Shown: positions 1 through 64,000, counted from the stretch's first letter. The stretch: 64,000 nt of DNA from Thermoproteota archaeon (GCA_027491435.1 JAOZFG010000003.1:8085-72084); one strand, 5' to 3'. The notes: generated from the letters alone by a model not told the origin. Numbers and translations are program-made.

Positions 1-1191
1 AGGCTTTACACTAGGCTCATGGACTACTTCTTCACCAGAGGTGAGGCGGTCGATGAGATGCTGGAGACTGAGCTCCATGAGGCCGTAACTAAGACCACGC
101 AAGACATGAGAAGGAATATAGAGATGTTAATGCTCATACTGATAATATACGTGCTCACAGCCACGGTCTTCCCATTCGTGATAACCCTGCTATTCACTTT
201 CCAAGCCCTGGTATCCGGTTTTGGTGGAGGGGGCATGGGGGGCCTTGCCCTCTTAGTGGGAGTGTTGCCATCCCCCATGTTCATAATCTTCTTCAAGATA
301 TTGACCCCCAGATATTACAAGTTCGACAGTGAGAGCCTGGCCATAGGGTGGGGGGCCTTCTTCACCGGCTTTATGATCGGCCTGATGATAACCTTTTACC
401 TTCCCAACATACTCCCCCCGGTGGCGGGCGAGGGCTTCCTAGCGGAGATAATAAGCTCGTTCAGGGACGCTAACCTCTGGCTCAGGATGACCTTCGGCCT
501 AATGTTCGGTGGCCTCTTCGGCTGGCTTGCCATAAGGAAAAGAGAAGCTAGGCTCAGGGGGGAGGCCCTAGATTACCCCCTATTCCTTCAAGACCTCTTC
601 GTAGAACTTAAGGGAGGAAGGGCCTTCTGTAGGGCTATAGAGGATATGAAGGTGAGCTACAAGAGCCTAAAGGAGTTCATGTCCTTGGTCAAGTACTGGG
701 CCAAGCTCAGGATTCCTTACACGGACATACTCACGATGATAGCTGAGAGGCAGAGGTACAGCGTCTCCAAGATGTCGACCCTCTTAATAATGAACGCTCT
801 CAAGTCGGGAGTTGAGCTGAAGGAGGCCTTTGGCACTATATCTAACTTCATGATGAAGGTTAGGGAAATGTGGTTAGAGGCTGAAAGTGAGAAGAGAGGG
901 AACTATATAACCGCGGTCCTGTCTTTCATGTTCTCAGTGTTTTCACTTGCCTTCTTGGTGAGAATGCTCAACATACCCATATCGGCCAGGGCCGCTGAGG
1001 TTGTGAAGGACGGTTTAATGCTGCAGGGCTTCATACAGGCCTTGGTGATGGGCCTGTCACTAGGGGCCGTGAGGAGTGGCCACCTGACATCCTCGTTCAG
1101 GGAAATGTTCCTGTTAGCAATACCGACGCTTGTATCTCTGGCATTAATCCAATCATGGAACCCGCCTCCCCTCATTTTGGGAGGACACTAA
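1..1191 (+). CDS. Type II secretion/type IV pilus platform membrane protein (TadC/FlaJ-like, T2SSF domain), 5' partial
   Basis: The frame is open to base 1. Multiple TM helices plus a T2SSF-like segment (DYPLFLQDLFVELKGG...ALKSGVELKEAFGTISNF); lies next to pilin genes. Confidence 0.75.
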   Translation, partial: RLYTRLMDYFFTRGEAVDEMLETELHEAVTKTTQDMRRNIEMLMLILIIYVLTATVFPFVITLLFTFQALVSGFGGGGMGGLALLVGVLPSPMFIIFFKILTPRYYKFDSESLAIGWGAFFTGFMIGLMITFYLPNILPPVAGEGFLAEIISSFRDANLWLRMTFGLMFGGLFGWLAIRKREARLRGEALDYPLFLQDLFVELKGGRAFCRAIEDMKVSYKSLKEFMSLVKYWAKLRIPYTDILTMIAERQRYSVSKMSTLLIMNALKSGVELKEAFGTISNFMMKVREMWLEAESEKRGNYITAVLSFMFSVFSLAFLVRMLNIPISARAAEVVKDGLMLQGFIQALVMGLSLGAVRSGHLTSSFREMFLLAIPTLVSLALIQSWNPPPLILGGH

Positions 1192-1249
1192 TCCAGTTTT
1201 CCTCTTTTAACCCATAAATTAATAATCTCTAGGTTCTAGCTCTAATAAT

Positions 1250-1684
1250 ATGCGGGGGATCTCCAGAGTCTTCATGTCGGCGTTCTTGGTTATGCTAGGC
1301 TTCATGTTAATCGCCATACTATATTACTCAGCAGCTAACGTGTCTCTGGTAACCATGGAGGGGTACGTGAGAGTATCTGAGATGGCTGGGATAGAGATCC
1401 TAGGAATGTCCCCTGATGGAGGAAATGGTAATGTAGCTGTTATAGTAGTGAGGTCGGTATTCAAAGACTCCATTCCCTATGAGGGACCAAGCTGCTGGCA
1501 AGTCTTCATTGATCGAAGGCGGGTCCAAATACTAGAGCTCAATCCGCCCAGCGGGGCGTTGAGGAAGGGGGATAAGCTCATGATAAAGGTGGATTTTACG
1601 GGATTGTCCTGGGATGCCGACCATGAAATAGAGGTTTATGGCCCTAAGGGAGCCAAGGCCAAGTTCATATGGTTGCCCTCCTAG
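1250..1684 (+). CDS. Archaeal type IV pilin-like protein
   Basis: Class III signal peptide MRG|ISRVF followed by a hydrophobic helix; beta-rich C-terminal domain; paralogous to 4432-4881. Confidence 0.75.
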   Translation: MRGISRVFMSAFLVMLGFMLIAILYYSAANVSLVTMEGYVRVSEMAGIEILGMSPDGGNGNVAVIVVRSVFKDSIPYEGPSCWQVFIDRRRVQILELNPPSGALRKGDKLMIKVDFTGLSWDADHEIEVYGPKGAKAKFIWLPS

Positions 1685-1694
1685 CCTAAAACTA

Positions 1695-2216
1695 CTACCC
1701 TCCTGAAGTATTATCCCCTGTGCTCCCTCCACCTCCACTTGTTCCTGGAGGTTCTGTCTGCATCACGTTAGCTATCCTGATCATAAAGTTACCTGAGCTG
1801 TCCTGGTAGAGATATATCCTTATAACCCCAGCGTAGATTTCCTCAGGAGATATTATCTCTATAGGCGATAAGAACGTCGCTCTCCCAGTCCCGTAAAGCC
1901 CTGGACCTGCTGTTATTCCCACGTTGACCACATATTCCTTATAACCATTGGGTAGATCACGGATCTTCTTTATTGATATTATCACCTCCTTGCCTGATTG
2001 TGGAGCTATATATATCCTCGTCGTCTTGTTTACGTATAGAACACCCATCTGATAACTCTTAGCGACTGTTGAGAGCTCGGCTGCGACGGAGTAAGCTATT
2101 GCCTCAGCTTGAGCTTTTAAACTGGATTTAACGAAAGAGGGGTGTATTGTGAGCAAATAGCCTAAGGAAAAGGCTGTAATCACTAAGATCATAGACCAGA
2201 TGACTGCTCCTCTCAT
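1695..2216 (-). CDS. Pilin-like protein (class III signal peptide)
   Basis: MRG|AVIWSMILV hydrophobic N-terminus, an amphipathic helix, then a beta-rich domain. Confidence 0.65.
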   Translation of the reverse strand: MRGAVIWSMILVITAFSLGYLLTIHPSFVKSSLKAQAEAIAYSVAAELSTVAKSYQMGVLYVNKTTRIYIAPQSGKEVIISIKKIRDLPNGYKEYVVNVGITAGPGLYGTGRATFLSPIEIISPEEIYAGVIRIYLYQDSSGNFMIRIANVMQTEPPGTSGGGGSTGDNTSGG

Positions 2217-3361
2217 CCCCCGACACCCGCTTGTACCTCAACGTCGACAGCAAAGGGGTACACTATAAAAGGCCTATATATATTGTTATCGGGCGCATAC
2301 TGAAACTCTATGACGTAGAGGCCATGTACAGTTCTTAGAAAATCTCTTATATCGCTACCCGCTGGAGGAGGAAGAGAAACTGTTATAGTCCCATCAGTAG
2401 TGTGGCCTGTGACATAGGTTAGACCCTTATAGACTGATCTCACCTCATAATCTCCCGACACCCCACCTCCTGGCGAAACCACTTGTACTGTAAAATCGTA
2501 AGGTATGAAGAAGGCGTTCTTTGTAGCCTTAGGAGATGGATCGAACCTGGCCGTGGGATCGTTTGAAAGCACAGCGCTGCTAAAAGTGCTCTGAGCCAAT
2601 AGTTTTCCTTTGTATCCCACTGTAACATTTACTGTTATAGGAGTTGAGGGTTGTCCGTTAAGGAGATAGCAAAGATTATCCGTTGTCTGGAATTTACATA
2701 CGAAAATGCCATTCACAAAGTAGTCTCCACTAGGTGTTATTGGTTCACAGGTGGCGGTGTAGGGGCTTCCCCCTCCTTGATCCTCTATGCTTATGCTGGC
2801 ATCTATGGTGAACTCAGCATCGGGCCCTGTAGTATTGCCACCCACCGTTGACCCGTCGGGTAAGTAAGGAACTATATATACTAGTATTGGGTAGTCATCT
2901 AGGTCATCACAGTCGTACTTGTCGCTGGAAGTTCTTATCCACAGGGTAGTAGTGTCTGGGGTAGCCTTTAAACTTCCATTGACAGGAACAAAAGAATATA
3001 TATTAGTTGAAATTGATTTAGGCTCTCCGGATGATGTGTACACTATTTTTTCCCATATTAGGGGGCTCCTTGATACATTCTTTACATGTATAGTGAAGTT
3101 AACCCATGTACCATGGGAGTCTACTGCTGCCAGAAAGTTTTTTATTTTATTCAATATGTAATCAGGAGTAGAATCTGATGAAGTGTTCCAGTAATAATCG
3201 TACATTAAGGTAAAAGCTATAGTGTGAGACAAGCTCTCTGCCTTATCTCGTGCAGACATTATCAAATCTATCCCTGTGGCTTGATGAACCATGAATAGCC
3301 CCCAAGTGATAGCGACTATAAGGGCGACACCTACTATGGCCTCCAAAGGCTCTACGTCCAT
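2213..3361 (-). CDS. Minor pilin/adhesin-like secreted protein
   Basis: N-terminal TM helix (LEAIVGVALIVAITWGL); S/T/D-rich beta domains; co-oriented and overlapping within the pilin cluster; ATG at 3361. Confidence 0.6.
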   Translation of the reverse strand: MDVEPLEAIVGVALIVAITWGLFMVHQATGIDLIMSARDKAESLSHTIAFTLMYDYYWNTSSDSTPDYILNKIKNFLAAVDSHGTWVNFTIHVKNVSRSPLIWEKIVYTSSGEPKSISTNIYSFVPVNGSLKATPDTTTLWIRTSSDKYDCDDLDDYPILVYIVPYLPDGSTVGGNTTGPDAEFTIDASISIEDQGGGSPYTATCEPITPSGDYFVNGIFVCKFQTTDNLCYLLNGQPSTPITVNVTVGYKGKLLAQSTFSSAVLSNDPTARFDPSPKATKNAFFIPYDFTVQVVSPGGGVSGDYEVRSVYKGLTYVTGHTTDGTITVSLPPPAGSDIRDFLRTVHGLYVIEFQYAPDNNIYRPFIVYPFAVDVEVQAGVGG

Positions 3362-3363
3362 TC

Positions 3364-3915
3364 CTAACCACCCCACGAGGTTATAATAACCCTATAGAAG
3401 CCAGTGTCGCACCAGCCAAAATCACCAGGATTTTTACACACTACATAAGTAAAGAAGCTTTCACTAACTGTTATTCCTCCTATAGGGGGTCTATTAGAAG
3501 GTATTTTTATAGGATCGCTTTGAAAGGTCCCGCTTGCTTGGTCAAATTTGTACATGTCTATAGCAATGTTATAGTCAGGCGAACCAACCACCATCTTAAA
3601 TTCATCATAGTTGTTATCGGCCCATCTCCTTATACACTCTAACTTCGTGCCATTGAGAGCGTAAGGATAGACTACTTCCCCCTTACCCAGAGCAACTCCT
3701 GGGGCAGGAGGTATATAAGAAATGCCACAATCAGATACCGAAGTAAAGCCAGTCCAGTCGCCGGCGTTTTTAAGCAAGGTATCAGCTACCTTTCTGACCA
3801 AGTACTGCTGAACTCCTGAGCTAGGGTTGACGTTCTGGCTCATTAAACCCACCATTATAGCTGCGAATCCAATAACTATGAACATAGATACTATGAAAGA
3901 TAGTATCTTCCTCAT
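3364..3915 (-). CDS. Minor pilin-like protein
   Basis: Basic N-terminus plus hydrophobic helix; several Cys; pilin cluster context. Confidence 0.55.
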   Translation of the reverse strand: MRKILSFIVSMFIVIGFAAIMVGLMSQNVNPSSGVQQYLVRKVADTLLKNAGDWTGFTSVSDCGISYIPPAPGVALGKGEVVYPYALNGTKLECIRRWADNNYDEFKMVVGSPDYNIAIDMYKFDQASGTFQSDPIKIPSNRPPIGGITVSESFFTYVVCKNPGDFGWCDTGFYRVIITSWGG

Positions 3916-4425
3916 TTATCCCCCTCCTTGAATATCTACCTGAATCGTCTTAGGTTTACCTATCGGGTACTTGACTACTATATCTATCGGAGCTCCAGTT
4001 GTAGCTAGTCCTCTAGCTATGACAGACCACCCCTTGTCAGTATTCATCACTATTGAGATAACGACATTTCCCTGCGGGGTCCCACTTATTGTTAAATTTG
4101 AGACGGCGCCTACGTGAACTACAATTGGCCCACTTTCCACATTTTTAGGTGGATTATATACAGAAATGTTTAGCCAAGCTCCATTGGGGTCACCTACTAA
4201 AGAAGTGTCCTCTGGCAACGTCACCCTCAAAGTAACTGAGTTACCCTCCCCGGCTAGGGCGACGTTCTCTATGGACTGATGTAAATCTCTAGCGATGCTC
4301 AGGGCCTGGTTAAACAGGGCCTCCCTTCTAGACTCCTCTATTTGAGGTTGAATTAAAGATATGGCTAGCCCTATGACTAATATACCCAGAAATAGGAGGA
4401 CAGTAGTCTCCACAACGTGTTCCAA
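3916..4425 (-). CDS. Minor pilin-like protein
   Basis: N-terminal TM helix, long helix (ALFNQALSIARDLHQSIENVA), then beta strands; TTG start after a GGGGTGA RBS. Confidence 0.6.
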   Translation of the reverse strand: MEHVVETTVLLFLGILVIGLAISLIQPQIEESRREALFNQALSIARDLHQSIENVALAGEGNSVTLRVTLPEDTSLVGDPNGAWLNISVYNPPKNVESGPIVVHVGAVSNLTISGTPQGNVVISIVMNTDKGWSVIARGLATTGAPIDIVVKYPIGKPKTIQVDIQGGG

Positions 4426-4431
4426 TTTAAA

Positions 4432-4881
4432 TCACCCCGGAGGGGTCCAGCCAGCATAAGCCTTACTTCCACCGGGACCGTAAACCCTTATCGACTGGGA
4501 ACTGGTCGAGCTTATTGTACCAACGTTAACCCTGATCGTCAGCTGTTCGTTGACGTTAAAGGTTCCGTCGCCGCCGGCGTCAAATACGTCAATTACGGTC
4601 ACCATGCTCCCATTTATAAAGACGGTCCAAGAGCTCGTATCGCCTACTGGAATGTCGTTAGGACCCCTGTTCCTTAGGACTATCTCCGCCTGACCAGCGC
4701 TTGGGCTGTTAGGGTTAAATGCGATTATTTCCAAGTTTGTTTTTGGAGCCGTAGCTTCTGATCCTTTGGCTACCTGAAATACAGCCCCCCTAGCTGCCGA
4801 GTAGACAACAACAGCTAGAGAAACAGACATCACTATGAGCACTACGGCAATAACCACCCTAGAGATGCCCCTTCTCTCTAT
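4432..4881 (-). CDS. Archaeal type IV pilin (paralog of 1250-1684); probable non-canonical ATA start
   Basis: The in-frame extension upstream of the GTG at 4857 reads I-E-R-R-G|ISRVVIAVV, a class III signal peptide. The C-terminus IRVYGPGGSKAYAGW matches IEVYGPKGAKAKFIW of the paralog. Confidence 0.7.
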   Translation of the reverse strand: MERRGISRVVIAVVLIVMSVSLAVVVYSAARGAVFQVAKGSEATAPKTNLEIIAFNPNSPSAGQAEIVLRNRGPNDIPVGDTSSWTVFINGSMVTVIDVFDAGGDGTFNVNEQLTIRVNVGTISSTSSQSIRVYGPGGSKAYAGWTPPG

Positions 4882-4941
4882 CTTCCTTCCCCCTCTAATT
4901 GCTTTTATGGAACCCTATAAAAAGAAAGAGATAAAAAAGAT

Positions 4942-6660
4942 TTAGTAAGGGGAGGGATTTACTGCCAGCGTAGCTACTTCCATGCCTGTTATGGGAACGA
5001 AGTAAACCACTCCCTCCTCAACTGTCACAGAAGCAGCACGTCCGCTGGCCATTAATGCGCCTCCTCTCAGCGGGTTGCCAGCCATGGCTATGAAGCCCTT
5101 GTTCATCCCATCTATAAGTATATGCATGTTGACTCTACCAGCTCTCATGTAGTACTGTCCGTCGAGCTCCATCATTAAGGCTCCTCTGTACAGGAAGTAA
5201 TCTAAGCTTATGTTGGCCTCCAACGTTCCCTCTGCAGGCACAGCTAAGAAGAACACGTGTCTAGCATCGGGTAGTTCGTATCCATCAACCTTTATTTTAG
5301 TGGCATTTATCGGCCTACCAGCCTTACCTATCATGACATAGCTCTCCTTGACAGTTATTACAGATGCTCCCCTATTGTTTCCTAGCGTAATCTCAACTGT
5401 CTGCCCTGGATTGACTGTGAACACGTTGAAGTGACTGTGCCCATGGTGTCCGTGGAAGTATATCTTGAAGCTCTCCTGAGCGACGAACTTGATAGTGCCC
5501 GACACGAGGAAAGTCGACCTGCCAGCTCCCATTATGAGGAACTCGTGGTAAACTGCCCCTCCTGGACTGCATCCATCCAGCGGGTAGGTTTGCTCGCCCA
5601 GGGTGACCTGCTGAGCACACCCGTAAGTCTTGAGAACTCCTCCGCTTGAAGGAACTCCCCAGAACTTTATCACACCCCTGGACATTCCCTTTATCTCAAT
5701 GTCGTAATTGTTGACAGACATGCCCGCCTCGTGTTTGCCCTTACCGTCATCAACTGAGTACTCAACGTAACCGCTGTTTACCCTGTAACTCATGTCTATG
5801 CTGGCCTGCACGTTCTCCGCTGGGGCGTGATGCATCATCACTACGGTAGGTCCAAGGTCGGCAATCACGTTCTCTCCGTCCACGTAAATGGCTGAAACGC
5901 TAGGTATACCCGTGAAGCTGAGTATGGTGACGTAATCGTCCCAGACAGCTATCTCTGAGGCTCCAGGGGAGTTCTGAAATACTATTCTGACCTGCTGACC
6001 TTTATTGACCTTTATCTTCCTGGGCCAGAAGGACCCATAGACCCATATCTTGAACTTGTGAGCGGCAGTGAAGCTTATCTCTCCGTTTATCGAGACCTCT
6101 CCGTTTGCATAAACGTCTATATCAAAGGCTACCGGGCAAGTGGAGTTGAGTATGCAGACTTCTCCGCCGCCACCTCCAGTTCCTCCGCCTCCGCTTCCGC
6201 CACCGCCACCAGTTCCTCCGCCACCGCCACCTCCAGTTCCTCCGCCACCTCCAGTTCCTCCGCCTCCGCTTCCGCCACCGCCACCAGGTAGCTCAGACCC
6301 GGGTACTACCTTCGTAAGGTTTATCGACCCATACGTCGTGTCATCCCCTCTGACAGCCGAGAAGTAAACCATGTTATCCTCAGCTGAGTAGTAAGGCGAT
6401 ATAGCTACTCCTTTCTCCTCCATCTCAATGGAGTACTGCTGTAAAGCGTCATTTATGAAAAGTTCCCTCTGGCTCTTGGGAAGTGCTTTAGCGGCAGACA
6501 CGACGCTGGCTACGTAATTCTTGAGGTCGGTCATTATAGTGTCAAACTGCTCGTCAGCCTGCACTCTAGCTGGCTCTATTGACTGGGCTGATGCGAGCAG
6601 GAGTATCGATATAGCAAAAGCCACTAGGAGTATTCCTCCTGCTCCTCTCCTTCCTACCAT
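4942..6660 (-). CDS. Pilus-associated adhesin-like protein with poly-Gly linker and two tandem beta-rich domains
   Basis: MVGRRG|AGGILLVAF signal; about 42-aa Gly/Thr/Ser linker; two homologous domains (ISFTAAHKFKIWVYG vs IKFVAQESFKIYFHG; GASEIAV vs GASVITV). Confidence 0.65.
   Translation of the reverse strand: MVGRRGAGGILLVAFAISILLLASAQSIEPARVQADEQFDTIMTDLKNYVASVVSAAKALPKSQRELFINDALQQYSIEMEEKGVAISPYYSAEDNMVYFSAVRGDDTTYGSINLTKVVPGSELPGGGGGSGGGGTGGGGGTGGGGGGGTGGGGGSGGGGTGGGGGEVCILNSTCPVAFDIDVYANGEVSINGEISFTAAHKFKIWVYGSFWPRKIKVNKGQQVRIVFQNSPGASEIAVWDDYVTILSFTGIPSVSAIYVDGENVIADLGPTVVMMHHAPAENVQASIDMSYRVNSGYVEYSVDDGKGKHEAGMSVNNYDIEIKGMSRGVIKFWGVPSSGGVLKTYGCAQQVTLGEQTYPLDGCSPGGAVYHEFLIMGAGRSTFLVSGTIKFVAQESFKIYFHGHHGHSHFNVFTVNPGQTVEITLGNNRGASVITVKESYVMIGKAGRPINATKIKVDGYELPDARHVFFLAVPAEGTLEANISLDYFLYRGALMMELDGQYYMRAGRVNMHILIDGMNKGFIAMAGNPLRGGALMASGRAASVTVEEGVVYFVPITGMEVATLAVNPSPY
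6163..6287. repeat. Low-complexity (CCN)n repeat encoding the Gly linker, containing a 46-bp exact direct repeat
   Basis: ccgccacctccagttcctccgcctccgcttccgccaccgccaccag occurs at 6167-6212 and 6242-6287. Confidence 0.9.
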
Positions 6661-6897
6661 TTTACCCCCTGCTAAAATGTATTTCTCACCAATAAAAAGG
6701 TTTGGTCAATGACCATTATTATAAACATGCGCTAAGACCGGATTTCTCGTATTAAGCTCTAAATTATCTCTTTATAGGGCGAAAATATGGAAAATTATGT
6801 TGTGTATGTTCAGATTCTACAAGCTTTACCTGATGACTATCAGAGATTATTTTGAATAAATAAGCTTAAGAAGATGTTTAAATATAAAATGGAGAGC

Positions 6898-7692
6898 TCA
6901 CTTCGACTCCTCCTCAAAGATCTCTTCTATCCAGCTCGGCTCCTCTGATTCAACCTCTTTTCTCTCGAAGTAACCTAGCTGACCTAACAACATGACTATA
7001 TAGAACCCTACGTATATTATGGCACCGGCCCAGTTCCTCCTGAAGAAGTCTATTAGGATGTCAGCCCACTCAACTCCATACATTGAAAGCAAGTCTGGCA
7101 AAACATTTATAGCTCCTAAGGCTGACGAAGAGAGTGCAAACGTCAAAGCCTTACCGCTCCCCGTCTGAAGGTAAACGAGCGTCGTTACAATAACTCCGAT
7201 GCTTCCTATAACCAGGAATATAGGCATGTAAACTGTCAAGGTAGCTGTAAGGATGGCTGGTGCTAGAGAGGAGAACCAGAACCAACCGAATGGGTCGTAA
7301 AGTAGCAGGGTGTGCAGGAAGAAGGAAGACCATAGAGTCAGGGGCAGGGAATAAATTGACCTCAGTCCTAGCAGCACTATACCGAAGGTCGCAACCATGG
7401 CTGAGGTGAACAGGATCACGTTAGCCGACACGAACCACTGGAACTCAGTAGTAATTGATATTAAGCTTTTCATGGGGTTTAGGTTGTGGACTTCACCGCT
7501 AGAGAACCAGTACCAGAAAAGAGTAGCCTCTAACGACGTTATAGAGAGGAAGGTGGTTATAGTTAGGAGCATTATCTTTTCCCTTAACCTGATGAAGTTT
7601 ATCACCAGCCTGACAACCATCGCTACAGCAATAATCAGGCTAGTTAAGTGAGCGAACGAATAAGGAAACGTTAATAAACTGGTCAGATCCAT
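6898..7692 (-). CDS. Polytopic (about 7TM) membrane protein with acidic cytoplasmic tail
   Basis: About seven hydrophobic segments by eye; C-terminal ERKEVESEEPSWIEEIFEEESK; 8 bp downstream of 7701-8177. Confidence 0.75.
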   Translation of the reverse strand: MDLTSLLTFPYSFAHLTSLIIAVAMVVRLVINFIRLREKIMLLTITTFLSITSLEATLFWYWFSSGEVHNLNPMKSLISITTEFQWFVSANVILFTSAMVATFGIVLLGLRSIYSLPLTLWSSFFLHTLLLYDPFGWFWFSSLAPAILTATLTVYMPIFLVIGSIGVIVTTLVYLQTGSGKALTFALSSSALGAINVLPDLLSMYGVEWADILIDFFRRNWAGAIIYVGFYIVMLLGQLGYFERKEVESEEPSWIEEIFEEESK

Positions 7693-7700
7693 AATATCAC

Positions 7701-8177
7701 CTACCAGGCTTTCTTAGCCTTTTCACCTGCCCTTTCCAGCAAGCTCTTTCTTTTAGATGAAGACAATCTCTTCTGAGTTAGTTTCTCAACCTCCCTCTCG
7801 AAGCTCTCATATATCTTTGGCAGAGCTTTTTTCAATTCATCGATGGTAACGACACCTCTCTTGAGGAATACCGGGGCTAAGTTGTCCCTGATGACCTTCT
7901 CCGCCAGTTCTATCTCCTCCTCGGTATCCGCTATGAGACCAACGGCCACTAGTTTAGGTCTATCTCCAGTTACCTCCAACCTGTTGGTAACCGCAAGCGC
8001 CCAGAAGTTCTCTCCCCTTATCGTAACTGCTTCCCCTCCAAGAGCCCCGAGCGTGAAGGACCTAAGGGCTATCTTATCCTTAGACTTCTCGCTAATTTTG
8101 ATTGACGGGTATATTGCTAACATTTTCGGCCCTTCCTGCTCTAAAGATGCTAGGTACGCTGCCCTCAAAGGTGACAC
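7701..8177 (-). CDS. Longin/uDENN-like domain protein
   Basis: N-terminal YLASLEQEGPKMLAIYP...KIALRSF resembles the uDENN/longin pattern (strand-x-GP-strand-YP-helix-F), followed by three strands and helices. Confidence 0.5.
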   Translation of the reverse strand: MSPLRAAYLASLEQEGPKMLAIYPSIKISEKSKDKIALRSFTLGALGGEAVTIRGENFWALAVTNRLEVTGDRPKLVAVGLIADTEEEIELAEKVIRDNLAPVFLKRGVVTIDELKKALPKIYESFEREVEKLTQKRLSSSKRKSLLERAGEKAKKAW

Positions 8178-8252
8178 CCAGGGCTCCGGTCATTACTAAC
8201 CTGGTAGGTCTATTATATAAAGTGTGGTAGAACCAATACCACTCTTTAGGGT

Positions 8253-8933
8253 TTATGACTTTAAAAGCCCCAGGGCTATGATAGGATCGCCTAATATCAT
8301 CGAGAGAACATGGCCGACCAATATCAAGGGTATCAGTGGGTAGGCAGGAGCTACCCAGCCGGTAGCGTTTACGTCTTTGTCAGGGAGAGGGGAAGTTATT
8401 GCTGATAACAAGAACTTCCTCCTACCTCTCTCATCCAACCTCTCAGCAGGTACGTCACCAAGCCCTCTTTTCTTAGGAGACAAGAAGAGAAGAGCTAGAG
8501 CTTTCCTCCAAAATGGTTCATCAAACCCTTCCATGAGGGAAGGGTCTTTGCTTATTTCGTATAAGTTCAGAGTTAGTTGCAGGAGGGGAACGAACAGCAG
8601 AAGTAGCTTTGAGTATATGAACGTGGCGAAGGCAGGGATTATGGGAGACTCTACGCAGTTAGGGTAACAGGGAGTCATTACAGCTAAGGTTAGGTAGGCT
8701 AGGATGTCTGCCTCGCCCATCAGCTTCCACCTCCAAGACAGGAGGAGGATTAGACCTAGGGGGGTGAACTTAAACAGGTACCTGATTGGGTCTCCTCTGA
8801 AGAGCAGGACGTCCAGTAAGAGCCCTAAAATGGAGCCGACGATCCAGGGAGTATCGGGTATCAGGCGTTGCTTTAGGTCGTAATAAGTGGCTATCCCTAG
8901 CACTATAAAGGAGGCGATCCACTGTATCATCAT
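8253..8933 (-). CDS. Prepilin/preflagellin peptidase (A24 family, PibD/FlaK-like)
   Basis: YYDLKQRLIPD and LMGEAD aspartate motifs; C-terminal WVAPAYPLIPLI segment; multi-TM. Confidence 0.85.
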   Translation of the reverse strand: MMIQWIASFIVLGIATYYDLKQRLIPDTPWIVGSILGLLLDVLLFRGDPIRYLFKFTPLGLILLLSWRWKLMGEADILAYLTLAVMTPCYPNCVESPIIPAFATFIYSKLLLLFVPLLQLTLNLYEISKDPSLMEGFDEPFWRKALALLFLSPKKRGLGDVPAERLDERGRRKFLLSAITSPLPDKDVNATGWVAPAYPLIPLILVGHVLSMILGDPIIALGLLKS

Positions 8934-9006
8934 AACCCCCTAACGGTATATTACAGGCATCGCCGGCCCTTTTATAATTCTGCGTTTAGAAAGTGAGGGG
9001 GGCTCT

Positions 9007-9471
9007 TTGAGGAGTAAGAAAGTAGTCATACTGGGCGACCCCGGAGTTGGAAAGACTACTTTAGCGAAGAGGTTGTCGGAGAAGGCGTTTAAAGAGGTTA
9101 ACATGACTGTCGGGATAGAATTCCATAAAGTGAAAGAAGAAAACTTGCTTTTATGGGATCTAGCAGGCCAAGAGAAGTTCGTGGAGGTTCTCAAGGAGCT
9201 TGCCTCCGACAGAGCTGACTTATTCATTATAGTGGCCGACTCAACGAGCCCCAGGACTTTCGAGAGCGTGTTAGAAAGGTGGATTAAAATAGTAGACAAA
9301 AAGAGGACTATACTCGTCGTGAACAAAGTGGACCTGGCAGAACCCAATGATGAAGACTTAAACATGCTTAGAAAGCTCTCAGTCCCCTTGGTCAAATGCT
9401 CTTCAAAGACTGGTGAAGGTTTGAAAGATCTGATGATGATCATAAAAGGTTACCTATCAGATAACAAGTAA
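9007..9471 (+). CDS. Small Ras-superfamily (Rab/Roc-like) GTPase
   Basis: G1 GDPGVGKT, G2 TVGIEF, G3 WDLAGQE, G4 NKVD, G5 SSK; 154 aa; no C-terminal Cys prenylation motif. Confidence 0.92.
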   Translation: MRSKKVVILGDPGVGKTTLAKRLSEKAFKEVNMTVGIEFHKVKEENLLLWDLAGQEKFVEVLKELASDRADLFIIVADSTSPRTFESVLERWIKIVDKKRTILVVNKVDLAEPNDEDLNMLRKLSVPLVKCSSKTGEGLKDLMMIIKGYLSDNK

Positions 9472-9897
9472 TTTTCAGTGATGGAGTTTAAATTGACATC
9501 TCTCATATCTTTACACTTTGAGGAGACTCCAATACTGCCTTTTGAACTGGCTCTTAAGCCTTAAGACAGCATTCCCTCGGCCCTATGTCATCTATCGTTC
9601 TATTTCGTCATGGTTCCGTCCAATAACCCTCCACCACTAACTAAATTACACGACCTATCTGAAGCTTCCTCGTCTTTGGGTAACCTTGAGCACGTTACTA
9701 TCTCCTATAACTTCCTAGTTCCCCTGAACTCAACACTCTTTGCCTAGCCTAGGAACGCTTTACCCTTAAATCATCTTGCTTCTCCCTAAGGCCCCTCAAC
9801 CATCCCGCGGCGAGGTTATAATGAGGGCCAATTTATTCATTTAATGAAAAGAAATTTAACATAAATAGATATATGGTAGGTTTTCCTATATCAGTAG

Positions 9898-10473
9898 ATG
9901 TGCCTGGATGAAGTAAGAGAATGGCCCGATAGAAAGGGGGTGCTTTACGCCGAGGTGAACGTGCCTGAGTTCGGAAAAGTGGTGTTGAAGGACGTGGTGA
10001 TAATGTCTACCAGGTGGTGGTCGGACTTCATGTCAGGGATCTCCGTCATCTTCGGGGACAAGGCTTTGAGGCCCATTCTCTACTATTCAGCCTATCGGCT
10101 AATGAAGCAGCACAACCAGAGGGGGCTCATCAGGAAGATTAGAGAGTACGCTGACATTGACTCCCCTGAGGCCAGGAGGAGGATGTTCCACGTCGCCTCT
10201 GAGGTTTTCGCTTGTCTGGGCTTCGGTAGGATAGAAGGGGTGGAGATTGATGAGAACCACATAAGGGCTGTGGTGAAGGAATCTTTTGAGGCTAGAGGGA
10301 GAAAGTCCTCATCTCCCGTGTGTCACTTCGTGGCTGGAGTCATAGCAGCCCTAATAGAAGACATTTACGGCCTTAGAATAGGCCCTGTAAGGGAGGAGAG
10401 GTGTTCAGCCATGGGATCTGAATCCTGCCTCTTCGTCGCAGAGCTCATGGAGGAGAGACCCCATGAGGGTTGA
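9898..10473 (+). CDS. V4R-domain sensor protein (CorQ-like)
   Basis: GFGRIE...SFEA...CHFVAGVIAAL...EERCSAMGSESCLF V4R motif; upstream of the CODH genes. Confidence 0.85.
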   Translation: MCLDEVREWPDRKGVLYAEVNVPEFGKVVLKDVVIMSTRWWSDFMSGISVIFGDKALRPILYYSAYRLMKQHNQRGLIRKIREYADIDSPEARRRMFHVASEVFACLGFGRIEGVEIDENHIRAVVKESFEARGRKSSSPVCHFVAGVIAALIEDIYGLRIGPVREERCSAMGSESCLFVAELMEERPHEG

Positions 10474-11578
10474 GTCAGCCACTTTAGTCGTGAGGTCTGT
10501 AGGGAGGTGCTACCTTTCCTGTCCCTTTTGTCCCTGGAAGCTAAACAACTCGAGCTTTTTGGATAGATCCTCCCTGGAGGTAACGGTAGATGCGCTGATA
10601 GGCTCCATGTTTAAGCCCGACACCTACTTCATTTGTCCCGACCCCCTAGCCCATCCCGGCCTTGGAGAGTTAATCCAGACTGTTAGGGAGAGGAGGCTCC
10701 ACGTGACCGTGTTCGTCCCCGCTTCCACAAGGGTTAGGGAAGTTAACTGGTCAAACCTTCTGAAGGCCGACCAGATCTTCCTATTTTCCTATAATGGCGA
10801 TGAGCTTTTCGAAGCAGGTCCCCTGATAAGGTACCTGCTCATGAAGGGGGTCAGCGTTAAGTTAATGGCATTCGTTGTTCCCGGCATGAAACTCGACGAA
10901 TTCGAGTCAATCATGGCTTATGCCCAGAGGAGAGGGCTGGAGCTCTGGGCCTCCCTGCCCATACTCTGCCCGATCTCAGAGTGCCCCATAAATCTAGTTA
11001 AATTGATGAAATCCTGGGGGTTCCACGTCACCGAGCCTATAGGGGAGTTCATGAGCGTTTACATGGTCAGAATGGCCTTCAAGGGGGATTACCCAGTTAG
11101 GGTCGTAGAGGGTCCCATGTGTAGGAAGGACTGTAGGCTCCTCTTCTTAGATTCCAACGGGCTAGTCGGCAAGTGCCCAGCCAGCACTTTTCTAGGCATC
11201 TCTTCACCGCTTGAATTCGCTGCTGTAGTCAGGAAGGGATGCACCAGGGTAGGGGAGAAGGTCAAGTACTCTTTCGTGACTTCGGTGAAGCTTGTCACCA
11301 GTGAAGGGGCCGAAATCGATGAAAGGGATCTAGACCTACTCGCCTTATTGGAAGAAGTGGGTAGTTTAAGTAGCGCAGCGAAGATGCTGGGGGTTTCAAC
11401 CCCTTCCGTGCTCAGGAGGGTAAGGAAGGTGGAGGAACTCCTAGGAATGAGGTTGTTGGTAAGTAGGAGGGGTGGAGTTGATAGAGGAGGTGTATTCCTA
11501 ACACCTGAGGCTAGGGAACTCATAACCAAGTACAAGTCGGTGAAGTCCACCAGCAGCGTCCTCTCCAAGTTCACCTAA
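10463..11578 (+). CDS. Radical-SAM-like domain fused to a C-terminal ModE/LysR-type wHTH; putative CO-operon regulator (CorR-like)
   Basis: CxxxCxxC (CYLSCPFC), DPLAHP, later Cys motifs; C-terminal GSLSSAAKMLGVS...RRGGVDRGGVFLTPEA is a ModE-type wHTH. Confidence 0.75.
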   Translation: MRVESATLVVRSVGRCYLSCPFCPWKLNNSSFLDRSSLEVTVDALIGSMFKPDTYFICPDPLAHPGLGELIQTVRERRLHVTVFVPASTRVREVNWSNLLKADQIFLFSYNGDELFEAGPLIRYLLMKGVSVKLMAFVVPGMKLDEFESIMAYAQRRGLELWASLPILCPISECPINLVKLMKSWGFHVTEPIGEFMSVYMVRMAFKGDYPVRVVEGPMCRKDCRLLFLDSNGLVGKCPASTFLGISSPLEFAAVVRKGCTRVGEKVKYSFVTSVKLVTSEGAEIDERDLDLLALLEEVGSLSSAAKMLGVSTPSVLRRVRKVEELLGMRLLVSRRGGVDRGGVFLTPEARELITKYKSVKSTSSVLSKFT

Positions 11579-11601
11579 CGTTTTAACCTAGTGTTAAAAC
11601 G
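11579..11601. promoter_or_regulatory. Palindromic operator upstream of cooF
   Basis: Perfect inverted repeat CGTTTTAAC-ctagt-GTTAAAACG, about 15 bp upstream of an AT-rich TATA-like stretch (TTATAATA). Confidence 0.6.
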
Positions 11602-11677
11602 GGTCGTGATGCGTCTTTTATTGTTATAATATCGGAACAATTATTAAAATGTTCGACTAAGGTGTTCAGGGGGTAAG

Positions 11678-12259
11678 TTGGAAGCGGTGACGATTCCGGA
11701 GTACTTGATTTACGTCGACCCATCCCGATGCGTCGGATGTAGGAGTTGCGAATTAGCCTGTGCTGTAGAGCACTCGTCATCCAAGACCCTTTACGGTGCA
11801 ATAGCTGAGCTCCCCCCTCCCAGGCCTAGGACCAAGGTGATTCCAGCTGACGGAATATACGTGCCCATGAGGTGCATGCACTGCGATCCCGCTCCCTGCG
11901 TCGAGGCTTGTCCTACAGGTTCCATGCACAAAACTGAGGAGGGGTTCGTGATATCCAACCCGAGGAAGTGTATAGGTTGTAGAACCTGTTTGCTAGCCTG
12001 TCCCTTCGGACATCCCAGCTACAGCAGTGAGAACAAGGTGATCAAGTGCGACCACTGTGTTGACAGGATTAGGGCGGGCCTTCCTCCTGCCTGCGTTGAA
12101 GCTTGTCCAACCGGGGCTTTAAGGTATGGTAGGGCCGAAGAACTGTTGGACGAGGAGAAGAGGAGGCGCGCTTTGGAGCTCATTCTGGGACTAGGCGAGG
12201 GAGGGGTCGTGTACAGAAAGGCCAGGGAAGGTGCTCTGCACGCCCTTCTAGGGAGGTGA
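11678..12259 (+). CDS. cooF: CODH-associated 4x[4Fe-4S] electron transfer protein
   Basis: CVGCRSCELAC, CMHC.PAPCVEACP, CIGCRTCLLACP and KCDHC...PACVEACP motifs; immediately upstream of cooS. Confidence 0.9.
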   Translation: MEAVTIPEYLIYVDPSRCVGCRSCELACAVEHSSSKTLYGAIAELPPPRPRTKVIPADGIYVPMRCMHCDPAPCVEACPTGSMHKTEEGFVISNPRKCIGCRTCLLACPFGHPSYSSENKVIKCDHCVDRIRAGLPPACVEACPTGALRYGRAEELLDEEKRRRALELILGLGEGGVVYRKAREGALHALLGR

Positions 12260-12263
12260 TGGT

Positions 12264-14189
12264 TTGGAGGAGAGAATTTATGAGAGGTTAATGAAGGCCT
12301 CCAGGAGGGAGTTCTACGAGGGAGTTTCCTCCGACCCCACCGTCCCTCAGCTACTTGAGAAGGCCGAAAGGGATAAGATAGAGACTGTTTGGCACAGGTA
12401 CCTAGCACAACAACCCCAGTGCGGTTTCGGCCTTCTGGGGGTGTGCTGCAGGAACTGCAACATGGGCCCCTGCAGGATAGACCCCTTCGGCTACGGCCCA
12501 CAGAAGGGGGTTTGTGGGGCCACCGCCGATACTATAGTGGCGAGGAACCTGATGAGGATGCTGGCTGCTGGGGCTGCCGCCCATAGCGATCACGCTAGGG
12601 ACATAGCTGAGGTGTTCATGGGCATACCGGAGGGTTGGGCCAAGGATTACGGGATAAATGACAGGGAGAAGTTGGTGGCCGTGGCCGAAAGGCTGGGCAT
12701 CGAGACCGACGGCAAGGATGAAAAGGAGATAGCTAGAGAGATAGCTGAAATAGCTTTAATGGAGTTTGGTAAGCCTGGAGAAGATCCCCTTAAGTTCCTA
12801 GAAGCCTATGCTCCTGAGAAAAGGAAGGAGGTTTGGAAGAAGCTCGGGATAACTCCCAGGGCCATAGATAGGGAAGTGACGGAAATGATGCACAGGACTC
12901 ACATGGGGGTGGACGCTGACCCACTTAGCTTGATAGCTCATGGGCTTAGAACGGCCCTAGCTGACGGGTGGAGCGGCTCCCTAATGGCAACCGAGTTGAG
13001 CGACATAATGTTCGGTACCCCGAAGCCGATCAAGGTCTGGGCCAACCTGGGAGTGCTTAGAGAGGATGCGGTCAACATAATGGTTCATGGGCACAACCCC
13101 GTATTGTCCATGAAGATAGTAGAGGCTGCCAAGGATCCGGAGCTCAACGAGTTAGCCAAAAAGCTGGGGGCCACTGGAGGAATAAACGTTGTCGGAATGT
13201 GTTGCACGGGAAATGAGGTCTTAGTGAGACTAGGTATTCCGGTAGCGGGCAACCTTTTGCAGCAAGAGTTGGCCATAATAACAGGGGCCCTTGAGGCTGT
13301 AGTGGTGGACTACCAGTGCATAATGCCTGCCCTGGTTGACGTTGCCTCCTGCTACCACACCAAGGTCATAACCACAGAGCCAAAGACCCATATCCCCGGG
13401 GCCTTACACATAGAGTTCGACAAGGCCAACGCCCTGGAGACCGCCAAGGAGATAGTGAGAGTCGCCGTGGAAAACTTCCCCAACAGGAGAAAGGACAGGG
13501 TTTTCATCCCTAAGGAGAAGATGGAAGCAGTAGTGGGCTTCAGCGTTGAGGCCATACTTAAAGCCTTAGGAGGCACCTTAAAGCCGCTGGCTGAGGCTTT
13601 GAAGGTCGGAAAGATTAAGGGGATAGCTGGGGTGGTCGGTTGCACCAACCCGAAGACAAGACACGATTACAGCCACGTCACAATAACTAAGGAGCTCATA
13701 AAGAACGACGTGCTGGTGGTGGGCACCGGTTGCTGGGCTATCACCATGAGTAAGGCCGGGTTGTTCAAGCCGGAAGCCGCTGAGTTGGCCGGTCCTGGGC
13801 TAAAGGAGGTGTGTAAGTCTCTGGGTATACCTCCAGCGCTTCACATGGGGAGCTGCGTCGACTGTTCGAGGATGTTAGTGGCTATAGCTGCCCTAGCTGA
13901 CTACTTCGGGGTGGACATGTCCGATCTGCCCGTGGTGGGATCGGCTCCAGAGTGGATGAGCGAGAAGGCCGTCTCTATAGGGGCTTATTTCGTAGCCTCA
14001 GGGGTTCCCGTTCACCTAGGGACGGTGCCTCCAGTCTTGGGAAGCAAGAGGGTTGTGGAGATACTTACCGAGGAAGCTGAGAAGCTTGTAGGAGGTAAGT
14101 TCTTTGTTGAAACTGACCCGAAGAAGGCAGCTGAGGCTATGCTGAACATAATAATTGAGAAGAGGAAGAGGTTGGGCTGGCCTGTCTAA
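12264..14189 (+). CDS. cooS: Anaerobic Ni,Fe carbon monoxide dehydrogenase catalytic subunit
   Basis: CGFGLLGVCCRNCNMGPC (D/B clusters), AAAHSDH, HGHNP, CCTGNE, DYQC, GCTN, GCW, GSCVD and SEKA motifs. Confidence 0.97.
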   Translation: MEERIYERLMKASRREFYEGVSSDPTVPQLLEKAERDKIETVWHRYLAQQPQCGFGLLGVCCRNCNMGPCRIDPFGYGPQKGVCGATADTIVARNLMRMLAAGAAAHSDHARDIAEVFMGIPEGWAKDYGINDREKLVAVAERLGIETDGKDEKEIAREIAEIALMEFGKPGEDPLKFLEAYAPEKRKEVWKKLGITPRAIDREVTEMMHRTHMGVDADPLSLIAHGLRTALADGWSGSLMATELSDIMFGTPKPIKVWANLGVLREDAVNIMVHGHNPVLSMKIVEAAKDPELNELAKKLGATGGINVVGMCCTGNEVLVRLGIPVAGNLLQQELAIITGALEAVVVDYQCIMPALVDVASCYHTKVITTEPKTHIPGALHIEFDKANALETAKEIVRVAVENFPNRRKDRVFIPKEKMEAVVGFSVEAILKALGGTLKPLAEALKVGKIKGIAGVVGCTNPKTRHDYSHVTITKELIKNDVLVVGTGCWAITMSKAGLFKPEAAELAGPGLKEVCKSLGIPPALHMGSCVDCSRMLVAIAALADYFGVDMSDLPVVGSAPEWMSEKAVSIGAYFVASGVPVHLGTVPPVLGSKRVVEILTEEAEKLVGGKFFVETDPKKAAEAMLNIIIEKRKRLGWPV

Positions 14190-14190
14190 A

Positions 14191-14973
14191 ATGCCCCTGA
14201 GAGTCCTTGTAGCTGGAAAGGGCGGGGTTGGTAAAACCACGATCTCAGCCCTCCTCTCATTTTTTCTCTCATCTCGAGGAAAGAGAGTCCTGGCGGTGGA
14301 CACTGATTCAGTGCCTAACTTGGCTCTCGCCCTAGGACTACCCCAGGAGGTCGCCTCATCAATAACCCCCCTAGTCAGGGATGAAGGGCTCGTCGAGGAA
14401 AGGACCGGTGCTAGGCCCGGGCAGAGCTGGGGGGTCTTCTTCAGGCTTAACCCTAAGGTTGACGACCTGATCTCCAAGTACGGGATAAGGGTTAGGGATG
14501 GCCTAAACCTCCTGGTGGTGGGAAGCATCGACTCGGCGAAGCAAGGTTGCTTATGTCCCTCTATAGCGCTTGTTAAGGCGCTGTTAAGGCACATAATGCT
14601 TGAAGAGGGGGATGTCGTGGTCGTGGACGCCGAGGCAGGGGCTGAGGTCTTCGGAAGGGGACTAGCTGAGAACTTCGACCAGATGTTATGCGTCTCAGAG
14701 CCCACAGTCAAGTCCTTGGAGGTATCCAGGAAGCTCATCGAGATGGGTAAGCAGTTGGGCATAAGGGGGATCTCTCTAGTGGTCAACAAGTTCCGTGGGG
14801 GGGCTGAACTGGAGGAAAGGATAAAGAACACGTTTGACGTCGACGTCTACTTCATCCCCTATGATGAGAGCTTCCTTCAGGCTGAGATGGAAGGTAGAGG
14901 GGCAGACACCTATCCTAAAGACTCTCCAGGAGTTAAATCGGCTCATAAGATATTTCTAGAGCTCTTCGGGTGA
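14191..14973 (+). CDS. cooC: CODH nickel-insertion ATPase
   Basis: GKGGVGKTT, DTDSVPNL, GCLCP (CxC) and DAEAGAEVFGRG; ATG at 14191 directly after cooS. Confidence 0.93.
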   Translation: MPLRVLVAGKGGVGKTTISALLSFFLSSRGKRVLAVDTDSVPNLALALGLPQEVASSITPLVRDEGLVEERTGARPGQSWGVFFRLNPKVDDLISKYGIRVRDGLNLLVVGSIDSAKQGCLCPSIALVKALLRHIMLEEGDVVVVDAEAGAEVFGRGLAENFDQMLCVSEPTVKSLEVSRKLIEMGKQLGIRGISLVVNKFRGGAELEERIKNTFDVDVYFIPYDESFLQAEMEGRGADTYPKDSPGVKSAHKIFLELFG

Positions 14974-14977
14974 TCTC

Positions 14978-16927
14978 ATGGACGTTAAAGTCGGAATTTA
15001 CGTCTGTCACTGCGGTAAGAATATAGCTGGAAAGGTAGACGTGGTTAAAGTGGCCAATGAGCTCAGGAAGGATCCTAGAGTTTCAGTGAGCAGGCATTAC
15101 TTCTTCATGTGCAGCAGCTCCGGTCAAGAGATCATAAAGCGGGACATTGAAGCTGGAAGGGTGAATAGGATCGTGGTGGCGGCGTGTAGCCCTAAGTTAC
15201 ACGAGCCCCTGTTCAGGAGAGTTGTCAGCGAAGCTGGACTCAACCCAGGGTATTATGAACAGGCCAACATAAGGGAGCTCGTATCCTGGTCAACTGAGGA
15301 CCCTGAGAAGGCAACTGAGAAGGCCATAAGGTACACGAGAGCTGCCTTAGAGAAGGTCGTGTCAGCTCAGCCCATAGAGGTTAAGGAAGTTCCCGTCAAC
15401 AGGGAGGCGCTAGTGATAGGGGGAGGAGTTGCAGGCCTGACTGCAGCCCTAGACTTGGCTGAGAAGGGGATAAGGGTCCACCTGGTTGAGAAGAAGCCCA
15501 CAATAGGGGGAATGATGGCCCTCTTCGACAGGGTGTTTCCCACGGGCGATTGCTCCCTCTGCATACTGACGCCTATGATGGCCGAGGCCGAGGCTCATCC
15601 GAACATAACAATTTACACGAACTCCGAGGTCCTCGATGTGTCTGGTTCCGTGGGGAACTTCAGGGTGAGGGTGAGGAAGGACGCTAGATACGTGGACCTC
15701 GAGAAGTGTGTGACCTGTGACACCTGCTCCAAGGAGTGCCCAGTTGAGGTTCCCAACGAGTGGGACGCTTACCTGGGGACCAGAAAAGCCATCTACATAC
15801 CCTATCCCCAGGCCGTGCCTCGAGCTTACGTGGTAGACCCCGACAGCTGTCTCTACTTCAGAGACGGTAGCTGCAGGAGATGCGAAGAGGTTTGCCCTAC
15901 TAAGGCGATAAACTTGGATCAGGAGCCCGAGATCCTAGAGCTGGAAGTGGGCGCCATAATAGTGGCCACTGGGATGAAGGAGTATAACGCTTCAAACTTA
16001 AAGAACTACGGCTACGGCAAGTATCAGGACGTGATAACTCAATTCGGGTTTGAGAGGCTAGTTAACGTTACAGGGCCAACTCAGGGCGAGATAAGGAGGC
16101 CCAGCGACGGGAGGGTTCCTAAAAGGTTCGTCTTCATACAGTGCGCCGGAAGCAGGGACGTGAACCACAACCCCTACTGCTCCAACGTCTGTTGCATGGT
16201 GACGCTCAAGCAGGCCGAGATAATCAGAAGCGAGATACCTGACAGCCAGGTTTACGTGTGCTACATAGACATGAGGACCCCTAAGAGGGGGTTTGAGGAG
16301 ATGTACGCGAGGGTCAGGCAGGAGGGCGTCACCTTCATCAGGGGTAAGCCTGGGGAGGTCAGGAGGGAGGGAGATCATCTAATCGTCGAAGTCTTCGACG
16401 AGACCCTAGGGAAGAAGCTGATGCTTGAGGCAGACATGGTGATACTAGCGGCCGGCTTATCGCCCTCTGATGGCACCATAGGAATTAAAGAGGTGCTTAA
16501 CGTTGGCGCTGACTCTTATGGATTCCTTCAGGAGCTTCACCCCAAGCTAAAGCCAGTTCAGACTTCTAGACCAAGTATTTTCATATGTGGTGGAGCACAG
16601 GGGCCTAAAGACATTCCTGACTCCGTGACTCAAGCTAAAGCGGCTGCTAGCGAGGCCTCTGCCCTCCTGATAAGGGGTAAGGTGGAGATTCCAGGGGAGA
16701 GGGCTTACGTAAAGCCGGAGCTCTGCACTGGCTGTGGGGCCTGCGTGGAGGAGTGCCCGTTCCAGGCCATAGAGCTAGTTGAGGGTAAGGCCAGGGTCAT
16801 TGAGGCCGCCTGCGCTGGATGTGGGATATGTCAGGGGGTATGTCCCAAGGGAGCCATCGAGAGGAGGCTCTACACTGGAGAGGAAGTTTTGAACCAAGTT
16901 GACGGCCTGTTGGAGGTGATAGGTTGA
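14978..16927 (+). CDS. hdrA: Heterodisulfide reductase subunit A
   Basis: GIYVCHCG, FMCS, AACSP, GGGVAG FAD motif, DCSLC, inserted ferredoxin, QCAGSRD...YCSNVCCM..LK, C-terminal ferredoxin. Confidence 0.96.
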   Translation: MDVKVGIYVCHCGKNIAGKVDVVKVANELRKDPRVSVSRHYFFMCSSSGQEIIKRDIEAGRVNRIVVAACSPKLHEPLFRRVVSEAGLNPGYYEQANIRELVSWSTEDPEKATEKAIRYTRAALEKVVSAQPIEVKEVPVNREALVIGGGVAGLTAALDLAEKGIRVHLVEKKPTIGGMMALFDRVFPTGDCSLCILTPMMAEAEAHPNITIYTNSEVLDVSGSVGNFRVRVRKDARYVDLEKCVTCDTCSKECPVEVPNEWDAYLGTRKAIYIPYPQAVPRAYVVDPDSCLYFRDGSCRRCEEVCPTKAINLDQEPEILELEVGAIIVATGMKEYNASNLKNYGYGKYQDVITQFGFERLVNVTGPTQGEIRRPSDGRVPKRFVFIQCAGSRDVNHNPYCSNVCCMVTLKQAEIIRSEIPDSQVYVCYIDMRTPKRGFEEMYARVRQEGVTFIRGKPGEVRREGDHLIVEVFDETLGKKLMLEADMVILAAGLSPSDGTIGIKEVLNVGADSYGFLQELHPKLKPVQTSRPSIFICGGAQGPKDIPDSVTQAKAAASEASALLIRGKVEIPGERAYVKPELCTGCGACVEECPFQAIELVEGKARVIEAACAGCGICQGVCPKGAIERRLYTGEEVLNQVDGLLEVIG

Positions 16928-17793
16928 GAGTAGTGGGTTTCTGTTGCAATGAGTGCGCCTACGCCGCAGCTGACCTGGCCGGTAGCACCCACAGGGTCCA
17001 CCCGCCTGAGGTGTTAGTGGTTAGGATACCTTGCTCAGGGATCGTTGACCCATCTTGGCTCGTGTACGCCTTAGCTAAGGGGGCTGACGCCGTGTTCGTA
17101 GCGGGTTGCAGGAAAGGAGAGTGTCACTACGTTGATGGAAACTTCAAGGCCGAGTCGAGGGTCGCCTTCGTCAAGGAGCTCCTCAAGTCAGTTGGAGTAG
17201 AGCCGGAGAGAGTGGAGATGTTCTTCATGGCCGCCTCAGAACCTCACAAGTTCGTGGAGGCCGCCAAGGAGATGGTAAGGAGGGTCGAGGAGCTTGGTCC
17301 CTTGGAGAGGAAGGGGGCCCCGAAGAGGGAAGGTAAGAAGGGCGTGATAGCCAGCTCCCTCCTGGCAATAGCTAAAACCGTCATTGACGCTCCGTTGCCG
17401 GAGATACCTGGGTTTAGAGTTCCTAACTTCTCAAGTGAGTGCATAGGGTGTGGTGCCTGCGTTGAGACCTGTCCTGAGAGGGCGTTGAAGGTGAGGGACT
17501 ACAACGGGAAGAGGGTTATAGAGCTTAACGCCAGGAGGTGCACCTCGTGCGGCAAGTGCGTCGAGGTCTGCGACGAGGTAGAGAAGGCGCTAACCTTGGG
17601 AGGGATGACACTAAAACAGCTTTTGGAGGAGTGGTCAGTCGTCTCTGCTCACGATCTAGTTGAGTGCGAGGTCTGCGGGAGGCCCTTCGCTACACAGAGG
17701 GAGCTCGACAGGTCAGGTTCCCCGAAGGTCTGCCCCTCATGTAAGGAGAGGTTATCGGCTAGGGCCATGGTCGTAGGGAGGGTAGGGCCGTGA
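16924..17793 (+). CDS. mvhD: MvhD [2Fe-2S] subunit fused to a 2x[4Fe-4S] + CxxC/CxxC domain
   Basis: FCCNECAYAAADLAG, RIPCSG and GCRKGECHY, followed by CIGCGACVETCP, CTSCGKCVEVC and CEVC...CPSC. Confidence 0.9.
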   Translation: MRVVGFCCNECAYAAADLAGSTHRVHPPEVLVVRIPCSGIVDPSWLVYALAKGADAVFVAGCRKGECHYVDGNFKAESRVAFVKELLKSVGVEPERVEMFFMAASEPHKFVEAAKEMVRRVEELGPLERKGAPKREGKKGVIASSLLAIAKTVIDAPLPEIPGFRVPNFSSECIGCGACVETCPERALKVRDYNGKRVIELNARRCTSCGKCVEVCDEVEKALTLGGMTLKQLLEEWSVVSAHDLVECEVCGRPFATQRELDRSGSPKVCPSCKERLSARAMVVGRVGP

Positions 17794-18263
17794 TCGAGGA
17801 GATCAAGTCCATCTCCGGTCAGGACGTCAACTTGTGCTACCAGTGCGGCGAGTGCTCATCTTCCTGCCAGGTAGCAGGGGTTGATGGCTTTTACCCAAGC
17901 GTCCTAATTCACAGGATAAAACTTGAGGACCCCGGAGTGCTGGATGAGAGAAAGTTTGAGGTCTGCCTGCACTGCTTCCTCTGTACCGTGAGGTGTCCAC
18001 AAGGCATAAGCTTCCCAGACGTAGCGACAGCCCTTTCGAACATTTGGGTCAAGAGATACGGTCCTGACAGGGTTGAGAGGGCTTTCCTAAAGGAGTTGAG
18101 GGAGAGGGGTTTCATAAACCCGGTAAGGGTTGCCCTCTCGGCTTTAGGGCTTCACTCCTTCAAATCTCTGAGTTCCAAGGCTTTGAAGCTAATGAGGGCT
18201 TCTTCAAGGTCGGGGAAGGTTAGGGAGGACCTCCTTAAGGAGGTGAGGGAGATTGTCCCCTGA
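17790..18263 (+). CDS. hdrC: Heterodisulfide reductase subunit C
   Basis: CYQCGECSSSC and CLHCFLCTVRCP; lies between mvhD and hdrB. Confidence 0.9.
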   Translation: MIEEIKSISGQDVNLCYQCGECSSSCQVAGVDGFYPSVLIHRIKLEDPGVLDERKFEVCLHCFLCTVRCPQGISFPDVATALSNIWVKRYGPDRVERAFLKELRERGFINPVRVALSALGLHSFKSLSSKALKLMRASSRSGKVREDLLKEVREIVP

Positions 18264-18984
18264 GGTGTCCTACTACCCGGGGTGCACTGGGACGACCACC
18301 GAGAGGGCCTATGTCAAGACGGCCCTCATGGTCTTGAAAGACCTTGGCTTTGAGGTGAGGCTGTTAGAAGACCTCCCCTGCTGTGGAACTCTGGAAGCCG
18401 AGCTGGTCGATGTCTCAATAACTAAGAGGTTAGCCTCTCTGATAAACAGGGAGGCTGGGAACGTCATAACCGGATGTAGCGGGTGTTACAGCAATATAAA
18501 GAGGGGAGGGGGCGAGGCTACCCACCTCCTGCACTTCTTGGTGAAGGAGGTAGGCCTTAGCGAGGTCAAGAATAGGGTAAAACGTCCATTGAGGTTGAAG
18601 GTGGCTCCATATTATGGGTGTCAGGCCCTAAGGCCTAGATTCCTAGCCATAGACGATCCTGAGGATCCTAAGATCTTTGAGGAGCTTTTGATGGCTATAG
18701 GAGCTGAGCCTGTGGAGTTTGATATGAGGATCAAGTGTTGCGGTGGACCCATTTCGCTGAGGAGACCTTTAGAGGCTAGGAAGATGGCCGAAGAGGTTGT
18801 TAAGTCGGCTAATATGGCAGGAGCTGAAGTTGTAGCTACGATGTGCAACCTGTGTCACTTCATGCTTGACTACTACACTAACGAAATGCCGGTGCTCCAC
18901 TTCACCCAGCTGGTGGCCCTGGCCTTCGGGCATCCATTCGAAGAGATGGATTTTGAGGAGCACTACAATAGGGTTTTGAGGTGA
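18253..18984 (+). CDS. hdrB: Heterodisulfide reductase subunit B (compact)
   Basis: Two CCG domains: YYPGC...CCG...CSGC and YYGC..LRP...CCGG...CNLC. Confidence 0.92.
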   Translation: MSPEVSYYPGCTGTTTERAYVKTALMVLKDLGFEVRLLEDLPCCGTLEAELVDVSITKRLASLINREAGNVITGCSGCYSNIKRGGGEATHLLHFLVKEVGLSEVKNRVKRPLRLKVAPYYGCQALRPRFLAIDDPEDPKIFEELLMAIGAEPVEFDMRIKCCGGPISLRRPLEARKMAEEVVKSANMAGAEVVATMCNLCHFMLDYYTNEMPVLHFTQLVALAFGHPFEEMDFEEHYNRVLR

Positions 18985-18988
18985 TATC

Positions 18989-19177
18989 ATGTGTGAGGGT
19001 GTAGTTTTCCTGGTGAGGGATGGTGAGAGGGTCAAGGTCATGGAAAACGTTGTCTCCCTCCACCTGAAGGGTGGAAGGGCCATACTGGTTGACGACTTCG
19101 GGAGGGACAAAGTGATAGAGGGGGTTAAAGAGGTAAGGGTAAACATGGTGGCCCACGAGATCACCCTCTACCCCTAA
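18989..19177 (+). CDS. cooT: CooT-family nickel chaperone
   Basis: MCE N-terminus, DDFG, C-terminal His (VAHEI), 62 aa; closes the CODH operon and is followed by a T-tract. Confidence 0.8.
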   Translation: MCEGVVFLVRDGERVKVMENVVSLHLKGGRAILVDDFGRDKVIEGVKEVRVNMVAHEITLYP

Positions 19178-19217
19178 ACCTTTTTTAGGGGCCTAACTGT
19201 TCCGGGCCGGTGGTAGG

Positions 19218-19787
19218 GTGGCCTCAATACCTCCTACTGTCTCCTACGTCATGGCGGTCTTAGACATGCTAGCTACCTCCATAGCTGCATACATAGCCTG
19301 GCTCTCCTACAAGGGTTACAAGTACGGGTTCCCCAGGATGAGGACGACTTTGGTCTCCTTCTCAGCGCTCAGCCTATCCTTTACAGCTTCAGCTTACGTG
19401 TCCCTGCTCCTATCCTCGCCGCCAAGGGGACCGCCAACTTCGTGGATGCCTCACCTTCTGAGGAATCCCCTGTTCATCGCCGTGCAGTTCGGTTACGCCG
19501 TGAGCTACCTAACGTTACTGCTGGGATTTAGGAGGGGTGAGGTGGACTATCTTTTCCTCGTGCCCACGTTACCATTCATAGTTGCAATAGCAGTCTACCT
19601 GGCGAGCAGGGAGAGGGCCTCTCCAAAGGCTCAGGTAACTTACTTAGGTTTGGCCCTGTCTCACCTGATCACAACTCTGGCCTTCCTGACGTATAAGCCA
19701 TGGCTCCTGATAGTAGGAGAGCTGGTGAGGTCTCTTTCCCTAATCCCCATTGCAATCTTGCTAGGGGAGGCCTGGCATGAGGCGTAA
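19218..19787 (+). CDS. Hypothetical multi-TM membrane protein
   Basis: About 6 hydrophobic helices; overlaps the downstream wHTH gene. Confidence 0.7.
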   Translation: MASIPPTVSYVMAVLDMLATSIAAYIAWLSYKGYKYGFPRMRTTLVSFSALSLSFTASAYVSLLLSSPPRGPPTSWMPHLLRNPLFIAVQFGYAVSYLTLLLGFRRGEVDYLFLVPTLPFIVAIAVYLASRERASPKAQVTYLGLALSHLITTLAFLTYKPWLLIVGELVRSLSLIPIAILLGEAWHEA

Positions 19788-20040
19788 GTACAGGTCTCAG
19801 GCCGCCATAGTATGCGACATACTGGAGGCCATATCATCCAAGCCGGGCATAGCTCCCTCTAGGTTAAGCCAGGAGGTAAACGTGCCCTACACGAGGCTAG
19901 TTGAGTATTTGGAGCTCCTCAAGGAGAAAGGGTTAATATTTGATGATAAAGGACTCAATCTAACGGAGGAGGGCTTTAAAATTTTGGTTGAGATGAGGAG
20001 GATTAGGAGGATATTCTCCTCTCTTGGGCTTAAGCTTTAA
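19777..20040 (+). CDS. Small winged helix-turn-helix transcriptional regulator
   Basis: RSQAAIVCDILEAI...PSRLSQEVNVPYTRLVEYLELL...LTEEG, an archaeal wHTH (HTH_45-like) pattern. Confidence 0.85.
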   Translation: MRRKYRSQAAIVCDILEAISSKPGIAPSRLSQEVNVPYTRLVEYLELLKEKGLIFDDKGLNLTEEGFKILVEMRRIRRIFSSLGLKL

Positions 20041-21057
20041 TCAGCATATTCTCGGAACCACTGCCCCTAGGGGCCTCTCCATCACTCTAAGCCCGCCCAC
20101 CTTAGTTTCCAAGATCACCATTCCTCGATACTTGGAGCTCTCCTTGACCTCGCCTATTATCGAGGCCCTATCGCACCCTCTCTCCTTAAGGAAGTTTAAC
20201 ACGTCCTCAGAGACCTCCGGGCTAACTCCCAGGACGGCCTTGCCCTCTGAGGCCAGTTGCAATGGGTCCACTCCCAGAAGCTCTGAGAGGGCCTTAACTT
20301 CTTCGGCTATTGGTATCGATTCCTCCCTAACGGTTATTAGGAGGCCAGTCTTGGAGGCCCACTCGTTCAGGACCTGCGCTAAACCTCCTCTAGTTGGATC
20401 TTGGGCAGCCCTTATCTGGTCCCCGAACTCCTCTAGGAGGGGGAGCATAACCTGGGTCAGAGGCTTGACGTCGCTCTCAACGCCTTCAATCCCCTGTTGA
20501 GCTGCTAGTATAGCGGCTCCGTGATCCCCAACCGTTCCTGTAACCAGCAACTTATCTCCAGGTTTTAAGGAGGAGTCCAGTATCGGCTTCTCAGCCCAAC
20601 CCACGCCTACGGTTGTTATCACCACGCCCCTCAAATCTCCGAAGGGCATGACCTTGAAGTCCCCGCCTACAAGCTTAACGCCGTTCTCCCTAAAGACCTG
20701 AATCATGCTGGAGGTTATCTTCTTGAGCTCCTCTAACTCAAAGCCCTCCTGAACTATGATTGAGTCCATAGCTGCTACAGGCTTGGCTCCCATCATTAGA
20801 ACGTCGTTAATCGTGCCGGACGCTGCTAATACCCCGAGGTTGCCTCCGGGAAAGAAGGGCGGATTTACCGTGTAGGAGTCGACGCTCATCACCAGGTGAT
20901 TCTCGCCTGCAGGCAGTGTGGCTCCATCATCTAGTTCATCAGTCCCGACCCCTCCCTCAACCCTCTTCATGTCCTCATCCAGTAGGGAGAGGATGAGCTT
21001 TTGTACCATGTCTTGGGTGGCCTTTCCTCCAGCCCCGTGAGATAAGTTCACTCTCAT
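20041..21057 (-). CDS. hypE: Hydrogenase maturation protein HypE
   Basis: LSHGAGG, DSYTVNP.FFPGG, DPTRGGL and C-terminal PRIC. Confidence 0.97.
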   Translation of the reverse strand: MRVNLSHGAGGKATQDMVQKLILSLLDEDMKRVEGGVGTDELDDGATLPAGENHLVMSVDSYTVNPPFFPGGNLGVLAASGTINDVLMMGAKPVAAMDSIIVQEGFELEELKKITSSMIQVFRENGVKLVGGDFKVMPFGDLRGVVITTVGVGWAEKPILDSSLKPGDKLLVTGTVGDHGAAILAAQQGIEGVESDVKPLTQVMLPLLEEFGDQIRAAQDPTRGGLAQVLNEWASKTGLLITVREESIPIAEEVKALSELLGVDPLQLASEGKAVLGVSPEVSEDVLNFLKERGCDRASIIGEVKESSKYRGMVILETKVGGLRVMERPLGAVVPRIC

Positions 21058-21279
21058 CTAATCACCTAAAGATTCCAGCAGCTCTTGCCAGGTCTTTATC
21101 ATATCCTTAGCCTCCTCCTCGTTAACTTTTGAGATTATCATGCCCACGTGAACGATAACGTAGTCGCCTGGGCTAACCTCCTCCAGCGTGGCGTCTACCT
21201 CCCTCCTTATCCCGTTGAAGTCGACAAGGGCCCTCCTGCCCTTAACCTCGATAACCCTACCGGGAATCCCCAGGCACAT
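21058..21279 (-). CDS. hypC: Hydrogenase maturation chaperone HypC
   Basis: MCLGIPG N-terminus; GDYVIVHVG. Confidence 0.97.
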   Translation of the reverse strand: MCLGIPGRVIEVKGRRALVDFNGIRREVDATLEEVSPGDYVIVHVGMIISKVNEEEAKDMIKTWQELLESLGD

Positions 21280-22027
21280 TGATTATCACCTCCACCAGGT
21301 CGTTAAAGGCTCTCTCAAGCTCTGGAGAAGACTTATGCGGTGGATCGCCGGACCTGATAGCCTCCTCTACCGAGGGCTCCATGGGTATTCTGGCTATCAC
21401 CCTAACGCCCAAGTTCGAGTAGTCGACCTCGCCGAAGGGCTTCACCTTCTCGCCCCCACAGCTCAGATAGCTCATGTTCTCAACTACTCCCAGCAGGGAA
21501 AATCTCTCGTCCCTTATCATGTTAATGGCCCTCCTCACGACCTCGATGGAGGCCTTAGATGGAGTGGTGACCACCAACACCTTAGACTTCCTCCTGTTAA
21601 ACGACCTGAGGGCCCAGAGGAACTCATCACCTGTGCCAGGGGGCATGTCAACCACCAGGTTATTGGCCGACCACTTGGTCATGGCCATCATCGTGTAAAT
21701 CAGGGGCCACTTGTCCTCACCCTTGAACGGGAGGGGAGTCCCTTCCGTGAGTAAGGCTAGGGACATGTACTCCACCTCACCTCTCCTCGCCGGTATTAAC
21801 CCCTCCTTGCTGGCCCTTACCCTGCCAACACCTAGAAAAGATGTTGTTGATGGTCCGTGAAGGTCTAGGTCAAGAAGGCCCACCGACAGGCCCCTGTCTG
21901 CCATGGTCAGAGCTAAACAGGAGGAGACGAAGCTCTTGCCCACGCCTCCCTTTCCCGAAGCTACTATCACCACCCTTTCAAATTCAGAAGCCTTCTTAAG
22001 GGCCCATCTTCCCAAGAAGTCGTTCAT
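21257..22027 (-). CDS. Mrp/NBP35-family ATPase (probable HypB substitute for Ni delivery)
   Basis: SGKGGVGKS, DLDLHGPS, DMPPGTGDE and VENMS; adjacent to hypA, as with the Thermococcales Mrp-type HypB. Confidence 0.85.
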   Translation of the reverse strand: MNDFLGRWALKKASEFERVVIVASGKGGVGKSFVSSCLALTMADRGLSVGLLDLDLHGPSTTSFLGVGRVRASKEGLIPARRGEVEYMSLALLTEGTPLPFKGEDKWPLIYTMMAMTKWSANNLVVDMPPGTGDEFLWALRSFNRRKSKVLVVTTPSKASIEVVRRAINMIRDERFSLLGVVENMSYLSCGGEKVKPFGEVDYSNLGVRVIARIPMEPSVEEAIRSGDPPHKSSPELERAFNDLVEVIINVPGDSR

Positions 22028-22449
22028 CTGGATCCCTCCAGCCTAGAAACCCTGATTCCCTTGCCTTTAATCGCCTGGAAGTCCCTGCTCTGACATTTAG
22101 GGCACTTAATCAGGGCTGGGGCCAGCTCGGGTATGAAGTGAACAGAGCTTTCCTCAACGCCCTCCTCTAACACCTTCCTGTCACCCTCTATCAGCTCGTG
22201 AGAGAACTCCCACTCGTTGCCGCACCTGGAACACCTGAACACCGTAGGCTCCTCAACGACCGAGAATTCTACGCTCTCAAAGGACCCTCCCTTGGATAGC
22301 TCTGTTAGGGCCTCCTTCAGCAGGGATCCGTCCAGCTCCATCACGCTACCATAACTGACTTCTACGAAGTGAACGTTGGACAGGCCCTCTGACTTGGCCA
22401 AGTCTTCCAGGGCATCTAGGATCATAAACGCAATTGACCACTCGTGCAT
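22024..22449 (-). CDS. hypA: Hydrogenase nickel metallochaperone HypA
   Basis: MHEWSIA start; CSRC and CPKC zinc finger; archaeal HFIPE insert. Confidence 0.95.
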   Translation of the reverse strand: MHEWSIAFMILDALEDLAKSEGLSNVHFVEVSYGSVMELDGSLLKEALTELSKGGSFESVEFSVVEEPTVFRCSRCGNEWEFSHELIEGDRKVLEEGVEESSVHFIPELAPALIKCPKCQSRDFQAIKGKGIRVSRLEGSR

Positions 22450-23003
22450 CAGGCGCCCCCACACCTGAACATGCCTTCAAGAAAGGCCTTCTCGTTCACC
22501 TTCATGGGGAACCCCCTCTTCCCTAACTCCCTAGTTAGCAGGCGAAGGGCCTTTAAACTGGCTGTCACAACTTCATCTGAAAGATTTTCCCCGAGATCTA
22601 CCTCTTTAACGGCGATCCCCACCACGTAAGCCTCTGGCAGGTATCCCAAGGAGGCTGCAGCCGCCAGCAGAATGTCTGGTGTTATCCCGTGGCTACCGTA
22701 CTCGGCGACCATCCTTATGGCCTCCCTAGACACTTGGGGGTTCACCTTGTACAGGATCACTTGCCCTGGCTCTCCCTGGACGGCATCCACTATGTAGGCC
22801 AGCTCAACCCCCTCAAAATAGTCAAGGAGGTTCAGGCCTCCAAGCCCGCCATCAACCACCAGAAGCCACTCATGATTAATCAGGGAGCCCAGGACCTCGG
22901 CGAAGCAGGAGCCCACCCCGTCGTCCCCGAGGAGCCTGTTGCCCACACCCATTATCAGGACCTTAGGGCCTCCCTTAACAGGTTCTCCATGACTTGGACA
23001 CAT
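22449..23003 (-). CDS. Hydrogenase maturation protease (HycI/HybD family)
   Basis: GVGNRLLGDDGVG, VDGG, IVDAV and SHG motifs. Confidence 0.93.
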   Translation of the reverse strand: MCPSHGEPVKGGPKVLIMGVGNRLLGDDGVGSCFAEVLGSLINHEWLLVVDGGLGGLNLLDYFEGVELAYIVDAVQGEPGQVILYKVNPQVSREAIRMVAEYGSHGITPDILLAAAASLGYLPEAYVVGIAVKEVDLGENLSDEVVTASLKALRLLTRELGKRGFPMKVNEKAFLEGMFRCGGA

Positions 23004-23584
23004 TTTCCATCATCTTCCCAACTTCCTTCAATTATCGAGAACCTTTTAACCCCGGCTAGAACGGCTAGAGCGGTGGCCAAGTCCTCAGGGTCCCTGGACC
23101 CGGTCATAGATTTGGATATTAGCTCGTTCGCCTCCACCTTATCCCCTGGGACCTCAGCCTGAAACTCCCTTTTGGAGAGCTCACAGGGCCCCTCCTCTAT
23201 CCTCACTATGACCACTTGGTCCGGTCCCATTTGCCTGATCTCCTCGACGTCTGCCAGCGGATAGTGGGTGACGTCCATCAGCCTCACGCCAGGGAACTTG
23301 GGCAACCTATCTACGGGAACGTCAGCTGACATGTATAGCACGAGTTTAGTACCCATCCTTATCACCTTTCCGCCCGCCCTCAGGCCAGATAGTTCAGACA
23401 CTCCGAGGGACCTGAGCACCTCCTCCTTCATCTTGTCCACGTCCTCATCTCTGGCGTTGGGCATCTGGTAAAGGAATCCCTCCACTCCAAGGAGTTTGAG
23501 GGCTTCTCCTTTTACCTTGGCCTTCTGATCCTCTACCTCTCTAGCTATTGACAGGAAGACCTTCACGACCTCTTTAAGGTTCAT
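22955..23584 (-). CDS. Hypothetical protein within the hydrogenase operon
   Basis: Long ORF with typical codon usage, co-oriented between the isp2-like gene and the protease. Confidence 0.7.
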   Translation of the reverse strand: MNLKEVVKVFLSIAREVEDQKAKVKGEALKLLGVEGFLYQMPNARDEDVDKMKEEVLRSLGVSELSGLRAGGKVIRMGTKLVLYMSADVPVDRLPKFPGVRLMDVTHYPLADVEEIRQMGPDQVVIVRIEEGPCELSKREFQAEVPGDKVEANELISKSMTGSRDPEDLATALAVLAGVKRFSIIEGSWEDDGKCVQVMENLLREALRS

Positions 23585-23600
23585 CGGGACACCCAAAAAA

Positions 23601-24905
23601 TTATGGGAGGTAGTCCTGGAGGTAGGAGACTATGTGAACCGCCTTAAACTCCTTGCCGAACTTCTTGGCCCCTTTGTTTATCGTGTGGATGCAGGTGGAG
23701 CACCCGGTGACTACGAGCTCCGCCCCTGACTCTTCTATCTCGTCCACTTTGTTCTTGACGGCGACTAGGTGATCTTTCTCAAGCTCCTCACAGAACTTGG
23801 CACTGGAGATTAATTCGCCCAGCAGCTCCCTCAGCATTCTCCTCCCCTCCTCGGCCATTAAAGATATTCCAGTCCCCCCTCCGCAGCAGTGGGAGTACAT
23901 CCCTATACCCTTTGGTAGGTCCCTGTACTGCTTTGAGGTGGCTTTAATCAGGTGCCTGGGCTCCTCTATGAGGCCGCCTCCCCTAGCCATCTTGCAGGGG
24001 TCGTGCCAAGTCACCTTAACCCCGTCTTGTTTCAGATTGAGCTTGCCCTCGGAGTACATTTCGTGGAGGAGTTCTACCACATGAATCACCTTGAAGGGAG
24101 CCCTTTCACCGAGCACGAAGGGGAGCTCGAACCTTAAGTCCATGTAGGGAGTGCCTCCATGGGATAGCAGCGCCGCCTTCCCTTTGTGGGACTTCACGTA
24201 ATCCACTATCCTCTTGAAGACCACCTTTCTGGCCTTCTTGTCGCCCATTATGGTTCCTAACGCCGGTTCTATGGCCAGGGGTTTGGAGGGCATGCTCCAG
24301 TTCAGGTTAAGCTTGTCGAGAAGTTTGACCGTGTCAACTATGACCTCTGGAGTGAGTATGGCCTCTATAAGCCAGGGAAGGTATATTAGGTCGGCTGGCC
24401 TGTCAAGGGGAAGCTCCCCGCCAATTGCCTCCTGAGCCCTCTTAAGCGCCTCGTTCCAAGCGCTAATAAGCCCGTTGGGGAAGTTCCCTGAAACTTCCAC
24501 GTCCTTTAGTACGGTGAGGCAGGAGGGGGTCATCCCAACCCTATCTATTATCTGCCTGAGCATCATGATGAGCTCTCCGCTATAAATGCCTAGGGGACAC
24601 GTCTGGTAGCAGTACCTGCAGTTGGTACACCTGTAAGCCATCTCCCTTATCCTTTCCAAGTCCTCTTTGTCCCTGGGGAGCTTAGCCCCCACCAGCTCAC
24701 CCAGAATTTTGCCCGCGAAGGTCATCTCCTTCCTGTAGATGAACCTCATCTCCTCAGCCTTGTTGACGGGCTCGTACTTGACGTCTGCGTAGTAGAATGG
24801 GCAGTGAGGTCCGCAAAGGCCGCAGGAAACGCAGCCCTCCAGGTAATGTAACCTAACAGGGTCTACCTCCCTGAGAACTGATCTTATGGCCTCTTGAACG
24901 CTCAT
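23601..24905 (-). CDS. Isp2/HdrD/DsrK-like Fe-S protein of the hydrogenase complex
   Basis: CVSCGLCGPHCP, CTNCRYCYQTCP, and a C-terminal CCG domain HDPC...CCGGG...CSTC. Confidence 0.88.
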   Translation of the reverse strand: MSVQEAIRSVLREVDPVRLHYLEGCVSCGLCGPHCPFYYADVKYEPVNKAEEMRFIYRKEMTFAGKILGELVGAKLPRDKEDLERIREMAYRCTNCRYCYQTCPLGIYSGELIMMLRQIIDRVGMTPSCLTVLKDVEVSGNFPNGLISAWNEALKRAQEAIGGELPLDRPADLIYLPWLIEAILTPEVIVDTVKLLDKLNLNWSMPSKPLAIEPALGTIMGDKKARKVVFKRIVDYVKSHKGKAALLSHGGTPYMDLRFELPFVLGERAPFKVIHVVELLHEMYSEGKLNLKQDGVKVTWHDPCKMARGGGLIEEPRHLIKATSKQYRDLPKGIGMYSHCCGGGTGISLMAEEGRRMLRELLGELISSAKFCEELEKDHLVAVKNKVDEIEESGAELVVTGCSTCIHTINKGAKKFGKEFKAVHIVSYLQDYLP

Positions 24906-25687
24906 AACCCCCTCCTCCATATGTCATAAACCTCGTGAAGCTTCCCGAACCAGAAGTTGAAGACGAAGTGGAAGAACTTCGTGAAAGGAAGCAAGATGAC
25001 TAGGAGCTCCGCGCTAAGTATGTGAAGTCCCAGGACGTTCTTGTAGGTGACCACGTCGCCAAAGGGCAGGTGATGTGTAGCCATGTAGCCTGTAACTAGG
25101 ATGAAAAGTAAGAGGATCAGCGCTGAAAAGTCGCCCCAGTTCACCCTCTGCAGCCTGTGCTTAACCTTAGCCACCACCCTATCGGCCAGCTTGAAGGCAG
25201 TAGCCACTATGGCCAGCACCGCTAATACGTCCCCGTTAAGCACGACGGTAAGCGGACCCCATATTGTGTTTACGAACTTGAAGGACATTCCACTCACTGG
25301 CTGTAGAGGAGCTGTGACCGTTAGGGATGAGCTAGTCGCACTGGTAGGTATTGCTAGGAAAGAGAGAGCTTGATATGGCGGGAAATAGTAGGACCACCAG
25401 GCCACGTGATGACTCAGGAGGAAGAGCAGAGGTATAACCCCTAACGTGTGGAGCACTAGGAGGCCCACTAGGAAGTCCACCCTAGACTTCTTCGCCGCCG
25501 CTATTATAGCGTGGATAAAAGAGTCGATGAGGAGGAACGCCCTCCTAGCCAGGGGCCTTTTCCTCCACTCTGGTCTAGCGGTCTTCCTGTACGTGAACGC
25601 GTACCTGGAGAGGCGGTATATCAACCCAAAAGTGAAAAGCGCAATTGAGGGTAAGAACATGTCGTAAACGGCGAACTCGTATATCAT
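24902..25687 (-). CDS. Isp1/NarI/DsrM-like cytochrome b membrane anchor
   Basis: TM helices with His residues (LHTLG, SHH, LHIL, KFFHF); PFTKFFH is a NarI-type motif. Confidence 0.85.
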   Translation of the reverse strand: MIYEFAVYDMFLPSIALFTFGLIYRLSRYAFTYRKTARPEWRKRPLARRAFLLIDSFIHAIIAAAKKSRVDFLVGLLVLHTLGVIPLLFLLSHHVAWWSYYFPPYQALSFLAIPTSATSSSLTVTAPLQPVSGMSFKFVNTIWGPLTVVLNGDVLAVLAIVATAFKLADRVVAKVKHRLQRVNWGDFSALILLLFILVTGYMATHHLPFGDVVTYKNVLGLHILSAELLVILLPFTKFFHFVFNFWFGKLHEVYDIWRRGL

Positions 25688-25696
25688 ACTCCCCCC

Positions 25697-27469
25697 TCAG
25701 ACGGTGCACATGGGGGTGACCAGCTTCTCAATGCGCCTGTTTCCGACGAATATGTGCACTGAGCAAGCTATGCAGGGGTCGAAGCTCCTTATCGCCCTGA
25801 CCAGGTCTAGCCCTGTCCACTCATCCGGCCCTACCTCCTCAGTTATGGCAGTTCCTATCACCGACTGCTCGTATGGACCTGTGGCTCCAAACCTACCCTT
25901 GGGCGAGAGGTTTGCCGTGGTCGGGGCGTGTACCTGGTAATTCTTTATCCTGTAGTTCTCCACAACCATCCAGTGCCTGACGCTTCCCCTGGGAGCTTCA
26001 TCGAACCCGAAGCCCACAGCATGTGAGGGTCTCTTCCACGGCCTTGAGGTCTCTAAACTTCCCTTCTTGGCCAAGTCAAGGCCCACCAGGAGGAAATGCC
26101 AGGCTGCAGCCACGTCCAGAGCTACGTTGTAGGCTCTAGCCCTCATCCTCTCTATAGTGGTGGAGGCGCCGACCTTAGGTATATTCCACTCGAAGGTCAC
26201 GGGCTCCCAAGTGCCCTGAGGAAGCTCAGAGACCCCGTTGGTCCTGGGAAGATCTATCCTCACCTTACCCCCGCTGTGAAGCGCCTGAACCCACATCCTG
26301 GCTATGGGACCAACCTCTATGGGCCTTATCCTACCATCCTTCCAGACGTACCTGACTGTGCCGGTCCAGGTGTACTTCTCCTTCCAGTTCTGGGCCACCG
26401 GGTTGGGTATGGTAGTCTTGTTCCACGGGTGATACTTGGCCAGCTCTTCCCTTCCCCAGACGACCTGATTACCTAAAGGATCCTCCTGAACGAAGAGCGT
26501 GTCCCAGTCCTGATAGAAGCCCCTATCAACGAGCTCTACTGTGCCCACGTTCATGTCGGTCAGCTTGTCCGTGACGAGCTCTCCGTCGAGTATGAGGCCT
26601 GGCTTCAGAAACCTCTTCCTCCCGGCGTCGTCAACGTTCCCGTAGATTTCCTCGTAGCTCTCTCCCAAGGAGGAATAGGTTTCCGGATCATCGAATATAC
26701 CTACAGATAGCAGATTTGGCTTCTCATAAGTCATTCCCTGTTTCTCGTACCCGATTGAGTTGAAGAAGTTCGCTATATCCTCCCAGACAGCTACCACCAT
26801 CTTAACCCAGGCGGTGAGCTTGGTCAGCCTGTAAGAATACTGGATCAGTGAATCTACAGTGACCGTAGCTCCTATGCCCCCGGGTATCAGGGTTCTGGGG
26901 TGCGGGTGGGTCCCGTAGAAGAGCACTCCCGCCTGTCTGGCCAGCCTCTGCATTTTGAGGGCCAACATGTAGATCTTGCCCTCCAACGGGTTTAACCCAT
27001 CTAACAGGTCTCCCACAGTTGAGAATCCATGTATATCGGAGTTTTCAGCTTTAGTCGCCTTTGCCTCCTCGTAGACTGATGGGGTCAGCTTGGAGATCAC
27101 GGCACCGCTGTAGTCAGGGCCCGCCAGTATGTTCAGGTGAGTCGGGTGATCGTAAATGTGATCGGTGACCGCCCAAGCTAAGTTCCTTATTACGACTCCA
27201 AAGGGTTTAGGAACGGCGCCCAGGGCCATGTCGTTAGCCTTTACCGAGGCGTTGGCATGAGATGCTGCACAGACTCCGCATATCCTGCTAGTCAGGTGTA
27301 TGGCGTCGGGAGGCTCCCTCCCCCTTAAGAAGATCTCAAACCCCCTGAACATGGTGGAGAAAGCCCAAGCCTCCTTGACCACCTTGTTGCCCGTGTCCAC
27401 GACGGCGTTGAGCCCGAGGTGGCCCTCTATCCTGGTGATGGGGTCTATGAAAATTACCCTCTCTCCCAT
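25697..27469 (-). CDS. [NiFe]-hydrogenase large subunit (group 1, membrane-bound uptake type)
   Basis: IDPITRIEGH, L1 RICGVC, EAPRG, L2 RSFDPCIACSVH plus a cleavable C-terminal extension. Confidence 0.96.
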   Translation of the reverse strand: MGERVIFIDPITRIEGHLGLNAVVDTGNKVVKEAWAFSTMFRGFEIFLRGREPPDAIHLTSRICGVCAASHANASVKANDMALGAVPKPFGVVIRNLAWAVTDHIYDHPTHLNILAGPDYSGAVISKLTPSVYEEAKATKAENSDIHGFSTVGDLLDGLNPLEGKIYMLALKMQRLARQAGVLFYGTHPHPRTLIPGGIGATVTVDSLIQYSYRLTKLTAWVKMVVAVWEDIANFFNSIGYEKQGMTYEKPNLLSVGIFDDPETYSSLGESYEEIYGNVDDAGRKRFLKPGLILDGELVTDKLTDMNVGTVELVDRGFYQDWDTLFVQEDPLGNQVVWGREELAKYHPWNKTTIPNPVAQNWKEKYTWTGTVRYVWKDGRIRPIEVGPIARMWVQALHSGGKVRIDLPRTNGVSELPQGTWEPVTFEWNIPKVGASTTIERMRARAYNVALDVAAAWHFLLVGLDLAKKGSLETSRPWKRPSHAVGFGFDEAPRGSVRHWMVVENYRIKNYQVHAPTTANLSPKGRFGATGPYEQSVIGTAITEEVGPDEWTGLDLVRAIRSFDPCIACSVHIFVGNRRIEKLVTPMCTV

Positions 27470-28698
27470 CACTCCTCCACCTCCTTCTTAGTGGGCTTGG
27501 TGATGAAGTGACCAGCTGCCGCTCCCAAGATGGCTGCTGTTGCGGTTAATCCAGCCATCGTTCCTGTATCTGGCATTGACGGGGCCTGTAACGGCTTATA
27601 GAACGGTTCGAACCTGTCCGGGAACCCTGGCATCGTGCAACCGATGCACACCCCTCCAGTCCTAGTAGGGCCGCCTATCCCGTCGATCCACCCCACCCTG
27701 TTCCAGGGGCAGTTGCTTACAGGTCCCTTGCACCCCACCTCGAATAGACACCTGAAGTCATTGTCCCCGGGCTCGTTTCTGAAGTCCCCTGCTGCGTAGA
27801 ACCCCGCCCTAGGACACTGCTCGTGGGTGGTCCTGCCGAATATATACTTGGGCCTCCAGTACTCATCCAGCTCCGGGAGGGAGAGTAAACCGTCCACAGC
27901 CAGTATGAGGTGGCCCAGAACCCTAAGTATGGCGTTGCCGTTGGCAGGACAACCAGGTATCGCCACAGCCGGCCTACAGTCGCTAGTTGGAGAGACTTTA
28001 GGGGAGCACTTCCCCTCTATGAAGTTAAGGAAGGGCTTGGCCTCCGGCCACCTCCTTATAGCTCCCTTTATACCCCTTAATGGGTCATCGAAGAATCCAA
28101 AGGCCCCGGTCGGGCTCTTTCCATCAGCGGCATACCCCTCCTTAACTCTGGTCGCCACTATTCCCCCATAGCAGGCACAGTTGCCCACCGCAACCACGGC
28201 AACTGCCCTCTTAAGCAGCCTTCTGAACCACTCATTCCCAGTTATGGGTCGCCCGTCCTCCTCACCTAAGACGAACCACCAGCCCCCGGTCTTAGCTGCG
28301 TGCTCCTCGTACGGGAAGGATCCCTCTAACACTAGCACGTAGGGGTCGAGCTCACCGGCCTCCGCCTTGTGCAGGTACTCTAAGGCTGCCTCTCCCCATT
28401 CAGGCATTATAGTCTCGTGGAAGACGACTCTCACTTTACCAGGGCCTATAGCGGGATTCTCGCCGACAAGCACTTGTATCAGGTCGGGGGCGTTTCCCTC
28501 GATCATGGATATCGTGTTGCCAGCGCAATCCTGTGCTTCAAACCAGATCAGGTTTACTGATCCCTGTTTCAGCGTTTGAGCCGCCAATCTCTGCAAACTC
28601 ATTAAGTCAGGCAGCATCAATGAGGTAATGGCCGCTAACTTCAAGAAGTCCCTCCTGGAGATCACGATACCTCCGGAGGAGGAATTCCCTTCACCCAT
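27469..28698 (-). CDS. [NiFe]-hydrogenase small subunit with Tat signal and C-terminal anchor
   Basis: SRRDFLK Tat motif; QDCAGN, GNCA, PGCP, HEQC, CLFEVGCKGP and CIGC; C-terminal TM helix. Confidence 0.95.
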   Translation of the reverse strand: MGEGNSSSGGIVISRRDFLKLAAITSLMLPDLMSLQRLAAQTLKQGSVNLIWFEAQDCAGNTISMIEGNAPDLIQVLVGENPAIGPGKVRVVFHETIMPEWGEAALEYLHKAEAGELDPYVLVLEGSFPYEEHAAKTGGWWFVLGEEDGRPITGNEWFRRLLKRAVAVVAVGNCACYGGIVATRVKEGYAADGKSPTGAFGFFDDPLRGIKGAIRRWPEAKPFLNFIEGKCSPKVSPTSDCRPAVAIPGCPANGNAILRVLGHLILAVDGLLSLPELDEYWRPKYIFGRTTHEQCPRAGFYAAGDFRNEPGDNDFRCLFEVGCKGPVSNCPWNRVGWIDGIGGPTRTGGVCIGCTMPGFPDRFEPFYKPLQAPSMPDTGTMAGLTATAAILGAAAGHFITKPTKKEVEE

Positions 28699-28742
28699 TG
28701 GAACACCTCACATTATATCATCGTTACAGATACACATACTTA

Positions 28743-28820
28743 CATATTATAACTCTTGCTAATCAATTTAAGGAGACTTATCATATTATAACTCTTGCTA
28801 ATCAATTTAAGGAGACTTAT
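28743..28820. repeat. Perfect 39-bp tandem duplication containing the putative BRE/TATA of the hydrogenase operon
   Basis: catattataactcttgctaatcaatttaaggagacttat at 28743-28781 and 28782-28820; the minus strand reads GCAAGAG-TTATAATA. Confidence 0.9.
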
Positions 28821-29126
28821 CCCGCGTCATCCACCTTAATGATAGCTAATATAACTATAGAACGGTGTTATCTCTAATGGAATTTTACACAATTGTTATT
28901 ATCATCCTTGATTATTAACGATTTAAGTGTAAAAATATTAAACAAATCTGCAGATTTACTTCATCGTTAATTGAAAAATATGATTTATTATACAAGTTCA
29001 GTAATTATTATTTAATTATTATCGGGTGTTAATATTTAAATTAATTAAATAAACGAATTAGCGGAATGATTTTGTGTGAAGTGCCGGGTATGCTAGCTTA
29101 TATCGATTAAACGTTGGATATAATGT

Positions 29127-31397
29127 ATGAATTCCGTAAGGGTGGCCGCTAGAATAAGGGTAGTGGGGATCGTACAAGGGGTTGGGTTCAGGCCGTTCGT
29201 TCACAGGTTAGCTGTTAAGCTAGGGTTGAAAGGTTACGTCAGAAATATGGGAGGTAGTGAGGTGGAAATATGGGTTGAGGGAAGCCCGAGGCTAGTGTCA
29301 GAGTTTACCCTTAAAATAGTAGATGAGAAGCCCCCTCCCGCCAAGGTAGAGGAGTTAAGTGTCGCTTTCCTGAAGGCTAACGGCTACGAAGACTTCAGGA
29401 TACTGAGGAGCGGAACCGAGGCCAAGAGGCTCTCCATGGTGCCACCTGACATAGCTGTCTGCGATGAGTGTCTCAGGGAGGTTTACGACCCTTCGGATAG
29501 GCATTACCGCTACCCCTTCAACAGCTGTGCCTGGTGTGGTCCCCGCTTCTCCATGATGTATCAGGTGCCCTACGACAGGGAGAAGACGTCAATGAGGGAC
29601 TTTCCATTATGCGACTCGTGTCTTGAAGAGTATGAGGACCCTGGTAATTTGAGGAGATTTCACGCCCAGGGAATCTCGTGTCCCGAGTGCGGTCCCTCCA
29701 TTTGGATAGAGGACAAAAAAGGCAGAAGGCTACCCTCTGAGGACCCGCTGAAGGATGTAGCTAACCTAATAGAGTCAGGCCACATAGTGGCTGTGAAGGG
29801 GGTCGGTGGGTATCACATAGCCTGCCTAGCCACCGATGAAGGAGTGATTGAAGAGCTTAGGATGAGGAAGAGGAGGCCTCAGAAGCCATTTGCGCTCATG
29901 GCCCTAGACTTGAACGTGGTGGACAGGTACGCAAGGCTGGATGAACTTTCAGCGGAGCTTTTAAGTGGTCCGGAAAGGCCCATCGTACTTTTGCCCAGCA
30001 AGGGAAACCTGCCAGAGGCCATAGCTCCCGGGTTAGACGTCCTAGGCTTCATGCTCCCCTACACCCCTTTACACCACATGCTCCTCAACGAGGTCAGGGA
30101 TCGAGTCCTCATAATGACCAGCGGAAACGTCAGCGGCAAGCCAATGTGCACTTCAGAGGAGTGCGCCAGGAGGAAGCTGGCCGGAGTGGTGGACTACTTC
30201 CTCCACCACAACAGGGAGATAGTTAACAGGGTCGACGACAGTGTGATCAGGTTAACCGACGGAAGGCCCACCTTCCTCAGGAGGAGCAGAGGTTACGCGC
30301 CTTCTTGGGTAAGAATACCCTTCGAGCTTGAAAGGGGCGTGGTGGCCTTTGGGGCTGAGCTTCAGAACGCTGGAGCCATAGGGATTGGTGATAGGGTCGT
30401 GCCCACACAGTATGTGGGGGATATGGACGAATTGGAAAACCTGGAATTCCTGGACGAGGCGCTTAAATTCCTTTACAGGATGTACGGGCTGTCCGACCCC
30501 CTGCTAGTCGTGGACATGCACCCGGGCTACTCCACCAGGAGGTTGGCTGAGACCTGGGAAGGTGACCTGGTAGAGGTACAGCACCATCACGCCCACATAG
30601 CTTCGGTCATGGCGGAACACTGGGTTAACGTTGATGAGGGGGTAGTGGGAATAGCCGTGGACGGGCTCGGCTACGGGAAGGACGGGAACCTCTGGGGAGG
30701 GGAGGTTATGCTCACCACTTACTCAGAGTTTGACAGGGTAGGACGCCTGGAGTACTTCCCAATGCCTGGAGGGGATCTGGCCACGAAATACCCGGTGAGA
30801 ATGCTCATAGGAGTCCTCTCCAAGTTCATGAGCCATGATGAGATTTTGGAGTTCCTGGAGACCAAGGGATTGGTTAAAGGCCTGAGGAGAGGTGTCGTGG
30901 AGGCGGAGATCGCCTTAAAGCAGCTGGGATCCTCTCCCAGGATCTCCAGCGTCGGACGATTTCTTGATTCCGTGGCCGCCCTGCTAAAAGTTTGTTTTGT
31001 CAGGACTTACGAGGGAGAACCAGCAATAAAGCTGGAGTCTCTGGCCAATAAGGGGGAGAGGCTGAAGTTAGAGGTGGACGTGAAGGGCGGCGTGGTGCAG
31101 GCCCATCAAATAGTTGAGTTCATATTGAATCAGGAGGGCGCCCGGATAGAGGACCTAGCATATACGGCAATTTACGCCCTGGGCGAAGTCCTCGGAAGGG
31201 TAGCTTCTGAGTTCTCAGATTATTCGAGCGTTGTGGCCGTATCTGGAGGAGCTTCCGTTAACTCCATCTTGATTAGGGGAATCAAGGAGGCGGTGGGGCG
31301 CCTCTCCCTCTTGACGAACTCAAGGGTGCCTCCGGGGGACGGGGGCATCTCCCTGGGCCAGATAGTTTGTGCGGGTGTTAAGCATGTTCAGGGATAA
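29127..31397 (+). CDS. hypF: Carbamoyltransferase HypF
   Basis: Acylphosphatase GIVQGVGFRPFV, zinc fingers, YrdC-like KGVGGYH, QHHHAH and PPGDGGISLGQ. Confidence 0.97.
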   Translation: MNSVRVAARIRVVGIVQGVGFRPFVHRLAVKLGLKGYVRNMGGSEVEIWVEGSPRLVSEFTLKIVDEKPPPAKVEELSVAFLKANGYEDFRILRSGTEAKRLSMVPPDIAVCDECLREVYDPSDRHYRYPFNSCAWCGPRFSMMYQVPYDREKTSMRDFPLCDSCLEEYEDPGNLRRFHAQGISCPECGPSIWIEDKKGRRLPSEDPLKDVANLIESGHIVAVKGVGGYHIACLATDEGVIEELRMRKRRPQKPFALMALDLNVVDRYARLDELSAELLSGPERPIVLLPSKGNLPEAIAPGLDVLGFMLPYTPLHHMLLNEVRDRVLIMTSGNVSGKPMCTSEECARRKLAGVVDYFLHHNREIVNRVDDSVIRLTDGRPTFLRRSRGYAPSWVRIPFELERGVVAFGAELQNAGAIGIGDRVVPTQYVGDMDELENLEFLDEALKFLYRMYGLSDPLLVVDMHPGYSTRRLAETWEGDLVEVQHHHAHIASVMAEHWVNVDEGVVGIAVDGLGYGKDGNLWGGEVMLTTYSEFDRVGRLEYFPMPGGDLATKYPVRMLIGVLSKFMSHDEILEFLETKGLVKGLRRGVVEAEIALKQLGSSPRISSVGRFLDSVAALLKVCFVRTYEGEPAIKLESLANKGERLKLEVDVKGGVVQAHQIVEFILNQEGARIEDLAYTAIYALGEVLGRVASEFSDYSSVVAVSGGASVNSILIRGIKEAVGRLSLLTNSRVPPGDGGISLGQIVCAGVKHVQG

Positions 31398-32484
31398 GGA
31401 GTTCGCCCTTAGGGTAGCTAGGTCAATACGCAAGCTGTCCGGACATCTTGATGAGGTCAAGATAATGGACTTCTGCGGTACGCATGAGTGGACCATCACC
31501 CACTACGGTATAAGGTCGATGATGCCCGAAAACGTTGAGCTGGTCGCGGGCCCGGGTTGTCCGGTGTGCATCACCCCTGGCTACTACGTGAAGGCCGCAG
31601 TTAAGCTAGCAATGGAGGGGATCAGGGTCTTCACCTACGGAGATGCTTACAAACTGCCTACTGGGAGAAGGGAAGAGCCATCAAGCTTAGAGGAGGCTAG
31701 GTCCATGGGAGGAAAAGTGGAGATAGTATACAGCGTTATGGACGCTGTCAAGAAGTCCAGAGATGGGAGGGAATCGGTATTCTTAGCGGTCGGGTTCGAA
31801 ACTACGGCGCCAGCCACCTTCATACCCTTGAAACATGGAGAAGCTCCCAACAACCTCTCCTTCCTAGTGGCCCACAGGCTCACGCCCCCCATAACCAGGT
31901 ACGTTCTGGACAACTTCCCCGACAACCCCATCTCCGGCATAATAGCTCCGGGACATGTGTCCACTATAATAGGTGCCAAGGCATGGAGCTTCCTACCCAA
32001 AGAGTATGGAGTTCCTACCGTGGTATCTGGATTTGAACCTGTGGACGTTCTGCTCTCAATATTGGAGATCCTCAGGCAGATAAGGGATGGAAGGCCTAGA
32101 TTGGTTAATGAGTACAGCAGGGCCGTCTCATGGGACGGCAACTTACAGGCTCAAAAACTCTTCCGAGATGTTGCGCAAGTATCTGATGCCGTATGGCGTG
32201 GGATAGGCGTCGTCCCCGAGAGCGGGCTCATTCTAAGCGAAGTCTATAAAGAACAGGATGCTGAAACTAGGTACGGGATTGATGATGAGGGATGGGATGA
32301 CCTCCCCCCTGGCTGTAGATGTGCTCAAGTCACTTTAGGCATGATTAAACCTACAGATTGTCCGATGTTCATGAAGTCATGTACACCCGAGAGCCCCTAC
32401 GGCCCTTGTATGGTGTCTTCCGAAGGTACTTGTAACATATGGGCTAAACATAGCGGGGCTAGCGTCATTAATCTACCAAATTAA
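31384..32484 (+). CDS. hypD: Hydrogenase maturation protein HypD
   Basis: CGTH, GPGCPVC, GFETT, PGHVS and GPCMVSSEGTC. Confidence 0.97.
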   Translation: MFRDKEFALRVARSIRKLSGHLDEVKIMDFCGTHEWTITHYGIRSMMPENVELVAGPGCPVCITPGYYVKAAVKLAMEGIRVFTYGDAYKLPTGRREEPSSLEEARSMGGKVEIVYSVMDAVKKSRDGRESVFLAVGFETTAPATFIPLKHGEAPNNLSFLVAHRLTPPITRYVLDNFPDNPISGIIAPGHVSTIIGAKAWSFLPKEYGVPTVVSGFEPVDVLLSILEILRQIRDGRPRLVNEYSRAVSWDGNLQAQKLFRDVAQVSDAVWRGIGVVPESGLILSEVYKEQDAETRYGIDDEGWDDLPPGCRCAQVTLGMIKPTDCPMFMKSCTPESPYGPCMVSSEGTCNIWAKHSGASVINLPN

Positions 32485-32488
32485 TTTG

Positions 32489-32505
32489 TTTTTTTTTTTT
32501 TTTTT
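32489..32505 (+). terminator. 17-nt poly-T tract after hypD (archaeal oligo-T terminator)
   Basis: T17 starting 5 bp after the hypD stop codon. Confidence 0.65.
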
Positions 32506-32589
32506 GAAAGAAGAAAGATAAAAGAAATATCATCTGTTAATCCGAAAGCTTTTTTAGAGAGTTAGCCTCCCTATGAACATAGAGTGAGC

Positions 32590-33183
32590 ATGAGCGGGGA
32601 TGATATAATCAGGAACTTAAAAGATGTTGTCAGGGACTCTTACGCTCTTATGGGATCGATAATAAATCTAACAGACGAGGAAAGAAAGTATATTGGCGAG
32701 GTGGACTTACTAGCGAAAGAAAAATTAGAAAAAACCGCTGAAATTGTGGTCAGCAGAATTCTAGAGAACGCTAGCTTATTGAACGAGCTGAAGGCCTCGG
32801 GGGTTAAGGGTGAGGAGGTCCGAAAGATAGTTAAGGAAGTACTGGAGTTCACCTCAACCTTAGATAATGAGAAGGGAATAGAGGAGAGTAGCCTTAAAAT
32901 AGCTCAGGTCAGCTCCTTCGCCTTAGCTAGAGATATATCATTAGGAACTTACGTAGCTATGATAGGATCGATACACAGCGAGCTGTTGAACATGTTAAAC
33001 AGCGAGGTGGATGAAAAAGTACTAGCTATTTCTAAAGCTTTCCTCTGGTTCTCCAGCGTAGCGGCAGAGTCTTATCATCAGGCGGTGTTAACCAGTATAA
33101 AGAGATCTGCTGGACTCCCAGATAATATAATAGATAGGGCCATTAGGATATCGTCCGCTAAGGTTCATGAGAGGCTTGAGTAG
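32590..33183 (+). CDS. Protoglobin/globin-sensor-like protein, apparently lacking the proximal His
   Basis: All-alpha; INLTDEERKYI N-terminal motif, ISKAFLW...ESY H-helix and the tail SAGLPDNIIDRAI resemble archaeal protoglobin-domain proteins. Confidence 0.6.
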   Translation: MSGDDIIRNLKDVVRDSYALMGSIINLTDEERKYIGEVDLLAKEKLEKTAEIVVSRILENASLLNELKASGVKGEEVRKIVKEVLEFTSTLDNEKGIEESSLKIAQVSSFALARDISLGTYVAMIGSIHSELLNMLNSEVDEKVLAISKAFLWFSSVAAESYHQAVLTSIKRSAGLPDNIIDRAIRISSAKVHERLE

Positions 33184-33185
33184 AG

Positions 33186-33641
33186 TCATTTTAGCTCTTC
33201 AAAGCTTAAATAACATTTATCCCCCTCTACCCTAATGTCTCCCAGCGATGTGGACTTGGAACCCCTACTCCTAACTACATAAGCTATTAAATTAAGGAAA
33301 GGGCATAGGAAAGGCTTGATATTGTTTCCTATGAGCTGCCTCTCGACGTCTAGCATTACGCAATTGTTAATTACTGCTGTGAACTTAGATCCATCTCTGC
33401 TAATGTCCACCGATTTGGCTACCCCCATATCCTCAGTTAAAACCCTAGAGATCTCCCTAAGAGCTTCTTCCTCACTAACACCCTCTAAATCCACATTTGA
33501 TAAGGATTTAAGCCTTTCATACAATTCCTCACCGACTATGGAGACTGTTGCTTTAGCCCCAGCCCCAAGGAGTTCCCAGAAGGCCTTCTCAAGGGAATAG
33601 ATTATCTCAAGTAGGGCCGATTCTCGGCTTAGTTCCGACAT
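33186..33641 (-). CDS. V4R/H-NOX-fold-like (MetOD1/Bet3-like) Cys-containing protein
   Basis: Helical N-terminus, then strands with NNC...FLCP...DKC Cys spacing typical of V4R-like domains. Confidence 0.6.
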   Translation of the reverse strand: MSELSRESALLEIIYSLEKAFWELLGAGAKATVSIVGEELYERLKSLSNVDLEGVSEEEALREISRVLTEDMGVAKSVDISRDGSKFTAVINNCVMLDVERQLIGNNIKPFLCPFLNLIAYVVRSRGSKSTSLGDIRVEGDKCYLSFEELK

Positions 33642-34158
33642 AATGACACCTAATTATCTCGAACATGAAACTATTTATTTTTTGTGTTATAAGTTGCGAT
33701 TATCCTAATAATTAATAATTTATCGATATTTGAATTAATAAATTTGTAGTATCTCATAGATAATTTTAGTATATCTCAAAAAACTATCGATTTTTATTAT
33801 AAGTTTTTCGCTTACCAGTTATTGAAGTTGATCTAAATTTCTACTCTTGTAAATACAACATAATTACAAATATCTTTAAATAGATTAAGAATTAACTGAT
33901 TAAAATTTAAATAATATAAAGTTAAAGTATCCACCCTGTAATTCCATCAACTTTTTCAAAAAGCATTCTTTTACTTATAATCCTGATGATTACATCACAT
34001 AGCTTTAAATTTAATCAAGGAATAATCTATCTAACGAATAATCATTATCATATGTCAGGCGGTTTATTTATGATAGCGCTCTTGCGTCTATTAAGTTAAG
34101 ATTCATTTTTATAAACTGTATATAACTCTAATTAATTAAACTGAAAACTCCAAAAACT

Positions 34159-34809
34159 TTATAAATATTTCTCTAAGTCATCCGATCTTAAAATAAGTCT
34201 CTTTACAGTTCCCCAGCTCCATCTAACGAAGTTAGGTTTAACTCCCTCACTTACAAGCCATTCAATGAACTTCCTAGTCTTAGGATCGCTTGGATAACCT
34301 GATCCAAAGTCTACCCCTATTTCTTTCTTGATTTCATCTATCAGTCTATCCCTCTCAACCTTAGCTATTATGGAGGCGGCTGCCACGTGCAGGTACTTCC
34401 TGTCGGCCTTGTTCCTAGCTATGAGCCTATACCTCATCCCTTTAGTCATTGACTTTATCATTGACGAGAACTTCTTGGTGTTCACCATGGGGGAATCCAC
34501 TATTGCCAGGGACGGCCTAAGCTCCCTTATTATCTCAGCCATTGCCTCGGCTTCCAGGTGATTCAACATGTTTCTGGAGACGGCCTCGTCTATCCTTCTT
34601 GGATGTATCACCTTAACTGAGCAGGAATCGGCTACCTCCTCAATAAGGAGCTTTAATTCTTCTCTCCTCTCCTCGCTTAACAACTTGGAGTCTTTAACGC
34701 CCGCTTCCCTGAGTAACTTTAATTTAGAGCTTTTTATCAAGACCCCCGCAACTACCATGGGGCCTATCACTGGGCCCCTTCCCGCCTCATCTAAACCCGC
34801 TGTCGTCAC
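34159..34809 (-). CDS. rnhB: Ribonuclease HII
   Basis: GLDEAGRGPVIGPMVV, VKDSK, VAAASIIAKVERD and GSGYPSDP. Confidence 0.97.
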   Translation of the reverse strand: MTTAGLDEAGRGPVIGPMVVAGVLIKSSKLKLLREAGVKDSKLLSEERREELKLLIEEVADSCSVKVIHPRRIDEAVSRNMLNHLEAEAMAEIIRELRPSLAIVDSPMVNTKKFSSMIKSMTKGMRYRLIARNKADRKYLHVAAASIIAKVERDRLIDEIKKEIGVDFGSGYPSDPKTRKFIEWLVSEGVKPNFVRWSWGTVKRLILRSDDLEKYL

Positions 34810-34844
34810 GAGGTAACCTTAAAAGCCATAAAGATAAATCCTTA
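34785..34844. repeat. 60-bp direct repeat, copy 1 (rnhB 5' end plus promoter)
   Basis: cctcatctaaacccgctgtcgtcac (25 bp exact) plus ggtaaccttaaaa...taaagataa.tcctta, repeated at 36218-36277. Confidence 0.9.
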
Positions 34845-35034
34845 CTCGCTAAGGAGCTTCTCCATCCTAGAGGGCACATCAAACCAAGGTCGAGCGGTTC
34901 CTCATAATGGGATATTCCTCTTAAACAGAAGTAACTCCAACAACTGGTTCTCATGCTTATCCGCTGGACTCGCAAGTAAATTTATGGAGCTATTAAGGGG
35001 ATTAAAGCTATATGAATAGATAACAGGTCCAGTG

Positions 35035-35055
35035 GGGTGCTGTCAACTTAAGGCT
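35035..35055. mobile_element. Isolated IS6-like terminal repeat
   Basis: gggtgctgtcaacttaaggct matches 63675-63695 at 20/21 positions; resembles the GG.nCTGT ends of the IS6 family. Confidence 0.5.
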
Positions 35056-35187
35056 CTTAGGGCCGCTGACATCTACGAGGGGGCCGTCGCTAACTGACCT
35101 GAACTTTCAGACCGCTTCACGTAGAAAAGGTATTGAGCTTACTCAGCTGAACTCACCACTCTCATTCTACAAAAGGACTTTTTAGGG

Positions 35188-35631
35188 TTAGGGGACTACT
35201 TTAAGCCAGGGTACATGCTTAAAATCCTCATCAAATGTGAGAATGGAGTTTATGTCGTGATGCTTACACGTCAACGCTATTATAGCGTCACTCGGTAACA
35301 ACCTAAGCTCCTTTAGAACTCTGTAAAGCTCCTCCTCTGTATACATATCCGGTATAAGTCTTATGTTCAATCTCCTGAGCAACTCCCTAATTACTTCAAT
35401 CACCTTCCCGGGATATCCGTGCTTCTTTATCCATCTTCTAGCTGAGTAAGTCCCGGTCATCCCGTATTTATGCTTCAGATAGTGCATTGTGGATGTATAG
35501 ATAATCTCATTATGAACTACCGTATTTATGACGTAATCTCCTGGATTTTCCTCGAGCAGAGTCAACGCCTCATCCGTTCTAGGTGTTTTATGAATAATGT
35601 GGTACAGTATGTTAGTGTCTAAGAAAATCAC
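35188..35631 (-). CDS. vapC: PIN-domain toxin
   Basis: IFLDTNIL, E in VHNEI, LLPSDAIIALTC and TFDEDF. Confidence 0.93.
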   Translation of the reverse strand: MIFLDTNILYHIIHKTPRTDEALTLLEENPGDYVINTVVHNEIIYTSTMHYLKHKYGMTGTYSARRWIKKHGYPGKVIEVIRELLRRLNIRLIPDMYTEEELYRVLKELRLLPSDAIIALTCKHHDINSILTFDEDFKHVPWLKVVP

Positions 35632-35825
35632 GATTGCCAGACCTCCTCGAGATACTCTTCCAACTCTCCCTCGCTGGACTCACCCAGAATGCCGATAAGG
35701 TCTTTTAACATCTCTCTTAAACTCTTTTCAATTCTTACTTTAATTTCCTCACCTTCTTTAAGCTCTATGGGGTCTAATGGTTTAAGTACTCCCCCTTCAT
35801 ACTTGACCCTCACAGCCCTAGACAA
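35628..35825 (-). CDS. AF2212/DUF104-like antitoxin
   Basis: VRVKYEGGVLKPLDPIELKEGEEI; overlaps vapC by 4 bp; likely TTG start at 35825. Confidence 0.88.
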   Translation of the reverse strand: MSRAVRVKYEGGVLKPLDPIELKEGEEIKVRIEKSLREMLKDLIGILGESSEGELEEYLEEVWQS

Positions 35826-36217
35826 TAGTACCCCCCGATTAAATTGGCCTCGTGCCAATTAGCCTTTTCCCTAGACGATCGGTTACCACGCCAAAACTCG
35901 CTGCAGCCTTTTCGCTTAAACTTATTTTAAGTTTTCTGAGAAATTGTAGTAAATTCATATTAAAAAGACGGATTAATTTTATATTTAGGGGAGTTCAATG
36001 GTCTCAGCGGACTGTTAGCTTATGAGCTTAAGTAAGCTTCAGACCATTAAAGCATTTAGTTACAGATTTCTTAAGGTAATGACCTTAAGTGATGCTAGAT
36101 TGTATGGAAAATATATACGTTACACAGGAATCTTCAATTTATAGGGGACTTAACCGGCTGCAACTATAGCTTTAAGGTCCGCTGAGCGCTAGCATCTCAA
36201 TGTACCCGCCCCTCCTA

Positions 36218-36277
36218 CCTCATCTAAACCCGCTGTCGTCACAGGGTAACCTTAAAAACCGGTAAAGATAATCCTTA
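36218..36277. repeat. 60-bp direct repeat, copy 2 (truncated rnhB start fragment; promoter of the 36280 gene)
   Basis: Matches 34785-34844; read on the minus strand from GTG 36242 it encodes MTTAGLDEV and then diverges and stops. Confidence 0.9.
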
Positions 36278-36279
36278 TT

Positions 36280-37893
36280 ATGCATAAAAGGCTTGTCATT
36301 CTGTTGCTTTTAGCGTTGCTGATCCCCATAAGCCCGACAAAGGCTTTTGGTAAGGACGTAGTCATTCTCTCCAACGACATAGACGAGCAGGCGGCTATGA
36401 TCGTTAAGAAGGCTTTTGAGGATACAGGCGCTGAAGTGGAGCTCCTTAAACCTGGAACGAAAATACCGCCTACCAAGTTGCTGGTAGTCATGGGCGGTCC
36501 CATGGCCCCTGAAGTTGGAAGTTTCGCTTCCCATCATCTGCCTGAATATGAAAGGAAATCCCTGATCTTCCAAAAGGGCTATTGGACCTGGTTTATAAAG
36601 CCGTTAAAGGATAAGAGCCTCGTCATAATAGCTGGTAACACAAGAAGGGAGACCAGGACCGCTGCTGAGGAGTTCGTCGCCCAAGGATTCCCGGAGTTCC
36701 TCACGAGCAAGGGAGTAAGCAACCTGTTCACTGAGGAGGAGCTCAGGAAGGGAAAGGAATTTGGTTACGAGTGGGCCTGGAACGGGAAGAAGTACAGGAT
36801 CTCTGTGAAGATACCTCAAAATCTGTACGATTTCTACAGGGTTAAGCCTAGGATGAGCCTGGTGGCTGAGTACAACGAGACGGTTGGGGGTAGGAAGAGG
36901 AGCGACTTCATGATCACCTGGTACCTTATGGCTAAAACCCCCCATCAGGAGCCAGTCATCAAAGAGATAGCCTCTCAACTCGAAGAGATAGCTGATAAGG
37001 AGGGTCTCTCAGAATATGATAAGGCCTGGTTGGTCTCCTCCTTCGTGCAGAGCCTCACTTACCAGAGGGACCTAGGTAGCTTAGGAGGGGAATACCCCAA
37101 GTACGTGGTCGAGACTTTATGGGACGGAGGGGGCGACTGCGAGGACACGACCATACTCCTGATATCCCTGCTGAGGGAAATGGGCTACGACACAACTTTC
37201 CTTCTCATGCCTGGCCACGCCGCCGTCGCTGTGGCTTTGAACCCTGGGGACGTCAAGGGGCCCAGGGTCAGGAACTCTGTAGAGGAGTATGGATACCTCT
37301 CCTTGGTTCTCGTAGACTCGGATGACCTGTACAAGAAGTACGTCTCCTACGTCAGAGGCGGAGATATACCTGTACTTGAGTTCAAGCTCAATGGGAAGAG
37401 TTACTTTTACGTGGAGACTACAGGAGAAGGCTGGAAGCCCGGCTGGGTGCCTTATCTTCTAGTCCTTGGGTACTTTAAGAAGTTTCCGATATACGTGATA
37501 AGCGTCGACAGGGCGCCCTTGCCCCTTATAGCTGACTACGTGACCGTCGTCAGGAAGGCAAATAACGGAATTGGCCTATCCATACTAGTGAAGGTGATGA
37601 ACGCTGGCGAGGAAGAGGCCCCAAGTACTAGGCTTATAGTGGGCATAACTCCGGGATCTGAGGTCAAGGTGGGCGGCGTGAAGCCCAACGTCAGGGGAGA
37701 GGTCACAGTTAAGGCTTCCGTCAAGGAGTTTCCTACGAAGTACGAGGTGGAGATACCTGAGCTTGAGCCTGGGGAGAGCAGGTTCCTGCTGATCACCCTG
37801 TACTATGGGGGAGGGACCGCTGTGGAGACCATCACCCTGAAGCTGGGCAAGGTCAACGTGGATAACGTGAGGACAAGGCCCCTCAACCCCTAG
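36280..37893 (+). CDS. Secreted transglutaminase-like cysteine protease-fold protein with S-layer-like N-domain and Ig/CARDB-like C-domain
   Basis: Signal peptide; SNDID...GGPMAP domain; GDCED, PGHAAVAV and YVETT triad motifs; VMNAG...IPELEPGES CARDB-like segment. Confidence 0.75.
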   Translation: MHKRLVILLLLALLIPISPTKAFGKDVVILSNDIDEQAAMIVKKAFEDTGAEVELLKPGTKIPPTKLLVVMGGPMAPEVGSFASHHLPEYERKSLIFQKGYWTWFIKPLKDKSLVIIAGNTRRETRTAAEEFVAQGFPEFLTSKGVSNLFTEEELRKGKEFGYEWAWNGKKYRISVKIPQNLYDFYRVKPRMSLVAEYNETVGGRKRSDFMITWYLMAKTPHQEPVIKEIASQLEEIADKEGLSEYDKAWLVSSFVQSLTYQRDLGSLGGEYPKYVVETLWDGGGDCEDTTILLISLLREMGYDTTFLLMPGHAAVAVALNPGDVKGPRVRNSVEEYGYLSLVLVDSDDLYKKYVSYVRGGDIPVLEFKLNGKSYFYVETTGEGWKPGWVPYLLVLGYFKKFPIYVISVDRAPLPLIADYVTVVRKANNGIGLSILVKVMNAGEEEAPSTRLIVGITPGSEVKVGGVKPNVRGEVTVKASVKEFPTKYEVEIPELEPGESRFLLITLYYGGGTAVETITLKLGKVNVDNVRTRPLNP

Positions 37894-37901
37894 GTGATCC
37901 C

Positions 37902-39047
37902 ATGGCTGGGGACGTCTTCGGGAGGGCCCTCCGGCTCATTTCTTTCGGGGAAAGCCATGGAAAGGTTGTTGGAGCCGTCCTTGAGGGCGTTCCCGCCGGC
38001 CTTCCCTTATCTGAGGGGGACATACAGTGGCTCCTTGACCTGAGGAGGCCCGGGCAGTCTTCAGTCACCACCACCAGGAGAGAGGAGGACAGGGTCAAGA
38101 TACTCAGCGGGGTCTTCAAGGGGAAGACCACCGGAGCCCCCATAGCAATGGTCGTTGAGAATGAAGACGTGATATCCTCCTATTACGAGGAGTACTTCCA
38201 CAGGCCTAGGCCGGGACACGCCGACTACGTGGCCAGGCTGAAGTATGGGGGCTTCAACGACTACAGGGGAGGGGGCAGGTTCTCAGGAAGGATAACCGTG
38301 TCCATGGTGATGGGCGGGGCCGTGGCCATGAAGCTCCTCAAACTAATTGGAGTGGAGGTCATGGCCTACACGCTGGAGATAGGAGGAGTTAAGGCTGAAA
38401 ATTTCACCTTAGAGGACGTGAGAGCCAGGTACAGGAATGAAGTTAGAACCCCCGACGGGGAGGCGGCCCTTAAGATGAGGGAGGTAATAGAGAGGGCTAG
38501 GAGGAAGGGGGACAGCGTAGGTGGCATAGTGGAGGTTCTGGCCCTCAACCTGCCTCCGGGGCTAGGGGAGCCCATCTTTGACACGATAGAGGGGGACCTA
38601 GCCAAGGCCATGTTCGCTATCCCAGCGGTGAAGGGAGTAGAATTCGGCTCTGGTTTTAAAGCGGCTAGAATGATGGGATCTGAACACAACGACCCCTACA
38701 TCATCAGGAACGGCAAGGTTTCCTTTGCCTCCAACAACCACGGGGGCGCGCTGGGGGGAATGACCACAGGAGCCCCCCTGGTCATGAGGGTCGCCTTTAA
38801 GCCCACAGCCTCGATAGCTAAGCCCCAACGAACCGTGGACCTCAGGACCATGGAGGAGGTCACTATAAGAGTGAAGGGCAGACACGACCCCTGTATAGTG
38901 CCCAGAGCTGTCCCGGTGGTGGAGGCGATGACCTCTTTAGTCCTGGCTGACCATGCAATTTTATCAGGGTACATACCCAAGGTTCTCGAAGGTGCCCCTG
39001 ATGGAGGTAAGGGAGAGGATAAGGGAGGTCACCCTGAAGATCTTTGA
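37902..39047 (+). CDS. aroC: Chorismate synthase
   Basis: FGESHG, RPGHAD, DYRGGGRFSGR and KGRHDPC. Confidence 0.97.
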   Translation: MAGDVFGRALRLISFGESHGKVVGAVLEGVPAGLPLSEGDIQWLLDLRRPGQSSVTTTRREEDRVKILSGVFKGKTTGAPIAMVVENEDVISSYYEEYFHRPRPGHADYVARLKYGGFNDYRGGGRFSGRITVSMVMGGAVAMKLLKLIGVEVMAYTLEIGGVKAENFTLEDVRARYRNEVRTPDGEAALKMREVIERARRKGDSVGGIVEVLALNLPPGLGEPIFDTIEGDLAKAMFAIPAVKGVEFGSGFKAARMMGSEHNDPYIIRNGKVSFASNNHGGALGGMTTGAPLVMRVAFKPTASIAKPQRTVDLRTMEEVTIRVKGRHDPCIVPRAVPVVEAMTSLVLADHAILSGYIPKVLEGAPDGGKGEDKGGHPEDL

Positions 39048-40320
39048 GCTCTACGGGGAAAGGATGAGGCTCGTTAACAGCATTGCCAGGGTAAAGAGGG
39101 AGAAGGGACTTCCAGTAAGGGATAGGGAGGTGGAGGCCTCCCTGTGGGAGGCCGTCAAGAGGAAGTGCCAGGAGGAAGGGTTAAACGAGAGGAACTGTGA
39201 GAGGATGTTCGCCCTCCTTATAAGCTCGTCCATTGAGGCTCAGGTGCCCAAGTCCGGGGCTGGCGCCCACATAGAGATATTTAGAAGGGCTAAGGCCATG
39301 GAAAGGGAGGGCAGGAAGGTCTACCACCTGGAGGTAGGAGAACCCGCGTGGGGCCCGCCTGAGGAAGCCTTGGAGGCCCTCTTCGACTCTGTCAGGAAGG
39401 GGGAGATAAGGTACGGACCCTCCACAGGGTTGCCCAGGTTTAAGGAGGCGGCCTCAAGGTGGGTCAGCAGGAGGGACGGCGTAGATGTGGGGCCTGATTC
39501 CTTAGTCCCCACCCCCGGATCCAAGTTCGCCCTTTTCGCGTTGATGTCAATGCTGACCGACAAGGGGGATAGGGTGGGGTTGATAAGGCCTACCTGGCCG
39601 GGATACCTGGGGATAGCCTCATCTCTGGGACTAGAGGTCGTTTCCGCCGAGGAGGACTTCGAAGCCCTCAGGGGCTCTCGAGTGATAGTGGTGTGCTCTC
39701 CAAACAACCCAGATGGTAGGGTTCTCTCCAGGAGCCAGCTTGAGGAGCTAGTTGAAGTTGCTTCTGAATCCAACTCTTACATAGTGAGCGATGACGCCTA
39801 CGCTGAGCTTTCCTTCGTTGAGAGGACCCCGGTCACTAAGATCTACGAGAGGGCCATAAGCGTAAACTCCATGTCTAAGGCGTTCGGAATGACCGGCTTC
39901 AGGATAGGCTACGTCTACGGGCCTAAAGAGGTGGTTGACTCTCTGGCCAAATTTCTAGCCGTTACGGTGACCAACGTCCCTGAGTTCATACAGGAAGCCG
40001 CTGGGGCTGCCTTGGAGGTTGGTGAAAAGCATCTAGCCCAAGTTAGGGAGAGGCTCTCTAGCATGTTGAGGTTTGCTGAGGAGAACCTTAAGAACACGAA
40101 GCTGGAGTTCAAGAGGCCTGATGGTGGCCTATACCTCTTTCCTAGGGTTGAGCTCGATGGATTTGACTCTCTGCAGTTCTCTAGGGAGCTTCTAGAGAAA
40201 AAGGGAGTTGCTGTAGCCCCTGGAATAGCTTTTGGCCCCTACCCGGACAGGATAAGGGTCACCTTCGCCAGCATGCACGGGTACGAGGGGATCCCCCTGT
40301 TAAAGGAGGCATTAGCTTGA
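39001..40320 (+). CDS. Chorismate mutase (AroQ-like) fused to a class I/II PLP aminotransferase
   Basis: N-terminal RERIREV...ERMRLV...KREKGLPVRDREVE; then LEVGEP, SPNNPDG, SDDAY and SMSKAFGMTGFRIGY. Confidence 0.88.
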   Translation: MEVRERIREVTLKIFELYGERMRLVNSIARVKREKGLPVRDREVEASLWEAVKRKCQEEGLNERNCERMFALLISSSIEAQVPKSGAGAHIEIFRRAKAMEREGRKVYHLEVGEPAWGPPEEALEALFDSVRKGEIRYGPSTGLPRFKEAASRWVSRRDGVDVGPDSLVPTPGSKFALFALMSMLTDKGDRVGLIRPTWPGYLGIASSLGLEVVSAEEDFEALRGSRVIVVCSPNNPDGRVLSRSQLEELVEVASESNSYIVSDDAYAELSFVERTPVTKIYERAISVNSMSKAFGMTGFRIGYVYGPKEVVDSLAKFLAVTVTNVPEFIQEAAGAALEVGEKHLAQVRERLSSMLRFAEENLKNTKLEFKRPDGGLYLFPRVELDGFDSLQFSRELLEKKGVAVAPGIAFGPYPDRIRVTFASMHGYEGIPLLKEALA

Positions 40321-41114
40321 GGGCCCTGGTAGTGGGAGCCGGCTCAATGGGAAGCTGGTTTGCCAGGCTTCTCTCGGAGAGAGGATGGGAAGTGGACCTC
40401 CTAGACGTCTCCTACGAGAGGGCCTTAAGGGCCTCAAAAGAGATTGGGGGGAGGGCGGTCAAGGAGCCCTCCTCCAGTTACGGGCTGGCTCTAATAGCGG
40501 TTCCCATAAGGGAGACCCCTAAAGCAATAATGGAGCACCACGAAAGGGCAGAGGTGGTGGTGGAGATATCCTCCGTTAAGAGCGGGGTTGTGGGCCTGAT
40601 AAGGAAAGCAGAGCTTGAAAACGTGCTCTCTATACACCCCCTCTTCGGGCCCGGGCTCGAGGACCCTGGAGAGGGCAAGGCAGTCCTGGTGCCAGTTAGG
40701 GACCCTGAGAGGGAGCTAAGGGTGGCTAAATCCCTCTTCCCCTTTAAGTTCTTGGTCAAGGACGTCGCCTCTCATGATAGGGCCATGGCCTGGTTGGCAG
40801 TATCTCACGCCGTGCTGAACGCCTTCTTGGCCTCTACTGAGGACGTGTCAGACTCCCTTGACGAGATGTCGACCACTACTGTAAGGGCCCTTCTCACGCT
40901 GGCTGGAGCTTCCCTAACTCAGAGCCCCTCCCTAACAGAGGAACTCATTAAGGAGAATCCCTTCTTTCAGCAGGAATTCTCTCGATTTTTGGGGGAGCTC
41001 TCCCGCTTCTCCGAGGATCCAACCTCGGTGATAAATAGGGTGAGGAGGTGGAGATCCCTCTTAAACGCTGACAGGTGCTACAAAGCCCTGTATAAGATGC
41101 TCAGGGAACTGTAA
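40317..41114 (+). CDS. tyrA: Prephenate/arogenate dehydrogenase
   Basis: VVGAGSMGSWFA, EISSVK, SIHPLFGP and HDRAMA. Confidence 0.9.
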   Translation: MRALVVGAGSMGSWFARLLSERGWEVDLLDVSYERALRASKEIGGRAVKEPSSSYGLALIAVPIRETPKAIMEHHERAEVVVEISSVKSGVVGLIRKAELENVLSIHPLFGPGLEDPGEGKAVLVPVRDPERELRVAKSLFPFKFLVKDVASHDRAMAWLAVSHAVLNAFLASTEDVSDSLDEMSTTTVRALLTLAGASLTQSPSLTEELIKENPFFQQEFSRFLGELSRFSEDPTSVINRVRRWRSLLNADRCYKALYKMLREL

Positions 41115-42039
41115 CTGGGTTCTGATCGGTGCTGGGCTCCACTTCCTTCTTAAGCTCTTCCTCCAGGAAGACAGGTCTCAGGAAGAGCGAGTAGTGCATC
41201 CTAGGTGAGTAAAACTTGGTCTTACCCTCAAGCCCCCTCTCCCTAAATCTCCTCTCCAGGTCCTCTAGGCTAAGCTGATCTGGCAGCGTGGAGAGGCCAC
41301 CGAAGGTGAAGGTCCACTCGTCGCTGAAGGATGGTACGTATGCCTTCGCCATGGTCACCTTTGGGAAGGCCTCCCCCATGGCCCTGAATATCCTCAAGAA
41401 GGCCACCCTGTTGTTGGTTAGCCCTTCGCTGTGGGTCACGGCGAGCCCGCCCTCCCTCAGTATTCCTCTAACGGCCTCGTAGAACTCCTTAGTGTAGAGC
41501 CTGGCAGCCTGCCCTTTGGGGTCTGTCACGTCCAGCACTACCACGTCGTACTTCTCCTCAGTAGTCTCCACGTAGGCCCTGCCGTCGTTGAACACTAACT
41601 TTACCCTTGGGTCCTCGAAAGCCCCTTGGGGCATCTCAGGTAGGTGCTCCTTGACGAGCTCTATGACCGATTTGTCCAGCTCGACTAGGGTAACCTCCTT
41701 GACAGGGTGCTTTAATATCTCCCTGAGCGCCCCTCCATCACCACCCCCTATGACCAAGACCTTCTCAGGGTTATCCAGCGTCAGCAAGGCTGGATGGATC
41801 AGGGTTTCGTGGTAGATGAACTCGTCCCCCAGGGAGAACATGGTGACGTGGTCTATGTAGAGGGACCTTCCCAAGAAGGGGGAATCCACTATCTCTATCA
41901 GCTGGCCGGCCTCGCTCTTGAAGGAGGTCACCACCCTATCAACAGCAGTTAGCGTGGCCATCCACTCGTTGACCATCTCAAGGTAGAGCAGGGTTCCATC
42001 GACTTCCATTATTCCGGGCTTGGGGAACTTGTACTTCAT
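41101..42039 (-). CDS. speE: Polyamine aminopropyltransferase (spermidine synthase family)
   Basis: DEFIYHETLIHP, VLVIGGGDGGALRE, VELD, DGRAY and LDVTDP. Confidence 0.93.
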   Translation of the reverse strand: MKYKFPKPGIMEVDGTLLYLEMVNEWMATLTAVDRVVTSFKSEAGQLIEIVDSPFLGRSLYIDHVTMFSLGDEFIYHETLIHPALLTLDNPEKVLVIGGGDGGALREILKHPVKEVTLVELDKSVIELVKEHLPEMPQGAFEDPRVKLVFNDGRAYVETTEEKYDVVVLDVTDPKGQAARLYTKEFYEAVRGILREGGLAVTHSEGLTNNRVAFLRIFRAMGEAFPKVTMAKAYVPSFSDEWTFTFGGLSTLPDQLSLEDLERRFRERGLEGKTKFYSPRMHYSLFLRPVFLEEELKKEVEPSTDQNPVTVP

Positions 42040-42117
42040 ACGACTTCCGGCGGTGGACAAATAAAAGTGAATGGTCATAACTTATCTTGATCAGGTGTCG
42101 TTAGGGAGGGTGCGAGT

Positions 42118-43491
42118 TTGAGCTGGTCCGTCTTAAAGGCGTTAAGAGAAAATCCAGATGTTCTCAGGGAGAACCTGAGGAAGAGGTTCATGCCAGCTGA
42201 GCTGGTGGATAAGGCCCTGGAGCTAGATAAGAAGTGGAGGGAGGTGGTGACCGAGCTAAATCAGGTGAGGGAGAAGAGAAATAAGATAAATAGGATGATC
42301 CCCCGAGTTTCAAAGGAAGAGAGGGAAAAGCTGATTAAGGAATCTAAGGAGCTGGCCAGATTAGAGGAAGAACTTAACAGGAAGGCTAGAGAGCTTAGTG
42401 AGGAGAGGGATAGAGTTCTTAGCTCTCTTCCAGCCCTACTCCACGAATCAGTTCCCATAGGGCCTGATGAAACCTATAACAAGCCTATCAGATTCTGGGG
42501 GAAGCCAAGGGTTCCCAAAAGCAAGCTTGAGAGTTTCCTTAAGGAAACGGATGGGTTTAAGGTAGAGTACGAGCTCATAGACTGGGAGCCCAGAGGTCAT
42601 GCGGATCAGCTTGAGCAGGTTCTTAAGCTAGGCGACACGCTCAGGGCTGCTGAGATATCAGGTAGGCGGTTCTTTTACCTTTACAAGGACATAGTTTGGC
42701 TCGAACAGGCCCTCATAATGCTGGCCCTAGACCATTTAACCAAGAAGGGGTTCGTGCCCGTTATACCGCCTTACATGATGAGGGAGAAGTATTACCTCGG
42801 GGTCGTCGATCTAGAAACGTTCAAGGACAGCATATACAAGGTGGAGGACGAGGACCTCTACCTAATAGCCACCTCAGAGCACCCGCTAATAGCTATGCAC
42901 GCTGGCGACACATTCGTGGAGGAGGAGCTCCCCAGGCTCTACGTCGGGGTCAGCCCCTGCTTCAGGAAGGAGGCTGGAACCCACGGGAAGGACACTAAGG
43001 GGATCTTCAGGGTCCATCAGTTCACCAAGGTGGAGCAGATAGTCTTCTCATTACCGGAGGAGAGCTGGAAGTGGCATGAGGAGCTCATAAAGAACGCTGA
43101 GGAAATCTACCAGATGCTGGAGATACCTTACAGGGTAGTTAACATAGCCTCCGGTGACTTGGGAGCTGTTGCCGCCAAGAAGTACGATTTAGAGGCCTGG
43201 TTTCCAGCACAGGGTAGGTACAGGGAGCTGGTTAGCTGTAGCAACTGTCTGGACTGGCAGAGCTATAGGCTCAGGATAAAGGTGGACAGGAAGGGCAGGA
43301 GGGAGTTCGTACACACCTTAAACAGCACGGCTTTGGCTACTACCAGGACCATAACTGCAATACTGGAGAACTTCCAGAGGGAGGATGGGTCTGTAGAGAT
43401 ACCTAAAGCCCTAAGGAAGTACCTAGAACCCTTTGAGGCCGCTCCAAAGGACGTGATAGTCCCTATAAAGGAGAAGTACGTGAAGACCTAA
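42118..43491 (+). CDS. serS: Seryl-tRNA synthetase
   Basis: N-terminal coiled coil, LIATSE, CFRKEAG...IFRVHQFTKVE, ELVSCSNC and HTLNST. Confidence 0.98.
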   Translation: MSWSVLKALRENPDVLRENLRKRFMPAELVDKALELDKKWREVVTELNQVREKRNKINRMIPRVSKEEREKLIKESKELARLEEELNRKARELSEERDRVLSSLPALLHESVPIGPDETYNKPIRFWGKPRVPKSKLESFLKETDGFKVEYELIDWEPRGHADQLEQVLKLGDTLRAAEISGRRFFYLYKDIVWLEQALIMLALDHLTKKGFVPVIPPYMMREKYYLGVVDLETFKDSIYKVEDEDLYLIATSEHPLIAMHAGDTFVEEELPRLYVGVSPCFRKEAGTHGKDTKGIFRVHQFTKVEQIVFSLPEESWKWHEELIKNAEEIYQMLEIPYRVVNIASGDLGAVAAKKYDLEAWFPAQGRYRELVSCSNCLDWQSYRLRIKVDRKGRREFVHTLNSTALATTRTITAILENFQREDGSVEIPKALRKYLEPFEAAPKDVIVPIKEKYVKT

Positions 43492-43564
43492 CAATACCTG
43501 CGTATTAAATTCGCCGGCAAGTAATTAATAAACGGGGATGTTCAGGAGACCTGAAGGGATGTAA

Positions 43565-46477
43565 ATGAAGGTGAAGGTCGCCCTCCTTGTGCTGCTTGGC
43601 TTGATTCTTTTGACGCTAATTCCAGTTAGAGCAGAGGGCTTCGGCGAGGTGTGGAGTGAACAGGTTAGAGAGCCCCTTATAACGGGAATTAGGGCCGTGG
43701 ATCCGACAATATACAAAGACTACTTGCTAGTGGTTGGCGGAAAGGGCAACAAGCTCCTAGCGTTCAAACTGGAGGATGGAAGCTTTTTGTGGGAACAGAG
43801 TTTAAGCGCTACGATAATAGCCCCTCCTGTGGTGGTTAACCTCTCTAAAGAGGTTCTAGTTGTGGTTCTAACCAGCACCAATGACCTCTTCGCCATGGAC
43901 CTTCTGAACAATGGAACCATAAGGATAAAGGGGCTCAAACTGGGGGTCAACTTAATCGACTCGAGGCCCGTGGTTAACGGAAACGACCTAATAGTTCCCA
44001 CGTATAAGGGCGCCTTATTGGTTAACCTCAGGATCCGGGAGTTAGTTGACAAGCTTGAGCTTAACTACACGGTCAAGAGCTTAGTCTATAAGGGAGTCCT
44101 CTACTTCGTGGGGGAGAACGCTGTTTCAGCCTACAACTACAGCGAGGGATTTAAATTCCTCTGGAGCAAGAGCTTCGATAAGGAGGTACTAAGGTGGGGC
44201 TTCGGCGAAGAGTATGGGGTGTTCTTGCTTGAAGACATGTCTTTAGTGTCCCTGAACCTGAAAAGCGGGGAGGAAAAGGTCAGAATTGGGAGGGAGTCCC
44301 TAGGAATACCTAAGGTGCCGCCCGCACCCGGTATTATACCAGTTAGAGAGCTGGCGCACATAGCCTTCAACGACGGCACCCTTCTCTACGTGGACCCAGC
44401 AACCCTTAAGGTGTTGGCTAGGGAGAAGACCTTCAAAGTGCCCGTTTACCAACCAGTTATTGTAGGAAATGCCATAGCTTACCTATCTGAGGATGGCAAC
44501 TTAACCCTCTACGATTACAGGAGGACTAGAACCCTTCTGAGGATGGCCTTCGAGGGAGTTCCCTCCAGCAACGTAGTGCTGGCGGAGACGAACAGCTCAT
44601 ACTATGCCACCTTCGTGGAGAGGAGCGGGCTCTTGAGGGTGTTTAGCATACCCAAGCACATACCCGTCGCTTCTATCAGTGAAAAGGACGGCAAGTACCA
44701 AGTGGAGGGCTACCTGTGCAGAATAGAGACGGAAGGAGAGCCGGCCACGATGGGCTATTACGTCATGGCACCAGATGGATCAATTATAGAGGAGAAGCCC
44801 AATCTTGGGGTTGTGAAGCCCGGCACTTGCGGTGGTTCTAAGTTCAGCCTTGAAATCTCCGGGCCATTCCTGCTGGGAGTTATCTTCAACGGCACCAAAG
44901 AATACCCTATTCACAGGGTAGGGACGGAGGCTTTACCTCCTGTAACTCAGACACAAACTCAGTCAGCACTTACTCAGACACAAACGTTAACTCTGACGAC
45001 GCAGCCAGCTCAAACCGTCAAGGTAGAGGTGCCTGCTAAAGTGAGCATAGGCGACTACCTAGTGGTTAAGGTGACCGGTCCCAACGTCTGGGGCGTTGAT
45101 AAGGTCACGGTGTCAGTTAGCGGGCCTAACGTTGAAGATGTCTCGAACACCTTCGATGTGGGAGACCAGCTGAACCTTCAGGTGAAGGCTAGAGCCGTAA
45201 AGGGAGGTAAGGGCGAGATAAGAGTTGAGTTAAGGTCTGACGGGAAAGTGTTGAAAGCCATCGAGAAACAAGTTGAGTTCGTAATGAGTGAAATTGTGAG
45301 CGTTAACGCTCCTAAGCAGGTCAGCTTGGGCGAGCAGTTCGGGGTGAGAGTAGCTATAATCAACAAAGTTAAAGATAAGGGCAACTTCACCGTCAAGGTT
45401 TTCCTAGATGGGCAGAGTAGCGTGGCTAACTTGGGCGCTCTCGGGTTTGGGGAGAGGAGGGAAGTAGACCTCAAGCTGAAGGCTGATAAGGAGGGGCTGC
45501 TCAACCTCATGGTTCAGGTTTTAGTGGACGGAGAGGTCGTTTACAGCAGAAGCTTTGGAGTTAGATCTGTTAAGAGGGCTCAGGCACCTCCAGCCGCTTC
45601 GCCGAGCCCCACTAAGCCCAGGCCATTACCGCCATCCCCCAGCGCTGGGAGGCAGGGGGCGATTCCAGAGGACATGACTAGTATATTGGAGATAGCCCTG
45701 GCAGTGGTGCTCGTCGTTGGAGTAATACTGTTGCTCAGGAGGTCTCTAACCAAGCCAGCTAAGAGACCTGCCAAGAGGAAGCCAGTAGAAGCTCCTCCAA
45801 TTGAAGTTACCGCTGAAGAGCTAATCCCCAGTGCTGAGGAAGAGGGATTCGAGTTAATCCCGGAGGAGGTCCCAAAGGAAGAGGCCAAGCCAGAGGAGGT
45901 GTCGATAGAAAGTGAAAGCAAGTTCTTTGAGCCTGCGGAGACCTCTGAGGTTACACCTCCAGAGGTTGAGGAGTTTAAAGTGCCGGAGGTGGAGATCGAG
46001 GAGTTACAACCCACAGAGCACCTACCACCTCCAATAGAGGATGAAGTTGTGGAGCTTATGGACAAAGCCAGAAGGAAGCTTTCCAGTGTAAAGATTAAGC
46101 TAGCTGAGCTGGAGGACATCCTGGGATTTGAGGCCGCTCCCTATAAACTTACGGACGTTGAGAGTAAGATCATGAACGCCGAAATGGCTTATAAAGCTAA
46201 AAACATGAAAAAGGCCAAGAACCTGCTGGAAGAGGCCCTTGAGGACTTAGAGTCCCTTGAGAGGGAGGTCGATGAGGCTAAAAAAGCTCTTGTAGACGGG
46301 TGGGGGTCGGTGGAGAGCAGGATCGAGGTGATGCTCAAGGTCTGGGGCAGGGCCCCAGCCAACATGCTGACTATGGTGCCCCCAGGCTTCAGGATAATAG
46401 CTTTGGAGAGGTACAGGAGGATGCACGAGGACAAAAAGTTGGAGTTAAGGGGGGATGAGCTCTACCTAGTGGAGTGA
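43565..46477 (+). CDS. Large single-pass surface protein: PQQ/BamB-like beta-propeller, Ig-like domains, TM helix, acidic cytoplasmic tail
   Basis: Signal peptide; propeller repeats (AFKLEDGSFLW, LNLKSGEEK); T/Q and Pro-rich linkers; TM IALAVVLVVGVILLL; Glu-rich helical tail. Confidence 0.75.
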   Translation: MKVKVALLVLLGLILLTLIPVRAEGFGEVWSEQVREPLITGIRAVDPTIYKDYLLVVGGKGNKLLAFKLEDGSFLWEQSLSATIIAPPVVVNLSKEVLVVVLTSTNDLFAMDLLNNGTIRIKGLKLGVNLIDSRPVVNGNDLIVPTYKGALLVNLRIRELVDKLELNYTVKSLVYKGVLYFVGENAVSAYNYSEGFKFLWSKSFDKEVLRWGFGEEYGVFLLEDMSLVSLNLKSGEEKVRIGRESLGIPKVPPAPGIIPVRELAHIAFNDGTLLYVDPATLKVLAREKTFKVPVYQPVIVGNAIAYLSEDGNLTLYDYRRTRTLLRMAFEGVPSSNVVLAETNSSYYATFVERSGLLRVFSIPKHIPVASISEKDGKYQVEGYLCRIETEGEPATMGYYVMAPDGSIIEEKPNLGVVKPGTCGGSKFSLEISGPFLLGVIFNGTKEYPIHRVGTEALPPVTQTQTQSALTQTQTLTLTTQPAQTVKVEVPAKVSIGDYLVVKVTGPNVWGVDKVTVSVSGPNVEDVSNTFDVGDQLNLQVKARAVKGGKGEIRVELRSDGKVLKAIEKQVEFVMSEIVSVNAPKQVSLGEQFGVRVAIINKVKDKGNFTVKVFLDGQSSVANLGALGFGERREVDLKLKADKEGLLNLMVQVLVDGEVVYSRSFGVRSVKRAQAPPAASPSPTKPRPLPPSPSAGRQGAIPEDMTSILEIALAVVLVVGVILLLRRSLTKPAKRPAKRKPVEAPPIEVTAEELIPSAEEEGFELIPEEVPKEEAKPEEVSIESESKFFEPAETSEVTPPEVEEFKVPEVEIEELQPTEHLPPPIEDEVVELMDKARRKLSSVKIKLAELEDILGFEAAPYKLTDVESKIMNAEMAYKAKNMKKAKNLLEEALEDLESLEREVDEAKKALVDGWGSVESRIEVMLKVWGRAPANMLTMVPPGFRIIALERYRRMHEDKKLELRGDELYLVE

Positions 46478-49400
46478 TCTCCTCATCACCACTTTCTCCA
46501 GTATCTCCTCGTAAAGCTCATTTATGACCTCCTGGTGATCGGCTTTACCTTCTTCCACTAAGCTCATCTTTCTCTCCAAGAGCCTGGTCCTCTCCTCACT
46601 TATCAAGTCCTCGTACTTGTTGACCAGGTAATTGTAAACCTCGATCCCCAGCTTTGTAGGCAGGAGCTTGCCCTTCCTCTCCACCACGTACCTCCTGATC
46701 AGCAACTTCTCCATTATGGTGGCGTAGGTTGAGGGCCGGCCTATTCCCCTCTCCTTCATCAGGGCGACAACGTCCCCTTGAGTGTAGAGCGGAACCAATG
46801 GCACCTTTACGTGCTTCACGTCTATTTCAATTTCCTTCGCTTTTAGCTCGGGCATGACCCTGTAGAAGTAGGGGTAGATGGTGGCCCAGCCGCCCTCAAC
46901 TGCTACAACTCTCTCGTCTACGAGTTCAACCCCGTCAAACTTTAGCTTGTACTTCTGCTTCTTAACTACGCTCTCCCTGGTCTGGGAAGCCATGAACCTC
47001 TTGAATATCAGATCATAGAGCCGGAAGTGGTCCTTCTTCATTGGTTCTGGCGGTATTATCACTCCCTCCTTAACGTACTCTATCAGATCGCCGGTGCTGA
47101 GCGGTTTTGTAGGCCTTATACACTCGTGGGCCCCTCCCTCGCCCCACTTCCTAGGGACGAACTCATCTCCTAGGTACTCGGAGGCTACCCTCCAACCCGC
47201 GTCGCTAACCCTCGTGCTGTCCGTCCTGTGGTAGGTTATCAGACCTGCCTCAAAGAGCGATTGAGCTACGTCCATTACTCTCCTGGCGTCCATTCCCAGG
47301 ACCCTATTAGCCTCCTTTATCATCTCGTCTGTCGTAAACGGTGGCGGAGGTACTACCCTCTCCTCTACAGTCTCTACCGGCTCTACAAAGGCCTTTCTCC
47401 TGCCTTGCTCCCCGTACTTTCCCTCAACCCTGAGGAACAGCTGGTCGCCCCTTATCAGGGTTATGACCTTCTTCTTCTTGTGTTCCTCATACCTCTCTAT
47501 TATCCATCCTAAGGTGGGGGTCTGGGCCCTCCCGGCTGAGAGAGACCTGTTTTTGAAAACTTTCTGAAGTTCTTCGGAGAGTTCGAAGCCTATCCACCTG
47601 TCCTCAATTCTTCTGACTATCTGAGCCTTAACTCTTGGCTCGTTTATCTCAAGGAGCTCCTGCATAGCTTTCATTATCGCCCTCTTGGTCACCTCATGAA
47701 ACTCAGCTCTGTATACCTCCTTGGCGATGCCCCTGATCATCTGGTATATGTCCCAGGCTATCTTCTCTCCCTCAGTGTCCGGATCGGTCCCTATGAGGAC
47801 CCTGTCAGCCTCGTAGGCCAGCCACCTTATCGCCTCTATGTTGTCCCTGCTGTCCCTTATGTTGGTGGACCCGCATCTGGGACACCTGTCCCCGTCGGTG
47901 AACTGGTAGCCGCAGTCGTAGCACCTCTTGATGGATGAGTACATGGGTATGAAGGTCCTGGTGTCATCGTACTCCTCTATGAGGACCCCGTGATAGCCGC
48001 CCACGGTGGACAGGTCCACCACGTGTCCCCCGCTGGCCGCCACTGTAACCACGTAGTTGCCGGTGGTGGTCTCATAAGTAACCACGTTCCCTATTATCCT
48101 CTTGCTCGGCTTTCCGAAGAACCTAGCTATGGTTCTGGCCTTATTTGGGCTCTCAACCACGAATAACACGGTTTTTAGGAGGCCTGCCGTCTCTCTGAAT
48201 TGTCCCTTAAGCTTCAGGTACTTCTCACGATCTTCATCTATTTCCTGTCTCAAAGAACTTATATCAACTTCGGAAACTTCGTAAAAATCTATGTCGTAAG
48301 CGCTGGCTCTCTTGAGAAAGCCTGTAAGGAGGGGATCCCTGTCGTAGACGAGGCTAGCGCCTTTGGTCATTCCACCAGGGTAAAGACGGGAGGCCCTGCC
48401 AGAGGCTTGTATGTAGCTCCTTATGTCTGGGATGACCACCTTCATAGTCTCCGTGTCTAGGACTATGTCCCCTGACTTGGATACCCTTTCTAGCGTTTCC
48501 TTGGACGATAGCACCTCCTTTAACTTCTCCCTGACCCTCTTAACGTTCTCCTCGGTTGGTCTGACCCTAGCGGCCATGGCGAGCCTCCTCTCGGCTGGGC
48601 CCAAGGCCTTGGCTATTACCGAGAACATGGCGACTACCACGTTGTCCTGCATTTCCTCTACTTCCTTCACGGTGAGCTCGAACCTTGGGACGCCGTAGAA
48701 CACAACGTACCTTATCCTGTGTGGGAGGTCCACCCCCCTGACCAGCACCCCGTAGGGCTTCGCGGCACCGATCAAGGCGTCCAGTTCTCCTTTGACGAAT
48801 GAGTTCAACAGTTCCTCGTCATAACCGGACATGACCCCTGCTTTGAGGCCCGCCTCGCTAAGCAGGGACTTTACCCTGTCGGCCATCTCCATCTTAGGAA
48901 TGAAGGCCAAAAGGCCTGGGCCCATCTCCTTGATGAAGCTCAGGAACCTTTCCTCGTCCTTGGTGAACATGTCTACGATGTTCCTCAGGTACTCCTGCCT
49001 TATCACCCCAACGTCAAAGCCTAACAGGTTTCTGAAAAGTTGGGCCCTCTTACCAGGCCTTCCAGTCGCCGTTGATACCACTAAAACTCCCTTAGGCCTC
49101 CTATCTACTGGCTCCCCCCTGTAGGCCTTCCTTATATCTTCGTCGGTGAACCCCATTAGCTTCAGCACTTTGTCCACGTTTCTGGAGTTCTTCAAGAAGG
49201 AGTCGACGTCGTCTACGAATATGAATGAGAAGGGGGCAGCCCTCCTTATCTCCTCAGCCCTCCTTGACAGGAACTGGGAGGTGGTTATTAGGATGTCAAA
49301 GTCCCCCTCAGTAAGCTTCTCCATGAACTCCCTCTTCTCCTTGGCCTTCATGTCCCCGCGGTAGGCTAATATAGAGACTTCCTTGCCAGCCTTCTCCACG

Positions 49401-49741
49401 TAGCCTTCCAGGATCTCCTTGGCCTGGCTGACCAGCAGGGAGGTTGGAAATATTAGGTAGCTTCTACCCTCACCGGCCAGGTAATAGCTAGTGATCAGGC
49501 CAAAAACCGTCTTGCCAACTCCCGTGGGGGCTATGGCAGCGAAACTCCTTCCCGACAGGACCCTCTTGGCCCAAGTCCTCTGAACCTCCCAGGGAGGCGA
49601 GCCCACGCACTTCCTGAAGAATTCCTGGTAATCCTCTAGCCTCTCCATCAGTTCCCTAATTTCCTCGGTTATGCAGGGCTCACCATCAGCGAACACGAGG
49701 CCCCTGTCGGGACAGAGCTCCTTGAAGGCCGCCTGGATCAT
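46466..49741 (-). CDS. rgy: Reverse gyrase
   Basis: APTGVGKT, DDVD and QASGRASR helicase-like motifs plus TOPRIM (VESPNKA, DPDTEGE) and ITYHRTDS of topoisomerase IA. Confidence 0.98.
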   Translation of the reverse strand: MIQAAFKELCPDRGLVFADGEPCITEEIRELMERLEDYQEFFRKCVGSPPWEVQRTWAKRVLSGRSFAAIAPTGVGKTVFGLITSYYLAGEGRSYLIFPTSLLVSQAKEILEGYVEKAGKEVSILAYRGDMKAKEKREFMEKLTEGDFDILITTSQFLSRRAEEIRRAAPFSFIFVDDVDSFLKNSRNVDKVLKLMGFTDEDIRKAYRGEPVDRRPKGVLVVSTATGRPGKRAQLFRNLLGFDVGVIRQEYLRNIVDMFTKDEERFLSFIKEMGPGLLAFIPKMEMADRVKSLLSEAGLKAGVMSGYDEELLNSFVKGELDALIGAAKPYGVLVRGVDLPHRIRYVVFYGVPRFELTVKEVEEMQDNVVVAMFSVIAKALGPAERRLAMAARVRPTEENVKRVREKLKEVLSSKETLERVSKSGDIVLDTETMKVVIPDIRSYIQASGRASRLYPGGMTKGASLVYDRDPLLTGFLKRASAYDIDFYEVSEVDISSLRQEIDEDREKYLKLKGQFRETAGLLKTVLFVVESPNKARTIARFFGKPSKRIIGNVVTYETTTGNYVVTVAASGGHVVDLSTVGGYHGVLIEEYDDTRTFIPMYSSIKRCYDCGYQFTDGDRCPRCGSTNIRDSRDNIEAIRWLAYEADRVLIGTDPDTEGEKIAWDIYQMIRGIAKEVYRAEFHEVTKRAIMKAMQELLEINEPRVKAQIVRRIEDRWIGFELSEELQKVFKNRSLSAGRAQTPTLGWIIERYEEHKKKKVITLIRGDQLFLRVEGKYGEQGRRKAFVEPVETVEERVVPPPPFTTDEMIKEANRVLGMDARRVMDVAQSLFEAGLITYHRTDSTRVSDAGWRVASEYLGDEFVPRKWGEGGAHECIRPTKPLSTGDLIEYVKEGVIIPPEPMKKDHFRLYDLIFKRFMASQTRESVVKKQKYKLKFDGVELVDERVVAVEGGWATIYPYFYRVMPELKAKEIEIDVKHVKVPLVPLYTQGDVVALMKERGIGRPSTYATIMEKLLIRRYVVERKGKLLPTKLGIEVYNYLVNKYEDLISEERTRLLERKMSLVEEGKADHQEVINELYEEILEKVVMRRSLH

Positions 49742-49829
49742 CCGATTCACTCCCTTAATAACGGATGATTACCGGCGTAAAACGTATCATAAAACCCCTT
49801 TTTAACTTCTTAAAAAGCGTTTTCACCGG

Positions 49830-50168
49830 ATGAGAGCGGTGAGGTTAGCCATAACGATCAGCGGTGATTCCAGTAGGCTGGTTGAGGGCGTTGCAGTTGT
49901 GGAGCTGGATAGGTCGGGCCTGGTGTCCGATATAATGTTCATAGGGGGAATAGAATCCATGGATGTAGAGTCTCTGAGAGAGCTGCTATCTGAGCTGGAC
50001 GTCGACTACATACTGGTCAAGGAAAGCCTGGCAGGCTACCTGGGCTTTCGGAATAGAGTTTACCTTTATAGGTCGGATGGAATAAAAGATATACTTAGGG
50101 AGTTTCTTACCGGTAAGGTAAGGCCCCTCGAGGAGGACCAAGGGGAGCTCCCCACTCCCTGGAATTGA
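49830..50168 (+). CDS. Hypothetical protein, possibly a degenerate NifX/NifB (FeMo-co binding) fold
   Basis: RLAI...VVE...LLSELDVDYIL...ILREFLTGKV pattern. Confidence 0.45.
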   Translation: MRAVRLAITISGDSSRLVEGVAVVELDRSGLVSDIMFIGGIESMDVESLRELLSELDVDYILVKESLAGYLGFRNRVYLYRSDGIKDILREFLTGKVRPLEEDQGELPTPWN

Positions 50169-50177
50169 GGTGAACCT

Positions 50178-50402
50178 ATGAGGAAGGTGGTCAAGCTCAG
50201 GTTGAAGAGGTACGAAAGGGATGGGAGGCCCTACGTCAGCTACCTGCTGACGGCCCCGAAGGCCTTCGTCGAGGCTCTTGGGTGGGGCGAGGGCACCCTG
50301 CTGGAGGTCACCCTCTCCGACGGATTCCTGGTTTACAGGCCTTACAAGGTTCAAAAAAGGAAGGTCAGGTACCACAGGCTTCAGCTAACCTCCAACAGAT
50401 AG
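50178..50402 (+). CDS. AbrB/MazE/SpoVT-type DNA-binding protein
   Basis: SYLLTAPKAFVEALGWGEGTLLEV motif. Confidence 0.8.
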   Translation: MRKVVKLRLKRYERDGRPYVSYLLTAPKAFVEALGWGEGTLLEVTLSDGFLVYRPYKVQKRKVRYHRLQLTSNR

Positions 50403-51538
50403 CCCTTAAGGTAATGTGTCCAGGGATGTAATGGATCCACGGGGTGGTCCGGGGACTGCCCTCTCTTGCCCAGAACCTTGAACTCCTTGCCAGTCAGCTT
50501 GGCGGCCCTCTCTAGGACCTTAAGGAAGGTCCTCTCGTCCACGAACTGACTGCAGCTGCTGGTGAATATAAGTCCCGATTCCACCTTCTCCATGGCGGCC
50601 GCGTTAACTGCGGTGTAGGTCCTCAGGCCCGCGTTCAGCATTTCTCTCCTAGGCACTAAGGCTGGTGGGTCCACTACAACCAGGTCGTAGATGTTGTGAT
50701 CGGACTCCATGAACTCCTTCACCCTCTGAGCTACGCCCGCCACCTGGACCCGGTTGAGCTTGGCGTTCTCCCTCAAAAGGGCTATAGCCTCCGTCGACTC
50801 GTCAACTGACGTCACCTTCGCCCCTGATATGGCCGCGTGTATGCCGAAACCCCCCGTGTAAGAGTAGAGGTCCAGCACCTTCATGTCAGGGCCAGCCAGC
50901 TCTCCCACTTCTAGCCTGTTAGGCCGCTGGTCTATGAAGAAGCCCGTCTTCTGCCCTTGCACCACGTCTACCTTGAAGAGAGAGGGTCCCTCCCTTATTA
51001 TCGCCTCCTTCTTCCCTCCCTTTATAAACCTCCTCTCCGTTGGGAGGTTCACCTCCCTCCTGGGCCTGCTGTCGTTCTTAAGGAATATGGTGTCCGGCCT
51101 CAAGAGCTCGTCCAGGATTGAGGTTATCTTGTTAATCCTCCTGTCTATCCCAAGGGAGGTGGAGGACATCACCACCAAGTCGTCGTACACGTCCACTATA
51201 AGGCCAGGAAGCCCATCGGCCTCGCTGTGAACTAGCCTGAAGAAGTTCCCCAGGTTCAGCCTCTCCCTCATCCTCAAAGCGGACTCGAGCCTGCTCCTGA
51301 AGAGCTCCTCAGGCGAGAACTTTAAGTCCGTTGATAGAACCCTCACCGCTATTGCCCCCACTCCTTCGAAGAAGCCGTAACCCAGCGCTTCCTGTTCGTC
51401 CTTAACTACTACAAGGTCCCCCCCGCTTACCGGCCCCCTCACCTCCTTGACCCACTTCACGTATATGTTTCTGACCCCCTTCCTTAGCCTCTCTGCCCCT
51501 CCCTTCTTCAAGATCACCTCTCCAACGAAGGACCACAT
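50381..51538 (-). CDS. rlmI: RlmI-like class I SAM-dependent rRNA m5C methyltransferase
   Basis: PUA-like N-terminus, RLVHSEADGLPGL, GQKTGFFIDQR, LDLYSYTGGF, DPP, SSCS and YLK. Confidence 0.88.
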   Translation of the reverse strand: MWSFVGEVILKKGGAERLRKGVRNIYVKWVKEVRGPVSGGDLVVVKDEQEALGYGFFEGVGAIAVRVLSTDLKFSPEELFRSRLESALRMRERLNLGNFFRLVHSEADGLPGLIVDVYDDLVVMSSTSLGIDRRINKITSILDELLRPDTIFLKNDSRPRREVNLPTERRFIKGGKKEAIIREGPSLFKVDVVQGQKTGFFIDQRPNRLEVGELAGPDMKVLDLYSYTGGFGIHAAISGAKVTSVDESTEAIALLRENAKLNRVQVAGVAQRVKEFMESDHNIYDLVVVDPPALVPRREMLNAGLRTYTAVNAAAMEKVESGLIFTSSCSQFVDERTFLKVLERAAKLTGKEFKVLGKRGQSPDHPVDPLHPWTHYLKGYLLEVS

Positions 51539-51539
51539 C

Positions 51540-52670
51540 TTACCTCCTCAACATCAGCGGGTCCTTTGGAAGGGCCTCCGTGAGAACTTCAGCTTCCTTC
51601 TTACCTATCACCACGGTGTCCTCTATCCTTATTCCTCCCCATCCCTTTAAGTAAATGCCTGGTTCGTCCGTGACGGCCATCCCCTCTAAGAGCTTACCAG
51701 TGGCCCCTACCACTACCCTGGGGGGCTCGTGTATGTCTATGCCTATGCCGTGTCCCAGAGTGTGCACGTAATATTCGAGGAGGCCCCTATCGTGTAGGAC
51801 CTTCCTTGCCTCTACATCCGGCTTCTCCAGCTTCTGCCCGTCCTTCATGTAGTTGAGGGCCCTCTCCTGAGCCTCCTTGACCGCATCGTACTTTAGAAGG
51901 AAGTCCTCGTCTGGCTTGCCCACGAACATGGTCCTGGTCATGTCACTGCAGTAGCCCTCGTAAATGGCGCCGAAGTCCATCAGAAGTATCTCATCCCTTC
52001 CCAGCTTCTTCTCGGTGACCACGTGATGGGCGTTGAACGAGTTCGCTCCGATGGCCACAATTGGAGGAAAGCTAGGCCCTGAGGCGCCCAGCTCCACCAT
52101 TTCAAATATCAGCCTGTTGGCTATTTGCCTCTCAGTCATTCCCTCCCTTATCTCCAGGTTTTCAAAGGCCTTTATTGCTATTTCGGCACTCTTCTTCATG
52201 ACTTGTACTTCGTACTCGCTCTTAACCGCCCTCATCCTGACCAGCTGCTCCGTGACGTCTACGATGGCCGCGCTCTTCTTCCCCCTCCTGGTCTTCTTTC
52301 TGAGAAGCTCGATCTGCTTACTGTCCTGTAGGAAGTCTACAGCTATCTTCCTTGTCCCCTCCCCGAACTTCTGGGCGAAGTACTCAACGACCTTGGGGTT
52401 CCTCACTTCCTCCCTCTTGAGGCCGAAGTAAGGCCTTATCACGTCCACCTCGTAGGGGCTCTCCTGTTCGGCCAGCTCATCCCCGAAGGCGTACTTGGCG
52501 ATCAGCACTGGATCCCCGCTCCTAGGGACCACCAGCATCATAGCGTTCTTCGTGCCCGAAAGGTAGAACATGTTGCTCTCCCTCTGAATCAGAGTGTAGT
52601 CAACGCCCCTCCGGGACATCCACCTCTTCAGCCTCCTAACCCTCTTATCCAGCTCCTTACGGGGGATCAT
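51540..52670 (-). CDS. pepQ: Xaa-Pro aminopeptidase/dipeptidase (M24)
   Basis: DFGA...YCSDMTRT, HTLGHGIGIDIHE, EPGIY and GIRIED. Confidence 0.9.
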   Translation of the reverse strand: MIPRKELDKRVRRLKRWMSRRGVDYTLIQRESNMFYLSGTKNAMMLVVPRSGDPVLIAKYAFGDELAEQESPYEVDVIRPYFGLKREEVRNPKVVEYFAQKFGEGTRKIAVDFLQDSKQIELLRKKTRRGKKSAAIVDVTEQLVRMRAVKSEYEVQVMKKSAEIAIKAFENLEIREGMTERQIANRLIFEMVELGASGPSFPPIVAIGANSFNAHHVVTEKKLGRDEILLMDFGAIYEGYCSDMTRTMFVGKPDEDFLLKYDAVKEAQERALNYMKDGQKLEKPDVEARKVLHDRGLLEYYVHTLGHGIGIDIHEPPRVVVGATGKLLEGMAVTDEPGIYLKGWGGIRIEDTVVIGKKEAEVLTEALPKDPLMLRR

Positions 52671-52673
52671 GGC

Positions 52674-52958
52674 CTAACCTCCCAGGATGTTTAGGACCTT
52701 CACAAGGCTTCTCTCAGCTTCATCCATCCTGCCTGACCTTGCCGAGCCCACCGAGTTTATCAAGAGCAGTTCAACTTCAGAATTTAGCTTTTCTGGGGTG
52801 AGGGCCGGTATTACCCTATCTATTAGGAGCTTCACCCTCCGACTACAGCTCGGGTACACGGACCTTAACTCGTTGAGGATGGCCTTTACAGACTGCTCTT
52901 TCCTCTTCTCATCTGACCTAGACCTTATCTCCTTTTCCCACCTCTTGAAAAACGACAT
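52674..52958 (-). CDS. Hypothetical protein
   Basis: 94-aa helical ORF tightly packed between co-oriented genes. Confidence 0.65.
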   Translation of the reverse strand: MSFFKRWEKEIRSRSDEKRKEQSVKAILNELRSVYPSCSRRVKLLIDRVIPALTPEKLNSEVELLLINSVGSARSGRMDEAERSLVKVLNILGG

Positions 52959-52969
52959 GGGATCCCTCC

Positions 52970-53797
52970 CTACTCATAACCCTCCTCCTTAGCCAAGAGG
53001 TCCAAGTCCATGGTGATTATAGGGTAGAACTCTCTAGGAATGCCAGGAAGTTTCCTCTCGTCCACGACCTTCCAGTACTTCCCGCAAGCGTCACAGAAGT
53101 AAAGCCTATAGGCTCCCCCCTCCAGCTCGTAGAACCCTAGCTTCTCGTTATCTTCGTTACCGCAGAACGGGCACTTTATCCTCTTGAAGGGCCACTCCAT
53201 CCCGCAGACCTCGCACTTGAGGGTCAGCTTACCCCCCTCCCCGTGCAGGAGTCCGACTTTCGTATGGCTCCCGCAGACGGGACAATAGCCGTTGCCCCAG
53301 TTAGAACCATCGAAGTGCTCCCTGAAGCTGTCCCTTATCGAGAAGAGAAATGGTTGCACCACCCAGACTGTGAGGGCCTGCAGTATTTCGGAGTTAACCC
53401 TTGTTTTATCAGCTAACTCTAGGACGCCCTCCTCCCCTTCCCTGAGGGCCGTCTCAACTAACTCCTCCAGGTTAAGGGCCCCCTCAACTATTGCACTCTC
53501 CACCTCGGCTAAGTCCTCTACCATATCCTCCCTGTGAGCCTTAACAACGCTGATTATCTTTAAAGCAGCCTCTTTGAGCTCTTTCTCCTCAAATTTAAAA
53601 TCTATGAAGTCTACCGCCGGTTTTCCTGTGTTAACTACGCTGTTAGCCACCTCCTGAAAATTCACCGATGAGAACTTCTCCCGCAACCCCTCAGATATTA
53701 TCCTCTGAACTGTTATAAGCTCCGAAAAAAACAGCAGGGGTTCCTTGAGGTCAGGCCTCTTCTCAGAGAGCCTCTCTATCGCTTCCCTTGCTTCCAT
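52970..53797 (-). CDS. fdhE: Formate dehydrogenase accessory protein FdhE
   Basis: CPVCGS, CEVCGMEW...KCPFCG, CDACGKY.K and LDLLA; downstream of the fdh operon. Confidence 0.92.
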   Translation of the reverse strand: MEAREAIERLSEKRPDLKEPLLFFSELITVQRIISEGLREKFSSVNFQEVANSVVNTGKPAVDFIDFKFEEKELKEAALKIISVVKAHREDMVEDLAEVESAIVEGALNLEELVETALREGEEGVLELADKTRVNSEILQALTVWVVQPFLFSIRDSFREHFDGSNWGNGYCPVCGSHTKVGLLHGEGGKLTLKCEVCGMEWPFKRIKCPFCGNEDNEKLGFYELEGGAYRLYFCDACGKYWKVVDERKLPGIPREFYPIITMDLDLLAKEEGYE

Positions 53798-53910
53798 CTC
53801 GATCCATCTAGAATACCCTCATCCCTTTTAAATTATGCTCGTAGACCTCCTCTCTGCGCTTCACCGGGGTAACGTGCCTTTAAGCATCACAAAAGAAGGG
53901 AGAGGGGAAG

Positions 53911-54636
53911 TTATTCCTTGGCCCTCTCGTACCAGCTCGGGTGATGCTCGGCCACGTACTCCTCGGTGAGCCTACCGGTCCTGAACATGGCCCTGACGAA
54001 GGGCCTGTGCTCGGGTATGAGGAGGGCGGCGTACACGTGAATTACCAGCCCTATGGCCGCTATGAAGAAACCTATATCGTGTAGCAGGTGAGCGGCTTCC
54101 CAGACGCTGGCCGGGAAGGCGTCCCTGAACCACATTACGATGCCGGTCAAGTACATTATGACCATGCCTATCGAAGCAGTCCAGATCCAGCCCTTCTGCC
54201 CTAGGTTGTACTTGGGGAACTTGACGGGCTTCCTGTGTATGTAGTAGTCGATCATGTCCTGAACGCCTTTCTTGAAGCAGGAGAAGCTCCAGCACTCTGG
54301 CATGAATTCGGACTTCTTTAAGTCGGCGAGCATCTTTATGAAGAACGGGATGAGCACCATCGCAAGGCCCACAGCTGAGAGCCTGTGTATAAATCTAGCC
54401 ACTTGAACTCCGAGGCTGTAGGGGTCATAGCCGCTGATTATGGTGGACAGTGGGTAGCCGAAGATGTAGGCAAGCCACCCGAACCAGTCCTTGCTTATTA
54501 GGGGCAGCCCAGTTATGAAGAAGAATAGAGTGAAGTGTATCAGGTGTTTGTGAGCCCATATTTGGGCCTCGCTAAAGGCCCTCACTGATTCACACTTGCT
54601 CCTCCACTCGGCCAAGGAAATGCACTCCTCAGCCAT
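53911..54636 (-). CDS. fdnI: Formate dehydrogenase cytochrome b (gamma) subunit
   Basis: TM helices with heme-ligand His (IH, HR, LHD, IHVY); KYNLGQK; W-containing tail HHPSW. Confidence 0.9.
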   Translation of the reverse strand: MAEECISLAEWRSKCESVRAFSEAQIWAHKHLIHFTLFFFITGLPLISKDWFGWLAYIFGYPLSTIISGYDPYSLGVQVARFIHRLSAVGLAMVLIPFFIKMLADLKKSEFMPECWSFSCFKKGVQDMIDYYIHRKPVKFPKYNLGQKGWIWTASIGMVIMYLTGIVMWFRDAFPASVWEAAHLLHDIGFFIAAIGLVIHVYAALLIPEHRPFVRAMFRTGRLTEEYVAEHHPSWYERAKE

Positions 54637-54637
54637 A

Positions 54638-55435
54638 TCACTCACCTCCTCCCTCCTCCTCTTTCTTCTTCTCTTCCATCCTCTTAGCCCTCCAGAAGAC
54701 TAGGTGGCCTAAAGCACCTATGAGGGTCAGGCCCACTAGGCCCCACCCAATAGGCCTTATGGCGTCGATGGTAGCCCTTGCAGCCTTTCTCGGATCCTTG
54801 AGGAGCCTGTCTCCGAAGTATTTGGGGTCGGTGAGCTTGCCCTTGTACTTCTTGGTCACGTATATGTAGTGGGTCTTGCCCACGTAGTCGTTGACGTTGT
54901 CCCCGTAGACCTCATAGCCCTCTGACTTGAACTTGTTGACCAGCTCATCGTAATCTCCGAAGACCAAGGCGTCAGTTGGACAGGCTGACACGCAAGCAGG
55001 CTCCAAACCGTTCTGTATCCTGTCGATGCAGAAAGTGCACTTGTACACCTTCTCCGTGTACTCGTCATACCTGGGAACGTCGTAGGGACAGGCTTCTACG
55101 CAGTACCTGCAGCCTATACACTTGTCCTCCCTGATCACCACGGCCCCGCTCGGGTGCACTTCTATAGCGCCCACAGGACAGGCGTTAGCGCAGGGGGCGT
55201 TGCTGCAGTGCATACACTGCCTCTTGAAGAACAGCCAGTGGAAGCCATCACCGTCAACCACCTCCTTGGCTTCCATGACCATCCAGACGTTGGGCAGCAA
55301 GTCAGGCGGGTTGGTCATCGTCGGGCTGAAGCTGGTAACCTCTGGCCTCGTGTTGTTCCAGACGTGACAAGCTACCTGGCAGGCCCTACAGAAGATGCAG
55401 TTATCAACATTAAAGGCTATGGCCTTCTCCCCCAT
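54638..55435 (-). CDS. fdnH: Formate dehydrogenase Fe-S (beta) subunit
   Basis: CIFCRACQVAC, QCMHC..APCANACP, CIGCRYCVEACP and KCTFC.DR; C-terminal TM helix. Confidence 0.92.
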   Translation of the reverse strand: MGEKAIAFNVDNCIFCRACQVACHVWNNTRPEVTSFSPTMTNPPDLLPNVWMVMEAKEVVDGDGFHWLFFKRQCMHCSNAPCANACPVGAIEVHPSGAVVIREDKCIGCRYCVEACPYDVPRYDEYTEKVYKCTFCIDRIQNGLEPACVSACPTDALVFGDYDELVNKFKSEGYEVYGDNVNDYVGKTHYIYVTKKYKGKLTDPKYFGDRLLKDPRKAARATIDAIRPIGWGLVGLTLIGALGHLVFWRAKRMEEKKKEEEGGGE

Positions 55436-55440
55436 CTAGA

Positions 55441-58400
55441 TCACCTCACCCTAACACCAGGTAGGTTCTCCTCATTCGCCTTGTAGTCGTACTTGTCCGG
55501 CGAGGCCTTCCTTATGTAGGCCAAGAAGGCCTTGGTCTCCTGCATCGTGGTCACTAGGTCCATGAATATGTCCGCTATCAGGTTGGCGACGGCATATGTG
55601 GAGTGAGCTCCCTGCCATCCCCAGTGCCAGGGTATGTTGACGACGTAAACCTCCTTTCCGTTAACGCTCAGCTTGGGAACCCTGTTGGTCACCATGGCCC
55701 TCAAGTAGATCCTGTTTCTCTTGTTTCCAACTTCCACGATGTCTCCTGGCTTTATTCCCAGTTTATCGGCTAAAGGCTTGGGTATGTCGACGAATGGTTC
55801 GGGAACCAGCTCTGCAAGCAATGGCACGTTCCTAGTCAGCTGACCTGTGTGGAAGTGCTCCACCATCCTGTTGGTCGTCACCACGACTACAGCGGCGTCA
55901 CTTGGAGCCCCTAGCTCCTCTGGTATCATGCTGAATGTCTTAGAGAGATCTTCCCATCCGCTGGGCGGCTCTATGAACCTGTAGTTCTCAGCTCTCCTCC
56001 AGGCAGCGGCTGGGTACTTAGTGGCCAGCTCGAACACCGGGGACTCCACGGGCTCGTAGTGCATCGGGTACCTGAAGTCCCAAGCCAAGATCTCGTTGGG
56101 ATTGTCAGGGCTCGGGTAGGCATACCATTCCCCGTACTTAGTTTTCATCTCCTTAACGGCCTTCTTCATCCCTAGGGACTTGGCTAGCTCAGCGAACTCC
56201 TGAACGAACTTGTCCTTGACCTTAGCCCAGTCGTAATAGCCGACGTACTTTATCGTCTTGCCCTTATACTCCTTAGTTCCCTTGAAGTAGGGCTTCTTGT
56301 AAGCGGCCTTGCCGGTGTTCACCACCTCCTCGTCGTAATAGAAGCTCTCGCAGAGCGGGCACTTTATCCCCAGCTCGGTGTAGTCAACTAGCTTGTACTT
56401 ATCTCCCTCGAAGACGATAAACTTCCCGACGACCCTTTCCTCCAATAATAGCTCTCTAGCGCTTCTGGCTCCGGTGAATATGTCTGTCCTCCCGCTCCAG
56501 GCCCTCTTGTAGAACTTACCTATGTAGAAGTTGTGTCCCGGTATGAAAGCGGGCCTTATACCTCCCTTGGCGTCCCTTATCTCCCCGGTTTCGCCGGTTA
56601 TCTTAACGGTCTTGCCGTCCAGCTCAGGGCCAACAGCAAACCTGGCTATACCGAAGTTGAACTCCGTAGTCTTACCTAAGGTCTTAGATAAAGTCCACAT
56701 GTTGTACAAAATTCTCACGTTCTTGGGCCAGGTCCATCCCCAGTCCTTGTGCAGCTTGAACGTTCTGTCCAATATGCCGTCTATCTCATCTTCTCTCCTG
56801 AGTATGGGGCTCCTCCTCTTGGCTAGTATCTTGTGCTCGTACCAGTCGTACTGCCCGTTATAAAGGTCTACGGCCAGGTCTATCTCCTTGTATATTAGCT
56901 CAGGATCGGCGTAAGCGTAATCTGGGTCGGGGAACCTGTTAGTGGCGTAGTTCATGAAGGGCTCTATCTCCCTCTCGTACAGGAGTATGGGCTCTCCGGT
57001 CTTGGGATGCTTTATTATCACTTTTTCTCTATCCTTACCGTAGGCCTTGCTTGGCAGCCTGACCACTCCGTACTTGTCCAAGTACTCCCAGAGCTTCAGC
57101 ATAATCCACAGGTCGGGCTTAGCATCTCCCGCTGGGGGCACCACCCTGTCCTGCCACTGGATCCACCTATTGCTGTTGGTTATGGAGCCGTACTTCTCGT
57201 ACTGGAATGCACCAGGCAACAGGACGTCAGCGAAGGTGGCTGTCTCGGTCTCCCAGAGGTCAACGACGACCAGCAGGTCCAGGGCCGCCAGGCCCATGTA
57301 AGCTGTTATCGTGTCTGCGTTGCTCACGGCTATGTTTTCAGCCATTATGAGCATGGCCTTTATCACTTTATCGAAGAGGACGCCCTGCCACCAGTTGTTC
57401 TCGGTATAGCCCTTCCCTATAGGCAGGTCGCTTATGACGGTCCCGTTCTTTGGATCTTCTTCTGGGTCGGTGCCCACGAATATTCCCCAGGTCAGCTCGA
57501 ACCTGCGCCAGTTCTGGAACCACCAGGACCAGAGGATCTTGGTGGAGTTGACCTTACCCTTCTCGTTGGGTCCAAAGGCAGAACCGGCCCACTCGGGGAT
57601 CTCCCAGTGCCAAGCGTCAGGGAAGCCCTGATTCTTCCAGTCCTGATAGACCCTTATGGACAGGGTGTTAGGTGGCTGCTTTATATAGCCAGGAAGTATA
57701 TGTGAGAGTATGCACATGTCGGTGGTTCCCTGAACGTTGCTGTGTCCCCTGTAGGGATTGAGCCCTCCTCCTGGGAAGCCCATGTTGCCCAGGGTCAACT
57801 GAACTATCGTGCTCATCCTAGTTATTTGAGTCCCCACGTGGTGTTGGGTCTGGCCCATGGCCCACTGTATGGAAGCGAACCTCTTGAAGTTGGTGGTGAC
57901 CCCGCTGTTCTCGACGTAAGTCTTGGCTATGAGCCTCAGCTTGTCCACGGGGATTCCTGTTATCTTGGATACCTCTTCAGCTGTGTAATTCTTGGCTATC
58001 TCCTTTATCTCCTTGATCTCGTTTAGGTCCACGTTAAGCCTGGTGACGAACTCCTTAAAGGTGTCAAGCTGGTCTACGGGCGGGTTCCTCTCCCAGAAGG
58101 CGTAGTGGAGTATGTACATGAGGAATGCTATATCCGAGCCAGGCCTGAAGAAGGCGAATATGTCGGCCTGAGCGGCGGTCCTTGTGTACCTAGGATCAAC
58201 AACTATCAGCTTGAGGGTTCCCTTGTTCTTGCCCTTGAGGGTGTGTCTCATGCTGACTGGGTGGTTCTCCGCTGGATTACCTCCGAATATCAGGTAGGTA
58301 GATATGAACTGAGTATCTATGAAGCTCTGAGTTTGAGCTCCAAACCCTACAGTCCCGGCTAAGCCCGCTACCGTGGTGGAGTGGCACCTCCTGGCGTCGT

Positions 58401-59070
58401 GATCTATGTTGTAGCTTCCGAGGAGTGTTGCCAGCTTCTTTATTATGTATGCCTCCTCGTTGGTCAGCTTTGCCCCAGCCTCTATCATGAGGGGGAACAT
58501 CTTGCCAACGTGATAGTAGCCGTCCTCCTTCCTGGGATTCCATCCCACTGAGTCCACTATCTCCTTCAGCCTCTTAGCTATGTACCTGAAGGCCTCATCC
58601 CAAGTTACTGGCTTCCAGACGGGCTTATACTTCTCCAAGATGGCCTTGAGCTCCTCCTGAGATCTAGCTTTCTTCAGCTCCTCGACCGGGGGCTTAGGGT
58701 TAACTCTGATCATCGGGGTCCTTAGCCTCCTCGGGTTATGTTGGCCAAAGAGCTCTAGCGAAGCTTCTCCCTTAGGACATAGCTTTCCTTCGTTCAGCGG
58801 GTTGTCGGGGTCTCCCTCCAGGTGTATCACACTATCTCCCTGCTTGTAGAAGATTATCCCACAGCCCACGGAGCAGTAACCACATATTCCCCTGACCTCA
58901 GTGGTCTTGTAGAGTTGCTTCCGCCCTATTTCGCCTAGTTCGTATCTCTTAGGCTTCGGTAGCCCCAGAACCCTCTTAGTAGAGTCTCCTAAAAGTAGTA
59001 AGAGGCTACCTAGCCCAGCCGCCTTTAGAAAGTCCCTCCTACTAATTTTTGGTTCAAGCAAGGTTTCCAC
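55441..59070 (-). CDS. fdnG: Tat-exported Mo/W-bisPGD formate dehydrogenase alpha subunit (FDH-N/O-like, Cys ligand)
   Basis: SRRDFLK; CGYCSVGC...LCPKG; ARRCHSTT; RGHSNVQG; TNRMVEHFHTG. Confidence 0.92.
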   Translation of the reverse strand: METLLEPKISRRDFLKAAGLGSLLLLLGDSTKRVLGLPKPKRYELGEIGRKQLYKTTEVRGICGYCSVGCGIIFYKQGDSVIHLEGDPDNPLNEGKLCPKGEASLELFGQHNPRRLRTPMIRVNPKPPVEELKKARSQEELKAILEKYKPVWKPVTWDEAFRYIAKRLKEIVDSVGWNPRKEDGYYHVGKMFPLMIEAGAKLTNEEAYIIKKLATLLGSYNIDHDARRCHSTTVAGLAGTVGFGAQTQSFIDTQFISTYLIFGGNPAENHPVSMRHTLKGKNKGTLKLIVVDPRYTRTAAQADIFAFFRPGSDIAFLMYILHYAFWERNPPVDQLDTFKEFVTRLNVDLNEIKEIKEIAKNYTAEEVSKITGIPVDKLRLIAKTYVENSGVTTNFKRFASIQWAMGQTQHHVGTQITRMSTIVQLTLGNMGFPGGGLNPYRGHSNVQGTTDMCILSHILPGYIKQPPNTLSIRVYQDWKNQGFPDAWHWEIPEWAGSAFGPNEKGKVNSTKILWSWWFQNWRRFELTWGIFVGTDPEEDPKNGTVISDLPIGKGYTENNWWQGVLFDKVIKAMLIMAENIAVSNADTITAYMGLAALDLLVVVDLWETETATFADVLLPGAFQYEKYGSITNSNRWIQWQDRVVPPAGDAKPDLWIMLKLWEYLDKYGVVRLPSKAYGKDREKVIIKHPKTGEPILLYEREIEPFMNYATNRFPDPDYAYADPELIYKEIDLAVDLYNGQYDWYEHKILAKRRSPILRREDEIDGILDRTFKLHKDWGWTWPKNVRILYNMWTLSKTLGKTTEFNFGIARFAVGPELDGKTVKITGETGEIRDAKGGIRPAFIPGHNFYIGKFYKRAWSGRTDIFTGARSARELLLEERVVGKFIVFEGDKYKLVDYTELGIKCPLCESFYYDEEVVNTGKAAYKKPYFKGTKEYKGKTIKYVGYYDWAKVKDKFVQEFAELAKSLGMKKAVKEMKTKYGEWYAYPSPDNPNEILAWDFRYPMHYEPVESPVFELATKYPAAAWRRAENYRFIEPPSGWEDLSKTFSMIPEELGAPSDAAVVVVTTNRMVEHFHTGQLTRNVPLLAELVPEPFVDIPKPLADKLGIKPGDIVEVGNKRNRIYLRAMVTNRVPKLSVNGKEVYVVNIPWHWGWQGAHSTYAVANLIADIFMDLVTTMQETKAFLAYIRKASPDKYDYKANEENLPGVRVR

Positions 59071-59170
59071 CGCCCTTTCAGGGCACTAACCTACTTTGCA
59101 CAGTTAACTTTAAAAAGTTAGGTGTAAACGGGATTAACGTTATATTTTAGTTGCAGTATGCGAGTACAAT

Positions 59171-59195
59171 CCGTTATTATTTACTGAAATAACGG
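59171..59195. promoter_or_regulatory. Palindromic ModE-box-like operator between the fdh operon and its divergent regulator
   Basis: CCGTTATT-atttactga-AATAACGG inverted repeat. Confidence 0.6.
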
Positions 59196-59351
59196 CAGTT
59201 ACATATCGTTAACTGGTATTCCATTCGCACCCGGATGCCCCTATTATCGAACCCTCTATTCTGTACATAGTATCAAACATATATGAACATAAAGTAATTC
59301 TTAACAGTTTAATTTATTGCTGGGCAACACATAAACTGACCAGGTGATGAA

Positions 59352-59585
59352 ATGCAGGAAGAGGATGAAAATTTTGCCCTGGAAACGCCTGAGGATTACT
59401 TCGCCTACGAGGAGATGATCTACCCTGAAATCTCAAAATGTAGGAAGAAGGGAAAGAAGAGAAGAGATAAGTTCGTAGTTCCAGGAAAAGAGGATATATC
59501 TCGTGAGGAACAGGTAAATCAGGTGTTTTATAATGAGGGTGATGGAAATGAAAATTCAAGTGACGAAGAGAGCGTTAATCGGTGA
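59352..59585 (+). CDS. Small acidic hypothetical protein
   Basis: AGGTGA RBS before the ATG; stop overlaps the next start (GTGA). Confidence 0.45.
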   Translation: MQEEDENFALETPEDYFAYEEMIYPEISKCRKKGKKRRDKFVVPGKEDISREEQVNQVFYNEGDGNENSSDEESVNR

Positions 59586-60610
59586 GCTTGATGGAGGATG
59601 ACATCCTCGAATCCCTGACCGTCAGCAAGGAAGTGAAAATATACTACAAGGGAAAGGTCGTGCTAGACAGTAAGATAGCTAAAGTCCTGGAGGAGGTGGA
59701 GAGAAAGGGTTCTCTGCTGGCTGCCTGTAAGTCGCAAGGCCTCTCCTATTCGGGAGTTTGGAAGAGGATAAGCGAGATCGAGGATACATTGGGTAGGAAG
59801 ATTCTAATAGCTCAGAGGGGAGGGACAGGAGGCGGTTGGACTGCCTTGACTGACTTCGGTAGGAAGCTTCTAATAAAGTACTACGAGCTTACGGAGGAGC
59901 ACCACCATAGGGCAGGTGACTTCCTAATTTACGGGGGCCACGACCCCTTGTTCGAGGAGCACGTTAAGGGGAAGGGAGGGATCAAGGCTTACTGGGTCGG
60001 CTCATTAGGAGGGCTGAGCTACCTGATGATGGGTCAAGCGGACATGGCAGGCGTTGGGCTCTTCGACCCCAGCTCCGGAAGGTGTACCCTGCCTTTCATA
60101 GAGAGGTTTTGGCTATCTGATGACGTCGTCGTGGTGAGAGGGTATCAGAGGGAGGTGGGATTCGTCTACCGAAAGGGAGCGGAGGTGAAGAGCATGGCCG
60201 AGGTGCTGGAGAAAGGGCTAAGGTTCGTTAACAGGATCAGGGGATCGGGCACGAGGCTTCTGGTAGACAGGTTGCTCAGGGAAGCTACGCTCCTCAAGGG
60301 AGAGAGTTGTGACGCTCCCTGGCTGAAGTTGAAGGGCTACGATCAGGAGGTTAAAACCCATATAGGGGTGGCCAAGAAGGTGGCCAGGGGAGACGCTGAC
60401 GTCGGCATCTCCCTGAGGTACGTGGCCGAGGCTTATGGCTTAGGGTTCACGCCAATAACCTGGGAAGTGTTCGACTTCGTTATAGCTAAGAGGTCCTTTA
60501 GGAAACCTTTTGTCCAGAAGTTCATCAGGTTTCTTAGCGACAACCTTCTAGAGAGCCCCAAGTTAGGTTATAGAAGGCTGAAGGAGACGGGTTCCATCAT
60601 TTATCCCTAA
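59582..60610 (+). CDS. ModE-type wHTH + PBP-like domain transcriptional regulator (FdsR-like)
   Basis: GSLLAACK...SYSGVWKRI...RGGTGGGWTALT wHTH; GSLGGL, RFVNR..GSGTR and ADVGI PBP-like domain. Confidence 0.88.
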   Translation: MSLMEDDILESLTVSKEVKIYYKGKVVLDSKIAKVLEEVERKGSLLAACKSQGLSYSGVWKRISEIEDTLGRKILIAQRGGTGGGWTALTDFGRKLLIKYYELTEEHHHRAGDFLIYGGHDPLFEEHVKGKGGIKAYWVGSLGGLSYLMMGQADMAGVGLFDPSSGRCTLPFIERFWLSDDVVVVRGYQREVGFVYRKGAEVKSMAEVLEKGLRFVNRIRGSGTRLLVDRLLREATLLKGESCDAPWLKLKGYDQEVKTHIGVAKKVARGDADVGISLRYVAEAYGLGFTPITWEVFDFVIAKRSFRKPFVQKFIRFLSDNLLESPKLGYRRLKETGSIIYP

Positions 60611-61367
60611 CTGGCTTCAGCCCTCCCCTGCCAACCTGGAAGGTGAGCCACGTAGTCATGTGAGGGGCTCCGCTCAACCTCCTGACCCTAATCTGCTTCA
60701 CGAGCTTCACGTTTAGGACTGACGGGTCGAACCTCAGGTCAATGACCCCATCGGAGAAGAGCTCCATGGCGTATCTGAACTCATCGAAGAAGCCCAGATG
60801 GAAGGTGTAGATAAAGGGTATCATGTAGTACCTGGTTATAACTGCCTTCAACATCTTCATGAGCTCCAGAAGGCTTGAGGGGTTCGTGGATATTGTCAAG
60901 CACTCGGTTAGAGAGTCCATGAGCATAACGCCCCTGCCCATTATCCTCTTCCCCTCCCGCTCAAGGTTATCCCAGACTGCGTCAGGATTTCTGGGATCCT
61001 CTACCTCAACTACTCCCTTGAATATCTCATTTTCAAGCTCTCTAATCTGTGGAGGCTTCTCAAACGCCCTGTCCTTGAGCCTGTAAGAGAAGCAGTCAAC
61101 AAACCTCAGCTTTCCCTCGATTATGCTGTCCAGGACGTCGAAGCCCAGGGAAGCCATGTTCATGAACCTAGACAGCGGGGTGTCCTCCAGGAGTATCAGA
61201 ACCACATGCTCTCCCCTCTTAAGGGCCCTATAAGCTATCTCATTAATTAGAACGCTCTTTCCCGTCCCCGTCTCTCCCATTATTCCTATGAGAGAGGATC
61301 TGGGAACGCCCTCCGGTATCAGGAGGTCCAACGGCTTTACCTGGAACTTGAATCTGCTTAACATCAC
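60597..61367 (-). CDS. KaiC/RAD55-like RecA-superfamily ATPase
   Basis: LLIPEGVPRSS, GETGTGKS, FVDCFS, MDSLTE and DGVIDLR. Confidence 0.88.
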   Translation of the reverse strand: MMLSRFKFQVKPLDLLIPEGVPRSSLIGIMGETGTGKSVLINEIAYRALKRGEHVVLILLEDTPLSRFMNMASLGFDVLDSIIEGKLRFVDCFSYRLKDRAFEKPPQIRELENEIFKGVVEVEDPRNPDAVWDNLEREGKRIMGRGVMLMDSLTECLTISTNPSSLLELMKMLKAVITRYYMIPFIYTFHLGFFDEFRYAMELFSDGVIDLRFDPSVLNVKLVKQIRVRRLSGAPHMTTWLTFQVGRGGLKPVRDK

Positions 61368-61392
61368 CCGTTAAACCGAGGAAAAAATAAAA

Positions 61393-62805
61393 TTAGAGGC
61401 TCAGGGTGAAGGACTCCCTGTCAGGGAGGATGACCCTGTCCAGGTACTTGGAGGGTATAAAGTCCTCGAAGAGGTCAGGGTGTTCGCTGTGTATTGGAAG
61501 TACCTTACGGGGGTTGACCGCCTCCAGGACCTTCTGATAGTCCTCAGGGGGCATGTGACCTGAGACGTGGACCCTATAGTATTTAGGCACCTTGAACAGG
61601 ATTAGCCAGTTTATCAGCCTGTCTAACCCCAGCGCTGACTCCTCGTTGTAGGGCTCAGACCTGCTCATCACGAAGGTTAGGTTCACTCTCTCCCTGGGAA
61701 GCTCGTAGAGCAGCCTGGTAGCGTTGTTAGTTAGGATGAGGACTTCGCCTTGTCTCTTAACGAGTTCCTCCCTCTTCTCCCCCCAGATCACGCCTTCCTC
61801 GCCCAGCCTGTCCTCAACCTTTTCCACAAGCTCCTTGACCTTAGCCGCCTCCCTCGAACCTAATCTAACCTCCTTGCCCCCTTCAAGCCTTCTCCTCTTC
61901 CATAGAAGGTAATCTCCCACTCCTGGTAGGCCTTCCACCATGTTCCCAAGCTCCTCGGCATAGAGGGCGACCCTCTCGTCGATGACGAGGGTCCTGTCCA
62001 GGCCCCTAGCCACCTCAAAGACAGTCCTTATCCTGTCTACGTCCGTCTGTGAGGTTTCCACCACCATGAGACCGCCAGCCCTCTCCCCTATTCCCTTTAA
62101 CCTCTCAAGCACCTGGCTCTCGTCAGAGACCTCGAAGTTCACCCTCTTGGGCGGCTTTCTCATTTTGTACCACACTCTGTTCTCCAGGAGCTTGACCAAG
62201 GAAGATTCGGGGTCGTTCTCAGGAGACAGCTTGGTGGCCTCCATTATGAGGAGGTCCACCTCCTCAGAGGACAGCCTATCGAGGAAGTCCTTTGTCATAT
62301 CAGATCTGGGGCCGTGCATCCTCATATCCCCTGTGTACCCGACGGTTCTGCCACAACACTCAACAATGAATCCGTAAGAGCCAGGAACTGAGTGGTCGAC
62401 GTGTACTGGAAGGACTTTGAACCCCATCACCTCCATTAGGTCGCCGGTCCTAAAGGTCCTGGTTTCTGACCTCCACTTATCCCTCCTCAGCTGGGAGCTA
62501 AGGCTAACTATGGAGAAGGCGGCCTCGCCCATGTAAACCGGGGAGTTGAGCAGGTCTGCGTACCCGTAATGGTCTAGGTGAGCGTGGGATATGAAAATTG
62601 CGTCAATCTCCAGCTCCTTTAGGGGAGGGAGCAGGCCCACCTTCTCGTAGTCCTCTGGGGAGGAGGGCTTCATGAAGGGATGCTGAAAGTAGGCCTCTTC
62701 ACCTGAAAAGCTCATGCCGAAGTCCAGGAATATGGACCCCTCTCCTCTTAGCAGTACCTTGTTGCCCCCTATCTCCCAGAGGCCCCCGTATACCCTGACC
62801 TCCAA
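61393..62805 (-). CDS. Metallo-beta-lactamase/beta-CASP hydrolase (RNase J-like)
   Basis: GGLWEIGGN, LDFG, SHAHLDH, VDHS, YTGD, HVSGH and PIHSE. Confidence 0.88.
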   Translation of the reverse strand: MEVRVYGGLWEIGGNKVLLRGEGSIFLDFGMSFSGEEAYFQHPFMKPSSPEDYEKVGLLPPLKELEIDAIFISHAHLDHYGYADLLNSPVYMGEAAFSIVSLSSQLRRDKWRSETRTFRTGDLMEVMGFKVLPVHVDHSVPGSYGFIVECCGRTVGYTGDMRMHGPRSDMTKDFLDRLSSEEVDLLIMEATKLSPENDPESSLVKLLENRVWYKMRKPPKRVNFEVSDESQVLERLKGIGERAGGLMVVETSQTDVDRIRTVFEVARGLDRTLVIDERVALYAEELGNMVEGLPGVGDYLLWKRRRLEGGKEVRLGSREAAKVKELVEKVEDRLGEEGVIWGEKREELVKRQGEVLILTNNATRLLYELPRERVNLTFVMSRSEPYNEESALGLDRLINWLILFKVPKYYRVHVSGHMPPEDYQKVLEAVNPRKVLPIHSEHPDLFEDFIPSKYLDRVILPDRESFTLSL

Positions 62806-62863
62806 TTTTCCCCGACTGAGTTACATTTATGAATTTTAATTTTTGGGTACCGAGGTGATCGGG

Positions 62864-63094
62864 TTGGCGGTACAGGTAGAGTTCGGCGTTCAGCTGGACA
62901 TAGACGTTAACAAGTGTATCGGCTGCCACATATGCGTGGACGTCTGTCCCTCCAACATATGGCACCTGGATGAGAACAGGAAGGCCTATCCCAGGGAGGA
63001 CTACGAGCCTGACTGTTTTATATGCCATGCCTGTGCTGTCTCTTGCCCTGTAGGTGCCATAGTGGTGAGAGAGGAGGTCTGGGAGAAAGGTTAG
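62864..63094 (+). CDS. 2x[4Fe-4S] ferredoxin
   Basis: CIGCHICVDVCP and CFICHACAVSCP; TTG start after a GAGGTGA RBS. Confidence 0.9.
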   Translation: MAVQVEFGVQLDIDVNKCIGCHICVDVCPSNIWHLDENRKAYPREDYEPDCFICHACAVSCPVGAIVVREEVWEKG

Positions 63095-63674
63095 GGCTGT
63101 ACAACCCAGACCCCATTTCTCCTAACTGCTTTTCCCCTTACGACTGACTCGATCAGACTGTCCATCCTAGCGAAGGTTGTTCCTTTCATCTACCTGATCT
63201 ACTTGGGATGATTTCAGGAGCTCCAACCTCTCCCGGATCGTTAAAGCGGTAAGTTTCCATCATCGCTATCTCAGTATCTTCACATGACTCGGTCAGGGGC
63301 CTTTAATATGACTTCTAAGGGATCTCGCCTCCCAATTAACTAGAAAAATTGTTGTAGGAATTAGCAACCTTAGCTTTAGTCTAGGTCCATCGCTCCACTA
63401 CAGGATATTACTTTGAAGCCCAGTTGGCGAGCTACCTTAATGGTTTGCGTCGAAGGTATCGAAGGTGGGATAAAAGTTTTGGGTGATCTCGAGGTCTCGT
63501 TCAGCACTATGTTGCCCATTCTCATCATAATGAACTGATCCTCGTACGACAGGTCAGCGAACTCTTTACCTCCCTGGAAATCCGTTTCTGCGGGTTAGCC
63601 CGTGCTGGGCTATCTCAAATAGATCTGGATATTCGCCCAGTAGCTTTAATTCGTAAAAGTTGGAGTCGTCTGAT

Positions 63675-64000
63675 GGGTGCTATCAACTTAAGGCTTGTTT
63701 AAGCAGGGTTGCTGATGTCATATAGAGAAAGAGGACCTTCAACTCTTTAGAGAGCGGACCCCCGCTGGTAGTAGGCTACGCCCTGCTTACTTTCGGGCCT
63801 GCCAGGCGTGTCAGCCAGCTTGGCTTGCTAGGCGTTAGGGGCCATGAAGGTAAGGAAGGTACAGGTTTAGGCAGGATGAGCCGGCTTAGCTGTTAAAAGC
63901 GGGGTTGGCGTTGTGAAGGGACAGCGGTGCTTCGCTGTAAGGTTTACTGGGGTGGCGCTGGACCCCTAATCGCTAATCTGGCTGAGAAGCGATGGCAGGA
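63675..64000 (+). mobile_element. Decayed IS6-family element (terminal repeat plus frameshifted transposase 5' part), truncated by the window end
   Basis: TIR-like gggtgctatcaacttaagg; fragments in shifting frames read FRERTP, VVGYALL, RRVSQL.LLGVRGHE, KVYW and VALDP, resembling archaeal IS6 transposase N-termini. Confidence 0.55.

Follow-up and report, generated by a model that had tools for sequence, protein, structure and literature searches.

Eight genes, cooF-cooS-cooC-hdrA-mvhD-hdrC-hdrB-cooT, occupy positions 11678 to 19177 of the window, a 64,000-nucleotide stretch of the genome of a hot-spring archaeon, and all lie on the plus strand. From cooF to cooT, the intervals between them are +4, -35 (or +1), +4, -4, -4, -11 and +4 bp. 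This bears out a previous sequence-only reading of the window, which described the coo and hdr genes as co-oriented and either overlapping or at most 4 bp apart; the coordinates of all eight genes were confirmed. The hdr genes are bracketed by CODH genes with cooT last, as had also been proposed, and a hairpin with a T6 run, presumed to be an archaeal terminator (19171..19191, +), directly follows cooT and overlaps its stop. A 99-bp, AT-rich intergenic region (11579..11677, +) precedes cooF and presumably contains the promoter and operator. It includes a 23-bp palindrome (11579-11601), and when 11 orthologous intergenic regions were aligned and judged by eye, an inverted repeat and a TCGGAA...TTAT box were present at corresponding positions. 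The promoter-like region before cooF and the hairpin after cooT are in favor of joint transcription, and the point on the other side is a T6 run at 14260 inside cooC, the single run of at least five T on the plus strand of 11678-19177 besides the terminator. Promoters within the coding sequence of the operon are possible.

Upstream of this region are a gene for a V4R-domain protein (9898..10473, +; PF02830, E 1.2e-11) and one for a protein with a C-terminal LysR-type HTH (10463..11578, +; PF00126, residues 288-351), the putative sensor and DNA-binding halves of a CorQR-like pair. Their domain make-up and position agree with those of CorQR, a CO-responsive regulator pair, so far as the description in PMC6557876 extends. 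The V4R gene is kept 5' of cooF in all full loci of relatives as well as in the ECH-type loci L002 and L003, and the LysR-HTH protein is syntenic in relatives at 41-45 % identity.

The product of cooS (12264..14189, +) is a Ni-CODH catalytic subunit, scoring 779 bits with TIGR01702 (cut-off 478) and 1015 bits with PDB 6T7J, an alignment that spans residues 19-641 and in which the Cys/His stretches that bind the clusters are matched. The four-cluster ferredoxin CooF (11678..12259, +; Fer4_11, PF13247) is 73-81 % identical to orthologues within the family and 52-60 % identical to CooF of the ECH-/Nuo-type loci L002, L003 and L005. CooC, a Ni-insertion ATPase of the CbiA/ParA P-loop families (14155..14973, +), is 61-75 % identical to its orthologues; its true start is likely the in-frame ATG at 14191, 1 nt past the cooS stop. 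With the Ni chaperone CooT (18989..19177, +; PF10133, E 5e-11), the feature set of a Ni-CODH is complete in equivalog score, cluster ligands and accessory genes.

HdrA, the flavin/Fe-S subunit (14978..16927, +), matches 5ODC_A at 658 bits over residues 3-645, with its GGGVAG motif and every cluster Cys motif aligned and a single 5-residue insertion, located in the inserted ferredoxin domain. It retains the FAD-binding fold and all six [4Fe-4S] Cys motifs, those of the C-terminal ferredoxin domain among them, and relatives in three genera preserve this architecture, C-terminal domain included, at 68-75 % identity. As in HdrABC-MvhD complexes, there is an HdrC-like subunit with 2x[4Fe-4S] (17790..18263, +; Fer4_17, Fer4_8) and an HdrB-like subunit with two CCG motifs (18253..18984, +; PF02754 twice), whose ten motif cysteines are the same in all 12 orthologues compared. 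All three subunits fall under the NCBIfam equivalog cut-offs: HdrA reaches 815 bits against 1100 with its best match, HdrA2, HdrC 46.7 against 160 with TIGR03290, and HdrB 112 against 345. The likeness of the 243-aa HdrB to methanogen HdrB is weak, its best PDB match being 92 bits, mainly over residues 86-237.

The mvhD gene (16924..17793, +) encodes a fusion protein. Its MvhD part (PF02662, residues 3-125, 158 bits) aligns with 5ODC_D at 125 bits with the cysteines of the [2Fe-2S] connector kept. The remainder is a CooX/HycF-like 2x[4Fe-4S] and Cys4-ribbon domain, presumably an adaptor: residues 147-279 align at 34 % identity (E 2e-19) with the complete 165-aa ferredoxin subunit of the ECH next to CODH in genome G030, and the extension is 37 % identical to the ferredoxin subunit of L002. 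As judged from these alignments, this "MvhD" is MvhD joined to a full-length homologue of the CooX/HycF-like ferredoxin subunit of CODH-linked hydrogenases, which is new here. The sequence-only reading had missed the fusion to a CooX/HycF-like subunit. All 12 CODH-type loci have the extension and none of 17 Mvh-, FrhB- or other-type loci does; it is confined to loci with an adjacent CooF (12/12) or CooF-like gene (4/4). Modeling CooF with the MvhD fusion, which had been suggested earlier, predicted docking on the extension with a score of 0.70 (best of three controls, 0.00), a score that may reflect likeness to solved HycB-HycF-type contacts. Of 80 solved complexes, 58 attain that mark, compared with 2 of 110 mismatched pairs. 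Three runs shared at least 81 % of contacts with a partner pLDDT of at least 75, and the predicted interface within the extension comprises residues 176-182, 215-219 and 256-283. The model was built with alignments of our own, and the extension also matches 7Z0S_F; because of this and the HycB-HycF-type likeness, the model is taken to indicate a kept CooF:CooX-type docking surface, not binding.

The operon was identified in 14 of 43 genomes, in three genera, of a small archaeal phylum, probably the Korarchaeia. The DNA itself is not new, since a closed genome from within the genus carries this operon too. The coo and hdr halves share one contig in 12 of these genomes and are split at contig ends in two. 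With synteny in relatives at 46-84 % protein identity and on eight metagenome contigs, the arrangement is not due to chance. Ten of the relatives' loci extend far enough to cover cooT: in eight it comes immediately 3' of hdrB in the same orientation, and in two it is close by but on the other strand. All eight metagenome loci have it directly 3' of hdrB. The CODH-linked HdrAs group in a single clade (SH-aLRT 100; 15 of 37 tree rows), and on this phylogeny the CODH-Hdr linkage is a kept feature of single origin. The survey of cooS neighborhoods and the HdrA phylogeny, both proposed by the sequence-only reading, show a linkage that recurs within one phylum; in none of the 80 closest cooS loci elsewhere was cooS followed by such an hdr set. 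No description of the arrangement was found in the searchable literature.

In the closest relatives of CooS, cooFSC(-cooT) is followed by an ECH hydrogenase (L002, L003 and G030, the last from the same family as the operon host) or by NuoE/F/G-like genes (L005), and ECH also occupies the post-cooC position in L095. ECH, NuoEFG-like and Hdr modules are therefore partners that exchange at one position, after cooC. Other HdrA paralogues of the phylum adjoin MvhA-like or FrhB-like genes. The sister clade of CODH-linked HdrA comes from metagenomic Flx-like loci (L117-L120), which combine a CooF-like gene and the MvhD::CooX-like fusion with an NAD(P)H module in place of CODH; an NAD_binding_1/DHODB protein is present in L117 and L119. 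Because these loci have both proteins, the CooF/fusion adaptor pair is not CODH-specific.

The genome is 99.46 % complete, and the operon holds its sole HdrA, MvhD, HdrC and HdrB set and its sole CooS. The operon contains no mvhAG, fdh, ACS or energy-converting hydrogenase gene, as had been stated, and no FdhAB or FrhB donor module or NAD_binding_1/DHODB (FlxA-like) protein. Genome-wide, no ACS/CdhC, MvhG- or MvhA-type partner, FrhB (PF04432) or F420 marker was found, nor any group-3 or group-4 [NiFe] hydrogenase (Mvh-type, energy-converting); PF00374 matched a group-1-type enzyme only and PF00346 one NuoD-like gene only. The genome search also yielded no mcrA (PF02249), the gene expected of a methanogenic or alkanotrophic host, and the methanogenic heterodisulfide is accordingly discounted as the substrate. 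The earlier term "heterodisulfide", if meant as CoM-S-S-CoB, is not supported, on this ground and on that of HdrB and HdrC scores far under the methanogen equivalog cut-offs. The proposed search for substrates revealed a ComA-TrmB fusion, with no CoM pathway seen near it, and no DsrC in the genome. A group-1-type [NiFe] hydrogenase with hyp genes (20041-32484, opposite strand) begins 0.9 kb downstream of the operon, and an FdnGHI-like complex is encoded at 53911-59070; both were outside the view of the earlier reading. The hydrogenase has Isp1/Isp2 subunits, and because Isp2 is an HdrD/DsrK-like CCG protein, it may use the same thiol pool as Hdr.

What the analysis shows is the gene content and its conservation, the cofactor motifs, the fusion, and a genome that lacks other partners. 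The reading that we prefer, and to which we give somewhat less than an even chance, is of one CO-induced system in which Ni-CODH would be hard-wired as the electron-input module of an HdrABC-type flavoprotein complex. That CODH, and not a hydrogenase, Fdh or Flx, is the partner of Hdr had been proposed before, and it is strengthened by the sole Hdr and CODH sets, the kept linkage, module swapping, the predicted CooF docking on the fusion and the CorQR-like genes upstream. The complex itself is inferred, as are the way electrons flow, their bifurcation and the substrate; the path proposed is as follows. CooS would oxidize CO, and the four clusters of CooF would pass the electrons to the CooX/HycF-like 2x[4Fe-4S] domain fused to MvhD, whose [2Fe-2S] cluster would relay them to HdrA and its FAD. 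There the path would divide. One branch would go by way of HdrC to HdrB and its two non-cubane clusters, where a disulfide or persulfide other than CoM-S-S-CoB would be reduced, and the second would probably lead through the C-terminal ferredoxin domain of HdrA to soluble ferredoxin. This would be flavin-based bifurcation with CO replacing H2, formate or NADH. The presence of a CO-oxidizing enzyme and an electron-splitting Hdr complex in one operon suggests that CO is a previously undescribed fuel for such machines. Known donors of Hdr-type bifurcation are H2, formate/F420H2 and NADH. More tentatively, and with the expectation leaning against it, CO could be a fourth donor class, with CODH-CooF plugging into HdrA by means of an MvhD::CooX fusion, in which the subunit that docks CooF in the CO-dependent hydrogenase would have been put to new use.

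Our Nernst estimate places the CO2/CO couple at about -390 to -430 mV at the nanomolar CO of natural waters, compared with -520 mV, and bifurcation would therefore be needed for fully reduced ferredoxin. At high CO it is not thermodynamically required, because CODH can reduce ferredoxin directly. The same wiring, CooS-CooF-MvhD::CooX-HdrA-HdrCB, might operate without bifurcation, with every electron from CO passed to the HdrB substrate, as a simple CO:disulfide/persulfide oxidoreductase that serves to balance thiol redox, reduce sulfur or detoxify CO. Disulfide reduction by CO at -520 mV needs no bifurcation, and the operon has no dedicated ferredoxin gene. Moreover, in L094, from another family of the class, cooF-cooS stands beside a divergent CooF-like gene and a CCG (HdrB-like) gene without hdrA, an arrangement that suggests a flavin-free CODH-to-CCG route. 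We nonetheless consider this version unlikely, given that the full bifurcating HdrA architecture with its 5ODC-type low-potential exit is kept at the identity noted above across the three genera, and that about 380 mV per electron would be wastefully lost.

Co-expression without a complex is quite unlikely. Here CODH-CooF would reduce soluble ferredoxin, a common route of CooS enzymes, and a separate HdrABC-MvhD would oxidize it, as is reported for Methanosarcina HdrA2B2C2; the best NCBIfam match of HdrA is the model of that HdrA2. Such a scheme is at odds with the restriction of the CooX-like extension to loci with CooF or CooF-like genes, with the predicted binding of CooF by the extension, and with the position of hdr between cooC and cooT. 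Very unlikely, in our estimate, is another donor to Hdr, either the group-1 hydrogenase or the FdnGHI-like complex, in which case the CODH genes would be neighbors only because Ni/Fe-S maturation or regulation is shared. The nearness of the hydrogenase with its hyp genes and the HdrD/DsrK-like nature of Isp2 speak for it, but the enzyme is a membrane-bound uptake type on the opposite strand with its own HdrD-like subunit, relatives carry it distantly or on other contigs with coo-hdr still intact, and the genome offers no MvhG-, MvhA- or FrhB-type partner. Reverse operation, in which CODH would reduce CO2 to CO with low-potential electrons from Hdr, has a precedent by analogy in Hdr-formylmethanofuran dehydrogenase supercomplexes, which pass bifurcated electrons via polyferredoxins to a CO2-reducing enzyme according to PMC13580544 (PDB 7BKB is among the HdrA matches), but this option of the earlier reading is hardly credible because docking is predicted at the mid-potential MvhD entry and not at the HdrA ferredoxin-domain exit, no ACS or other CO sink and no mid-potential donor module occurs in operon or genome, and the regulators match a CO-responsive type in domain make-up.

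If the hard-wired, bifurcating CODH-Hdr system is real, these archaea could draw on trace CO to make fully reduced ferredoxin and at the same time reduce an Mcr-independent thiol/disulfide carrier, which the HdrD-like Isp2 of the neighboring uptake hydrogenase may share, and the "puzzling" orphan HdrABC/MvhD of Korarchaeia would be explained.

Among known systems, MvhAGD-HdrABC (H2:CoM-S-S-CoB/ferredoxin oxidoreductase, PDB 5ODC) and FdhAB-MvhD-HdrABC of methanogens have in common with the operon an HdrA with all cofactor motifs, and the MvhD [2Fe-2S] domain, HdrC and the two CCG motifs of HdrB in 5ODC-type complexes also occur here. The putative donor, however, is Ni-CODH with CooF instead of MvhAG or FdhAB, MvhD has the CooX/HycF-like extension, HdrB resembles its methanogen counterpart weakly and the equivalog cut-offs are not reached. 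HdrA2B2C2 of Methanosarcina acetivorans is F420H2/ferredoxin-dependent. HdrA best matches the HdrA2 model and MvhD its C-terminal part, whereas here the two are separate genes, without an FrhB/F420 marker and with the HdrA score below the cut-off. FlxABCD-HdrABC is described as an NADH dehydrogenase/heterodisulfide reductase (Ramos et al. 2015, as cited in PMC4703632); within that description, it shares a non-methanogen HdrABC, an MvhD-like subunit and Fe-S adaptor proteins with the operon, in which CODH takes the place of an NAD(P)H-binding FlxA-like gene. CODH-CooF-ECH systems (Rhodospirillum rubrum cooFS/cooMKLXUH; the Thermococcus onnurineus CODH cluster with CorQR) have cooF-cooS-cooC-cooT in common with it, along with an upstream V4R and LysR-HTH pair of matching domain make-up, and are the context of its closest CooS/CooF relatives. 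Neither hydrogenase nor Mrp-type membrane subunits are found in the operon, and no ECH is found in the genome; the CooX-like ferredoxin module is kept, but only as an MvhD-fused domain, and the proposed electron sink is a soluble Hdr instead of protons.

Eight genes, all on the + strand, make up the operon: cooF (11678-12259; Fer4_11 in Pfam), cooS (12264-14189; TIGR01702, 779 bits, cut-off 478), cooC (14155-14973; its probable start is the ATG at 14191, 1 nt past the cooS stop), hdrA (14978-16927; best NCBIfam model HdrA2, 815 bits, below the cut-off of 1100), an mvhD fusion gene (16924-17793; 289 aa, with residues 1-125 matching MvhD, PF02662, and the rest holding two [4Fe-4S] clusters), an hdrC-like gene (17790-18263), an hdrB-like gene (18253-18984) with two CCG domains, and cooT (18989-19177; PF10133). 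The gene identities given in the sequence-only reading are borne out by Pfam and NCBIfam, and the genes lie where it placed them, with neighbors separated by no more than 4 bp or overlapping. No public sequencing run was listed for 11600-19200. A 99-bp AT-rich spacer (11579-11677) lies 5' of cooF, and a hairpin with a T6 run (19171-19191) overlaps the cooT stop. The only other + strand run of at least five T's inside the operon, in a scripted scan for T runs and TATA-like words, is in cooC. A scan for sigma-70 promoters and intrinsic terminators, whose model does not include archaeal signals, returned counts close to the shuffled expectation and was set aside. Beyond the presumed terminator, at 19218-20040, are orf189, which has no Pfam family and matches only unnamed archaeal clusters in the Protein Atlas, and then an HTH_45/Sso10a-like gene; as their position next to the operon is not conserved in the relatives' loci, the two were not counted as part of the system.

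Upstream of cooF are genes for a V4R protein and a protein with a LysR-type HTH. Judged by domain make-up against the published description, the pair resembles CorQR, a CO-responsive V4R and LysR-type HTH regulator pair that flanks the CODH-hydrogenase cluster of Thermococcus onnurineus (PMC6557876). Directly past the stop of the LysR-like gene, the cooF spacer holds a 23-bp palindrome (11579-11601), and a TCGGAA...TTAT box recurs, by eye, in orthologous spacers and in an Asgard ECH-type locus (L002). The palindrome and box may serve as an operator or promoter for the CorQR-like regulators.

HdrA residues 3-645 align with the bifurcating HdrA of the MvhAGD-HdrABC structure 5ODC at 658 bits, and the dinucleotide-binding motif and all of the cluster motifs fall in register. 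CooS matches 6T7J at 1015 bits with its cluster-binding stretches intact. At 243 aa HdrB is short, and its match to the methanogen protein is weak (92 bits, mainly residues 86-237); its two CCG motifs keep all ten cysteines in each of 12 orthologues.

The operon is a recurring feature of the phylum. CODH-type HdrA was found in 14 of the 43 phylum genomes in the collection searched, at 68-86% identity to that of the window (the highest values come from fragments). The window's genus accounts for 8 of these (among 21 genomes), a second genus for 4 (among 5) and a third for 2 (among 4). Ten of the 14, the window's included, carry cooS and hdrA on a single contig with about 0.8 kb between them; two more have the junction on a short contig, and in the other two the operon is divided between contigs that break off within it. 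All nine full loci fetched have the order V4R, LysR-HTH, cooF, cooS, cooC, hdrA, mvhD fusion, hdrC, hdrB, with identities to the window of 79-84% for CooS, 68-75% for HdrA, 64-68% for the fusion, 56-64% for HdrB and 46-60% for HdrC. The cooT gene is directly 3' of hdrB in 8 of the 10 relatives' loci that extend far enough to show it, and close by on the other strand in the remaining two; all eight related metagenome contigs likewise have it directly 3' of hdrB. A closed chromosome (1,590,757 bp) of the same genus carries the operon as well.

In a survey of cooS neighborhoods, with one genome per species, hdrA, mvhD, hdrC and hdrB followed the coo genes in none of the best 80 of 582 confirmed CooS relatives; among these 80, a Bipolaricaulota MAG (L031) has hdrCBA about 6 kb from its coo genes. 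The four closest loci of the best 80 (65-68% CooS identity) all carry cooF-cooS-cooC, and two also have the V4R and LysR pair. Genes for ECH come after cooFSC in L002 and after cooT in L003, NuoE/F/G-like genes come after cooFSC in L005, and L004, a contig of 4.1 kb, stops just past cooT. In G030, a genome of the window's own family, cooFSC-cooT is followed by Mrp/Nuo/[NiFe] group-4 genes. The Hdr block, inserted between cooC and cooT, therefore occupies the very position at which relatives have the electron acceptor of CODH-CooF. Other HdrA paralogues of the phylum adjoin an MvhA-like [NiFe] hydrogenase (L126-L128) or an FrhB-like gene (nine loci). A quick maximum-likelihood tree (LG+G4) was built from 37 near-full-length HdrA sequences, leaving aside partial hits, duplicate metagenome contigs and L031. 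The CODH-linked HdrAs (15 of 37) form one clade with an SH-aLRT of 100, and their sister is a pair of metagenomic sequences (support 96). Both this tree and the neighborhood survey had been named as checks in the sequence-only reading.

Two loci of the same genus (L126 and L127, in G012 and G015) hold a second, Mvh-type set that is missing from the window's genome, made up of two HdrA-like genes, a 144-aa MvhD, an MvhA-like [NiFe] hydrogenase and hyp genes. The locus L094 (G038:C4, 3161-7615), from a different family of the class, pairs cooF-cooS (81% CooS identity) with a CooF-like polyferredoxin of 278 aa, divergently oriented, and a CCG (HdrB-like) protein of 277 aa, and lacks hdrA; it could represent a flavin-free link from CODH to a disulfide reductase.

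The mvhD fusion offers a candidate joint between the two halves of the operon. All 12 orthologues aligned are 289 aa long, and without exception they share the cysteines of the MvhD part, two CxxCxxCxxxC motifs and a CxxC...CxxC ribbon at the C terminus. Residues 147-279 align with the ferredoxin subunit of the hydrogenase next to CODH in G030 along its full 165 aa (34% identity across 152 residues, E 2e-19), and the extension is 37% identical to the ferredoxin subunit of L002; its family is HyfH/HycF by NCBIfam and that of 7Z0S chain F by PDB. This is the CooX/HycF/NuoI-type subunit, which in such hydrogenase complexes sits beside the CooF/HycB-type ferredoxin. Among 17 Mvh-, FrhB- or other-type loci, 13 have a free-standing MvhD of 133-157 aa and 4 have one fused to HdrA, and none of the 17 bears a CooX-like extension. 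Modeling CooF with the fusion, a further check proposed for the operon, used our own alignments (16 and 12 rows) and three controls. The score was 0.70, against 0.00 for the best control, a pass on a mark that 58 of 80 solved complexes attain, as do 2 of 110 mismatched pairs. Three runs share at least 81% of contacts, with a partner pLDDT of at least 75, and the confident contacts join fusion residues 176-182, 215-219 and 256-283, all in the extension, to CooF 99-112, round its third cluster motif. Since there are solved structures of HycB-HycF-like complexes, this result may mirror that likeness. What the model says is that a CooF-docking surface is retained in the fusion, a predicted surface rather than binding as such.

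The fusion is rare in a collection of 5.8 billion proteins, with 15 clusters at 59-71% identity and a second tier of 19 clusters at 32-41% identity and at least 89% coverage, three of them labelled Asgard or Heimdallarchaeota. Four second-tier metagenome loci (L117-L120), sister clade to the CODH-linked HdrA, read Fer4_22, NAD(P)H/FAD (FlxA-like; NAD_binding_1/DHODB), CooF-like, HdrA, 322-aa fusion, HdrC, HdrB. They share the fusion and the CooF-like protein with the window operon, but have an Flx-type donor where the window has CODH, and therefore the CooF-like ferredoxin and MvhD::CooX look like an all-purpose connector for donor modules.

The window's assembly (1.64 Mb, 43 contigs, 99.46% complete) has one CooS, and one each of HdrA, MvhD, HdrC and HdrB by tblastn and PF02662, all within the operon. 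The only PF00374 match is the [NiFe] hydrogenase large subunit at 25697-27472 on the minus strand, of uptake type, and the only PF00346 match is a NuoD-like gene without a hydrogenase signature; therefore neither an Mvh-type nor an energy-converting hydrogenase is available in the genome. The sequence-only reading had found no mvhAG, fdh, ACS or ECH genes in the cluster, and for MvhAG, ACS and ECH this holds genome-wide. Its remark that mcr is absent from the window likewise extends to the genome, in which McrA, ACS/CdhC, DsrC and FrhB were all searched for and not found. An FdnGHI-like membrane molybdoenzyme (53911-59070, minus strand; 1209-aa alpha, beta and cytochrome-b gamma subunits) scores below the NCBIfam formate-dehydrogenase cut-offs in all subunits; a ModE/MoeA-like gene is at 59582-60610. 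A reverse gyrase (46466-49750, minus strand; TIGR01054, 1253 bits) indicates a hyperthermophilic host.

The PF00374 match belongs to a group-1-type [NiFe] uptake hydrogenase operon (20041-32484), whose genes include, all on the minus strand, the small subunit (27469-28698), the large subunit, an HmcE/TmcC-like membrane protein (24902-25687) and a DsrK/HdrD-like CCG protein (23601-24920). An unassigned 213-aa protein and a maturation protease are also present, then HypA, an Mrp-like ATPase, HypC and HypE; HypF and HypD are encoded on the + strand. The small subunit, the HmcE/TmcC-like and DsrK/HdrD-like proteins, the protease and the hyp genes mark it as a membrane-bound, uptake-type enzyme. 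Its HdrD-like subunit and HdrB may draw on one thiol/disulfide pool. Several other CCG proteins are encoded in the genome, including an Isp2-like subunit of this hydrogenase, which hints at a thiol/disulfide carrier common to them and Hdr. A fusion of ComA (phosphosulfolactate synthase) to a TrmB HTH (G000:C16:26244-30663; locus L104, 8245-12664) adjoins SdhABCD and a sulfur-transport-family protein. No comB/C/D/E or other CoM biosynthesis genes were seen near it, and it does not count as evidence for coenzyme M.

In the mechanism that we propose, electrons from CO would be fed into HdrA on its MvhD side, which in known complexes is the entry for H2, formate or NADH modules, and pass by way of FAD to HdrC and HdrB, while a second branch would probably lead from FAD through the C-terminal ferredoxin domain of HdrA to ferredoxin. 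Operation of the complex in reverse, towards CO2 reduction, was also raised in the sequence-only reading, but entry at MvhD argues against it, as this mid-potential port cannot power CO2 reduction. For the forward, CO-oxidizing direction, the CO2/CO standard potential is -520 mV, at which bifurcation looks unnecessary. By a Nernst estimate at 85 °C, each decade of pCO2/pCO shifts the couple by 35.5 mV. Aquifer CO has been put at 0.2-20 nM (cited in PMC4703632). At nanomolar CO and 0.01-0.1 atm CO2 the estimate is about -390 to -430 mV, close to the standard H2/H+ couple, and fully reduced ferredoxin would then come by bifurcation against exergonic disulfide reduction.

Bifurcating complexes of the Hdr type have a central part in how anaerobes conserve energy, and their donor modules, to our knowledge, are hydrogenase, formate dehydrogenase, F420-dependent and NADH-dependent. 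If the proposal is true, a CO-driven Hdr would be a new input among these, and CO scavenging in hot springs would gain an energy-conserving route without a hydrogenase. MvhD::CooX would be a clear case of redox modules rewired through domain fusion, and a handle towards the disulfide substrate of non-methanogenic Hdr. That the arrangement might already be characterized was allowed for at the outset; we found no description of a cooFSC-hdrA-mvhD-hdrCB operon in searchable full text. In its available text, a survey of Korarchaeia reports a "partial HdrABC/MvhD complex", lacking MvhA/Mcr, in every genus, terms this puzzling and does not mention CooS (PMC10667645); the window operon offers these genes a testable role. 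The accessible portion of the CODH context survey of Inoue et al. 2019 places Hdr-like COGs solely in its Wood-Ljungdahl neighborhood group (PMC6344411), and that of Techtmann 2012 holds no Hdr term. The system is classed as a putative complex of the Hdr type in which CODH is the donor and a novel fusion serves as adaptor. It would work like Mvh-, Fdh- and Flx-HdrABC, but falls outside each of them by donor module and substrate; with CODH-ECH systems it shares the front end, but has no hydrogenase behind it.
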